Assembly (NCBI GenBank): GCA_964016885.1
Contig: OZ024758.1
Location: forward strand, 5,704,001-5,768,000
Reading direction: 5' to 3'
DNA: 64,000 bases
Source of the DNA: Eledone cirrhosa
Taxonomy: Eukaryota
Shown: piece by piece, positions 1-64,000 of the stretch
Layout of the letters: the number at the start of each line of letters is the position of its first letter
Numbering within the stretch: the stretch's first letter is position 1
Program-made: the position numbers and the translations under genes
The notes under the pieces: generated by a model
What the model was told of the DNA's origin: nothing
Seen by the model: the letters and a program-made list of their open reading frames with translations, nothing else
The model's database searches: none

Positions 1-464
1 GAATGTGATTCTGTCTATACGTAGCTCGCTTGATGTTATTAAAAACAAAAGTTATAAACACCGCAAGCCATGCATGTCTGTATAGTCTCTCACCGCAAAA
101 CTAAATTATATGTCACAGGTTTCTTTCAAAGGTGGTGGGCTTAAACACAAACTGGTGGACTTAAACACAAATACCCAGTATTGTAAAGACGAGAGAGACT
201 ACTGTTTATACCAATTATAATAGTGGGTTGGTAGAATCGTCAGAGCGTCGGACAAAATACCTTGTAGCATTTGTTCCGGCTCTTTATGTTCTGATTTCCA
301 GCCCCAACATAGTCAACTTTGTTTTTGAACCTCCCGGGATCGATAAATTAAAGTACCGGACAAGTACTGGGATCGATTTAATCGACTAACCGATTTTTCC
401 ACATTCCTCGCCTTGTCTTTGTTAGAGATACAAAAAAGTATTAGAAAAATTGTTAGAAAATATA

Positions 465-652
465 ATTGTTTCTACTTTTGGCTCAAGGCCAGCAATTATC
501 CCAGTGCATTACTGGTAATTTATTTTATCGACCCCTTAAGGATGAAAGGCAAAGTTAACCTCGGTGGGATTTGAACTCAAACCATAAAGGGCCGTAACTC
601 TATGCTGCAAAGCATGGCGTCCGACCCTCTACCGATACTGCCAATCCACCAC
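465..652 (-). mobile_element. tRNA-derived SINE, family S1
   Basis: A box TGGCAGTATCGGT, B box GAGTTCAAATCC, central GCCTTTCATCCTTA.GGGGTCGATAAAAT.AA.TACCAG domain (resembles the Meta/Sauria-SINE central domain; from memory), 3' end GGCCTTG.GCC.AAAGTAGAAACAATT. An older copy lies at about 222-430 (+). Confidence 0.85.
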
Positions 653-994
653 CACCCAATGTCTGGTTGGCCGTCTGTAGATGGTGACTTCAAGAGTAGA
701 TTTGATCGACTGCTCCCCTCCGCTCCTATTGCACTAGCCATACTCCATGGTATCGCTTTTGCCGTTTTGTCCGCCAGGTGTGGCTGAGATACAGCTCAGA
801 CTGGGGTGTAGTGTCTGTCCCCTCCCCCCTCTCCCTTTCGACATTTGATCCTTCTTTCTTTTAGCCCTTTTCATTTTTCTGTTTTCTTCTTTCTATTCTG
901 TTCCCATTAGTAGTGTGACACAACGTCACGCAGTCTCTGAAACTGTCTACTCATTGGTGGATAGGGGTTAGTCAAATTTAAGCCTGTCTTGGTG

Positions 995-1290
995 ATCATC
1001 ATCATCATCATCATCATCAGCATTATCCGGCGGCCTCAGCCGGAATGGACTCAACAATTGGTCTCCACGTGGGTCTGTGGTTCATTGCCGTTGCCAAGCC
1101 CTAGATTTCAACACCAGAATCTCTGGAGATGACATCGGGATAAGAGAGCTTGCGCCCTTTGTTATTAGTGACTGCTTGTGGTTTCCAAAGCCCTAATGGG
1201 GACACAGCCTCAGAAGTGGCACGATGGCAGTGGCCAGCAAATAGGGATAGGAGAGCTTGCGCCCTTTGTTATTAGTGACTGCTTGTGGTG
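995..1290 (-). mobile_element. RTE LINE 3' fragment with (GAT)n tail and internal about 38-bp duplication
   Basis: Reverse complement of 28370-28598; gagagcttgcgccctttgttattagtgactgcttgtggt occurs twice. Confidence 0.7.
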
Positions 1291-1464
1291 ATGCTTAGTA
1301 CTGTTGACTAGATTTCAATCAACAGTTATACAGATACTCTCCACGGCTCAACTATCTGCAGCTCTCAGCGCTCCAGTTAACATGGAACCTATTATCAAGC
1401 TCTAGTTCAGTTATTGAAATAACTCAACATAACCCGCTCCACTACACCACAGGCTAACAATCTC

Positions 1465-1514
<50 letters not shown>

Positions 1515-1517
<3 letters not shown>

Positions 1518-1669
1518 AACCAGTAAGACCCCCGACAGCTGAGCTCAAGCCGTTTCGACCGAGCTCAGCTGTCGGGGTCTTACTGGTTCCTATTACCCAC
1601 TCTACTACTTCAAGTATTGAGTACTTTGGTGCGTTATGGTCCACCTGGTTCCTTACCACATTTCCTTCG

Positions 1670-1671
<2 letters not shown>
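1515..1671. mobile_element. Palindromic (TA)n-embedded element, family H4
   Basis: Inverted arms around GAGCTC/GTTTCG plus tail ttacccactctactac..gtattgagtac..tggtccacctggttccttaccac. Related copies at about 5212, 11707, 15601, 23608, 25588, 44399, 55786, 56721, 57793, 59736, 61163 and 62325. Confidence 0.75.
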
Positions 1672-1704
<33 letters not shown>

Positions 1705-1997
1705 TACACATACATATATATTTATATATATATTTATTTATTTCCGTTACATATTTTACATGCATCGTTTCACATTTTCTATCCTATCCTTACTATTGGT
1801 ATGTTAGTCTTCCTTTGACATCACATATTTTCTTTGATGTATCACCTTAAACCGGACACTTAATGCCCATGCTAACAATTTGTTTAACAGTGGTAATCAG
1901 TGGTGCATATCTATATTAATCAGAAATTTTCTGACTCATTCTCTATCTGCCCGTCATTCTGTCAGCCTAGCTGTCTACCTGTCTATCAGTCTACCTG

Positions 1998-2037
<40 letters not shown>

Positions 2038-2069
2038 CCTGTCTACCTGTCTGTCTATCAGTCTACCTG

Positions 2070-2113
<44 letters not shown>

Positions 2114-2468
2114 CCTGTCTACCTGTCTATCTATCTATCTATCTATCTATCTACCTGTCTACCTGTCTATCTATCTATCTATCTATCAACCTTTCATCCT
2201 TACGGGGTCGATAAAATAAAGTAAAATAAAGTACCAGTAATGCACTGGGGTTGATTTAATCAACTTCCCTTCTCCCAAAATTGCTGGCCTTGTGCCTAAA
2301 TCAAAAACCTTTACTATCATTATGGATAATGTTGTGTATGGGTATATAAGTTCTGTGTGTAACTATGTGTGTATATAAATGTGTATTTAACATGATAGTG
2401 TATAATCTTTTTCGTTTTCTTGGCTCTATCTTCAAAATATTCCTATTAATATATTTATATTCATTTAT

Positions 2469-3597
2469 CCTAACAAAGAGACATATACACATTTCCATAA
2501 ATATATATATTTATACACCCTAACAAAGAGACATATACACATTTCCATAAATATATATATTTATACATCCTAACAAAGAGACATATACACATTTCCATAA
2601 ATATATATATTTATACATCCTAACAAAGAGACATATACACATTTCCATAAATATATATATTTATACATCCTAACAAAGAGACATATACACATTTCCATAA
2701 ATATATATATTTATACATCCTAACAAAGAGACATATACACATTTCCATAAATATATATATTTATACATCCTAACAAAGAGACATATGCACATTTCCATAA
2801 ATATATATATTTATACATCCTAACAAAGAGACATATACACATTTCCATAAATATATATATTTATACATCCTAACAAAGAGACATATACACATTTCCATAA
2901 ATATATATATTTATACATCCTAACAAAGAGACATATACACATTTCCATAAATATATATATTTATACATCCTAACAAAGAGACATATACACATTTCCATAA
3001 ATATATATATTTATACATCCTAACAAAGAGACATATACACATTTCCATAAATATATATATTTATACATCCTAACAAAGAGACATATACACATTTCCATAA
3101 ATATATATATTCATTTATCCTAACAAAGAGACATATACACATTTCCATAAATATATATATTTATACATCCTAACAAAGAGACATATACACATTTCCATAA
3201 ATATATATATTTATACATCCTAACAAAGAGACATATACACATTTCCATAAATATATATATTTATACATCCTAACAAAGAGACATATGCACATTTCCATAA
3301 ATATATATATTTATACATCCTAACAAAGAGACATATACACATTTCCATAAATATATATATTTATACACCCTAACAAAGAGACATATACACATTTCCATAA
3401 ATATATATATTTATACATCCTAACAAAGAGACATATACACATTTCCATAAATATATATATTTATACACCCTAACAAAGAGACATATACACATTTCCATAA
3501 ATATATATATTTATACATCCTAACAAAGAGACATATACACATTTCCATAAATATATATATTTATACATCCTAACAAAGAGACATATACACACATTTC
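2469..3597. repeat. Tandem array, 50-bp unit, about 22 copies
   Basis: Unit cctaacaaagagacatatacacatttccataaatatatatatttatacat, almost invariant. Confidence 0.97.
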
Positions 3598-3825
3598 CTT
3601 ACACACAAAATCCTGATATATTTCTGCTGTTTAATGGAGGGGTGATTCAACATTTCTTTTCTTTCTTAAAAGGTTAAAATACAACACTTTTGATCACTGG
3701 AGTGTAACCTTACTTCACAAGAAAACAAATGTGCCGATCCGTTAAATACTAAAAAAATTACAGGTGATCATTTGTAACAGTCTTCTTTCTTTCTTTCATT
3801 TCTTTATTTATTTATTTCATTACTG

Positions 3826-3972
3826 TGTGCATTACTGGTACTTTATTTTATCGACCCTGTAAGGATGAAAGGCAAAGTTAACCTCGGCGGGATTTGAACT
3901 CAGACCGTAAAGGGACGTAACTCTGCTGGAAAGCATGGCGTCCGACCCTCTACCGATACTGCCAATCCACCG
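3826..3972 (-). mobile_element. SINE S1 (3'-incomplete)
   Basis: Homology to the S1 consensus. Confidence 0.8.
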
Positions 3973-5465
3973 ACCAATAATAATAAAGCAAAATCCTCAT
4001 CATAACTAACGGTCTTCTGTTCCAAACCTACGCTCAGCATTGTAATTTCAATGAAACCCGTGTGAGTCCTACCAAGTTCCTAATAATTTCAGCTTTTTTC
4101 TGAATCTCTCTTCCATGGTATCTATTTACAACCAATTACCAGTTAATAACAACACACCCTAAAATAATAAAGATAATAAAGCGTGGAAAACAAAAACAAC
4201 AAAAATATCCCCAGCAGCAACTAACATTTCCGTTTGTAAAATGTTTCTTTATGCTTCATAATTTATTTCAAAAAGAGGATTGTCCAATGTGAACAACGAA
4301 TAGTCAGAATACGGATTAGTTAAGTGCAAGATGTCTAACGAAGCAAGACATTCCCAAAACTGGCAGTGATCCTAAACACGAAGTCTGATATAAAATCCCA
4401 AATAGATAGCGCTATAAAAAGACATGAAAATCTTAAATAAAATAAAAGAAAGAACCCCCTCGTGAGTGTGTCATGGAATACATACTAATATATCAAATAT
4501 ACATTCCACCATCTTGTTTTCTTTTTAATATCAAGCTAAAAATACAGCGTCTCCATGATGGGTTTGTGTACTATGATAACAAAAGAAGATCCCATATATT
4601 TTTATCCGGTTGTTCTTATTTATAGCATGGCAAATAGCCTTAAAATGAAACAAGGTGGTGGGTTACTGCCAACAACTGTCTGCACTATATAATTAGTTGT
4701 GGAGCTTCGAAGATAGTGTATCCAATTACTAAAAATAAATTTTCCCATATTTTTTTATCGCCACTAAAAAATCGGAGATAACAATATCTGTTGTCCATTG
4801 ATAAGTGAAATAGAAAATATTTCAAATATGTATATATTTCCTGTAGAAGCCATTTCTATATTAAATATTTATACTCTGCTATGTATTGAGTACTTTACTT
4901 ACTGTGGTTACCCCCTCGATTGAACCCGACACACACACACACACACGCACACACACACACACATATATATATATAAGGAACGATCGACTTTCGTCAAATC
5001 GGACCGAGGGAACAATGTTTCCGTTGGTCTTTCCAATTGCTAATACTATCTATCGGTCGCAACTCCAGGTAGAAGGAGCAACGTGAAATAAAGTGTCTTG
5101 CTCAAGGACATAACGCACCGCCTGGTCCAGGAATCGAACTCACAACCTTATGGTTGCGAATCCAATTCTCTAACCACTCAGCCACACGCCTTCACATATA
5201 TATATATATGTATAACAAAGAAAGTGTGGTAAGATACCAGGTGGACCATAACTGGCTTAGTTCGGATCTAGCTGTCGAAATAGCTGGAGCTCAGCCGTCG
5301 GGGTCCTGACTCTTTTCCTATATATATATCCTATATAACTGGAATCATATGATTCCAGTTCCTCAGAGGAATAACAACACAACCAGGAGCTGGACATATC
5401 GATGTATTGACGGACTAAAACACACTTCAACAACATGTGTACCTGTCTCTACCACACCAATTCGG

Positions 5466-5520
5466 ACTGCCTGAAGAGATCACAGCCAATGATGGCTGTC
5501 ACCGAAATATATATAGCAGT
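5466..5520 (+). ncRNA. Minimal type I hammerhead ribozyme motif (family H1) in a Penelope-like terminus
   Basis: ACTGC-CTGAAGA-stem II (cacagcca/tggctgtc)-GAAA-TATATA-TA-GCAGT. AATAAA follows, then (TA)n. Confidence 0.75.
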
Positions 5521-5571
5521 ATATCTGTAATTTATAATAAACGAAGCCAAATTTTACATATTTGACTTAAT

Positions 5572-5613
<42 letters not shown>

Positions 5614-5616
<3 letters not shown>

Positions 5617-5794
5617 TTTTAATATAGATGAGATTCTACAGGACTAGAACTGTTTCATTCTTTAGAAATCATCTTCTAAAGAATGAAACAGTTCTAGTCC
5701 TGTAGAATCTCATCTATATTAAAACTTTTATACTCTGCTATGTATTGAGTACCTTACTTACTGTGGTTACCTCCGATTCAACCCGGAATAACGC
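5614..5794. mobile_element. Palindromic Penelope-like terminus (H2 family, centre collapsed)
   Basis: About 55-bp near-perfect inverted arms (5614-5727) plus the family tail, flanked by (TA)n. A tail-only copy lies at about 4840-4930. Confidence 0.65.
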
Positions 5795-6487
5795 ATATAT
5801 ATATATATATATTAACTTGATCTCCATTCTCTCGGTTACTTGCTTACATGTCCCATTGTCCTGTGTTCCCCCTTCTATCGGTATGTTTATTTTTTCCTTT
5901 TTTTAATTTTTTCTTCTCTCTTTTCTTTTCTTTCTCTCCCTCGTGGCCTTTTGATAGATAAAAGGCTATGGACGCGCTACGGATAGATGTATAGTTTATA
6001 ATGCGCCGAAACATCCGTGATCCGTAGTTAACTACTGACGAAGGGAGACTTTCCACCGCTTGTTTGTGTCCCCTTACCTTCTAACACCCGTTATCAGTAA
6101 CCACACAGCGCCTGCTCTCATCTATATCTATATATATGCACATATATTTACACATATGTGTGTATATATATATACATACATGTGTGTGTATATATATATG
6201 TGTATACAATGGTCAATTTATTATCATGTACAAATTAATTTGGCCTCTTTCTGTTGCACGATTCGGGAAGTCAGAGTATAAGTCGCCTAATACACAAACA
6301 TGAATCTTTTGATAAAACAAATTGTTTATGGAAACAGTTTCACGATAAAGAAATGATAATATTTGACATGACATGAAATTTTAAGCTACATTTGAAAATA
6401 TTGACATAATTTATTACATCCCGTGAGAAAGGACAGATTTATCACGGAATCCTAGAGTTAATGGGTCCAAAATGAAAATCCTATAAT

Positions 6488-6565
6488 ACACACACACACA
6501 CACACATAAACACACACACATACATATATATATATACATATATAGATATACACACACACACATAA

Positions 6566-6596
<31 letters not shown>

Positions 6597-7197
6597 CATA
6601 TATAGATATACACACACACATATATATATATACATACACACATATATATATACATACACACATATATACATATATATATATATACACACATATATACATA
6701 TATATATATACACACACACACATATACATATACATATATACACACACACATATACATATATATATATACACACACACATATACATATATATATATACACA
6801 CACACACATATACATATATATATATACACACACACACATATACATATACATATATACACACACACATATACATATATATATATACACACACACACATATA
6901 CATATATATATATACACACACACACATATACATATACATATATACACACACACATATACATATACATATATACACACACACACATATACATATACATATA
7001 TACACACACACATATACATATACATATATACACACACACATATACATATATATATATACACACATATACATATACATATACACACACACACACATATACA
7101 TATACACACACACACACATATACATATATATATATACACACACACACATATACATATATATATATATACACACACACACATATACATATATATATAT

Positions 7198-7263
<66 letters not shown>

Positions 7264-7266
7264 GCA

Positions 7267-7304
<38 letters not shown>

Positions 7305-7420
7305 CATATATATATATATGTATATATACTTACATATACATGTATATACGTGTACGTGTATGTGAATATGTGTGTATATATATGTGTGCATATATATGTG
7401 TGCGTGTACGTATATGTATA
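6488..7420. repeat. Compound (CA)/(TA) microsatellite
   Basis: Direct reading. Confidence 0.95.
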
Positions 7421-7944
7421 ACCCCTTGTATGTGATCTAATAAAACAGGCGTATCTTTCGTCCGATGATTTAATGTTATTTTTTCACATACTGTTGAATT
7501 CATAGGACTTGTAGTTTACAATGTACAACATAAAGTTGTGTCGTTAATGAGATGATAAAATGAAAGAGCATATAATATATAACTTTCCAGGCAATTGCCA
7601 CTTGTTTGTGTTGCTGAAATTACCATAATAATAGTTATCGTTCATTGACTAACTCAACTAGTCACAATCTCTATAAATAGGTTTCGTTTCGTCATCTGTA
7701 AATCTACTTCCAAGAACAATTTTCTACCGACCCAAACAACCTCAACTCTCTCCCATTCACCAAGTCCATCTCAGTTTATAATTTCACAGCATCTAGTGGA
7801 AATTATTATTATAATACTACTGTAGGGCGGTGGCTTGGCAGTATACCAATCAAGTACTGAGGTCGATGTACTCAAATTTGCCCTTGCCCCACATTTTCTG
7901 GCTTTTTGCCCTTATAAGAAACCGATATTAATATTATTGTCATA

Positions 7945-8130
7945 TGGTGGATTGGCAGTATCGGTAGAGGGTCGGATACCATGCTTTACAGCATAGAGTT
8001 ACGGTCCTTTATGGTCTGAGTTCAAATCCCGCCGAGGTTAACTTTGCCTTTCATCCTCACAGAGTCAATAAAATAAAGTACCAGTAATGCACTGGGTAAT
8101 TGGTGGCCTTGTGCCAAAAGTAGAAATAAT
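7945..8130 (+). mobile_element. SINE S1
   Basis: Complete A/B boxes, central domain and tail. A degraded copy lies just upstream (about 7825-7925). Confidence 0.85.
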
Positions 8131-8535
8131 TAATATTGTCATAAAAGGCAGAATGGTGAGGACGTGTCAGAATTTGTAATGGCGCACCAAGGCGAACCAA
8201 GTGTTTTGTATTATTTAGTTAGCTTACATTTCTCACTTTAATTCATATCTGAGTCAACTTGGTTTTTGCCTTCCCCTGAGAAGTTATCGGATACAAGATC
8301 TTATGATATTTAGTCATGAGGTCCACCTTGCTATTCATCTATCTGGGCTCGATATAATAATTACCATTCAGATAGCATGATCGATTTAATGGACTAGACA
8401 TATTCCCAAAATGTGTAAGGTTGTGCCATCCCAGTTACCTTGACCTGCTCAGAATACATGTAACCTACACATCGGAAGCCTTTCCACCGCTCTCTCTAAG
8501 ACAGCCTAAACCGAATAAAGCTTAAAGTGTGACCC

Positions 8536-8815
8536 TGCGTGGCCTAGCGGTAAGTGCGTTGGACTTATGATCATAATGTCGTGGATTCGATTCGTCCACT
8601 GGTTTGTGTGTTGTGTTCTTGAACAAAACATTTCACTTCACGTTGCTCCAATATACTCAGTCGAAAATAAGTACATTCAGTAGCTGGGGGTTTAACCCCG
8701 TGATGGACTGGTGTCCTGTCCAGGGAAGAAGTAGTCCTGTACTCTCAGTCGCGTCATGCCACGGAAGCTGGAATAAGCGGCCTGATGAACCTCAGGGTTC
8801 GAGACAGACTTTAGA
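8536..8815 (+). mobile_element. tRNA-derived CORE-type SINE, family S2; other copies at about 5060-5155 (-), 34215-34495 (-), 42731-43035 (+) and 55603-55785 (+)
   Basis: A box GTGGC.TAG.GGT, B box, CORE-like TTGTGT.CTTGA.CAAGACACTTTA, then CC.GTGATGGACTGG. Confidence 0.75.
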
Positions 8816-8869
8816 CTTTTTTTTTATTGAATTGAGGAGCCTTTATATATATTTATCAGTTTTAATATA

Positions 8870-10270
8870 TTCCTATAATATCAGTACTTTCAGGGAAAAC
8901 TATATTTTAAATTTAACAGAGCATCGATGCTATTTGTGGAAACATTTTTACAATATTCTCCTTTATACTCGTTTCCACTCGACCTTGCATGTCTATAACT
9001 ACAGGAGTTACTCTTAAGTGTATACCCACATATCTGATATATACGTATATATATCCATATCGTTTATCAACATTTTTTACTGGAATGTTAATGTTTCTAG
9101 AACAAACTCCATCTGGATAGTACGTTCTTATTTCCATATATTTATGTACGGATTTGTATACCCAACAGAACTATACTATTTTAATTTCACACCACTATCT
9201 CAGGAGTATCTGTGTACCATTTGTTTTATACCTAGCGGGTGTTAGTTCTTATATATTCCAGTAGAAGTAACCAACCATTCTGTTATGTCTACAAATATAT
9301 TCTAGTATGACCAGACATGATGGTATTTGTCTTTCCAGTGCGCTGACTAAATAAACCACATTCAGATTTAATATTTTCATTCTATGTATATATTTCCAGA
9401 CACAGTTCCAATGGTATTTAATTGATGGTAAATCAAAAAGTATCACTCAGTAAAATATCAATTACAGTATTTAAAAAAAAGTTCATGTTGAATACGAAAC
9501 AATATTTATATTTTCAACGGTTTCTTCAAAATCACCCAGGCGCCAGAGACAGTACATGATAAAATGACAAGTCAGTCGATTGACTGACTTGATGGCCTTC
9601 CCACAGCTCCGGCGGACAGAATGGTGAAGGCGTTTCCCCGGAGGACGCGCTGGAAGAGCCATTCCAACTCGCGAGGCTCACACCTGCGGCTGTCCTAGGG
9701 TGGTGAGTAGTATATATTTAGGGAGTGAATAGTTAGGAGATGAATGCCTGGAAAAGCAATTATCAGGCCTTTAGTTTCCCTTTTCAATGAACAACCTTGG
9801 ACCCAAATACAAATATCTCATTTGTTGCCATCAGGTTTACTCAGTGACTTTAGGGAATTCTCCGTGGAGAAGTTTAATCTCCGTATAATTTCTACGACCT
9901 CAATTGTTTTCAATTTCTTTACTTATTTTACTTTGATTGGAGTATCTGTAACCTCTCTAGTGTGTATATATGTTTAGAATTCACATTTCTGATAAATATG
10001 TCATTCCTTGTTTGTGTATTGAATTCAACTGTTTCATTTTATAATGCTTTTGATCTCTAGAAAAATACCCAGTGAGGAATTTTATAGAGTTACATAGGGG
10101 CTTTCCCCCATTGTCTTAGAGTAGAAATGCTACGTTTGTCAGTTTTAGAATAATGAGGTTTGTATTTTGATAGTGGATTTCAATGTCTTCGTATCTATTT
10201 TCTTTTTTCTCTCTATCTTTGACAACTTCCAGTATATTACATTGAGACTGTAGCTTACCAGCAGGAATAC
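8870..10270 (-). pseudogene. Degraded AT-rich coding-like remnant, possibly Penelope-like RT/GIY-YIG
   Basis: Interrupted K/I/N-rich frames with PYV-like and WN-like motifs, next to a hammerhead-bearing terminus. Not firmly assignable. Confidence 0.25.
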
Positions 10271-10557
10271 TAGCGTGTACACACATACACACATACACAC
10301 ACACACATATATATATATTAAGAAATTATATATATATATATATCTTTTTGTGAAAATCAGTCATATGGAACTATTGTCATCTTGCCTGACTGTTTGAACT
10401 TTACTACACCACCTGCCTCTTTGAGGTCAAATACCAACCATACTAGCATCTACAAACTGCTGACAACATTAAATTATTCCTAACAAGCTCATATGTCCCA
10501 AGGCTCTGATACCATCAACACCATAAACACAGAGCTGGCATATCTAAGAACTGACTA

Positions 10558-10613
10558 ACTGCCTGATGAGGTCATAGCCATTCAATGGCTATCATCGAAA
10601 TATATATACCAGT
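10558..10613 (+). ncRNA. Minimal type I hammerhead motif (H1 variant)
   Basis: ACTGC-CTGATGA-stem II (atagccat/atggctat)-GAAA-TATATA-TA-CCAGT, then AATAAA. One mismatch at the base of stem I. Confidence 0.65.
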
Positions 10614-10658
10614 AAATAAAGGATTATGAGTTCATGCAATTGACTTATGTTTCGTCAC

Positions 10659-10755
<97 letters not shown>

Positions 10756-11340
10756 GAATTGGAAATAGCACAGAAAATATATTTAAGGATCTGCTTTTCT
10801 TTTTTTATTCGTGAAGTGACATTATTGAAAAAATGAGAGGGACAGTTCTTTTAAAAAGAGAGTTTTATAATGTATATAGAATATATAAAATATAACCGGT
10901 TTCGGAATTAAATATGCATTTATAAAATTGATGAAAACCTAGATCTTTGATAAACTCCATTGTGAAGAGTGTTTCACTCTGAATATTCAGACTTTCCGCG
11001 AATGAAAATATATTCAAAGAATATACTAGTTACTATAATGAAGCTCTAAATAGACTTGATTCGGGGGTAAAATAACTCTTTATCTTTGATGGCAGAGATA
11101 TGCCAGAGACTAAGGTAGGTAGAAGAACATTATATAATGGTAAATTTGTTAGGAGATACAGAGGATTAGATATTCAACCCAATTAAAACAGATATGACCA
11201 TCGATCCACTAAAAATCAGAGGGAAAATGATGATGGGAATATGAACGTGGCCCCACTGAAAACGAAACTTAACTGCACAACAGAAACTAACTCAAACTCT
11301 TAAACCTAGGTTGAACCCTTCATCAAGTGATGGAGTGGAT

Positions 11341-11386
<46 letters not shown>

Positions 11387-11473
11387 GTAAAAAGTAAACA
11401 GAAATAAGAAAGCAAACGACACAGTACAATGAAGAAATATATTAGTTTAACGCTTGATATAGTAGGAAAAGAA

Positions 11474-11509
11474 TCTTAACGTTTCGGACACTAGTCCTTC
11501 ATCAAAAGA
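11474..11509 (-). ncRNA. Degenerate ultra-minimal hammerhead-like motif (H7); second copy at 23380-23415 (+)
   Basis: TCTT-TTGATGA-aggactagtgtcc-GAAAC-GTT-AAGA. The core is mutated in both copies, and the downstream about 90 nt are homologous between them. Confidence 0.4.
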
Positions 11510-11662
11510 TAGAATGAGGAAAAGCGGAAATCGAAGGATAAAGTATGAAGATGAAGGAACGAAAAACATTCTTGAGAAAAACCACGTGTGTATTCAGTCA
11601 GATCTGTGGTGCTGAGACAGTAGAGGCCACAAATCATGGAAGTAATCTATGCATGGGAATAA

Positions 11663-11709
<47 letters not shown>

Positions 11710-13355
11710 AAAAGAGTTAGGACTCCGACGGCTGAGATCCGGCCGTTTCGACAGCAAGATCCAAACGGAGCGCGAAGCTTTCTGAATGGTTCGCCTAAGT
11801 CACCTAAGTGAAATCTTTCTGATTTTTTTAGCCCAACTTTTCAGTCGTAATTTATCTTTCTATCATTTTTACGATCGAAGAGAACAACGTGTACGAATTC
11901 TGAAGAAACAAATCAAAACAATCTGAGTAACCGCCTTTTTTTTATGTGGGCACGAATGTAAATTAGCGCTTGCGGCTCGCCTGATGATGAGCCATATTTC
12001 ATGCGGCCAGCTTCTCGAAAAAGGTTGCCCATGCTTGTTCTAGAATCTTCAGAATTTTCTAAGCTCTCTATAGTCGCTATCTATTTGACAGTGGAAGCCG
12101 CCAGCGTTTATGTTGTGAATTCTGTTGAACAGACGAACTGTGTCCCACAGGTAATTGCCCGATTAAATATGAGCTAGAGATCTAGTGTTCCAAACAGGAG
12201 AGGATTACACCGTGATAAAGGATTACTCAACGAAACAATACATAGTAACAAAAGCATATCCTCGGTTACTTTTGTCTAATATCAATAACAATCTTCCAAA
12301 GATTAATTTTGTTTAAATAAACATTGAAGAAGTACTTATGCTTTATTTTATTTTCTCCGTAACCCATGGGTTTGATGTACCACATCGTTTGTTTGTTTTG
12401 AAATATTCATGTTATTCTCATTGACATAAATTTCTCATGGGGAAAATTATTTTTCTTTCATTTATTCTTACTTAAAGCTTCTTTTCTCTCCCACTTTTGT
12501 TATTTTGCTGTTATATAATCCTTTTTTCATATTGAGCTGTCCGTGTTATTTTTTGATACTGTTGGTGGTTTAATAGGAGATCCTTGACATACGGGTTCAT
12601 TCCTAGTCTCTCGCACCATGGTCATACTTTACCATGTTTTTCTTCGGTCAAAAGTGGCTCTGATGTAGGCGGTTGTCTATTGAATAGGATTAAAAATTAT
12701 TGAATATCGACATTTTCCTCTTCAGTAAAGCCACCATCAACATACCGTATACATTCCCCTTCGTGAGAATAGTGACAGTGGCACGAATGACACAAGAGAA
12801 CAGACCTGTTCACAACATACGTCTATATGGTCGAGAGCATTTCCTCTTAGTAATTATTATAATCTTCAACCCATGCACCTGGCCCTAGGTGGCTGCCCTT
12901 CTAATGGAATGTTTCATTTAATTTCTGTGTATACTTTTTCGATCCCTTTTTTTCCTAACGTATTCTGCATACACTTCCTTTTCTGTTTGATCTTTTTCAA
13001 AAATCAATCCGACCATATAGAGATGGGGAGGGCGAGAGAAATGGAGGCGATAACGGTGGGAGTTCCGCTCTTCCGTGTTCGGACACATCGCACCTGTCAA
13101 GAGTGTATTTTCATACTAGTACCAAAATGAAACAAGACATAAAAATGGAAGAAACGGTCAAATAGCACAATAAAAGAGTGAAATATGATATGGCTTCAGA
13201 TTTAAGGAACTATAGGAGTGAGGCATAAATTCCATTATTTTACATAATTCCTATGCAGACACTAAAAATAGAACTTTCGTTCAAGAATCAATACTAAAGA
13301 TATCTCTTTAAATATAGCTATCAGCTGTATTATTATCTGCGATATTACAATACAA

Positions 13356-13690
13356 GCGGCGGATTGACTGAGTCGTGAGAATGTCGGATAGAACGGCTTA
13401 AGGTATTCGATTCGACTCTCGACTCTCTGAGTTCAAATGTCACCGTGGTCAACTTTGCCTTTCATCCATTCGAGATCGATAGACAAAGTACCAGTCTGGT
13501 ACTGGTGTCGATTCTTCCTCTATACCTCATTCTCCCTTCCATTGTCTCACTCTCTATCCTACTCTCTGGAAGAAATCTGCTGTAGTCAAACCTGGAGAGG
13601 ATTGGGCTCCGCAAGGTTTTAAAACCACCTAGAAACGCCATATATCAATATGACGCCCCTGTGAAGCCCTCGAAAGTTATGGGACCATGC
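13356..13690 (+). mobile_element. SINE related to S1 with a different 3' half; other copies at about 30035-30335 (+) and 56180-56445 (-)
   Basis: S1-like head and central domain, then shared tail ctctggaagaaatct.c..ggtttaaaa..ccctagaaacgcc. Confidence 0.7.
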
Positions 13691-14949
13691 CACACCATGT
13701 CATTACAATATAAAGTCATTACATGCTTATATATCAGATCCATCTACCCAATGAATAGAAAAGATTCCTGCAACTGAGCTAGAAAGGTCTCAAGAATTTG
13801 TTAATCCAATACAAATCCTGCTAACCATAAATAAACAAACTACGCCAAAAATCCTTTGTTTTTAGAATATATAAAACAAAAACTTCACGTAAAACAAACA
13901 GGACTGAGCGTGATGCTTCACATTATTGTGGTGGAATATACGAATTACAGAACTAAAAAAAAAAAAAACATATCTAAAGCGTCTTTTTTTATTTCATGTA
14001 TTAAATTTGACAATAAATCTTAAAATAATAAACTTAAAATAATATATTGTAAATGTGATATGAAAAACATTGTAAATATATTCGTATAAACATGCGAAGA
14101 GAAAATGGGCTATAAAACTGTACTTCAAGTTGGTTTCTTTTTGTTGAACATTTATATTTAAAGTAAACATTAATATGATAAAATAAAATAATGTAAAATA
14201 ATGTAAAACATCTGAAAAATACATATTTAAAATAACATCAGTAAAAATAATATGGAGACAGAGATTTAAAAAAAAATAATTGAGAATAAAGGTCAAATAT
14301 ACATCTAGGAAAACAAACAAACTATGAAACAGATTCTGTTTGTTTACATTTTGTAAAATGTGCAGTAATCATGTGTATAAAGTGTGAAAACAAACGAATA
14401 GAATAGAAATATTTAATGACATAAACTTGAATGAGACTGTAAGCTGATCGTTTGTGAAAATAGATGAATATCTATTTTAACGTTTTCGCAAGAACAAAAT
14501 CCTAGCGAACTTGGATAAGAAGTGATAGACGCAGCAAAATACACAAAATATAGTCGTGGTATGAAAACAGTTAGTAATTCATACCAATAACTAGAAGACC
14601 ACCGCCGTGAAAAACGCCACCACACCACCATCGCTTTGTACCTATTTCGTAAGGGACACTATCAATTGAAAAGAAAACATATCATTGTTTTCAGGTTTAG
14701 AATAGTTCATGTGCCACCCAGATTGATAGTATAAATTCTGAATGCAATAAAGGACGGGAATCACAACAGGTTATGCAAATATTTCATGGTCTCAGCTGAC
14801 AAAACCCAGAAGTATATCAATGAAAATTCGCTGAAAGAACCAGTCCACCACACATGATTGATTTTGCGAATGACCATATTCATTTCGATCGAAGTTAATA
14901 AGGAGGTGATCTGGGGGCAGGGGATTAGATGATTCCTCCGCTATGGGTT

Positions 14950-15520
14950 CGGTGCGATCTATCAGTGAACAGCAAATACTTTATCAGCTTGCGATCTTCA
15001 GTTTGTCGGCTAACGAAGCTTCGTTCTAACGACGATTTCACCAGATTGCAGCTGAAGAAAGCATCATTACAGATCGTAGGGCAGATTTACCAGATTAGAA
15101 TGGAAAGATTGTGATGCCGTCTGGTATTTTTGCTACCCCATCTACTTAAGCCCGTCGTTTCCTGCGATATAAAACCTTTAACGATATCTTTCAGAGCGGC
15201 GTGAAGTGGGAATCGGTCGGTGTTGAGATAGAATGACAACGTATGACATTCCAAAACGCCTACTTTATACACTCAATGACTTATGTGCTGGTCATAGATT
15301 CGAAGACCAAGACCAAGTGAGGGTCCACTTCGGAGACAGTCGTTATTTAGCCAGATTGCAGTCCGCCAAGAGGGTCCAGTGTTTAGCTAAGTGCTGTTAT
15401 AGGGCTGGAAGACGAAACTGAAACATGCTTGTAGGTACTGGTCAAGCAGGTGCGCAAGACTATCCAAGATTTTGTCGAACTGGAAGGCATCGAATTTGTG
15501 TTCGATTAATGGAACGTCCA
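14950..15520 (-). pseudogene. Highly degraded non-LTR RT C-terminal fragment (possibly I/Ingi-like)
   Basis: GC-richer block; broken frames give GLSRWGS (similar to LAGxxWGA) and KILDSL-like motifs. Weak. Confidence 0.3.
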
Positions 15521-15564
15521 TTAAGTGGAGAGAGAGAGGGGCAGATAAATTATGACTCTTTCTT

Positions 15565-15600
<36 letters not shown>

Positions 15601-15602
<2 letters not shown>

Positions 15603-15782
15603 AAACAAAGAGGGTGTGGTAAGGAACCAGGTGGACCATAACGCACCAGGGTACTCAATACTTAGGGTAGTAGAGTGGGTAATATGAAAAGAGTCAGGAC
15701 GCCGTCGGCTGAGCTCCGGCCGTTTCGACAGCTAGATCCGAAACGGCCGGAGCTCAGCCGTCGGCGTCCTGACTATTTTCAT
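15601..15782. mobile_element. H4 palindromic element
   Basis: Tail in reverse orientation plus inverted arms; (TA)n on both sides. Confidence 0.75.
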
Positions 15783-15946
15783 ATATATATATATATATCT
15801 ATCTTTTCTTTATATATATATATATCTTTTCATATATATATATATATATATTATAATAATAAAGTATGAATTTCTACGTGTAAAAAACACATATAGGGGA
15901 ACAAGTATTATCCAAGACAGATAAACCGATATATATATACATATAG

Positions 15947-15988
<42 letters not shown>

Positions 15989-16661
15989 TGTTAAATAGAT
16001 GCAGATACCATATTCTTTCAAGAGATGAGAAATGGAGGATATAAGGTCCATTTCATTCACAAGAGAAGTGATTTGAACCGAGAACTGAAAACATATCTCA
16101 GTCTCGTCTTACCGAGAATTCACATATTGTCCCAATGCACTCAGATATGTAAACAAATACAATATCAATGTAATCATTGACACATGTATATCAGTTAATA
16201 TTAATTTAAATAAGATTGTGCTAAGTCGGCAGAAATGGTAGATTTAACACTAATTGGTGGACAGTATTTAATTTCTGTAGTTCTGTATTTCCAGTGCAAA
16301 TAAATAGAAATTCACGATGCAATGTTTTCCAATCTTACTTGTTTGATTTCATATTTTGTCTGTTTGTTTGTCCGTGTGTGATGTGTTGTTTGTTTATTTG
16401 CTTGTGTGTGTGTGTGTGTGTATGTGTGTGTGTGTGCGTGTGTGTGTTGCTTGTTGTGAGTATGTGTTTGTTTTGTTTGTGTGTGTGTGTGTGAATGTGT
16501 GTTTCGTTCGTTTTTTGTGTATGTGTATTTTGTTTCTTTGCTTCTTTTGTGTATGTGTGTTTGCGTATGTTTTTGTTTGTTGCTTGCTTTGTTTGTGTGC
16601 GTGTGTGCCCATGTGTGTGTTTCGTTGGGTTTTTTTTTAGCGTGTATATTTTTTTTTGTTT

Positions 16662-16751
<90 letters not shown>

Positions 16752-17221
16752 TGTGTGTGTGTGTTTTTTCTTTGTATTTTTTGGTTGAGTCTTTTTAAAT
16801 TTGCTAATATTTATAATTGCAGTAATTTATCTGAAACAGTAGTTCAGTGATTCACAGAATTTACAGTATTTAAAATTCCTAAAAAGCGATTCATTTGTTC
16901 ATTGTAAAGCGAGGTGACTGTGACATGTCGTGTAACAACCACCCTGAATTCGTCTTATTTGGGGTATTTTATTCACTGACTTATCCGAAGTACACCTTTG
17001 CTAATTTAAAATAATATAAGTGATGGTGAGTGGAGATGTCCAATAATTATTTTTTTCCTCAATGTTCCTTTCACACCGTAGTTTCCATTACCATTCATTG
17101 TTGCTGCCTAGTGATTGAACTCAAAATGTACGATATATATATATATATAGGTAGAAGCAGTTGCACAACAGTTAGTTGACCATACCGAGAACAAATGTTT
17201 CATCTTAAGCGGATCTTCAGG

Positions 17222-17262
17222 CCGAGCTGAAGATCCGCATAAGGTGAAACATTTGTTCTCGG
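17222..17262 (+). ncRNA. Minimal type I hammerhead motif (H3) in a palindromic element (17150-17358)
   Basis: CCGAG-CTGAAGA-tccgcataaggt-GAAA-CATTTG-TT-CTCGG. Stem I is perfect. Confidence 0.7.
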
Positions 17263-17355
17263 TATGGTGAACTAACTGTTGTGGAACTACTTCTACCAAC
17301 CTCGTCCCTTGGACTGAGAGCTCTACTACTACGGATATAACCCTCCAGTGTTCTA

Positions 17356-17421
<66 letters not shown>

Positions 17422-17899
17422 TGTGCGTGTGCGTGCGCGCGCGCGCGCGTGTGTGTACATATAATGGTTTCTCTGATGAGCATTTCTGTGGGTCAATCGA
17501 TTGAACTACCACCTGAGTTAGGGTGCAATTGGCTGAGTATTCCACATACACGGGCATTCATCAGCGTGTCAAAGTATGTTATAAGTATGGCAAATTGAAT
17601 TACAGGTACGCGATTGAGACACATCTCAGACTGAGGTGAAGTGACTTGCCCCTCCTCTCCCTTACTTTCATTGCTTCATCCTTTTATTCCTCCATCTACT
17701 CATGAGATTTGGGTCGACCTGATAACATAAGAAAAGACACTTATGCATGTCGAGTGGAAACGAATCCAGAATCCCTTACGCGTTAATCATATCCTTAAAC
17801 AGAGACCCACTCAGACATAGGTTTGTGTTCTATAGAAATAAGTAATTTGTTCACGGATTTAAAAGAAAAAAATATTATAAAATGTTGTGTAATACTTAC

Positions 17900-18261
17900 A
17901 ACACCATCACAAAGCGTTAGGGCAGCAGTGTTCTGTAAGCCCTTCTTCAGAGTTTTAGAAATGTCTTTGCCAACATACATACAATCAGGTACATTCAAAT
18001 GTAATGCTGTACCATTTCCAACAATGTCCGTGTGTGTTCCACGATGTCGTTTCCAGTGATAAACTTTAAAACCCGGAGCTAATAAATCAACATTAGGTTT
18101 CAATTTAAAATGGTAGCTGTTGTTGAAGCCATTAATTTGCAAATATAAAGCAGAGTTTTGTTTTGTGTTTTTTGTGCTTCTTTTCTTTCGTGATAGGTGA
18201 ACATCATGTGACTGAATGATACCTTGGTAATCCACAAAGAATGGGTAGGTTACCTCATAAT
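17900..18261 (-). CDS. Exon encoding the prodomain of an ADAMTS-type (M12B/reprolysin) metalloprotease
   Basis: Translation (D)YEVTYPFFVDYQG..SHDVHLSRKKRS..LYLQINGFNNSYHFKLKPNVDLLAPGFKV..CMYVG..AALTLCDGV fits the reprolysin propeptide pattern, with an RKKR furin-type site. Bounded by a polypyrimidine tract/tttttag acceptor (phase 1) and a GTT|gtaagt donor (phase 0). The paralogue cannot be assigned. Confidence 0.88.
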
Positions 18262-18674
18262 CTAAAAAAAGAAATAAACAAAAAAGAAATGAGTAAATAA
18301 ACAAGCATCCATTTATTAAACCGAGTAGGAAATTCTAATGATAAATTGAAGTAAAATCCAACAGGTGCGTGTTTTGGTTGGCAGCATGACCCTCCCAAAG
18401 TATAACAATATCTGTTTCAACAGAACAGTTGTTTATACATTCCGTTTATTCCTGCTAATGTATATATATGTATGTTTGTGCTAATGTATATATATATATG
18501 ATTATTCTTGCTAATGTATATATATGTATATACATATATATATATTTATGTTTATATGTATGTTTGCATGTATGTATATATGTTTGTGTGAATATATATG
18601 TTTCAAAATATGTTTGCATGTATGTATGTGTATGTATACGTGTTTTTGTGTGTATATATGTTTAAAAATATGTT

Positions 18675-18705
<31 letters not shown>

Positions 18706-19558
18706 GTATACGTATTTTTTGTGTGTGCGTATATATGCTTAAAAATATGTTTGCATGCACGTATGTGTATGTATGTGTACGTACTTTTGTCTGTATATAT
18801 GTTTATATGCATGCATGTATTATATGTATACATGTATGCTTGTGTGTACACGTGCATGTATGTATACATGTATAGATACCATTGCATGCGTTCATCTCTC
18901 TGGCTTCTGTGTGTACTCACATATACGTTTGTATGTTTACTCCAGAGTATATCCACGTATAACATATGGACTGTTTTACATATTTTTCAGTACCATTACT
19001 GAATTGTGGCAATAGCTATAGTTTCTTGAACGTATGTATGTATGTATGTATGTATGTATGTATGTATGTATGTATGTATGTATGTATGTATGTATGTTCT
19101 TCTGGTTTTATAATTTCACAATTTTTTACCAATAGAGAGAGAGAGTCGGTTTCTAGCATAGACACAAGACTCTCTCATTGGAATTTACACAACATCAACT
19201 AGGTAGATACGTCTGCATGTTTGCATGGGTGCATGTGTGTGCAGGTATGGTTGTTATTGTATGAGTGAATGTTTTACATATTTTTACTGTTCCATTAATG
19301 GATTGGTCTTGTAATTTCCTAACTAGTCGTATTCTTTCTGTTTCTGTGAAGCCCAGCTTCTCAAGATTTGTATTGAGGCAGTTACTAACATATCCCAGTG
19401 CCCCAATGTATGTATGTATGTATGTATGTATGTATGTATGTATGTATGTATGTATGTATACTTTGTATTATGGTATTATGTATGTATTTATACTTGTATT
19501 ATATATGTATGTACGTACGTATGTATATCTCTAAGTATCTATGTATTATGCACACACA

Positions 19559-19600
<42 letters not shown>

Positions 19601-19605
19601 AGAGA

Positions 19606-19652
<47 letters not shown>

Positions 19653-19834
19653 ACACGTAAATACACAGATGTCATCCTCTATTCACAAATCTATTTCAAT
19701 CTGTTTTTTGCCTAATGTTAGTATTTTCATTCCTTATTTTTCTAGTTTGCTGTAATGTCGACAATGAGTAAGTTGCGGTGAATGGAGGAAATTGTGGGAG
19801 GTGTTGGCCGACATCTTAAACAAAGGAAACAAAA

Positions 19835-20120
19835 GAAAACAACAGTAACAACAGCAACAACAACAATAACAACAGGAGCAACAATAACAGTAGCAAAACA
19901 ACAGTAGCAATAATAACAACAACAGCAGCAACAGCAGTAACAATAACAGTAGCAACAACAACAGTAACAATAACAACACCAGCAACAACAACAGCAGTAG
20001 CAACAACAGCAACAACAACAACAGCAACAACAACAACAGCAACAGAAACCAACTCAATAAAGAAAGTAAAATGAGGAGAAACAGAATATTTTTAAAGAGG
20101 AAGAGAGAGAGGGGGGAGAA

Positions 20121-20208
<88 letters not shown>

Positions 20209-20575
20209 GGAGAGAGAAAGAGAGGGAGAGAGAGAAAGTGTTTATAATAATAGACAACGTTGAACAATGTCAGTCTGGTTGACAAAGTAGTTAATGATTA
20301 TGATAATGGTGATTATGATGATGATAATGGTAATTATGATGATGATAATGGTAATTATGATGATGATAATGGTAATTATGATGATGATAATGGTGATTAT
20401 GATGATGATAATGGTGATTATGATGATGATAATGGTGATTATGATAATGATAATGGTAATTATGATGATGATAATGGTGATTATGATGATGATAATGGTG
20501 ATTATGATGATGATAATGGTAATTATGATGATGATAATGGTAATTATGATGATGATAATGGTAATTATGATGATT
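19835..20575. repeat. (CAA/CAG)n, (GA)n and a 21-bp GGT(A/G)ATTATGATGATGATAAT minisatellite
   Basis: Direct reading. Confidence 0.9.
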
Positions 20576-20772
20576 ACTACTTTAGGCACAAGGCCAGTAA
20601 TTTGGGGGGAAGGGAAAGTCAATTAAATCGACCTCAGTGTATTACTGGTACTTTATTTTATCGACCCCGTAAGGATGAAAGGCAAAGTTAACCTCAGCGT
20701 GATTTGAAGGGACGTAACTGTATGCTGCAAGGCATGGCGTCCGACCGTCTACCGATACTGCCAATCTACCGC
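20575..20772 (-). mobile_element. SINE S1
   Basis: Homology to the S1 consensus. Confidence 0.8.
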
Positions 20773-21307
20773 AATGAGGATGAAAATGAGGATGAATAAA
20801 ATAAAAAGTATATAATTAACAGATATAAAAAAAAACACAGAAAAGAAAAACATACAAGTCTTCACTTGTCGCCATTACACACACAAGCTGTATTTATAGT
20901 ATAGTTTGACATTTGTATATGTTGGCGGGAAAAGTCTATTCACAAAAAATCTGCTTATTTTCATTCATATGATAATAAGTGTGTATTTTCTTATATATTT
21001 CTTTATACGCTTATTCATTTATTCATTCACTTGTATATTTTTTATCGTCGAAATTATAAAGACTTGTGTAACCATATCATAAAAACAAAATTGAAGATTA
21101 TTTAAATTATTCTTTACGCAATTTTTTTTTCATTTCTATTGGATGGAAACAAAGTTCTCGCACAACTTGTATTAACAACGATTTACAAAGCTTGTTTCCA
21201 ACCCAATAATTGATTATCTTGCGGGTTTAAAGCTGTTTATTATGTCTTCTTTATGATACCAGCGATGTAAAATGTCGATGTTATTTAGAAAGTAATAAAT
21301 GTTTCAA

Positions 21308-21900
21308 GTAGAGACGTTACTTCACCGAATTGAGAGATCACAGTTCCAATACTATGGGCATGTGGTTAAAATGTCTCAGGAAAGAATCGCTGGACAGATT
21401 TTAACGGCAGGAGACCCAGGTGTAAAACCCGAGTAATATGTTTGGAGAACATCCATCAGCTCGGCTAGTTTCGCTTGGAGAACAGGCCGGATCACTTGGT
21501 GAGGGTTGCTTTTAATAGGATCTGCTGAAAGGATTGTTTGAGGACTCTACTCTCACGACCCCCTCAGGAATAAATGGGTGAAGAAGAAGAAGAAAAAGAA
21601 AAAGAAAAAGAAAAAGAAGAAGAAAAATGCAATAATGTTAATTCTATTCATAAAAAAAAGAATCTCCTCCAGGTAGAGACGTTACTTCACCGAATTGAGA
21701 GATCACAGCTTCGATACTATTGGCATGTGGTTAGAATGTCTCAGGAAAGAATCACTGGACAGATTTTATGGGCAAAACCAGCTGGCAGAATACCCAGGGG
21801 ATGACCCCGAATAAGATGGTTGGATAACACCCACGAGCTTGGTAGAAGAAGAAGAAAAAGAAAAAGAAAAAGAAAAAGAAAAGAAGAAGAAAAAGAAGAA
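21308..21900 (+). mobile_element. Two tandem 3' fragments of a second RTE-like LINE with GAA-rich tails
   Basis: LLHRIERSQLRYYWHVVRMSQERI..GRIPRG resembles the RTE C-terminus. The same 3' tip precedes GAA runs at about 33825 and 42035. Confidence 0.6.
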
Positions 21901-22825
21901 GACAATAGGAATTGATGCCATCCATGGTCCCTGAACTTCCGATAGCCGCAGTCATGGCTACTGGTCGAGTCTTGGGTATTTAAAACCTGGGAGAATCCAT
22001 TCCTCTTCAGGTCAACTACTTCCAGAGAACGAGAAGAAGAAGAAAAAAAAAAGAAAAAGAAAAAGAAAAAGAAAAAGAAAAAGAAAAAGAAAGAAAAAGA
22101 AAAAGTAAAAGAAGATAAATGCAATAATGTTAATTCTATACATAAAAAAAAAAGGATCTCCTTGTTAAAAGATTTGTGGAAAAGTTGTTTCCCTTTGAAA
22201 CCTAGGGAATTAACATATGAAAAACATTAAGGGGCATACTTGTCGAATTATATTTATTTTATGGGGATTTCACCGTAAAAATAAGAAAAAGGCACTTAGC
22301 GAACTGACACTTGGGATTCCAAATTATAAACCTTTTAATTTGTTATATCCTAAATAAGCTCAATAATGGGACACAAAGGTCAGACGATTTTCATTTAGTT
22401 CCCTTATCAAGATTCCATTTTGACACCCAGATAAATACTGGTCGTTATATCATTAGTGCAGCTAGATAGATAAATATATATTTAATACGACACATACGAA
22501 TAGAATGAATAATTATAGTTGTTATGATTTTAAACAAAACTATAAATATATATGTATATGTATATATAAAGCTGATGTTTATACACACACTTACATATAT
22601 ACATACATACATACATACATACATACATACACACAACCATACACATATATATACACACACACATATATATACACACACACATATATATATACACACACAC
22701 ACATATATACACACATACATACATACACACAAATACACACATACATATATATATATACATATTAGGTGATTCAGTAGATTTGTGGTTTACTGGGAATGGT
22801 GCCAATATTAGCACTCTATGCTATA

Positions 22826-23186
<361 letters not shown>

Positions 23187-23607
23187 TTTTACAAAACGGT
23201 TTTTTTTCCATTTCAGGTAGACGCGCTCCATCATCCACTTTTCTAAAACATAAATCATACACAAAACGCCAGCACCAACAGTTTTGCAAGAGATGTCAAC
23301 ATGAATGGACCTGTTATTTTCATCTAAAGACATTTTTTCCAATTCCAACCCGCCCGTCCCCTCAATCTATCTTATTCTTTCTTCCAATGAAGCACTAGCG
23401 TCCGAAACGTTAAGACCCTCTTCCTGCTATATCAAGCGTTAACCTAATATATTCCTTCCATATACTGTACCGATTGTGTTGTTATTTCTGTTTACCTTTT
23501 ACATACATTCATACACATACATACATACATACATACATACATACATACATACATACATACATACATACATACATACATACATACACATATATATATATGT
23601 ATGTATA

Positions 23608-23781
23608 TAACGAAGGAAGTGTGGTAAGGAACCAGGTGGACCATAACGCACCAGAGTACTCAATACTTAGGGTAGTAGAGTGGGTAATAGGAAAAAAAGA
23701 GTCAGGACCCCGACGGCTGAGCTCCGGATCTAGCTGTCGAAACGGCCGGAGCTCAGCCGTCGGGGTCCTGACCCTTTTTCT
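23608..23781. mobile_element. H4 palindromic element
   Basis: Same structure as other H4 copies. Confidence 0.75.
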
Positions 23782-23914
23782 ATATATGTATATATGTTAC
23801 CGGCTGAGTATTCCTGAATGCGAGAGTACTCAATATCATGGTAAAGATTAATATTTTCTTTACTGACAGGATCATCAGACAAGAATGGCATAATTCTTGT
23901 CTGATGACCTTATA

Positions 23915-23972
<58 letters not shown>

Positions 23973-24136
23973 ATATTATCCCCACACACAGAGGCTGTAT
24001 GTTTAAGGGACAGCTTCATGAAATCTTTTGTCCCGTTTTTCTTTTTACAGTCTAGCCAACAATGCTACCTTGTTTTGGGAATGTTGTCATAACGAACTCA
24101 TTGTTCATAACCAGGTCAAAACTGAAGCCACAACAC

Positions 24137-24210
<74 letters not shown>

Positions 24211-24411
24211 GTGGGAACGTGTGTATGTATCTATGTAGGTATATATATAGATATAGATATATACATATATATATATATATCTGTTCGTGTGTGTTTGTGT
24301 GCGCGTATGTACATGTGTATGTATCCATGTAGGTATATATATACATATATATATAAATATATATTTATGCATATAAATATATATTTATTTATATATATAT
24401 ATATATATGTT

Positions 24412-24443
<32 letters not shown>

Positions 24444-24670
24444 CATATATATTTATATATACATATTTTTACATATATATATATATATATTTATACATAT
24501 ATATATATTTATACATATATATATATTTATACATATATATATATATATTTATACATACATATATATATATTTATACATACATATATATATATATATATAT
24601 CTATTTATACATACATATATATATATATCTATTTATACATACATATATATATATATATATATATCTATTT

Positions 24671-24702
<32 letters not shown>

Positions 24703-25362
24703 CTATTTATACATACATATAAATATATATATATATACAGACACATATATATATTTATATACATACACATATATACATGTGTATATGCGTTCAGGCATAC
24801 ACATGTATACACATATCGCGCCCACATTTCTTGTGAGTGTGTCTTCGTTTAATACACCCCTCTAACAGTTAGAACAGCCCTACATCTGTACATCTCCCAC
24901 TTTCTAGGGCGTTAGACCTACTTTTGTATCAAAGGGACAAGTTTGAGGGTGTGTAGTATAGGATGGCACAGAATGGACCCAGCAAGCTTTTTTGTTGCAA
25001 ACGCATTATCCCCGAGTAGGTAAATATAGAGGAAGGAAATTGTTGAGACTGAGACAAGGAAAGCTTTTGTTAGTGTTCGCTTAAGACCCTCACTCACTTT
25101 CTCTAACTCTTCTCCGGCTTTGTCTCTCTGTATGAGTTTTATTCTATGTCTCTAAAAGATTTCATGTAGTTGTCCATTAACCATACTGGCTCTCAGTGTG
25201 GATATATACTGTAAATACGCATATATATATATATATATATATAAATATATATATATAAAATAAAGTTAAATAACAACCCAACAAGGAACTGGGCATATCA
25301 GAGTATTGACAATATCATACACCTAAACAACATATGTACTTGTCTATACCATACTAATTCAA

Positions 25363-25417
25363 ACTGCCTGAAGAGGTCACAGCCAAAGATGGCTGTCACT
25401 GAAATATATATAGCAGT
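25363..25417 (+). ncRNA. Minimal type I hammerhead motif (H1)
   Basis: ACTGC-CTGAAGA-ggtcacagcca..tggctgtcact-GAAA-TATATA-TA-GCAGT, followed directly by AATAAA. Confidence 0.75.
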
Positions 25418-25587
25418 AATAAACGAAGCTAAATTTTAATCATTAAACTTTTATTTAACTATTTTTTACACTACTCCGGAATAACCAAACCAACCTGCGC
25501 ACTTCGTCGAGTGCTCCAGCCTGCATACTGAGGTGTTGGTATACAACCAACATAAACTCAAAATCTCTCTCTCTATATATATATATA

Positions 25588-25762
25588 TAACAAAGGGATT
25601 GTGGTAAGGAACCAGATGGACCATAACGCACCAGAAGTACTCAATACTTAGGGTAGTAGAGTGGGAAATAGGAAAAAGTATGACTAAATTCAAATGAATT
25701 TAGTCCAGAAATAGCCGTCGAAACGGCTTGAGCTCTGCCGTCGGGGGTCATACTTTTTCCTA
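25588..25762. mobile_element. H4 palindromic element
   Basis: Same family; retains the internal hairpin gactaaatt..aatttagtc. Confidence 0.7.
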
Positions 25763-25945
25763 TATATATATATATATATATATATGCATACATACACACA
25801 CATATATGTATATATATATAAGTTTATCCCGGGTTCAATCGGGAGTAACCACAGTAAGTAAGGTACTCAATACATAGCAGAGTATAAATATTTAATATAT
25901 AGAAATAGGACTAGAACTGTTTCATGCGGGAGAAATCATCAGTGA

Positions 25946-25992
25946 CTTCCTGATGATTTCTCCCGAATGAAACAGTTCTAGTCCTGTAGAAG
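25946..25992 (+). ncRNA. Minimal type I hammerhead motif (H2) in a palindromic Penelope-like terminus (25820-25999)
   Basis: CTTC-CTGATGA-tttctcccgaat-GAAA-CAG(ttctagtc)CTG-TA-GAAG. An inverted partial copy lies immediately upstream. Confidence 0.7.
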
Positions 25993-26140
25993 CCATTTCT
26001 CTCTCTCTCTCTCCCCTCTCTCTATGTATGTATATATATATATATTTATTAAAATAACAGATTAACGGTTCTTATATATTTGATATATATTTATCCTTAT
26101 CGAGCCCTCTTTGGGTTTTAGTCTTCAAATTTATTATTAT

Positions 26141-26186
<46 letters not shown>

Positions 26187-26823
26187 ATATATATATATAT
26201 ATGTATAAGCGCGCACACATATGAACATGCATGTGTATCAGAGCCAGTCTATGTATGTATTCATCTGGGGTCTATTTGAGTCATCTCCTGCCTTCTCTGT
26301 GTGAACCTCCTCTTCTCACAATCTAACCACTGCCATAACATATCATGTGAACTGTTCCTATAGCCAGTCGGATAAGATATCATGTAAGTTTACAGTTAAC
26401 TCTTTGATAGGTAAATATTTATCTCCGACGATACTTTTTTCTCACGATATTGATATTTTCTTACCAGAAGCTGCAAATTACAATTACATTTCGTTGTTAT
26501 ATGATCACAGTTTTGCCGCCACACACACAAACAAAAAAAAAAATGGTTGATGTGTTTCGTCTCTTGTCTTCATATAGCTTTTCTTGTAGCCTGTTACTTT
26601 TGATCTAATGTTTTGTTTATGAAAATATCACTGTCGACTGTAAGAAAACAAGCCTTTTGTTTCTTTCTATCCCTCTCTTTCTCTCTCTTTTTGTCTCTCA
26701 TTTTTTCTGTCTTTTTAAAGTTGTATAAAACTCATTAAGTCAAAATGGATTCTGTGCTTTAGAAATATGAGAAAGTAGAGAGAAAAGCGAAAAGTTTACA
26801 ACTTGCTTCGACTAATGATGGTG

Positions 26824-26856
<33 letters not shown>

Positions 26857-26858
<2 letters not shown>

Positions 26859-27185
26859 TGTTTCTACTTTTGGCACAAGGCCAGCAATTACCTCCAGTGC
26901 ATTACTGGTACTTTATTTTATCGACCCCGTAAGGATGAAAGGCAAACCTAACCTCGGCGGAATTTAAACTCGGAACGCAAAGGACCTTAACTCTATGCTG
27001 AAAAGCATGGCGTCTGATGCTCAACCGATACTGGTTTCTGATTTAGGCACAAGGCCAACAATTTGGGGGGGGGGGGGGCGAAAGTCGATTAAATTGACCC
27101 CAGTGCATTACTGGTACTTTATTTTATCGACATCGTAAGGATGAAAGGCCAAGTTAACCACAGCGGGATTTGAACTCAGAACGTA
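26857..27185 (-). mobile_element. Two tandem SINE S1 copies with an (ATT)n tail
   Basis: Two S1 bodies; (AAT)n run at 26824-26858. Confidence 0.8.
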
Positions 27186-27797
27186 CATAAAGCGCCATGG
27201 CGTAGGCAGAACATGTATACAGACATAGCTCTGCTGTTTTACAGTTCAAGCGGATTTCTCCAGCATCTGAAACAATGGTTCCAATGTCAAAACGTACAGG
27301 AGAGAGAGAGAGAGAGAGGAGGGACCATATGGGTGGATCAATAGCGTGAGGTGAAATAGATGCTAGACGTGGTCATTTAGTCTGACCAGCGAACACATCT
27401 TGATGTACGTTGTCATGATCCAGCCTCTATAGACGAGACCGAAGCCGACTGATATTAGGATTGATCCAAATTGATCAGTGCCCTATGGAATCCAGATCTC
27501 AGTTGGTTTCGAATGAAACCAACTAATAACTATATAATATGGAGGAAGAAGGTTAAAAGGTTGACATAAATATCGTTGATATAAATCAACTAATTAATAG
27601 AACAGTCAGGGAAGTAACTAAAGAAGACCACATGAAAGAGATGAAGAAAACGAAACGACAAAACCTGCGTCTGACAACCTTGACAATATTTATTTTATTA
27701 TACGTATTTCAAGGGTACTAATATTTAAGTACTCTTTCGTCAGATAAAATATAATAATTGTTGTTAAGATAGTGACATATCTTCATGTGAAGTCCAG

Positions 27798-27835
<38 letters not shown>

Positions 27836-27836
<1 letters not shown>

Positions 27837-27983
27837 AAGTAGTTCCACAACAGTTAGTTCACCATACCGAGAAACATTTGTTCTCGGTATGGTGAATTAA
27901 CTGTTGTGGAACTACTTCTACCAAACTCGTCACATGGATTGAGTGCGCTACTACTACGGATATAACCCTCCAATGTTCTACTA
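27836..27983. mobile_element. Palindromic Penelope-like terminus (H3 family, centre collapsed)
   Basis: Arms gaagtagttccacaacagtt..ccgaga / tctcgg..aactgttgtggaactacttc plus the H3 tail, within (TA)n. Confidence 0.65.
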
Positions 27984-28214
27984 TTATATAATTATATATA
28001 TATATATATTTAAAAAAGGAAAAGAATAACTTCACTTGTAGTTCTAAACAATTTAATTTAATCTTATAATATTATAATTTTACAGTTTTTGGTTTTGTAG
28101 ATCTAGTAAGTTCTTTGTTAACTTGGATGGGGATATTTTTAAAGATTCCTGGTTAACTTTCCTGGAGAACTTTCTCGCATTCGTCGGTGGCAATTGTCAA
28201 ACATTTTCCAATAT

Positions 28215-28600
28215 ATATATATTTGGACGCTTTCATCCAAACAACAAAAGCACCTTGATGGCACCTACACTCGCCTGCTTCGACGCATTCAGAACATAAG
28301 CTGGCGACATCTGCCTTTGAGAGAGATGTGTGCCGGCCTCCCATGCATATTTGTTATTGAACGTAAAAGGAGAGTAAGATTTGCTGGCCACTGCCATCAT
28401 GCCACCTACGAGGCTGAGTCCCTATTAGTGCTTTGGAAACCACAAGCAGTCACTAATAACAGGGGGCGCAAGCTCTCCTACCCCGATGTCATCTCCAGAG
28501 ATTCTGGTGTTGAAATCCAGGACTTGGTAACGGCAATGAACGACAGACCCACGTGGAGATCAATTGTTGAGTCGATTTCGGCTGAGGCCGCCGGATGATT
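28215..28600 (+). mobile_element. 5'-truncated RTE-clade LINE, 3' end
   Basis: Translation LDGTYTRLLRRIQNISW..RRVRFAGHC..AMNDRPTWRSIV is a typical RTE C-terminus. A homologous copy lies at 995-1290 (-) with a (GAT)n tail. Confidence 0.75.
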
Positions 28601-28601
28601 A

Positions 28602-28689
<88 letters not shown>

Positions 28690-29115
28690 AATGAAATAAA
28701 CATCCCCATTCAAAAATAGAAATTAGGTGTGAACATAAAACCATAATTAAAAGGAAAGGGGCCGATCGTCAGATGAAACAAATCAAATTATACAAGGGCC
28801 TTATAATGTTGTATTTGTTTACCCAATCTAAATGATATTTAGCGTTATGATTTTAAATAATGGTATTTAGAATGATATTTAGAATAATGGCATGTTATTT
28901 AGTTCTGTTATTTCCAATTAGCCTTATTATGACTAAAATACTTAACATGACTATCATTGCAAATATTTTACTTCTGGTCTGTATTTGTATTTAGATATTT
29001 ACTAAACCTCACCCCAACATTATTCTAGTTTGAAAGGTTTGGTGTTATATATCAATAGAGAAATTTTCCTTCCCAATTCTATCACTCATGACCTATCAGG
29101 CAGATATTTACTGAG

Positions 29116-29444
29116 TACGAGAGTCGGCTGAAATGTTCATAGGCTGACTATGAAGGATTGAAATCTTGCTTGCGTTCATTTCAATTCTTCTTATTAATAA
29201 CTGCATTGTTTCTTTCCAGGGACTGTGTTGGAAAATAAACCTCATTTGGTCATTCTATGAGAGTATCTTTGTCAGTCTATGAAGGAGTGATGCTAGAGCT
29301 TGAAATCTTGCATGCGTTAATTTCAACTCTTCTTATTAATAACTGTATTATTTCTTTCCAGAGACTATGTGAAAAAATACACGTCATTTGGTCATTTCAT
29401 GAGAGTATCTTTGTTGGCCTTTGAACGTTTTGTCGACCCTCGTA
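29116..29444. mobile_element. Mariner-type MITE
   Basis: TIRs TAcgagagtcggctgaaatgttcatagg / cctttgaacgttttgtcgaccctcgTA with an internal tandem duplication. Related pieces at about 41585-41775 and 52780-53255. Confidence 0.7.
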
Positions 29445-30615
29445 TTATATTTTCATTGTGAGTATTCACTTCATTTATTCACTCACTACTACCTCTATAT
29501 GTATTTCATCTTATTGAGGATTGAAAAGCTTAACAGATTGTGTGTTGGTGGTTGTAGTAGTAGTAGTAGTAATTTTTTCGTTGTTTAAGATGTTAACATT
29601 GTCGCAGACTAGAAAAGAATAACACGTTTATCTTAGATCTCTGCAAAGCTGGTTCATGGATCGTCATCAGCTTTGTTTGTTATTAACGCCATATTGTTGT
29701 TATATAATACATTCAACATTACACGACCTCAACTCGTACTGTTTGTAACGTAAACCATGTTAACTGCTAGAAAACACACTGGCGAGACAAGACAAGACGG
29801 CGCAATATAAGAAAAGTAAAATAAAAGAGGTAAATATTAAAATGATAAGACGAACATTCGTCAAACTTCAATAGACTGCCGAATATATTATGTCATGTAT
29901 TAATCTCAGTTTTTTTAACGTCTAGTGTTGTATATTCAACAAACAATTCCATTTGTGTGTGCTCTGATTTGTGTGGGATATAACTAGGAGGGAGTGTTCA
30001 GCTTTATTCTTCGTGTCTAAGACAAACGCACGGACAGCAAATTGACTAATTCGTTAGAATGTCGGATAGAAAGCTTTGTGGTATCTTTTTTTACTTTCTG
30101 CTTTATCTGAGTTCAAATCCCGCCGAGGACAATTTTACCTTTCATTCAACCCAGGTCGATAAAAATGTACCAGTTAAGTACTGGGGTCGATTCTTTCTCT
30201 ATATCTCTTCTTTCTCACTCCCATTCTTTCACTCTCTGTCTCCTCTGGAAGAAATCTACGCTGTTCAGACCAGGAGAAGCAATGGGCTTCGCCAGGTTTA
30301 AAAATACCCTAGAAACGCCGTACGTCAACACATCGCACATAGGACCCCCCCCCCCCCCAGGAATTACGAGTCCATACATACACACGTTTAGTTTATCTTG
30401 GCGTCTGGTGCTGGTGGTGTTAGTGGTAGTGCTGATGGTTTTGATGGGATCTTGGTGGCAGCAGTAGTAGCAGCAGTATTAGTAGTAGTAGTAGTAGCAG
30501 CATCAGCATCAGCAGTAGTAGTAGTAGTAGTAGCAGCAACAGTAGCAGTAGTAGTAGTAGCAGTAGTAGTAGCAGTAGCAGTAGTAGTAGTAGCAGTAGC
30601 AATAGCAGTAGTAGC

Positions 30616-30647
<32 letters not shown>

Positions 30648-30876
30648 GCTAGAATTATCATGGCCCTAGAACTGTATTATCTTTGACAGGAAAGATAAGA
30701 CATATTTCACACGGCTTTACTTCCGGTAGTCAGGCAGAATCAATGATATAGCTGGGTCAGTTTGACTCTACAGACAGACGCCATCACTATACAGGATGTC
30801 ACTGTGAAAGATGTCTGGTCAGGATTGTACGACAGAACGATAGAATAGGAAGTGATGGACGAGGTGGAATATACCC

Positions 30877-31190
30877 AGGGCTGGAATATACCCACCCTTG
30901 CTGGGCCCGGGTCACTTCAGGTTTGAGGTCTCCCTCATACACAAAATATTAGAATACCCACCAAACCCCAAACTTTGACGTATCAAAGTTAGCTTGGCTT
31001 GGCTCAAGTAATTGGAATTGAGCACTTATATATACAAGTATTAAATTCAAAAGTTCTAACCATCCTAAAACTAAAAAGCCCAGCTGAGGGCACAAATATT
31101 TTTCTACGGCCGTCGGTGGTGTACCTCCCCTCCCACTGCAGGGAGCCTGGGACAATTGTCCCTTTTGCACCCCCATTAAATCCAGCTCTG
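30877..31190. mobile_element. Putative MITE
   Basis: Short TIRs CAGGGCTGGA / TCCAGCTCTG with GC-rich subterminal blocks. Confidence 0.45.
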
Positions 31191-31308
31191 AATTATGATT
31201 TAAAGGATGATGATGGTGTGGTGCTGGTGTTGGACAAGCTGGCCTTTACAAAATTATTGATAATGGATAATATAATTTAGATTTTTGGTTTTTTTTTAAC
31301 TAGTCACT

Positions 31309-31309
<1 letters not shown>

Positions 31310-31340
<31 letters not shown>

Positions 31341-31492
31341 AAGGGGTGGGACCTAATATATATATATATATAGAGAGAGAGGTGGGACCTAATATATATA
31401 TATAGAGAGAGAGAGGTGGGACCTAATATATATATATATAGAGAGAGAGAGGTGGGACCTAATATATATATATAGAGAGAGAGGTGGGACCT
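31310..31492. repeat. About 33-bp tandem unit (GGTGGGACCTAA-(TA)n-(GA)n), about 5 copies
   Basis: Direct reading. Confidence 0.9.
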
Positions 31493-31698
31493 GACGGTTT
31501 TATGAGGTGAATGTCTAAGACTGTGAATACGGAGGAGGATGTGTTTACGAGATTTTAAAGATGAGATATTTAAACTCTGCTAAAGTAAATAAACTAAAAC
31601 TGTAGATAAGTGAGTTGATGTGATGTTATATAATCGGTAGCGGGGTGGGCAGGTCAGACGGGTGGGTCTGATAGATCTCACTCTACTGTAAACCATAG

Positions 31699-32162
31699 GT
31701 GATGATGATGATGATAATGGCGATGATAATAGTGATGATGATGATGATAATAGAGATGATGGTGATGACGATAACGATGATAATAGTGATAATTGTGATA
31801 ACGATGATGATGATAATGATGACGATGATAATAATAGTGAGGATAACTAAGATGATGATGATAATGATGATCATGATGATGGGGGATGATGATGGTGATG
31901 ATGATGATGATGATAATAGTGATGATGGTGATGCTGCTGCTGCTGATGATGATGGTGGTGGTGGTGACGGCGATAATAGTGATGATGCTGACGACGATGA
32001 TGATGATAATGGTGATGGTGATGACGGTGATAATGACGATAATAGTGAGGACGCTGGCGATGATGCTGCTGATGATGATGCTGATGATAGTGGTGGTGGT
32101 GGTGGTGGTGGTGCTGATGATGATGCTGCTGACGGTAGTGCTGCTGCTGTTGCTATGACGAT
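31699..32162. repeat. Degenerate (GAT/GGT/GCT)n trinucleotide repeat
   Basis: Direct reading. Confidence 0.9.
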
Positions 32163-32252
32163 AGTCTGCCCCTCCTTATAAACTGATATCAAAATTAGTG
32201 TCAGGGTCACAACTTTTATTTTTTGGCTAATCCCACTTCTTTGACTACGGCC

Positions 32253-32325
<73 letters not shown>

Positions 32326-32457
32326 CGCGCGTGTGCTTAGTGTGTATATATATATATATATATATATAACACACACACATATATATAAACATACACACGC
32401 ATATATATACACATATTTATTAGAATGCTGAAGTATGTATACATTTTTTGGGACACC

Positions 32458-32497
<40 letters not shown>

Positions 32498-32984
32498 ATG
32501 TATATAAATATATATATGCATGTATATATATATTTATTATATATATGTATATGTATATATGTATGTATGTATGCATGTGTGTATGTATGTATGCATATAT
32601 ATATATACATATATATATACATATATATATGTATGTATATATATATATATATATATGAGGACATCTCAAGTTGTGTGAAAGATGGGCGTCAGTTTAAATC
32701 AGTGTTACACATTACCACGAGAAGGTATCTGCCTTATTAAACAGTGAAGACTTTAAAGATGAAAGTCTGAAAACAAGGATTAGAGAACGATGAAATAAAG
32801 ACATTTTACAGCCGGATAATTAGGTTGGAATTGTGTCGAGACTTAAGGCTTGTAGAAATAATTATATATAATACACATTCTTTATTTTACAGTTTTACTT
32901 ATTTCTGTTATTTCACTGTAGCTATTGGTGAGTGAGTAACTTCTACAGTTTAAAAGATTCTATTGAATCCTACTTCCAGTATTC

Positions 32985-33308
32985 ACCATATTTCTCGGCG
33001 TTGAAGACGCTACTTTTCCCCCCTAAAATAAGTCTCAAAAATCTACCATGCGTCCAGGAGGCCGAAGGTTGTTTATTATTTTATTTAGAGTTACGGCCCT
33101 TGCCATTCTGAGTTCAAATCCCGCCGAGGTTAACTTTGCCTTTCATCCTTACGGGGTCGATAAAATAAAGTACCAGTAATACACTGAGTTATTGCTGGCC
33201 TTGTGCCTAACGTAGAAACAATTTTTTTTTTTTTTTTTTAATTTTTGGTTGTCAAAATTAGGGTGCGTCCACGAGGACGAAGCGTCTTCGGCGCCGGGAA
33301 ATACGGTA
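32985..33308. mobile_element. Tc1/pogo-type MITE interrupted by a SINE S1 fragment (about 33087-33222)
   Basis: TIRs caccatatttctcggcgttgaagacgc / gcgtcttcggcgccgggaaatacggta. Confidence 0.7.
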
Positions 33309-33673
33309 TTTTATAGATTACAACTTATTTTATAAATGTATTCGCGAGTTTTGTATCGAATAATAATAATTATATTCGATTCGTTTGCAAGCAAACAGCC
33401 TCACATAACGATGATGATGATAATGATGACGACGATGATAATAATAGTGAGGATAACTAAGATGATGATGATAGTAGTGATGATGATGATGATAATAGTG
33501 ATGATGGGGATGATGATAGTGATGATGATGATAATAGTGATGATGGGGATGATGATAGTGATGATGATGATAATAGTGATGATGATGATGATAGTAGTGA
33601 TGATGGTAGTGATGATATGTGTTTTAGACGACCATCGTCATACTTTTGTTCTAGCGAATCGAATAATATTATT

Positions 33674-33800
33674 GGTGGATTGACAGTATCGGTAGAGGGT
33701 TGGACGCCATGCTTTGCAGCAAAGAGTTACGGCCCTTTACGGTCTGAATTCAAATCCAGCCGATGTTAGCTGTGCCTTTCATCCTTACGGGGTCGATATA
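33674..33800 (+). mobile_element. SINE S1 (3'-truncated)
   Basis: A/B boxes and central domain. Confidence 0.75.
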
Positions 33801-33846
33801 ACTGGAAGGAGTGTTTGAAGACTCTGCCCGCACGACCCTCCCAGGG

Positions 33847-33878
<32 letters not shown>

Positions 33879-35512
33879 AACAAGAAGAACAAGAAAAACA
33901 AGAAGAAGAAGAAGACGACTATTTATTTCATTCATTGGTGAATGAAAAGGAAATTGGTCCTGAGCGGAATTTGAACTCAGAACATAAAGAAAGGTGAAGG
34001 TACACCACACTGTCTGTTGTCAGACGTTCATTACAAATATTGCCACATCGTGTTTTTCAGGCCGTCGGATATAATTTAAGAAAAGCCCGAGCTGCTCTGG
34101 TATGGCAGGTACGAGAGAAGAGCAAGGTTAAACATGGAATATAATATTGCCTGGTTTTATGATTTCAGATCCCATTGAAGCCTCGTGTGCTTACATGATT
34201 CTATTAGTTTTGAATTCTGTTCTAAGCCGAAAGCTCATCAAGCCGGTGTTTATTCCCGGTTCTTTGGTGCTAAGCGACTGAGAGTACAAGACTCTCTCAG
34301 GATAAGACGCCAGTCTATCGCAGGTTTAACTCCCCAGCTAATGCTGCTACTCACTCATCTCGGCTGAGTGTACGGGAGCAACCTGAAATAAAGAATTTTA
34401 CTCAAGAACACAGCGCAGTAGCTTGTCCAGGAACCGGGCCGACGATATTACGATCCTATGACAAACATCCTAATCTTTAGGGATTGCGCCTTCACATAAT
34501 TCTAGGGAGTCCATAAATATGTACATGCTAGACATATAGTGAGAATGATGCAATGGATTCGAGCTTTTCCGTTAGCGCCATTGCGTAATATTAAGAAGTG
34601 GTTAGTAAATAAAGGTTTAAAGTTTTGAAGAGAGAGAAAATAGCTGCTGTACAACATAGAAAGATACATAGTATAGCTTTTAGGTATATACTGATAGAGA
34701 GAGATAGTATTGATTGAAACTGGTGATGAATGAAGTGTAGGTGAAGTAGAAGGGGGAGATAGATAGGAAGTGGGGGTGGGTAGAGATGTAGATAAAAGAA
34801 TAAACAGATACAAAAACAGATGTGTGCTTTTGAGTAACTATGTATATGTGTGTGTGTGTGTGTTTACATACATATACACACTACACACTACACATACACA
34901 CTACACATACACGCTACACCCCACACGCTACACATACACACATACACATACATACACACACACACAGAATGACTACAATGCAAGGCCGTTTATTTCATTC
35001 AGTAAGTTTTAGTGGCAGGGGACGGGGACAATATATAAAAACATCATCCAGAAGGAAATGGCAAAGAACCGCCTAAAGAATGAAATAGACAAAAAATGTG
35101 TAAATATTCTTCATTCGGAATAGTTTTTTGGTGTTCCAATTTTTTTTTCTTCGTGGCTTGAAATCGTGTTAGGGAGAAATGTTAAATAGATTTTTTTCCC
35201 AGTTGCCAAAAAAAAACCCATCTCCAAAAAACCGCAATAATAATAATAATAATGATTTCATTTATTGGCCACAAGGGCCGACATATAGGGGACAACACAA
35301 TAGACAGGGACAGTGGGGGTTTACATAGAGATCGAGTAAGTATAAATAACAAAAAAACAAAAACAAAATAACAATAAAAATACAACAATGAAAGTTCCCC
35401 AATAAGAGGGATCACCACCCAGGGTTGACTCAAGCACCCCACCAGTCCTGAGCCACCCGACGCTCCTAGGGCACCCGGGAAGGGCACCCCTCTCCTTCTC
35501 GAATTCACCAGC

Positions 35513-38500
35513 CTACAGGCGCATGATCAGAGTAGGCCCACTCACGCGGGCCATTCTCGCCACATTCACCCACCTTTCAGTAAATGTACTGGGGGGCAGC
35601 ACTTCTCTCTCCACCCTCACCTTCCTTTCCAAGTGAAACTTGAAGAAGTTGATGAGGGATTGGCCGAAGAGAAAAGTGTCTGTCTTCAGTCCTTTCAACC
35701 TGGTCCACCATGCAACCTCTTTCGCTACTGCCACCAGGCAGAGGAAAATTGCCTGCCCTTCCTGACCAAAAGAAGGCGGCGGGTCAATCTTCACTATGGA
35801 CTCGGACGATAGCCGGATCCGTTCTACACGCGACAATAGCTGTTCGACATAACCCCACAAGTCAGCAATGCACGGACACTGGACGAGTGCGTGCAGAACG
35901 GTTTCGTCGCTCTGCGCGCATCTCGGGCAGGTTCGTCTGACAGCACTTCCGTGCCTGTAGAGTTTATCCCGAACCGGCAGCGCCCCCCGGTAGCACTGCC
36001 AAGCGAGGGATTTCTGGAAGTTATCCATCGTCCCCGGCTCGAAAGTCCTCCGGAACATACTGGTCAGTTCTACTTCGTTGACGCCCAGAGCCTCTCCTAG
36101 TACGTCATCGCACTTGCCCTCCACTAATCCTCTATAGAAATCTTGAGTGGAAGTTCCACTGACCGCATTGCCCACCTTGCAGAGTGCAGTGAGCGCCTGG
36201 CAACATTCCAGATGCCAGTCGCCCAGTCTCGGTCTCTTCTTGACCCAGGACTGCAGCTCAGTCAAAGAGATGAGCTGCGGAAAGGCCCGTCTAACAAACG
36301 GCGACCACACCTGTTCACCGTTTAGGCAAAATATCTGGAGATGTCGCAGCCTCAGCGCATGTCTGCGCATCATTAGCCACGGCATGCCCAGCCCTCCACG
36401 AAGAGGGTGCTGGCAGCAGATGGACCGCCTCACCAACGGGACCCGTCCCCTCCACAAAAATTTGAAAAGGAGCCGTTCCAAATTGGCGAGGCGTGGACGG
36501 GGGCAAGGCACGACGGTCAGGCGGTAGTAGATGACGGACGCGATGTACGCGTTCGCCACCTCCGCCCGCCCTTTCAGTGATAGCTTTCTCTCAGCCCATT
36601 TCTGGGTGAGGTTGGCTATCCTGCTCGTCACCTCGTCCCAATTCTTATCCACCTGGAGGTCTGGTCCGAACCAAACCCCGAGCAACTTTACCGGTCCGTC
36701 TGTCCAGCGCCCAACGACGCTGTTGGACGGCATGGACTTGCCTCTCCAGGTGCCGAGCTGCAAGCCCACCGACTTTTCCGGGTTAAGTTTTGCTCCCGTC
36801 AACCTTTCATATTCCTCCAAATGGGTGCGGATCACCTCGATTTCCGAGGTGTCCGACACCATCACGGTGATGTCGTCCGCATAAGCGGACGCAGCCTTTC
36901 TACGTCCCGGTTCGAGCGGGATGCCCTGCAACAACTCCAGCTTCCGCAGTAGAGGCTCAAGAGTCAATACGTACAGAAGTGAGGAGAGAGGGCACCCTTG
37001 ACGGACCGATCGAGAGATCTGAAACGGTTCCGAGAGGTGGCCATTAACTTTGACCACCGAGCGGATGCCGCTGTACATTGCAGCGATCCAGCTTCTGTAG
37101 ACGGGGCCGAAGCCAGCCGCCTCGAGGACAGCCTCCAAGTACCGATGGTCGACCCTATCGAATGCTTTCGATTGATCTAAATTGATCAGAGCCCCACCGA
37201 AGCCAGGTTTGCACCCAACCCTCTCTATGATGTATCGCATGAGGTGGAGGTTGTCGTGTATGGACCTGGTCGGGATTGCGCAAGTTTGCGCCTCCCCAAC
37301 CAAATCCTCGACGACAAGCGCCAACCTTTTCGCTAACACCTTGGCCAAAATCTTAAACTCTGTGTTGAGCAGGGTTATGGGCCTGAAATTATCTAGTGTG
37401 TCCCTCTTGTTCTCGTCTTTCCTTATCAGCGTCACTACGCCACGGCTCACAGAACTGGGAATGCTCCCGTTCTGCTGCCAGTTGCAGTAGAGCGCTTCGA
37501 GGAGATCGGAGAACAAGTCTGGCATATTTACGTAAAGCTCGTAGGGCAGACCATCCAAACCGGGTGACTTGCGACTCGAGCAGCCGACAAGGGCGTCCTG
37601 AATTTCGGCTGATGTTATCGGCTCTTCGCAGCGCTCAGCGTCGGCCGTCGAGAGGCGTGGCAAGCCGTCGAGGTAGGGACTGAAGTCCGCCGCCGTCTCC
37701 GACTCACCCATCCTCCCGAACAATCGAGCAAAGTGCTGGCGAAAGGCCTCACACATCTGCTTGGAATCGCTCAGTTCGTGTCCATCTCGATCCGTCAAAG
37801 ACCGAATTGTGGTTTTATTTCCACGCTGCGTCTCTGCAAAGCGAGCCCATCGGGCAGCTTTGGTTCCCTCGTTCCTCAGAGCACGCGCCTTAGCTCTGAC
37901 AATGCAACCTTCGTGTTTCGCATTGAAGAAATGGTCTAGTGCCATTCTCGCCGCTAGCACGTCTGTTGCAATGCCACTACAAATAGCCTCGTCTAACTTA
38001 GCTATCAGCCCCTCCTCCTTTCTATTTTTCTCTATTGCTACTTCTTTGCTAAATCCTATCGAGGTTGCTCTAATCTCTCTTTTGAGTGCCCCCCACCACC
38101 TGTTGTTGACAACCCCCCCTGTCAACTTTTGCTTAACTAAGTTGTTGACCCGGTCCCTGTAAGCTTTACGTGCCGGAAACGACATGTTTAGCTTCCAGTA
38201 GCTAGGTCCTAACCTACGTGTCTTATCTAGGTCGACCATACAGATCACAAGCTTGTGATCTGAATAGGCAACCGTTTTAAAATGTGGACATCCTACACTA
38301 TTTCTATCTCTTTTCCTAATGAAAATCCTATCTATGTACGATCTAGATGACCCTATGCGATTGGTCCAGGTCCATACTGGCGCATTAGGGAAATCTAGTC
38401 GGTACCTGTCAGACAGTTGAAACTGGCTGATCAGGTACTTGAGGCTTTTGCACCCCCCGCTCCTATCAGATACTCCCACACAATCCCAGCGTGCTTCTAA

Positions 38501-38932
38501 GATGCCATTCCAATCCCCTATTAACAGTAAAGGGCGAGACGTAAGCAGAAAGTTTTCCAGGCGCCTAAAGAAGTCCGGCCGACCGGCCCCAGTAGGGGCG
38601 TAGACGGCCACCAGTCTAAAGGCACCACCTTCGCTATTGCTCACGTCCAGGACCACCAACTTTCCGTCAGGATCCCGGAAGATTGACCTTACCTCGAGAT
38701 CCAGACATTTCCTAAACAGCACAGCCACTCCACCTCCCATTCCCGGCCGACTAACAGATGCAAAGATCTGATAATCGTCGAAAATCGGCGCCAGTGCGCG
38801 TGTGTCGGAAATTCTGGTCTCGCTGATGGCAATTACATCCATTCCTAGTGACCTGAGGTCGTTGAGCAAGTGACCTTGCTTCCAGGGCGACCCCAGGCCA
38901 CGAACATTTAAACTTCCTACTCTTATGGCCAT
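35513..38932 (-). CDS. Tx1-type ORF2p: APE endonuclease, reverse transcriptase and C-terminal zinc motif, copy A, 1139 aa
   Basis: APE motifs GSLNVRGL, ISETR, IGDWN, YIDRIF, YSDH. RT motifs SPGLDG, NFRPITLLN, LDQSKAFDRVDH, VRQGCPLS, YADD. C-terminal CPRC..ETVLHALVQC. Uninterrupted. Confidence 0.97.
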   Translation of the reverse strand: MAIRVGSLNVRGLGSPWKQGHLLNDLRSLGMDVIAISETRISDTRALAPIFDDYQIFASVSRPGMGGGVAVLFRKCLDLEVRSIFRDPDGKLVVLDVSNSEGGAFRLVAVYAPTGAGRPDFFRRLENFLLTSRPLLLIGDWNGILEARWDCVGVSDRSGGCKSLKYLISQFQLSDRYRLDFPNAPVWTWTNRIGSSRSYIDRIFIRKRDRNSVGCPHFKTVAYSDHKLVICMVDLDKTRRLGPSYWKLNMSFPARKAYRDRVNNLVKQKLTGGVVNNRWWGALKREIRATSIGFSKEVAIEKNRKEEGLIAKLDEAICSGIATDVLAARMALDHFFNAKHEGCIVRAKARALRNEGTKAARWARFAETQRGNKTTIRSLTDRDGHELSDSKQMCEAFRQHFARLFGRMGESETAADFSPYLDGLPRLSTADAERCEEPITSAEIQDALVGCSSRKSPGLDGLPYELYVNMPDLFSDLLEALYCNWQQNGSIPSSVSRGVVTLIRKDENKRDTLDNFRPITLLNTEFKILAKVLAKRLALVVEDLVGEAQTCAIPTRSIHDNLHLMRYIIERVGCKPGFGGALINLDQSKAFDRVDHRYLEAVLEAAGFGPVYRSWIAAMYSGIRSVVKVNGHLSEPFQISRSVRQGCPLSSLLYVLTLEPLLRKLELLQGIPLEPGRRKAASAYADDITVMVSDTSEIEVIRTHLEEYERLTGAKLNPEKSVGLQLGTWRGKSMPSNSVVGRWTDGPVKLLGVWFGPDLQVDKNWDEVTSRIANLTQKWAERKLSLKGRAEVANAYIASVIYYRLTVVPCPRPRLANLERLLFKFLWRGRVPLVRRSICCQHPLRGGLGMPWLMMRRHALRLRHLQIFCLNGEQVWSPFVRRAFPQLISLTELQSWVKKRPRLGDWHLECCQALTALCKVGNAVSGTSTQDFYRGLVEGKCDDVLGEALGVNEVELTSMFRRTFEPGTMDNFQKSLAWQCYRGALPVRDKLYRHGSAVRRTCPRCAQSDETVLHALVQCPCIADLWGYVEQLLSRVERIRLSSESIVKIDPPPSFGQEGQAIFLCLVAVAKEVAWWTRLKGLKTDTFLFGQSLINFFKFHLERKVRVEREVLPPSTFTERWVNVARMARVSGPTLIMRL

Positions 38933-38961
38933 GCTGGCAGGATGAATGGGAGAGGAAAGGT

Positions 38962-40824
38962 TTACTTACCTTCCGGGGTCTTGTGAAGGTCGGGTGGTTC
39001 GACCTCCATGGTTTGTGGGGTTTCTTTTGGGAACCCCTTTAATAGTCTTGACGTGGGTTTTACGTTCGGGGTTCCCACATCCCGAGGAAAGCTCTTTCGA
39101 ATTTCTTTGTATGAAGCGAGCGACATTCGCATCAGAAGCAAATTATCTGGTACGCGAAATGTGCTCGCTTCAAATGTTTCCCCGTCTTTTTCGATGTTTG
39201 TGCTTCGTGCTACATGGGCCATCAATTCCTTGTTGGCCCTTCTGGCAAGCACGAAGTTTTTAATGTTTTGTTGCTCGGGTTTTATTTGTTCGTGTGATTG
39301 TGGTGGTGATAGCTTTGTTAGTGTTGTTTCTATTGTGTCTGCGTTTGTTGTGGGTGGGGTGTCTGTAGTTTCTGATGTTTGTGTGTCTATTTGTTCTTGT
39401 GTCTGTTTAGCTTGTTTGCGTTTGGGGGATTTTGGTGGTTGTGTTGGTGATGCTGTGGGGAAAATGTTTGTGTGGGTGGTGTGTGTATTTTTTTTTGTGG
39501 GGGTGTTTGTGCTTTGTGGATTTCTTTTTTTTTTGTGTTTTGTTTTTTGTATTTTGGGGGACTTTGGTTTTCCCTCATCTTCACTGCTGGAGGATGAGGG
39601 GTCTGTGGCTGTGAGCGTGTTTGTGTCTGAGTGAGTGTTTATGTTCTTGTTCGTGTGTGTATTTTGGGGGGGAGGGGGAATGGGAGAGCTTTCCTCGTTT
39701 CCCCCCTGGGTGTGCAATTTTGGTGGTTCCATTGTTGACGGTGTTGCTGGTGGTCCTTGTCCCGGCGTCGCCAGCAGTGGAATCTTTCGACCCCTTGCGC
39801 TTTTCGGCAGTTGAGGGCAGAAGGCTCGCAAGTGTGTCGTTTCCCCACAAAGGAAACAATGCGGCCTTTTGCCCTCAGTCATTATATGCAACACCCTCCC
39901 GTTTTGGAGGCGGATGTGGTCCGGGATTGTTTTTACGTTTTCGGGTCTGATTTGGAGCAGTATCTCCAGATCAACCCCGGACCAGTCGTCCCTGGCAGTT
40001 CTCGTTGCCTCTACCGGGACTGTATCCGTTCCTTCCACGATTACGCAACCCAGGAGCCACCACATATCAAGTCCTGGTGGAATCCTGGGAATGCGCACAC
40101 GTGCTATTCGTTTTCCCATGTGGGAGGGGTACATTATGACCTTGCTGGTTTTGCAAGGGGTCATTGAATGCTTCACAGCGAGGGCTTCAGACTTGAACAG
40201 CACCGAAACGGTGCCGTATTGCCTGCCCCTCTCTATGAAGTCTGTGTCCTCTCTGATGTATTTCAGTGCGGCTTCTATGTCAGCTTGGGCGATTATCGCT
40301 GCCCTCTTTGTCTCTACTGAGATGCATCTGAAATGCACCGTTCTTTTTTCCACTGCCTCAATGGCTTCTGCCGGGACAGTTAAGTTTGCCCAGGTCTGCT
40401 CTTGGTTTATGATTTTCCAGGCCTGGGCCAACTTTTCCTCTCTGTTGGTTAAGTCGATGCTGTAGCATGGTCTCCTTTTAGCCGCTGCCACAGCAGCGAA
40501 AGTGTTCTTGTTGGTGTTGTCACTGTTGTTGTTCTTGTTGGTGTTGCTGCTGCTATTGCTGTTGTTGTTCTCCCCTGTGTCGTGGTTACCTTCTGTGCTG
40601 TTGGCCTTGTTGGTGCTCTCGCTATTACCACCTTCTGCGCTGTTCGGCTTGTTGGTGTTGGTGTTGTCGCTGTTACCACCTTCCGCGCCGCTCGGCCCGT
40701 TGGTGCTGGCACTGTCGCTGCTCACATTCGTGCTGGTGGCGCTCCTCGCCTCACCTCTCCTCTCAACGCTCAAGTCGCCGTTGCACGACAGCAGACCCGC
40801 CTCTAGGGGGCGTGGCTCCGCCAT
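38962..40824 (-). CDS. Tx1-type ORF1p (gag-like nucleic-acid-binding protein), copy A, 620 aa
   Basis: ATG at 40824 matches the copy B start (the track starts upstream at a non-ATG codon). N/S/T-rich N-terminus, CCHC knuckle CFLCGETTHLRAFC, K/T/P-rich tail. Confidence 0.9.
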   Translation of the reverse strand: MAEPRPLEAGLLSCNGDLSVERRGEARSATSTNVSSDSASTNGPSGAEGGNSDNTNTNKPNSAEGGNSESTNKANSTEGNHDTGENNNSNSSSNTNKNNNSDNTNKNTFAAVAAAKRRPCYSIDLTNREEKLAQAWKIINQEQTWANLTVPAEAIEAVEKRTVHFRCISVETKRAAIIAQADIEAALKYIREDTDFIERGRQYGTVSVLFKSEALAVKHSMTPCKTSKVIMYPSHMGKRIARVRIPRIPPGLDMWWLLGCVIVEGTDTVPVEATRTARDDWSGVDLEILLQIRPENVKTIPDHIRLQNGRVLHIMTEGKRPHCFLCGETTHLRAFCPQLPKSARGRKIPLLATPGQGPPATPSTMEPPKLHTQGGNEESSPIPPPPQNTHTNKNINTHSDTNTLTATDPSSSSSEDEGKPKSPKIQKTKHKKKRNPQSTNTPTKKNTHTTHTNIFPTASPTQPPKSPKRKQAKQTQEQIDTQTSETTDTPPTTNADTIETTLTKLSPPQSHEQIKPEQQNIKNFVLARRANKELMAHVARSTNIEKDGETFEASTFRVPDNLLLMRMSLASYKEIRKSFPRDVGTPNVKPTSRLLKGFPKETPQTMEVEPPDLHKTPEGK

Positions 40825-41058
40825 GTTTTTTTTGAGAAAAAAATTATTATTTTTTTCAAAATAAAGTTCAAATATTTGGGCCAAAAGGCCCAAATATTAT
40901 GAGTTATTCCTTCACAGGATACAAATTAATGTCTTATAATGCTTCAGCGGTACAAAAAATAAACAATTCTCTACAATTAATCCTCAAAAATTGCTTACTC
41001 ACGGAGCTTCAAAAAACGTACATCCACTTTCGTCAATAATAATAATAATAATAATAAT

Positions 41059-41245
41059 AATTGTTTCTACGTTAGGCACAAGGCCAGCAAATATCCCAGT
41101 GTATTACTGGTACTTTATTTTATCGACCCCCGTAAGGATGAAAGGCAAAGTTGACCTCGGCGGGATTTGAACTGAGATCGTAAAGGGCCGTAACTCTATG
41201 CTTCAAAGAATAGCGTCCGACTCTCTACCGATACTGCCAATCCTA
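41059..41245 (-). mobile_element. SINE S1 whose (ATT)n tail abuts the 5' end of Tx1 copy A
   Basis: Complete S1 with (AAT)n on both sides. Confidence 0.85.
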
Positions 41246-41250
41246 CACCC

Positions 41251-41288
<38 letters not shown>

Positions 41289-41851
41289 GTAATAGTGATA
41301 ATGATGATGATGATGATGATAAACTAGATGTACTTTTATGCCAGAGTTTATTTTAAATTGTAGTCTACTTGACTGTATCCATACACGAAACGGTTGCGGG
41401 TATATTCACCTTATATAATATCTAGGAAATAACTTATTAATGCACACAAGCGTATGTACACACATACATATATAGACATACATACACACATGCATTTGTA
41501 CATACATACACACATGCATTTGTACATACATACACACATGCATTTGTACATACATACATACACACATGATCAGTGGATGGGTGCTACACGAGAATGCTGA
41601 GGATGCAAAAATAAACCTCATTTGGCCATTCCATGAGAGTATCTTGGTCAGACTATGAAGGAGTGATGCTAGAGCTGTGAAATCTTAAATGGATTAATTT
41701 CAACTCTTCTTATTAATACCTGCTTTGTTTATTTCCAGAGACTATGTTGAAAAATAAATCTCATTTGGTCATTAAATGGCGTATCGAAAGCTGGCGTAGT
41801 TAAATATTTCCCAAGGACACCTAAAATCATCAAAGGAGTTCGATCACTTAC

Positions 41852-41927
41852 CTTGTACATGATTGCTTCCAGGAATGCCATAAGCATGTAAAACTGTCAA
41901 TACTCCAATCAACCATATTGGTAAAAC
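41852..41927 (-). CDS. 76-nt exon encoding a signal-peptide-like segment of the same ADAMTS-type gene
   Basis: tttcttcttcctccag|GTT..CAAG|gtaagt. Translates VLPIWLIGVLTVLHAYGIPGSNHVQ+G (hydrophobic core, A-Y-G cleavage-like site). The final G joins AT of the 18261 exon to give in-frame GAT (D). No in-frame ATG, so an upstream coding exon is needed. Confidence 0.72.
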
Positions 41928-42057
41928 CTGGAGGAAGAAGAAAGTAAGAAAGATTTTAAAAACATTTAAATTATTGGTTTATTATTTTATTAATATATTT
42001 AATTTTTGTTAAAATAATTAATATAGTTAATATACGAGCCTCTCAGGAATAAGTGAG

Positions 42058-42343
42058 CGAAAAAGAAGAAAAAGAAAAAAGAAAAAGAAAAAGAAAAAGA
42101 AGAAAAAGAAAAAGAAAAAGAAAAAGAGAAAAAAGAAAAAGAAAAAGAAAAAGAAAAAGAAAAAGAAAAAGAAAAAGAAAAAAAAGAAAAAGAACGAAAG
42201 GAAAGAGAAAAAGAAGAAAAAGAAGAATAAGAAAAAGAAGAAAAATAAAAAATAAAAATAAAAAATAAGAAAAAGAAGAGGAAAAAGAAGAAGAAAAAGA
42301 AGAAGAGAAAGAAGAAGAGAAAGAAGAAAAAGAAAAAAAAAAA
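42058..42343. repeat. (GAAAAA/GAA)n purine tract
   Basis: Direct reading; begins at an RTE-like 3' tip. Confidence 0.9.
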
Positions 42344-43083
42344 GCTATAAAGGTTAATTATATATAATTAGCTCTTTTTATTAACCTTTATAATTAATGT
42401 ATAATTATATCCTACAACACCACAGACCATATGAAATAATTATCTTTGTGTATATAAATCTATTTAGTTTTGATAAAGTGTTGCCTAGATATTCAGCACG
42501 CTCTAAATCCCCAACGGATGTGATATTTTAAGTCTCTTTCAAGTTCATTAATTGAATGAGTTTAGACATTTGTAACGATCGTATCTTTTTCAAGTAATAA
42601 AAGCCGAGTAATTAAATTTATGAATGACAAAAGAATATAGAAAGTATGTGTGTCAGGGCATGTGTTTATGTTTATATCAGTGTATACATTTGTGTTAGCA
42701 TAGGTGGGATATTACGAATTCCCTTAATGAGGGCGCGTGACTTAGTGATTAGAGCGTCGGATTCTCAATCGTGACGTTGTGAATTCCATTCCAGGGCCGA
42801 GCGGTGCGTTGTGTTCTCGAACAAGACACTTTATTTCACCTTGCTCCAGTTTACTCAGTTGTAGAAATAAGTTGTGACGTTACTGTTGCCAAGCTGTATC
42901 TGCTATTGCCCTTTTGCCTTGGACAACATCGTGTCTGTGGAATGCTCAGCCACTTGCACGTTAATTTCATGAGCATGCTGTTCCGTTGATCAGATCGACT
43001 GGAACATTCATCGTCGTAACCGATGGAATGCCTTTCATATATATATATATTTATATTAGTTCCACAACAGTTAGTTCACCATA

Positions 43084-43124
43084 CCTAGAACAATTGTTTC
43101 ACCTTAAGCGGATCTTCAGCTCGG
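43084..43124 (-). ncRNA. Hammerhead motif (H3) in a palindromic element (about 43058-43248)
   Basis: Minus strand reads CCGAG-CTGAAGA-tccgcttaaggt-GAAA-CAATTG-TT-CTAGG. One stem I mismatch. Confidence 0.6.
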
Positions 43125-43247
43125 TCTGTAGATCCGCATAAGGTGAAACATTTGTTCTCGGTATGGTGAACTAACAGTTGTAGACCTATTTTTACCAAAC
43201 TCGTCCCAGTGATCTACTACTACGGATATAACCCTCTAGTGTTCTAC

Positions 43248-43278
<31 letters not shown>

Positions 43279-43851
43279 ACATGTATGTTCGGACGTCACT
43301 GGTACCAAGATATATTGACCTTTGCCATTCCCTTGGACAACATCGGAGAGGGGAGTCTGGATTGCTTGGACGACGGCTGGTTTTCCACAGAAACACATTT
43401 CTTGGACTTGTGACTAGTTGGGGGAATATTTCGTGACGAAAACGGGTCTTTTTACGAAATCCTTTGACAACACCAATCTTCCGAGTTACGCCCTCCTTCT
43501 TTAATGGGAGGGAATAGTAATATCTGGTAATGAATAGTTGTTTCTTTCCATTTTCGGTGGGTGGAGGAGCTATATAATATTATTTATTTAATGTACAGAA
43601 CCCCTTAATGTTATGAAAGGTTATTGACATTATATAAAAATAACTGAGCTGTGTCTAATAAAAACAAAAAAAACAGAATCAAAGGGAACAGAAAAGGAAG
43701 GAAAAATAATATAAAGAGGAGAAAAAAAGGATCAAGCCACAAAAGAAAGGATGAGGAGGAGGGGGGGGGGGGACATCTAATACATCCTAGTCTGAGTGGT
43801 ACCTCAGCCGCGGAGAAGGGCCAGAGACAACCGCTACAACAGCCACCCCAC

Positions 43852-43891
<40 letters not shown>

Positions 43892-43967
43892 TAGATAGAT
43901 AGATAGATAGATAAATATACACGGGTGTGTATGATTGTGTATAGAAGATTATATTAATAAGAGGAAT

Positions 43968-44037
<70 letters not shown>

Positions 44038-44196
44038 ATTGTAACGTCCAGTTACTGTAGGTTCACCAGAGTGAGAACTCAATACGTAGTTTCCAGTAAA
44101 TATAGAGGTGTAGTGCCGAGCAGCGTGTAATACTAATAATAATAAAAAGGACGATTTGTTATGTCTTCATGGCCTGCGTGGTAATGACAGAATCTA

Positions 44197-44238
<42 letters not shown>

Positions 44239-44398
44239 TTGATTAACAACTCTACTGAGCAGATCGGGCCGGCGTTCGATCTCTAGTATTTACGTGGATC
44301 CTGAGCCAACGATCTGTGAATCGGTCGTAACTGTTTCACAGATAAAGACCATAATGTGAAACCTAGCTTTGTTTTTAATATATTTATATATATATATA

Positions 44399-44584
44399 TA
44401 ACAGGGAGGATGTGGTAATATACTAGAAGGACCATAACGCATCAGAGTACTCGATACTTCGGGTAGTAGAGTGGGTAATAGGAAAAGAGTCAGGACTCGA
44501 CCGCTGAGCTCCGGCCGTTTCGACAGCTGAAATAGCTGTCGAAACGGCCGGAGCTCAGCCGTCGGGGTCCTGACTCTTTTCCTA
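44399..44584. mobile_element. H4 palindromic element
   Basis: Same structure; lies in the spacer between the Tx1 copies. Confidence 0.75.
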
Positions 44585-44943
44585 TATATATATATATATA
44601 TATAGTGTGTGTGTGTGAGTGTATGGGTGTATGTGTGTGTATGTGTAGGTCTATATGTGCGTGTGCATGTGTATATGCGTGTATAATAATATGTATACGT
44701 ACATTAAAACGGCACGCGCATAAAGATTTATATAAAACTCTGTGTAAAAACAAAAGTTCATTTCTCAGAAAGTACACGCAGCATATCTCTGTACATATCG
44801 GCTGAACACGTGCAAACCATATGTTTGGAATGGGAGAATGGAGGGTGTGTGGGATCGCGAAGAAAGCATAAGGTGAAGAATATATACTGTTCAATGTGAA
44901 GATATGGCTGTTTTAATGTAACATCTGTTGAATAAATTCTTTA

Positions 44944-44974
<31 letters not shown>

Positions 44975-45184
44975 GACGAAAGTGGATGTACGTTTTTTGA
45001 AGCTCCGTGAGTAAGCAATTTTTGAGGATTAATTGTAGAGAATTGTTTATTTTTTTGTACCGCTGAAGCATTATAAGACATTAATTTGTATCCTGTGAAG
45101 GAATAACTCATAATATTTGGGCCTTTTGGCCCAAATATTTGAACTTTATTTTGAAAAAAATAATAATTTTTTTCTCAAAAAAAC

Positions 45185-47095
45185 ATGGCGGAGCTACGCC
45201 CCCTAGAGGCGGGTCTGCTGTCGTGCAACGGCGACTTGAGCGTTGAGAGGAGAGGTGAGGCGAGGAGCGCCACCAGCACGAATGTGAGCAGCGACAGTGC
45301 CAGCACCAACGGGCCGAGCGGCGCGGAAGGTGGTAACAGCGACAACACCAACACCAACAAGCCGAACAGCGCAGAAGGTGGTAATAGCGAGAGCACCAAC
45401 AAAACGAACAGCACAGAGAGTAATAGTAGCGACAGCAACAGCACCAACAAGGCCAACAGCACAGAGGGTAACCACGACACAGGGGAGAACAACAACAGCA
45501 ATAGCAGCAGCAACACCAACAAGAACAACAACAGTGACAACACCAACAAGAACACTTTCGCTGCTGTGGCAGCGGCTAAAAGGAGACCATGCTACAGCAT
45601 CGACTTAACCAACAGAGAGGAAAAGTTGGCCCAGGCCTGGAAAATCATAAATCAAGAGCAGACCTGGGCAAACTTAACTGTCCCGGCAGAAGCCATTGAG
45701 GCAGTGGAAAAAAGAACGGTGCATTTCAGATGCATCTCAGTAGAGACAAAGAGGGCAGCGATAATCGCCCAAGCTGACATAGAAGCCGCACTGAAATACA
45801 TCAGAGAGGACACAGACTTCATAGAGAGGGGCAGGCAATACGGCACCGTTTCGGTGCTGTTCAAGTCTGAAGCCCTCGCTGTGAAGCATTCAATGACCCC
45901 TTGCAAAACCAGCAAGGTCATAATGTACCCCTCCCACATGGGAAAACGAATAGCACGTGTGCGCATTCCCAGGATTCCACCAGGACTTGATATGTGGTGG
46001 CTCCTGGGTTGCGTAATCGTGGAAGGAACGGATACAGTCCCGGTAGAGGCAACGAGAACTGCCAGGGACGACTGGTCCGGGGTTGATCTGGAGATACTGC
46101 TCCAAATCAGACCCGAAAACGTAAAAACAATCCCGGACCACATCCGCCTCCAAAACGGGAGGGTGTTGCATATAATGACTGAGGGCAAAAGGCCGCATTG
46201 TTTCCTTTGTGGGGAAACGACACACTTGCGAGCCTTCTGCCCTCAACTGCCGAAAAGCGCAAGGGGTCGAAAGATTCCACTGCTGGCGACGCCGGGACAA
46301 GGACCACCAGCAACACCGTCAACAATGGAACCACCAAAATTGCACACCCAGGGGGGAAACGAGGAAAGCTCTCCCATTCCCCCTCCCCCCCAAAATACAC
46401 ACACGAACAAGAACATAAACACTCACTCAGACACAAACACGCTCACAGCCACAGACCCCTCATCCTCCAGCAGTGAAGATGAGGGAAAACCAAAGTCCCC
46501 CAAAATACAAAAAACAAAACACAAAAAAAAAAGAAATCCACAAAGCACAAACACCCCCACAAAAAAAAATACACACACCACCCACACAAACATTTTCCCC
46601 ACAGCATCACCAACACAACCACCAAAATCCCCCAAACGCAAACAAGCTAAACAGACACAAGAACAAATAGACACACAAACATCAGAAACTACAGACACCC
46701 CACCCACAACAAACGCAGACACAATAGAAACAACACTAACAAAGCTATCACCACCACAATCACACGAACAAATAAAACCCGAGCAACAAAACATTAAAAA
46801 CTTCGTGCTTGCCAGAAGGGCCAACAAGGAATTGATGGCCCATGTAGCACGAAGCACAAACATCGAAAAAGACGGGGAAACATTTGAAGCGAGCACATTT
46901 CGCGTACCAGATAATTTGCTTCTGATGCGAATGTCGCTCGCTTCATACAAAGAAATTCGAAAGAGCTTTCCTCGGGATGTGGGAACCCCGAACGTAAAAC
47001 CCACGTCAAGACTATTAAAGGGGTTCCCAAAAGAAACCCCACAAACCATGGAGGTCGAACCACCCGACCTTCACAAGACCCCGGAAGGTAAGTAA
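45185..47095 (+). CDS. Tx1-type ORF1p, copy B, 636 aa
   Basis: As copy A plus a 16-aa extra N-terminal repeat unit; CCHC knuckle present. Confidence 0.9.
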   Translation: MAELRPLEAGLLSCNGDLSVERRGEARSATSTNVSSDSASTNGPSGAEGGNSDNTNTNKPNSAEGGNSESTNKTNSTESNSSDSNSTNKANSTEGNHDTGENNNSNSSSNTNKNNNSDNTNKNTFAAVAAAKRRPCYSIDLTNREEKLAQAWKIINQEQTWANLTVPAEAIEAVEKRTVHFRCISVETKRAAIIAQADIEAALKYIREDTDFIERGRQYGTVSVLFKSEALAVKHSMTPCKTSKVIMYPSHMGKRIARVRIPRIPPGLDMWWLLGCVIVEGTDTVPVEATRTARDDWSGVDLEILLQIRPENVKTIPDHIRLQNGRVLHIMTEGKRPHCFLCGETTHLRAFCPQLPKSARGRKIPLLATPGQGPPATPSTMEPPKLHTQGGNEESSPIPPPPQNTHTNKNINTHSDTNTLTATDPSSSSSEDEGKPKSPKIQKTKHKKKRNPQSTNTPTKKNTHTTHTNIFPTASPTQPPKSPKRKQAKQTQEQIDTQTSETTDTPPTTNADTIETTLTKLSPPQSHEQIKPEQQNIKNFVLARRANKELMAHVARSTNIEKDGETFEASTFRVPDNLLLMRMSLASYKEIRKSFPRDVGTPNVKPTSRLLKGFPKETPQTMEVEPPDLHKTPEGK

Positions 47096-47124
47096 ACCTT
47101 TCCTCTCCCATTCATCCTGCCAGC

Positions 47125-50100
47125 ATGGCCATAAGAGTAGGAAGTTTAAATGTTCGTGGCCTGGGGTCGCCCTGGAAGCAAGGTCACTTGCTCAACGACC
47201 TCAGGTCACTAGGAATGGATGTAATTGCCATCAGCGAGACCAGAATTTCCGACACACGCGCACTGGCGCCGATTTTCGACGATTATCAGATCTTTGCATC
47301 TGTTAGTCGGCCGGGAATGGGAGGTGGAGTGGCTGTGCTGTTTAGGAAATGTCTGGATCTCGAGGTAAGGTCAATCTTCCGGGATCCTGACGGAAAGTTG
47401 GTGGTCCTGGACGTGAGCAATAGCGAAGGTGGTGCCTTTAGACTGGTGGCCGTCTACGCCCCTACTGGGGCCGGTCGGCCGGACTTCTTTAGGCGCCTGG
47501 AAAACTTTCTGCTTACGTCTCGCCCTTTACTGTTAATAGGGGATTGGAATGGCATCTTAGAAGCACGCTGGGATTGTGTGGGAGTATCTGATAGGAGCGG
47601 GGGGTGCAAAAGCCTCAAGTACCTGATCAGCCAGTTTCAACTGTCTGACAGGTACCGACTAGATTTCCCTAATGCGCCAGTATGGACCTGGACCAATCGC
47701 ATAGGGTCATCTAGATCGTACATAGATAGGATTTTCATTAGGAAAAGAGATAGAAATAGTGTAGGATGTCCACATTTTAAAACGGTTGCCTATTCAGATC
47801 ACAAGCTTGTGATCTGTATGGTCGACCTAGATAAGACACGTAGGTTAGGACCTAGCTACTGGAAGCTAAACATGTCGTTTCCGGCACGTAAAGCTTACAG
47901 GGACCGGGTCAACAACTTAGTTAAGCAAAAGTTGACAGGGGGGGTTGTCAACAACAGGTGGTGGGGGGCACTCAAAAGAGAGATTAGAGCAACCTCGATA
48001 GGATTTAGCAAAGAAGTAGCAATAGAGAAAAATAGAAAGGAGGAGGGGCTGATAGCTAAGTTAGACGAGGCTATTTGTAGTGGCATTGCAACAGACGTGC
48101 TAGCGGCGAGAATGGCACTAGACCATTTCTTCAATGCGAAACACGAAGGTTGCATTGTCAGAGCTAAGGCGCGTGCTCTGAGGAACGAGGGAACCAAAGC
48201 TGCCCGATGGGCTCGCTTTGCAGAGACGCAGCGTGGAAATAAAACCACAATTCGGTCTTTGACGGATCGAGATGGACACGAACTGAGCGATTCCAAGCAG
48301 ATGTGTGAGGCCTTTCGCCAGCACTTTGCTCGATTGTTCGGGAGGATGGGTGAGTCGGAGACGGCGGCGGACTTCAGTCCCTACCTCGACGGCTTGCCAC
48401 GCCTCTCGACGGCCGACGCTGAGCGCTGCGAAGAGCCGATAACATCAGCCGAAATTCAGGACGCCCTTGTCGGCTGCTCGAGTCGCAAGTCACCCGGTTT
48501 GGATGGTCTGCCCTACGAGCTTTACGTAAATATGCCAGACTTGTTCTCCGATCTCCTCGAAGCGCTCTACTGCAACTGGCAGCAGAACGGGAGCATTCCC
48601 AGTTCTGTGAGCCGTGGCGTAGTGACGCTGATAAGGAAAGACGAGAACAAGAGGGACACACTAGATAATTTCAGGCCCATAACCCTGCTCAACACAGAGT
48701 TTAAGATTTTGGCCAAGGTGTTAGCGAAAAGGTTGGCGCTTGTCGTCAAAGATTTGGTTGGGGAGGCGCAAACTTGCGCAATCCCGACCAGGTCCATACA
48801 CGACAACCTCCACCTCATGCGATACATCATAGAGAGGGTTGGGTGCAAACCTGGCTTCGGTGGGGCTCTGATCAATTTAGATCAATCGAAAGCATTCGAT
48901 AGGGTCGACCATCGGTACTTGGAGGCTGTCCTCGAGGCGGCTGGCTTCGGCCCCGTCTTCAGAAGCTGGATCGCTGCAATGTACAGCGGCATCCGCTCGG
49001 TGGTCAAAGTTAATGGCCACCTCTCGGAACCGTTTCAGATCTCTCGATCGGTCCGTCAAGGGTGCCCTCTCTCCTCACTTCTGTACGTATTGACTCTTGA
49101 GCCTCTACTGCGGAAGCTGGAGTTGTTGCAGGGCATCCCGCTCGAACCGGGACGTAGAAAGGCTGCGTCCGCTTATGCGGACGACATCACCGTGATGGTG
49201 TCGGACACCTCGGAAATCGAGGTGATCCGCACCCATTTGGAGGAATATGAAAGGTTGACGGGAGCAAAACTTAACCCGGAAAAGTCGGTGGGCTTGCAGC
49301 TCGGCACCTGGAGAGGCAAGTCCATGCCGTCCAACAGCGTCGTTGGGCGCTGGACAGACGGACCGGTAAAGTTGCTCGGGGTTTGGTTCGGACCAGACCT
49401 CCAGGTGGATAAGAATTGGGACGAGGTGACGAGCAGGATAGCCAACCTCACCCAGAAATGGGCTGAGAGAAAGCTATCACTGAAAGGGCGGGCGGAGGTG
49501 GCGAACGCGTACATCGCGTCCGTCATCTCCTACCGCCTGACCGTCGTGCCTTGCCCCCGTCCACGCCTCGCCAATTTGGAACGGCTCCTTTTCAAATTTT
49601 TGTGGAGGGGACGGGTCCCGTTGGTGAGGCGGTCCATCTGCTGCCAGCACCCTCTTCGTGGAGGGCTGGGCATGCCGTGGCTAATGATGCGCAGACATGC
49701 GCTGAGGCTGCGACATCTCCAGATATTTTGCCTAAACGGTGAACAGGTGTGGTCGCCGTTTGTTAGACGGGCCTTTCCGCAGCTCATCTCTTTGACTGAG
49801 CTGCAGTCCTGGGTCAAGAAGAGACCGAGACTGGGCGACTGGCATCTGGAATGTTGCCAGGCGCTCACTGCACTCTGCAAGGTGGGCAATGCGGTCAGTG
49901 GAACTTCCACTCAAGATTTCTATAGAGGATTAGTGGAGGGCAAGTGCGATGACGTACTAGGAGAGGCTCTGGGCGTCAACGAAGTAGAACTGACCAGTAT
50001 GTTCCGGAGGACTTTCGAGCCGGGGACGATGGATAACTTCCAGAAATCCCTCGCTTGGCAGTGCTACCGGGGGGCGCTGCCGGTTCGGGATAAACTCTAC

Positions 50101-50544
50101 AGGCACGGAAGTGCTGTCAGACGAACCTGCCCGAGATGCGCGCAGAGCGACGAAACCGTTCTGCACGCACTCGTCCAGTGTCCGTGCATTGCTGACTTGT
50201 GGGGTTATGTCGAACAGCTATTGTCGCGTGTAGAACGGATCCGGCTATCGTCCGAGTCCATAGTGAAGATTGACCCGCCGCCTTCTTTTGGTCAGGAAGG
50301 GCAGGCAATTTTCCTCTGCCTGGTGGCAGTAGCGAAAGAGGTTGCATGGTGGACCAGGTTGAAAGGACTGAAGACAGACACTTTTCTCTTCGGCCAATCC
50401 CTCATCAACTTCTTCAAGTTTCACTTGGAAAGGAAGGTGAGGGTGGAGAGAGAAGTGCTGCCCCCCAGTACATTTACTGAAAGGTGGGTGAATGTGGCGA
50501 GAATGGCCCGCGTGAGTGGGCCTACTCTGATCATGCGCCTGTAG
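47125..50544 (+). CDS. Tx1-type ORF2p (APE-RT-zinc motif), copy B, 1139 aa
   Basis: Same motifs as copy A. I saw three amino-acid differences (E/K, Y/F, Y/S). Confidence 0.97.
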   Translation: MAIRVGSLNVRGLGSPWKQGHLLNDLRSLGMDVIAISETRISDTRALAPIFDDYQIFASVSRPGMGGGVAVLFRKCLDLEVRSIFRDPDGKLVVLDVSNSEGGAFRLVAVYAPTGAGRPDFFRRLENFLLTSRPLLLIGDWNGILEARWDCVGVSDRSGGCKSLKYLISQFQLSDRYRLDFPNAPVWTWTNRIGSSRSYIDRIFIRKRDRNSVGCPHFKTVAYSDHKLVICMVDLDKTRRLGPSYWKLNMSFPARKAYRDRVNNLVKQKLTGGVVNNRWWGALKREIRATSIGFSKEVAIEKNRKEEGLIAKLDEAICSGIATDVLAARMALDHFFNAKHEGCIVRAKARALRNEGTKAARWARFAETQRGNKTTIRSLTDRDGHELSDSKQMCEAFRQHFARLFGRMGESETAADFSPYLDGLPRLSTADAERCEEPITSAEIQDALVGCSSRKSPGLDGLPYELYVNMPDLFSDLLEALYCNWQQNGSIPSSVSRGVVTLIRKDENKRDTLDNFRPITLLNTEFKILAKVLAKRLALVVKDLVGEAQTCAIPTRSIHDNLHLMRYIIERVGCKPGFGGALINLDQSKAFDRVDHRYLEAVLEAAGFGPVFRSWIAAMYSGIRSVVKVNGHLSEPFQISRSVRQGCPLSSLLYVLTLEPLLRKLELLQGIPLEPGRRKAASAYADDITVMVSDTSEIEVIRTHLEEYERLTGAKLNPEKSVGLQLGTWRGKSMPSNSVVGRWTDGPVKLLGVWFGPDLQVDKNWDEVTSRIANLTQKWAERKLSLKGRAEVANAYIASVISYRLTVVPCPRPRLANLERLLFKFLWRGRVPLVRRSICCQHPLRGGLGMPWLMMRRHALRLRHLQIFCLNGEQVWSPFVRRAFPQLISLTELQSWVKKRPRLGDWHLECCQALTALCKVGNAVSGTSTQDFYRGLVEGKCDDVLGEALGVNEVELTSMFRRTFEPGTMDNFQKSLAWQCYRGALPVRDKLYRHGSAVRRTCPRCAQSDETVLHALVQCPCIADLWGYVEQLLSRVERIRLSSESIVKIDPPPSFGQEGQAIFLCLVAVAKEVAWWTRLKGLKTDTFLFGQSLINFFKFHLERKVRVEREVLPPSTFTERWVNVARMARVSGPTLIMRL

Positions 50545-51809
50545 GCTGGTGAATTCGAGAAGGAGAGGGGTGCCCTTCCCGGGTGCCCTAGGAGCGTCGG
50601 GTGGCTCAGGACTGGTGGGGTGCTTGAGTCAACCCTGGGTGGTGATCCCTCTTATTGGGGAACTTTCATTGTTGTATTTTTATTGTTATTTTGTTTTTGT
50701 TTTTTTGTTATTTATACTTACTCGATCTCTATGTAAACCCCCACTGTCCCTGTCTATTGTGTTGTCCCCTATATGTCGGCCCTTGTGGCCAATAAATGAA
50801 ATCATTATTATTATTATTATTATTGCTGTTGTAGTTGCTGGTGTCGTTGTTTTGATAGTGTTGGTGACCGTACATTTAGACTAGATACTTCTTACTATGA
50901 AAAGTCAGGTGCCGCCTCTTCTGAGTAAAATGACACTGAAAGGATATTTGCCTTTCATCACACTAGGTTTGATAAAATAAGTACTAGTAATATAATAGGG
51001 ATTTCATTAAATTTACTATGACACTTTTCTATATAAATCTGACCTTGCGCCTTGTAATAAACTAAGTATTATATTTATCTAGTGTCAAGATGGTGAACGA
51101 CAGAAACGTTAAACCGTCTAACAAAATGCTTTGCAGTATTTATTCTGACTATTTACGTTCTGATTTCGAGACCCGCCGAGATCAGAGTTCCCTTTCATCT
51201 TTTAAAAAGTCGATCGAATAAAAGAGCCATTCAAGGAGGTACTGGTGTCAATTCCATCGATAATCTAATCTAATCTAATCTGGCCGAGTTACACTCGCAA
51301 ATAAGAAGAACCACGGCCGCCCCTAGGAGCATTGGATTTGGTGTACTTCATATTTGTTTCGGTTGCTGAATAAAATCACGGGTCGCTGCTTCTCCTGAAG
51401 GTCAATAGTTCTCTTCTAACTCGAGCGGGAGCACCTTTCCATTGTCAATTTGCATTGATTATCCGCAAAGCCGCATTGTTCTCAGAACCACTACACCAGT
51501 CTTTCGATGCAGCTGGAACTACTGCCACCCATTGATTTGGCAGGATTTTTTTTTTAATTTAATTTTTTTTAGATGGCCGCTGACTCTTATGAGTTCTTCC
51601 GCACTTTGTCAGGCTTTGTTTTTTGTCCTGCAGGGTGTCCAAAATCACCCTCCTCACCAAGTAAACTTGGTGGGGTTGCCGGTTTAGTCGCCGACGAACC
51701 GTATGTGTGTATGTATATATATATGTATCTGTGTATATATATGTATTATATATATATGTGTGTGTATATATATATGTATTATATATATATATGTGTGTGT
51801 ATATATATA

Positions 51810-51931
<122 letters not shown>

Positions 51932-52318
51932 TCATGACGTAGTATAAAGTATATTGCTGACCTTGTTAGATAAAAAAAGATTATGGCGAAAGAAAAAGAA
52001 GAGCAAAGAGATTTTCAAAAAGCTATGTATGTCAAGATGGTTGTAAAGACTTGTTAGAAAGATATAGTCTTAGGAAGGAAGAGAAGAATGAAGTTAGAAA
52101 GAATCGAGAAGTGCCGGTGAGATATGGTGACATTATGTAAAGTGGGAAAACTGGGAGAGAGAGTCAAGGAGAAAATTAAAGTTAGTGGTGAATGTTCAAT
52201 GTCTGATTGAGATCGAGCTAGTACAATGTATACCTAACTATATTTATGTATCTAACCATTCATACAGCTCAATATCTCTCTCTGCAATTACATTAAAAAA
52301 AAAAAAAAAATTAAATAA

Positions 52319-52404
<86 letters not shown>

Positions 52405-53746
52405 TAGCAGACGTATGTTACGCTTGTCCTTTAGGAACGAACAAGAACAGCTCATAGTTGAAAATTCTTTATATTACACACACCAGCGCTCGCACCATCG
52501 TTACCACCAAAACGTGTCAAAAATATGATAATAACAATATATTTAATGATTTTACACTTGTTAATGTGTAAAAGCTTGACACAAGTGGAAACCTTCCACA
52601 CACGAAGTTCAAATTATAGCGTTCCTAGGAAGAGCCTATATTCTGCCTATATCCTGCGGAAAAAAAAATCACCAGGAAAAAATTGTCTCGAAAGTCACTT
52701 GTAACATAAACGCTACACTTCTTAAAGTTAGAGAATGGTTTCGAGGGTGTAGAATAGACGGGGGTGTAAAATGGACGGGTGTCGGTAGAAAAGTTCATAG
52801 GCTGACCAAGATACTCTCATGGAATGACCAAAATGAGGTTTATCTTTCAACATAGTCCCTGGAAAGAAACAATGCAGTTATTAATAAGAGGTGTTGAAAC
52901 TAATGTATGTAAGATTTCACAACTCTAGCTTCACTCCTTCACAACAGTCAGTCTATGAACTTTTCAGCCGATCATTGTATGTAGATTTCACAGCTCTAGC
53001 GTCACTCCTTCAGTCAGTCTATGAACTTTTCAGCCGATCCTCGTATGCAGATTTCACAGCTCTAGCGTCACTCCTTCACAGTCAGCCGATTCTCGAATGT
53101 AGATTTCACAGCTCTAACGTCAATCCTTCACAGTCATATCCTCGTATATAGATTTCACAGCTCTAGCGTCAGTCAGTCCTTCATAGTCATATCCTCGTAT
53201 ATAGATTTCACAGCTCTAGCGTCAGTCACTCCTTCACAGTCAGATCCTCGTATATAACCTAGACAAAGCGATAACATCGGACATTACAAGGAGAATGTGA
53301 AGGCTCTATTCTAAAAGTACTTATGTCACACGAAACCCTGCATGTGATTTTGGCACTTACAGCAGTACGGTCTTCAATTACAAATCTATGGCTGTTTATT
53401 ATTGAGGTTCAGGAACCGACTTTGACATATTCTTCACATGCAAAGAATGTTATTTTGACACTTATATCTTCATTCTTTTGTGAAACTTCAGATGCATTAT
53501 TTAAATAATTTTCAAATTTGCAAAACATAATATGCCTAAATGTTGCTGTTTCCTTTCTTACTAGAATGTTAATGAGTGTATCACTGTAGTCACTTTACAG
53601 AATATTTTACTGTGTTGTATTTGTAACTTATTCAGCAAGACGTTTTAGATCCCCTAGATATATCTTTAAGCTTAGCGTAAGTATGTCTTGGAAAATGGAA
53701 TCACTTATTCCACAATTTGATATAGGCGCATATGTGTTTGTAAATA

Positions 53747-53927
53747 TTGGTTTCTTATATAGGCACAAGGCCAGCAATTTTTTTTTTGTGTGTGTGTGTG
53801 GGGGGGGGGGGGGTCGATAAAATTGACCCCAGTGCGGGACTGGTACTTTATTAACTCAGATCATAAAGAGCCGTAACTCTATGCTGCAAAGCCGTCCAAC
53901 CCTCTATCGTTACTGCCAATCCACCAC
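53747..53927 (-). mobile_element. SINE S1 (internally deleted)
   Basis: Head and tail homology. Further fragments at about 54390-54490 (+), 54558-54643 (-) and 59265-59332 (+). Confidence 0.7.
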
Positions 53928-54348
53928 CCTTGTTTTTGTAAATATTAATGACAATATCTGAGAACGCATATGTATGTCTCTTTTTATGTCTTTTTTATAT
54001 AATATATATATTCTCAAACACACACAGGATATCTAACACAGGATATCTAACCAAATTCCAGTCTGCTTCTACATAGTTGTAATGGATTCTTGGAAAATAT
54101 TCACATTATCTGCAACCTAAGAATTTTGTTCAGAAGAAAAAAACCATATTTCACATATTCGTAACTTATGACAAACCTACCTTCGGATGTTATAACAAAC
54201 CCTGTCTTTGCAGAATACCTCATAAAGACAAAAACTACGAGACAATAAATAACTTTTATAACATATATATATATATATATTTTAAGACTTTCAAGGAAAT
54301 ATATCACACAGAGATATTTTTCTTCCTTCTCATCCATATTGTAAATAT

Positions 54349-54379
<31 letters not shown>

Positions 54380-54697
54380 CGGCCGTTTGTCCCGCCGAGG
54401 TTAACTTTCCTTTCATCCTTACGGGGTCGATAAAATAAAGTACCAGTAATGTACTGGATATTTGCTGGCCTTGTGTCAAAAGTAGAAACAGTTATTTTAT
54501 ATGTAATTTTTAAAACCTCTTTGACTAACGAAGGGAAACAACTCACCTTTACAATATTGGTTTCTGATTTAGGCACAAGGCCAGTAATTTTTATCGATTA
54601 CCCCGTAAGGATGAAAGACAAAGTTAACCTCGGTGGGATTTGAATCACAATTGGAGGGTAGTACATGACCAGCGGCAAATTCCGATGATCGCATAAG

Positions 54698-54746
54698 CAT
54701 CTGATGAAGTCACATGCATAACCGTGTAACAGAAATATATATCATG
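54698..54746 (+). ncRNA. Minimal hammerhead motif (H5)
   Basis: CAT-CTGATGA-a gtcacatg..cgtgtaac a-GAAA-TATATA-TC-ATG, then AATAAA, then (TA)n about 35 nt later. Confidence 0.55.
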
Positions 54747-54783
54747 AAATAAAGCAATTATTGGTGAAATAGTCTTAACTAGT

Positions 54784-54844
<61 letters not shown>

Positions 54845-55046
54845 AAATAATGTATATAAGCTTAATTCTCGTACTTTTAAGCACTGAGATATGGGGTTCA
54901 ATTCTTCAGACCGGCCGATGGCAACACCTTTGTCCGTCTTTTGGAGGTCTTACCCAATTTTATAAGCTATTTTATAGCATCTGTGCGCTAGAGCACATCG
55001 CTATTCACACACACACACATATATATCTCTGCCTGTCTGTCTGTCC

Positions 55047-55112
<66 letters not shown>

Positions 55113-55454
55113 GAAGCGATAAGGATAGTTCATTTGTTGTAACAATAGTTTAGATACCACTCCATCTAAAAAATGTTAAGTTGTTTCTGACGATTTTCTC
55201 CTTATTTTTCGTAGGTCAGACTCCAAATAGTTCTTTTTTTATCTTTTATAACCATGAATATAAGCTTCTATAGACAGAGAGAATAGAGATAGGAAGACAA
55301 CCATTTAAACAGATTATATCTGGTATGCTGTACCCTCAGACTAGCTAATACACACACACACGTACACACATATATCTATATAACAATAATAAGGATATTA
55401 TTATTTTCAGTCATTGGACTGGAGCCATATATAGAGATCTACATTCTCTCTCAT

Positions 55455-55498
<44 letters not shown>

Positions 55499-55551
55499 TA
55501 TACACACATATATATAATATACACACACACACATATATATATATAATACAG

Positions 55552-55591
<40 letters not shown>

Positions 55592-56461
55592 GTGTGTGTG
55601 TGAAGGCGCATGGCTTAGTGGTTAGAGCCTTAGGCTTGCAATCGAAAGGTTGTGAGTTCAATTCTCGGACCGGGTGATGTGTTGTTTCCTTGAGCAAGAC
55701 ACTTTATTTCACGTTGCTCCAGTTTACTCAGCTGAAAATGAGTACCAGCAATAGCTGGAGGTTTAACCCTGCGATGGACTGGCTTTCGAAACGGCCAGAG
55801 CTCAGCCCTAAGTATTGAGTACTCTGTTGTGTTATGGTCCACCTGGTTCCTTACCACACTTCCTTTGTTATCTATCTATATATATAGACATGCTCGCATA
55901 TAGACGAAAGGAATAAGGTATTGTACACACATGACAACCCATCATACATGAAATTAAACTCAGAACATGTGCACAGACCCGTCAAATCTTCCCGACGGAC
56001 GGGGAGATCTCCCACTCACTTTGGGGTGGGTGAGAGATGTTTCCTCTAGTCGAAATGAGTATAGCTTTCATTATGTAAAATCTCTCCATCTTTGCCTCAT
56101 TTCTCTCCGTTTTGGGGCACTTTCTTTTCATGGTACTCCCCGTTTGGGTTTCTAGAGGTTGGCAGGTCTGCATGTATCTATAATTCCGCAGGGGCACCGA
56201 ATTGATATACGGCGTTTCTAGGGCATTTTAAAACCCGGTGGAGCCCATCTCCTCTCCATGTCTGAATACAGCAGATTTCTTCCAGAGAATAATAGAGAGA
56301 GAGAGAGAGAGAGAGAGTGAGAGAATGGAAGTGAGTACGAGATATAGAGTACGAATCAACCACAGTACTAGACTGGTATTTTTTCATCGACCTCGAATGG
56401 ATGAAAGGTAAAATTGACCTCGGTGGGATTTGAACTGAGAGAGCTGAAAACAGCAGAAACG

Positions 56462-56507
<46 letters not shown>

Positions 56508-56547
56508 TTCATTACCACTTTCCTTATATATATATTTAATATAGAAG

Positions 56548-56598
56548 GGCTTCTACAGGACTAGAACTGTTTCATTCCGGAGAAATCATCAGGGATTC
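56548..56598 (-). ncRNA. Hammerhead motif (H2) with impaired stem I, in a palindromic element (about 56530-56712)
   Basis: Minus strand reads CTGATGA-tttctccggaat-GAAA-CAG(ttctagtc)CTG-TA-GAAGCC. The 5' strand of stem I is disrupted by the palindrome centre. Confidence 0.55.
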
Positions 56599-56720
56599 CT
56601 GATGATTTCTTCCGGAAAGTCCTGTAGAAGCCTTTCTATATTAAATATATATATTCTTCTTTGTATTGAGTACCTTACTGTGGTTACCCCCCGATTAAAC
56701 CCGGAATAAACATATATATA

Positions 56721-56904
56721 TAGGAAAAAGTATGACCTCGACGGCAGAGCTCAAGCCATTTCGACGGCTATTTCTGGACGTCGAAACGGCTTGAGCTCTG
56801 CCGTCGGGGTCATACTTTTTCCTATTTCCTACTCTACTACCCTAAGCATTGAGTACTCTGGTGCGTTATGGTCCATCTGGTTCCTTACCACAATTCCTTT
56901 GTTA
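56721..56904. mobile_element. H4 palindromic element
   Basis: Same structure; directly adjacent to an H2 element across a short TA run. Confidence 0.75.
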
Positions 56905-58040
56905 TATATATATATACTTCGTTACCACTTTCCTTATCCACCATTTATCTCCTCTCTATCAGGGTCTTTATTTTCTATTTTACGTGTAAGCTCCCTAGTT
57001 TCACCTATTTCACTCCTCCCCCTTGTCCTCTCCACTCTAAACCCCTCTCTCTGTCTCTCACTGTTGGTCTCTTCTATACTCTCCAATTACAGATCTTGTC
57101 TCCTTCTTCTTACACATACATTCATACATGCCTCAACCTTTTCTATCCCTCCTTCACTATCTCTCTCTCTCTCCCTGTCTGTCGTGCTCTCCCTCACTAT
57201 CTCTCCCACTCTATAACACTCTTTCTGTCTCTCCTCACTCTCTCTCCCTCACTATCTCTCCCACTCTATAACACTCTTTCTGTCTCTCTCCTCCCTCTCT
57301 CTCCCACTCTATAACATTCTCTTTCTGTCTCTCTTCTCACTCTCTCTCCTTGTCCGTCTCTCTCCCGTACTTTTTCTATCTCTCTCCTTACTCTACCTCT
57401 CTCCCTTACTTTTTCTGTCTCTATCCCTCTCACTTTTCTTCACTCTCCCTCTCTGTCTTTCTCCTTCACTCTCTCTCTCTCCAACACTATAATCACTCAT
57501 TTTCTGTGTGTGTCTCTCTCTCTCACTTCCTCTCCCACACACTCTCTCTCCCAAACTCTTTCTCTCTCTCCCAAACTCTCTTTCTCTCTCTCAAACTCTC
57601 ACCTCCTCTCCCAAACTCTCTTTCTCTCTCCCAAACTCTCACCTCCTCTCCCCCCCCCTCTCTTCTAAACTCTCTCTCTCTCTCTCTCCTTAATTCAAAT
57701 CAAGTTTTTTTTCTATAATAGGTAATAAATATAGTATTTATTACTTTGATTACTCTGACCGTCCTGACGACACAAACATATATATATATATATAGGAGAA
57801 AGTATGACCCCGACGGCAGAGCTCAAGCCGTTTCGACGGCTATTTCTGGACTAAGTATTGAGTACTCAATATTTATATATATATATAGAGAGAGAGAGAG
57901 ACAGAGAGAGATATAGATAGATAGAGATATATGTGTGGGAGGGGGTCTGTGTGTGCATGTGTGTGTATATATATGTGCGTGTATGTGGCCATATGTGCGT
58001 GTATGTGTGTGTGCATGTGTTGTGTGCATATGTGCGTGTG

Positions 58041-58078
<38 letters not shown>

Positions 58079-58889
58079 AATGTGTGCATATGTCCGTGTT
58101 TGTGTGTGTGTATGTGTGTGTATGTGTGCGTGTGTATGTGTGCATATATATATGTGCATTTGCATGAATGTGCGTGTGCGTGTGCGTGTGTGTGTATGTG
58201 TGTGTGCGCGCGTGTGTGCGTAGACAGAACAATACAAATAATAAATACCTCACTCTCTCTTCAACAACACAAATAAAATAAATATTTCAGACAAACAAAA
58301 TAAATCAACCAACAAACAAGCAAACAAGATCACCCACCCCACCCCACCCTACACCCCACCCCACCCCACCCCACCCCACCCCAGTCACCTCTTTCGGCCT
58401 CAAAAAAAAAAAAAAAAAAAGCCTATTGATCTGAATCACTTCATTTTTAATTAAACGCCTGCTACCTGATGTCGCTAGTGTTAGCAACTGTCTTGAGCCA
58501 TTAAAAAGAATATATAATAATGAATAATGGGATAAGAAGAGGCAAACAATAGGAGACTATAGTGAAATAAAGTTGGTCTCACAAGTCTTGAGGAGATATC
58601 CACGAGATCTCCTCCCTCTTATCACAAACATTCCCCCTTTTCCCGCCGCACCTCAAATTCTTAATCATCTTATCTGTCACAACGAGTTTCACTTAAAATT
58701 AATAAGCTTCCCTCTCTCTCGCTCTCTCTTTCTCGCTTTCTCTATCGCGCTTTTTGCTCTCCTCATATCTATCTATCTATCTATCTATCTATCTAGCTGT
58801 CTGTTTATCTATATATCGCCACCCGCTTTCTCTTTCTCATTAATTTTTCTTTCTGTGACTGTGACATGACATACGAAGACATTTGTGTG

Positions 58890-58939
<50 letters not shown>

Positions 58940-58949
58940 CACATGTGTG

Positions 58950-58990
<41 letters not shown>

Positions 58991-59353
58991 TTTTGCTGGT
59001 TTCAGTTGTAATACTGCTGACACCAAGAATTATATGATAAATGCGAGGTGAATTGTGGTTAAAAGTCATTTCTACATGTAAGACATATGTATGAGTGTCT
59101 TTATGTAAACCATTTGATTATGTTCCATAGTTTAGTGGTTCGACAAATAAAGATCGATAAAATAAGTACTAGACTTGAAATGACTAAGTACTGTTATCGA
59201 TATGAACGACTAAATCCCTTGAACTGCAGCCCCTGCACAGTTGGCGTCTAATGGGTGAAAGCAGTCGATAAAATAAAGTACCAGTAATGCACTGGGTAAT
59301 TGCTGGCCTTGTGTCAAAAAGTAGAAACAATTATGTATATATATATATATATA

Positions 59354-59445
59354 AGTCAGTCTGATGAGCTTTTGATTCCAGAGTCAGGCCGGATCGATAC
59401 AGATCGAACCTTGAGCTGATCAATCGCGAAACGTGCGTCACAACT
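59354..59445 (+). ncRNA. Hammerhead motif with long stem II insertion (H6)
   Basis: agtcaGT-CTGATGA-GC..(about 55 nt)..GC-GAAAC-GTGC-GTC-ACaact-c-AATAAA. The element is flanked by (TA)n. Confidence 0.6.
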
Positions 59446-59618
59446 CAATAAAGAGTTAAGGGTGAAAGCAGCGATTCTTTGCTTAAACTTTAATCTGTTC
59501 TTATAATAAATATTTGCTCTACGGGTTTATATATATATATAATTAAATAGCTCTGTTCTATACATAGAGCACTCTGTTTTCCTTTGGAATTACATAACGC
59601 ACACGCACACACACACAC

Positions 59619-59675
<57 letters not shown>

Positions 59676-59735
59676 ATCCTTATCGAGCCCTTTTCAGATT
59701 TTAGTCGTCTCATTTTTAATTACTATATATATATA

Positions 59736-59946
59736 AGGTGGTAAGGAACCAGATGGACCATAACGCACCAAAGTACTCAATACTTAGGGTAGTAGAGTGG
59801 GTAATAGGAACGAGTAGGACCCCGACGGTTGAGCTAAAGCCGTTTCAACGGCTAATTCTGGACTAAAGTCTGGACTAATTCTGGACGGCTGGGCTCAAGC
59901 CGTCGAAACGGCTTGAGCTCAGCCGTCGGGGTCCTACTCGTTCCTA
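59736..59946. mobile_element. H4 palindromic element
   Basis: Same structure with a rearranged centre. Confidence 0.75.
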
Positions 59947-60909
59947 TATATATATATAAACAAACGACTTTTAAATACGTTTAATGCGTCATGAGTTTTG
60001 AATATTAATTGAACACGGTTTTGATTATGAAAAATAGTCAAAGTTGAGCATGTAAGCCCCAGGAGATATAAAACAGTGGACATATGTTTTATGTTTCATG
60101 TAAATGTATCCTTCTTCCCTTCTATACAATTGTAATATAGTTCTTAAATGTTTTTACGTCTAATTCGTTTGTCATCTTATCGACTTTCCACTTAAATCAT
60201 AAGAGATTATGTAAATATAATCAGTCTGTATGTATGTAATTTGATGGTGTAATTTTATTTAATTTTGCTAGTCGTTTATGTCAGGGCATTCACTGATATA
60301 CGAGAGTCTTTATTTACATGCAACATTAGTACACAAAATAAACTCCAGGATTCTGTCTGTTCTGATACTGAAAAATATCCATGGGAAGGGCTGGTGACCG
60401 CCAATTACCGCACTGGGTGACATTAGTTCTATTAACCTCACTGGCGTCATGGCTATATTACAATTGAATATGTGTAAACAAACAAATTGCAATAAATGGA
60501 GAAGAAAGACATACATTGACTAGTTAAATAGTCATTCGCTGGTTTTAAGACTTACTTCTTCAGTAAGCCTATTCAGTTTACAGACGCTTAAACAAGGGTG
60601 TTTATGATTTCTAACATAGACGATCTCTCCTTGTTGTGTATACAGACGGTAGATGTTTACATATATTGCCTGCGTGGGCAACTCTCTCGCCTTCCTTGCG
60701 ACATCTTTAATTATTCCACTTCGTAGATCAGCTAGTTAACCAGACTTCTTAGCTGAGCTACGCCTGATTTCTAAGACAGGTATTGGTGCGTGTGAAATAT
60801 TCAAGTGCCCAGAGTAAGGAGAATGTAGAAAGAAAAAGAAAACAATAGAATTAGGGGAAAGTATTGAATTTTAGCGTCGGCAAATGACAGTTAATACAAT
60901 CCGTAAAAT

Positions 60910-61100
60910 AATTGTTTCTACTTTTGGCACAAGGCCAGCAATTACCCCCAGTGTATTACTGGTACCTTATTTTATTGACCCCGTAAGGATGAAAGGCAAA
61001 ATGAACCTCGGCGAGATTTGAACTGAGAACTTAAAGGACCGTAACTCTATGCTGCAAAGCAGGGCGTCCGACCCTCTACTGATACTGCCAATCCACCGCC
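60910..61100 (-). mobile_element. SINE S1
   Basis: Complete copy. Confidence 0.85.
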
Positions 61101-61293
61101 TTACAATTCGTAAAATAATGTAAGTTCACATGCTGTGAAGGAAGATATGTCTTGATGTTTCAAATAGCTGTCGAAACGGCCGGAGCTCAGCCGTCGGGGT
61201 CCTGACTCTTTTCCTATTACCCACTCTACTACCCTAAGTATCGAGTACTCTGGTACATTATGGTCCACCTGGTGTCTTGCCATACCTTCTTTG

Positions 61294-61363
<70 letters not shown>

Positions 61364-61979
61364 ATGGGCGGGGGGTCTGTATCTGCGTACATCGACAACT
61401 ATACTGTCCAATACATTCTTCCTTTATAAAACAGCACGGTGTGATTTGAGGGAATGATTGCTACTATGTTTAGAAAGTCGAAAGACCTCGCTGATGTTCC
61501 CTCGCTGGTTCACAATGCATCAGATTTTCAATCAAAGGAAAACACAGTTTCGTAAGCCCCCTTCTTTAATTGTGGGGGTATTCATGGCGTACTTCAGGCA
61601 TTTAATGATATAAACGTACCGAAATGAATTCAAATAAAAATACGAAATGAGTCTTGAAAGTAGCTCACCAGTTACTCGAAACTTTTTATCGTTAAGCAAA
61701 GGAGAAAACATCCGATAAGCTTAATTGGCTCAATTAAACTTTTGTCGGGGGTTGATTAATCCTACCCTACCCTACGTCTTCTAATAAGATAGCATGCAAG
61801 ATATGTGAACATGATACTAGTGAAATAACAACCAAGTAATAGAAGATATAACATGTAACAAGCGAGATATAAGTCATCAACCAAAAATGGACCCTTTAAG
61901 TGGCTGTTAGAATTGTTATATCACCAGCTAAATTTTCCTCAGAATACGCACACACAGCCATCTTTAAAAATGGAATGAC

Positions 61980-62032
<53 letters not shown>

Positions 62033-62113
62033 AGGTAATATCCGTAGTGGTAGAGCACTCAGTCCATGGGACGAGTTAGGTAGAAGTGGTTACACAACAG
62101 TTAGTTCACCATA

Positions 62114-62153
62114 CCGAAAACAATTGTTTCACCTTAGCGGATCCTCAGCTCGG
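62114..62153 (-). ncRNA. Hammerhead motif (H3) in a palindromic element (about 62028-62212)
   Basis: Minus strand reads CCGAG-CTGAGGA-tccgctaaggt-GAAA-CAATTG-TT-TTCGG, with a G-U pair in stem I. Confidence 0.65.
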
Positions 62154-62207
62154 AGCTAAGGTGAAACAATTGTTCTAGGTATGGTGAACTAACTGTTGTG
62201 TAAACAC

Positions 62208-62267
<60 letters not shown>

Positions 62268-62362
62268 TTGCAATCAGGATGAAGCAATAAATCTCCTATG
62301 TAACATCTCCACTTTGTTCTTATTGTATGGTCCACCTGGTTTTTACCACACCCTATCTGATA

Positions 62363-62727
<365 letters not shown>

Positions 62728-62832
62728 AAGAGGAGAGAGAAAGAGAGAGAGAAAGAGAGAAAGAGAGAAAGAGAGAAAGAGAGAAAGAGAGAGAGAATGA
62801 TTAACCATTGCTATTATACATTTTATTAAGGG

Positions 62833-63015
62833 AGGTGAATTGGCAGTATCGGTAGAGGGTCAGACGCCATGCTTTCCCGCATAGTTACGTCCCTTTACGG
62901 ACTGAGTTCAAATCCCGTCGAGGTTAGCTTTGCCTTTCATCCTTACGGGGTCGATAAAATAAAGTACCAGTAATGTACTGGTATTTGCTGGCCTTGTGCC
63001 TAAAGTAGAAACAGT
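62833..63015 (+). mobile_element. SINE S1
   Basis: Complete copy. Confidence 0.85.
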
Positions 63016-63236
63016 TATACATTTTATTTTCCTTCTCTAGACAAACTTCAATTAATTAAGAGTTCGTATTTTGATTCTAACTAAAGGTGGGTGGGTGGGT
63101 GGTATTGAGGGGCCGTATGTGTTTATGGTGACTACCTTGGTGTCTGTGTGTGTGTGTGTTCGTGTGTGTGTGTTCGTGTGTGTGTCTGTGTATGTCTGTG
63201 TGTGTGCGTTTGTGTGTGTGTATCTGTGTATGTGTG

Positions 63237-63274
<38 letters not shown>

Positions 63275-63287
63275 TATATATATATGT

Positions 63288-63350
<63 letters not shown>

Positions 63351-63616
63351 GGGTTGTATCAGGGGTGGCCGAGGATGGGGAACAGAATCACAAACAGTCG
63401 GTATGATTACAAGTCCATGCAAACATTTTCATTACTTTGTAGTAAATATCTCAGCATACCGGTCTCTCCATACTCACAATCACACACACATGCATTAACA
63501 CACACACACACACACACACACAGACACACACACACTCATACATGTATATATATATATATTCACACACACATATCTCTCTCTATATATATACACACTCACA
63601 AACACACTCAAACAGG

Positions 63617-63647
<31 letters not shown>

Positions 63648-64000
63648 GTCTGTACACACAGACGAACACACACACACATACACATACATTCATACACACT
63701 CATACATGTATATATATATATATATATATTCACACACACACTCACTCATACATATATATACACACAAACACACACACACATATATATATACACACACAAA
63801 CACACGCACATGTATGTATACACACACGCACAGAAACAGACATATATACACAGACAAACAAACAGACATATATACACATAGACACACACACACACATATA
63901 TATATATATACATACATACACAATAACACACACATATATATATACATATCCACTCACATACATATACAGACACTGCCACAGAATCTTACTCTGTCACCAC

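Follow-up and report, generated by a model that had tools for sequence, protein, structure and literature searches.

An exon lying between two nearly identical retrotransposons that face each other raises the question of whether the arrangement is a switch, acting on DNA or RNA, or an accident of transposition. We addressed this question in the octopod Eledone cirrhosa, using a 64,000-nt stretch of genomic DNA (hereafter the window), which contains zero N.

An Inverted Pair of Intact Retrotransposons

Copy A (35254..41034, minus strand; 5,781 nt) and copy B (44975..50803, plus strand; 5,829 nt) are full-length, Tx1-like non-LTR retrotransposons of the L1 group, with 3,940 nt between their facing 5' ends. 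Self-BLAST of the window returned a single long inverted match, 35236-41061 versus 50821-44948, at 99.03% identity over 5,875 columns including gaps. Exact alignment of the two copies gave 7 substitutions and 3 indels, and the arms are 99.9% complementary outside the indels. These results bear out an initial annotation of this DNA, which had described two full-length, near-identical, head-to-head copies 3.94 kb apart with about seven substitutions. It had also listed the 48-bp indel, which lies in ORF1 and for which copy A carries the short allele, but not the remaining two, which are 1-bp changes in homopolymers of the 5' UTR.

ORF1 and ORF2 are free of stops in both copies. In copy B, ORF1 (45185..47095, plus strand) encodes a 636-aa product bearing a knuckle of the form CX2CX4HX4C at residue 339, and ORF2 (47125..50544, plus strand) encodes 1,139 aa comprising an apurinic-type endonuclease, a reverse transcriptase (YADD), and a C-terminal zinc finger (Pfam matches Exo_endo_phos, RVT_1, and zf-RVT), with catalytic motifs present. 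The corresponding ORFs of copy A encode 620 aa (38962..40824, minus strand) and 1,139 aa (35513..38932, minus strand), the latter differing from its counterpart at 3 residues. Compared with solved structures, ORF2 is closer to human L1 ORF2p (E value of 4.5e-57) than to R2 (2.9e-22), and this reverse transcriptase, together with the presence of an ORF1 and the domains of ORF2, places the element in the L1 group. ORF1 has a CCHC motif and no Pfam match; clusters resembling it have zf-CCHC and ZCCHC3-type RNA-binding domains at 0.89-0.92, which are leads only. In the account given in PMC5203782, type I ORF1 of the Tx1 clade combines an RRM with a CCHC knuckle. The name Tx1 appeared on none of the 120 homologues listed and none of the 10 clusters looked up. 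The initial annotation's Tx1 label agrees with the anatomy and target specificity, and the element likely belongs to this clade. The ORF1 stop carries a donor-like motif, which led us to consider a spliced RNA with ORF1 only; contig ends did not support it.

Both Copies Lie in One Pre-mRNA of an ADAMTS16/18-Like Gene

The host gene, on the minus strand, is single-copy and ADAMTS16/18-like by its prodomain, metalloprotease with a zinc-binding motif, thrombospondin repeats, and orthology. Its exons, on C19, are open and span the orthologue through residue 1217, including the HEIGH motif. Coding exon 2 (41852..41927, minus strand; 76 nt, phase 0 to phase 1) sits between the two copies. It is bordered by AG and GTAAGT, has no in-frame ATG, and aligns with the ADAMTS16-like protein of Octopus bimaculoides at residues 13-37; its hydrophobic stretch and the orthologues indicate that it likely encodes the core of a signal peptide. 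Exon 3 (17900..18261, minus strand) encodes the ADAMTS prodomain, with 75% identity to the O. bimaculoides protein. Copy A is in intron 2, in sense relative to the host transcript, and copy B is antisense in intron 1, of which 41928..64000 (minus strand) is the portion inside the window and which is ~100.6 kb in whole.

A 4,003-nt contig from run X6, long enough for the entire coding sequence, contains exon 2 with 0 differences, its loose ends reaching into an upstream exon on one side and into the beginning of the exon at 18261 on the other. The 23 runs listed consist of contigs or short RAD-seq reads, with none recorded as RNA. We took X6 as RNA because the contig skips introns; its sample code differs from those of the DNA runs. 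A 30-mer from the upstream exon matches the genome exactly at one place, G000:C19:5,846,552, 91.7 kb past copy B. Coding exon 1 lies there, outside the window (G000:C19:5,846,550-5,846,585), with 12 codons from the ATG followed by GTAAGT. It was located solely via the transcript's loose end, likeness to the first 12 residues of the orthologue having given no convincing match in the window plus 200 kb upstream. Since the contig joins exon 2 to both the exon at 18261 and the distant exon 1, copies A and B lie within one pre-mRNA, and the initial annotation was right to propose both the splice to 18261 and a transcript starting past copy B.

A Young Family Aimed at (ATT)n Runs

The initial annotation had overlooked two points, the (ATT)n runs in which the copies are embedded and their membership of a ~316-copy family. 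On the element strand, copy A is preceded by (ATT)9 (41035..41061, minus strand) and followed, after an AATAAA signal, by (ATT)6 (35236..35253, minus strand), while copy B is preceded by (ATT)10 (44945..44974, plus strand) and followed by (ATT)7 (50804..50824, plus strand), the two runs being oppositely directed. The run 5' of copy A is the tail of a dispersed, high-copy repeat of ~200 nt lying between ATT runs (41062..41251, minus strand), which is possibly SINE-like.

The same holds genome-wide, with (ATT)3 directly before 310 of the 316 exact 5' ends; PMC4494074 calls a family target-specific when one sequence type is found in >20% of flanks. All 30 of the 5' flanks fetched (one of them that of copy B) end in ATT runs with varied sequence upstream, and at least two ATT units follow 30/30 of the 3' ends fetched. 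As the target is a pure repeat, the length of the target-site duplication is unreadable. The sole clearly young 5'-truncated copy seen lacks an ATT run at its 5' junction, which counts against our reading. The family also forms head-to-tail arrays of up to 10 copies. Among 16 such regions, 3 had only one full copy; in the remaining 13 arrays the first copy was less diverged in 7 and more diverged in 6, and we rejected a polarity from young 5' to old 3' copies. We likewise rejected a size of 1,201 for the young family based on exact 3' ends, since most of the 40 fetched without a listed 5' end were older relatives of 73-92%. The family is young, comprises ~316 copies, and is aimed at (ATT)n.

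Non-LTR retrotransposons insert by target-primed reverse transcription as the standard mechanism. If this applies here, the endonuclease would nick the AAT strand of the run, and the orientation of an insertion would therefore follow that of the run. The inverted layout of copies A and B was likely set by two opposite-facing ATT runs.

Copies A and B Are Likely Separate Recent Insertions

Both ORFs are kept in 20 of 33 full-length copies scored, and the median pairwise difference among 41 copies is 16 substitutions. Copies A and B, with their 7 substitutions, are closer than most pairs, which counts against independence; pairs differing by ≤7 number 82/820 in this sample, which was picked for likeness to copy B. 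Each nevertheless has a closer relative on another chromosome (C1), at 2 substitutions for copy A (L116) and 4 for copy B (L119). Where A and B differ, the rarer allele is shared with copies elsewhere at 5/7 sites and private to one of them at 2/7, and the 48-bp-short ORF1 allele is also found in at least seven other copies. There are 0 derived sites common to A and B. In a tree of 66 copies only 2/62 branches reached ≥95, so independence rests on the site table rather than on the tree. Closer relatives elsewhere and the lack of common derived sites therefore indicate independent insertions, and on this comparison copies A and B are likely two separate recent insertions, with no apparent sign of past exchange.

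The same markers bear on a rival explanation, in which the assembly has created one of the copies or one arose from the other by local inverted duplication. Short-read contigs do break inside the repeat. Against it, the copies carry different lineage markers that are found in other genomic copies, their flanks and ATT run lengths differ, and the inverted match ends at the ATT runs. Roughly estimated, the depth of element contigs over that of unique contigs in run X1 (~1,940/6.6) also fits 316 assembled copies. We regard this explanation as very improbable. None of the 15 joints listed, from a set with 1,293 more, spans copy A, which is uninformative on empty-site alleles.

The Arrangement Is Likely Due to Chance

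How unusual is such a pair? For this family, uniform placement predicts 0.046 pairs that are inverted and ≤4 kb apart, and ~3x as many with the clustering seen. Per genome, the expectation is 0.23-0.48 using the Octopus vulgaris census of young LINEs in Table 1 of PMC13282606, with family sizes assumed. Among the 100 of 316 positions listed, there were no other inverted neighbours within 77 kb. For a single family such a pair is uncommon, with about 0.05-0.15 expected, but per genome it is unremarkable, and the arrangement is likely chance rather than a switch.

The initial annotation had proposed that the spacer could be an invertible cassette. On a cassette reading, recombination between A and B would flip it and silence the gene in a subset of cells or lineages. 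Two near-identical inverted arms of 5.8 kb are indeed a substrate for ectopic recombination, and inversion would take exon 2 out of the transcript and shift the frame. As a programmed system, which would use a dedicated recombinase and short sites, the cassette finds no support. The arms are whole retrotransposons, and no ORF of ≥150 aa in the window is recombinase-like, all being the element's own, opposite-strand frames, or simple-repeat frames. Moreover, exon 2 is in working orientation, and the copies retain their own lineage markers (A over its whole length, B its 5' markers), with 0 shared derived sites. Human inverted Alu pairs, as described in PMC3215922, are depleted, with verified deletions, which speaks for damage rather than switching. 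A flipping cassette is therefore hardly credible here.

A Predicted Hairpin That Would Leave Exon 2 Mostly Included

Since complementary arms are present in both introns flanking exon 2 of one pre-mRNA, the unspliced RNA could fold into a 5.8-kb hairpin. A/B is by far the longest inverted match of the host gene, the runner-up being 490 nt. Pairing would begin at the inner end of the stem, once ~820 nt past exon 2 had been transcribed, and the stem would be an ADAR substrate. Could the pair, accidental in origin, then act as a strong regulatory allele, with exon 2 looped out by the duplex and the outcome being frameshifted or circular RNAs, heavy A-to-I editing, or small RNAs directed at every family member? 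The 99.9% complementarity argues for it, and skipping exon 2 would shift the frame, as the initial annotation had noted; a stop follows at codon 16. In Caenorhabditis elegans, complementary matches between the introns on either side of an exon favour its skipping and back-splicing (PMC8330042), and inverted Alus do likewise (PMC11263572); in squid, most of the ubiquitous editing lies over repeats within introns and 3' UTRs (PMC9068888).

The geometry argues otherwise. The splice sites of exon 2 are 818 nt and 3,048 nt off the stem, and its base is separated from the skip partners, exons 1 and 3, by 91.7 kb and 17.0 kb, respectively. Both splice sites would thus be left unpaired in the 3.94-kb loop, and exons 1 and 3 would not be brought together. 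A circle of a single 76-nt exon is short for back-splicing, and exon 2 is already bracketed by 20 further, shorter inverted matches. The included form is the only one seen, in one contig; contigs drop minor forms and the X6 animal may carry neither or just one insertion, so that some skipping is possible. A present effect or switch function, such as the exon skipping suggested in the initial annotation, thus finds no backing in this contig or in the position of the splice sites. Relative to copy A, changes were similar in X6 (A>G 54, T>C 55, C>T 70, G>A 50) and X1 (63, 74, 78, and 61, respectively), but the contigs merge every family member at 88% likeness, which leaves the counts mute on the intronic duplex. 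We consider a strong regulatory effect unlikely.

Taken together, these findings make it quite probable that copies A and B are independent recent insertions into ATT runs of an intact gene, with a predicted hairpin that would leave exon 2 mostly included. The allele would likely be a transient passenger, neutral to mildly harmful, for which accidental deletion or inversion is likelier than regulation. There is a small chance of a bolder outcome, in which the still-active (ATT)n-targeted Tx1-type family has produced a probably polymorphic allele whose 5.8-kb, almost perfect duplex, formed around an essential signal-peptide exon, is hyper-edited in carriers, leading to skipping or to small RNAs acting on ~300 copies.

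Comparison with Known Systems

Dong, an element of the R4 clade, targets (TAA)n with a restriction-like endonuclease. It thus shares the microsatellite, but the N-terminal endonuclease of our element is apurinic-type, and its ORF2 is, among solved structures, nearest human L1 ORF2p, which led us to reject a Dong/R4 identity. Compared with inverted Alus, the A/B arms are ~20x longer, near-identical, autonomous, and 0.8 and 3 kb off the splice sites, and their product is only predicted. As with the Alu and other reverse-complementary pairs of PMC11263572, PMC8330042, and PMC3215922, opposite copies lie either side of an exon; those pairs, in these accounts, base-pair in pre-mRNA and destabilize DNA, and A/B would be capable of both. 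PMC13282606 reports that Dong-R4 is also recently active in octopus, along with 13 L1-Tx1 families with 421 insertions in O. vulgaris. These resemble our family, which may be one of them, in their young, near-full-length copies. Unlike that account, as far as its text goes, we give a target analysis and tandem arrays.

Closest in habit are the microsatellite-targeted Tx1 elements described in PMC4494074, namely Kibi at (TC)n, Koshi at (TTC)n, and crocodilian families at (TTCC)n/(TTTC)n, which share the L1-group, Tx1-like build and highly specific insertion. Our element differs in its (ATT)n target, which excludes identity with Kibi or Koshi, and in its octopod host, its likeness to the clade being one of anatomy. 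The head-to-tail arrays recall those of Drosophila R1, which arise by double insertion and unequal exchange (bioRxiv 10.1101/158386) and where, according to that report, full-length copies are separated by a short target piece and some neighbours are independent while others have common variants. Here, the target is a dispersed microsatellite and arrays occur on many chromosomes; the A/B pair, with its opposed orientation, spacer, and independent origins, differs as well.

As a pair, A and B represent an accident of a known sort. Our literature search found no description of a tight (ATT)n-targeted family for Tx1 or cephalopods, which may be on record in Repbase, Kojima and Fujiwara 2004, or the PMC4494074 supplement. 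One useful finding is the family itself, which is young, tightly targeted to (ATT)n in an octopod, and rich in intact copies and tandem arrays. Its apurinic-type endonuclease, directed at a simple repeat, is of interest both for site-directed insertion and for the way in which transposons are absorbed by genomes rich in microsatellites. Finally, the exons of this locus are mapped, which makes the effects of a long duplex on cephalopod splicing and editing directly measurable; if the bolder outcome were true, animals with 0, 1, or 2 insertions would be a natural experiment on very long intronic dsRNA in an editing-rich cephalopod.

Copies A and B are full-length, inverted Tx1-like elements

Self-comparison of the window returned one long inverted match (35236-41061 versus 50821-44948), within which exact alignment placed copy A at 35254-41034 on the minus strand and copy B at 44975-50803 on the plus strand, with 3,940 nt between their 5' ends. 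Both ORFs are open in each copy (ORF1 of 620 aa in A and 636 aa in B, ORF2 of 1,139 aa in both), which confirms the initial annotation of two full-length, near-identical inverted copies. The 7 substitutions and 48-bp indel that it had reported are present, the indel in a repetitive stretch of ORF1, but exact alignment adds two 1-bp homopolymer indels. ORF2 contains endonuclease, reverse-transcriptase, and zinc-finger domains and has human L1 ORF2p as its closest solved structure (E 4.5e-57; R2 at 2.9e-22), while ORF1 contains a CCHC knuckle. Judged by this predicted anatomy, the element is a Tx1-like member of the L1 group. At 47085-47124, and at the same position in copy A, the ORF1 stop overlaps a perfect splice-donor-like motif that is retained in 11/11 older relatives examined, only one of which has an acceptor-like AG ahead of ORF2; this conservation may simply reflect the last codons of ORF1.

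The window also holds a tandem repeat at 2451-3591 (50-bp unit, 22.8 copies, 98% matches). Short dispersed repeats with internal palindromes, seen in the spacer at 44380-44600 and 43037-43278 and elsewhere in the window, are likely small DNA transposons.

Both copies lie within the pre-mRNA of an ADAMTS16/18-like gene

The exon at 17900-18261 (exon 3, minus strand) matches an Octopus bimaculoides ADAMTS16-like protein (75%), and the 76-nt exon at 41852-41927 (exon 2, minus strand) matches its residues 13-37. The best genomic matches to this protein form a single exon series on the same contig (G000:C19), open to residue 1217. In sequencing run X6, treated as RNA solely since its contig skips introns, a 4,003-nt contig (depth 23.5) covers exon 2 exactly with 0 differences, its loose ends matching the beginning of exon 3 (18261) on one side and an upstream exon on the other. 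A 30-mer from the upstream end occurs exactly once in the 3.0-Gb genome. This occurrence falls within a 12-codon exon (G000:C19:5,846,550-5,846,585, beyond the window) that opens the coding sequence, has a GTAAGT donor, and precedes exon 2 by 100,622 nt. Since the X6 contig joins exons 1, 2, and 3, this position of exon 1 puts both copies within the pre-mRNA, copy B in intron 1 and antisense to the host, copy A in intron 2 and sense. The earlier expectations that exon 2 is spliced to 18261 and that the transcript starts beyond copy B rather than inside the spacer are thus borne out, as is the predicted frameshift, since exon 2 skipping would lead to a stop at codon 16. Intron 1 contains a 200-N assembly gap between copy B and exon 1 (G000:C19 about 5,830,372-5,830,571), so its length is only approximate. 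At ~73 kb and ~108 kb past the window's end there are old fragments of related elements.

The element family is associated with (ATT)n

On the element strand, each copy sits between two ATT runs (A, 9 and 6 units; B, 10 and 7 units). The first 29 nt of the element have 316 exact copies genome-wide, 310 of them directly preceded by (ATT)3. Short-read contig depth in DNA run X1, about 1,940 for the element versus 6.6 for unique sequence, gives a rough copy number near 316. In all 30 fetched 5' flanks, an ATT run is preceded by varied host sequence, SINE-like tails, or another element's 3' end, and at least two ATT units follow the 3' end in 30/30 fetched 3' ends. By eye, the 5' junction of ~8/12 truncated copies carries an ATT run or the SINE-like tail, an indication that the run is host sequence; the sole clearly young truncated copy (L139) has neither. 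Both ORFs are kept in 20/33 full-length copies scored, a sample biased to B-like copies from which eight with the short ORF1 allele and one apparent recombinant were omitted.

Several ATT-seeking families insert into one another's tails. The ATT runs in the 5' flanks of element copies L003, L018, and L030 and in the 3' flanks of L038, L042, L043, L053, L036, and L054 also adjoin ends of other repeat families. Older relatives, about 72-90% identical, directly adjoin young copies. The family as a whole appears to be transcribed. Element-derived X6 contigs over 35266-40882 are uneven, with depths of ~190 (38984-40140), 6-21 (ORF1 start, ORF2), and 348 (3' end).

Within a listing of 100 of the 316 positions, 17 copies lie head-to-tail behind another copy, including one array of 10, and 23/27 array junctions examined have 5-6 ATT units. 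Some array neighbors have many derived sites in common (as many as 22) and others 0, a mixture that would fit double insertion and subsequent unequal exchange of the kind reported for Drosophila (bioRxiv 10.1101/158386). The ten-copy array, on another chromosome (G000:C1:423,361,000-423,421,000; L162-L167, L181), consists of full-length copies with exactly 5 ATT units at all nine junctions, and divergence from the family majority is 10-17 in its first six copies and 28-31 in its last four. Such a gradient was rejected as a general rule, since 7/13 arrays run one way and 6/13 the other. At L162, immediately after the final copy of this array, 36 nt of the element's own 3' end recur in inverted orientation ~10 nt beyond that end, and the two together make a small tail-to-tail palindrome.

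The inverted pair probably arose by separate insertions

Among 41 full-length copies, the nearest relatives of A and B are both on C1: L116 differs from A by 2 substitutions and carries three of A's variants in addition to the 48-bp-short allele; L119 differs from B by 4. Since A and B differ from each other by 7 and have 0 derived sites in common, neither was copied from the other; the same site comparison showed no visible conversion between them. At the rate of 0.0036 per site per million years quoted in PMC13282606, these distances imply that A and B would have inserted roughly 100,000-200,000 years ago or less; reverse-transcription errors would make them younger still.

Target-primed reverse transcription predicts that insertion orientation is set by the target run. 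The runs used by A and B are oppositely directed, so that each copy would have taken the orientation of its own run, and, if so, the inverted layout requires no further cause. The 223-kb gene span has 14 runs of at least five ATT units, three within the 4-kb spacer and two more forming the 3' tails of the copies themselves. Under uniform insertion, 0.046 inverted pairs with a gap of at most 4 kb are expected for the family. Family neighbors at 100-250 kb are ~3x more frequent than uniform (2 versus 0.76 expected; 6 versus 1.9 expected), and such clustering suggests an expectation of about 0.14. From an O. vulgaris census of young LINEs and assumed family sizes, a whole genome is expected to contain 0.23-0.48 inverted pairs with gaps up to 4 kb, or 0.57-1.2 when the limit is 10 kb. 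The pair is therefore uncommon for a single family and unremarkable in a genome scan.

Consequences for the host gene

The proposal that the spacer is a switch-like, invertible exon cassette is unsupported, with no recombinase among window ORFs of at least 150 aa, no trace of exchange between A and B, and human inverted pairs reported as depleted, with deletions verified (PMC3215922). Accidental inversion between the arms is possible and would produce a null allele.

In the pre-mRNA, the arms would pair from the inner end once transcription enters copy A, 818 nt past exon 2, probably before removal of the 100-kb intron, given general splicing times. Because ubiquitous editing in squid is concentrated in repeats of introns and 3' UTRs (PMC9068888), the stem is likely edited, though within intron RNA. 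Both exon 2 splice sites are outside the predicted stem, and the exons that skipping would join lie 91.7 kb and 17.0 kb away from the stem base. The host gene has 288 inverted matches of at least 150 nt, 21 bracketing exon 2 alone, and the A/B match has twelve times the length of the second-longest match in the gene. Complementary flanks can promote exon skipping (PMC8330042; PMC11263572), and a strong effect of the pair on exon 2 splicing is a less likely possibility, the sole transcript seen being the exon 2-included form; contigs lose minor forms, and X6, which has a sample code other than that of DNA runs X1-X3, may come from an animal lacking A, B, or both. Independently of the hairpin, copy A, sense to the host, may cause premature polyadenylation in intron 2 through its own AATAAA (about 35260-35267).

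Relation to known elements

Targeting of (TAA)n is known from Dong. Target-specific elements have been described in Tx1, R1, and early-branched groups (PMC4640811), and the (ATT)n target of the A/B element differs from the (TC)n, (TTC)n, and (TTCC)n/(TTTC)n of known microsatellite-targeted Tx1 families (PMC4494074). Young L1-Tx1 families have been counted in O. vulgaris (PMC13282606), and Tx1 does not occur in the main text of an octopus LINE paper (PMC9115989). Literature searches outside Repbase, Kojima 2004, and the supplement of PMC4494074 turned up neither a Tx1 element aimed at (ATT)n nor a study of insertion targets in cephalopods. The inverted pair is real, and both it and its family belong to known kinds; their interest is moderate and comes from a targeted (ATT)n family together with a testable host locus.
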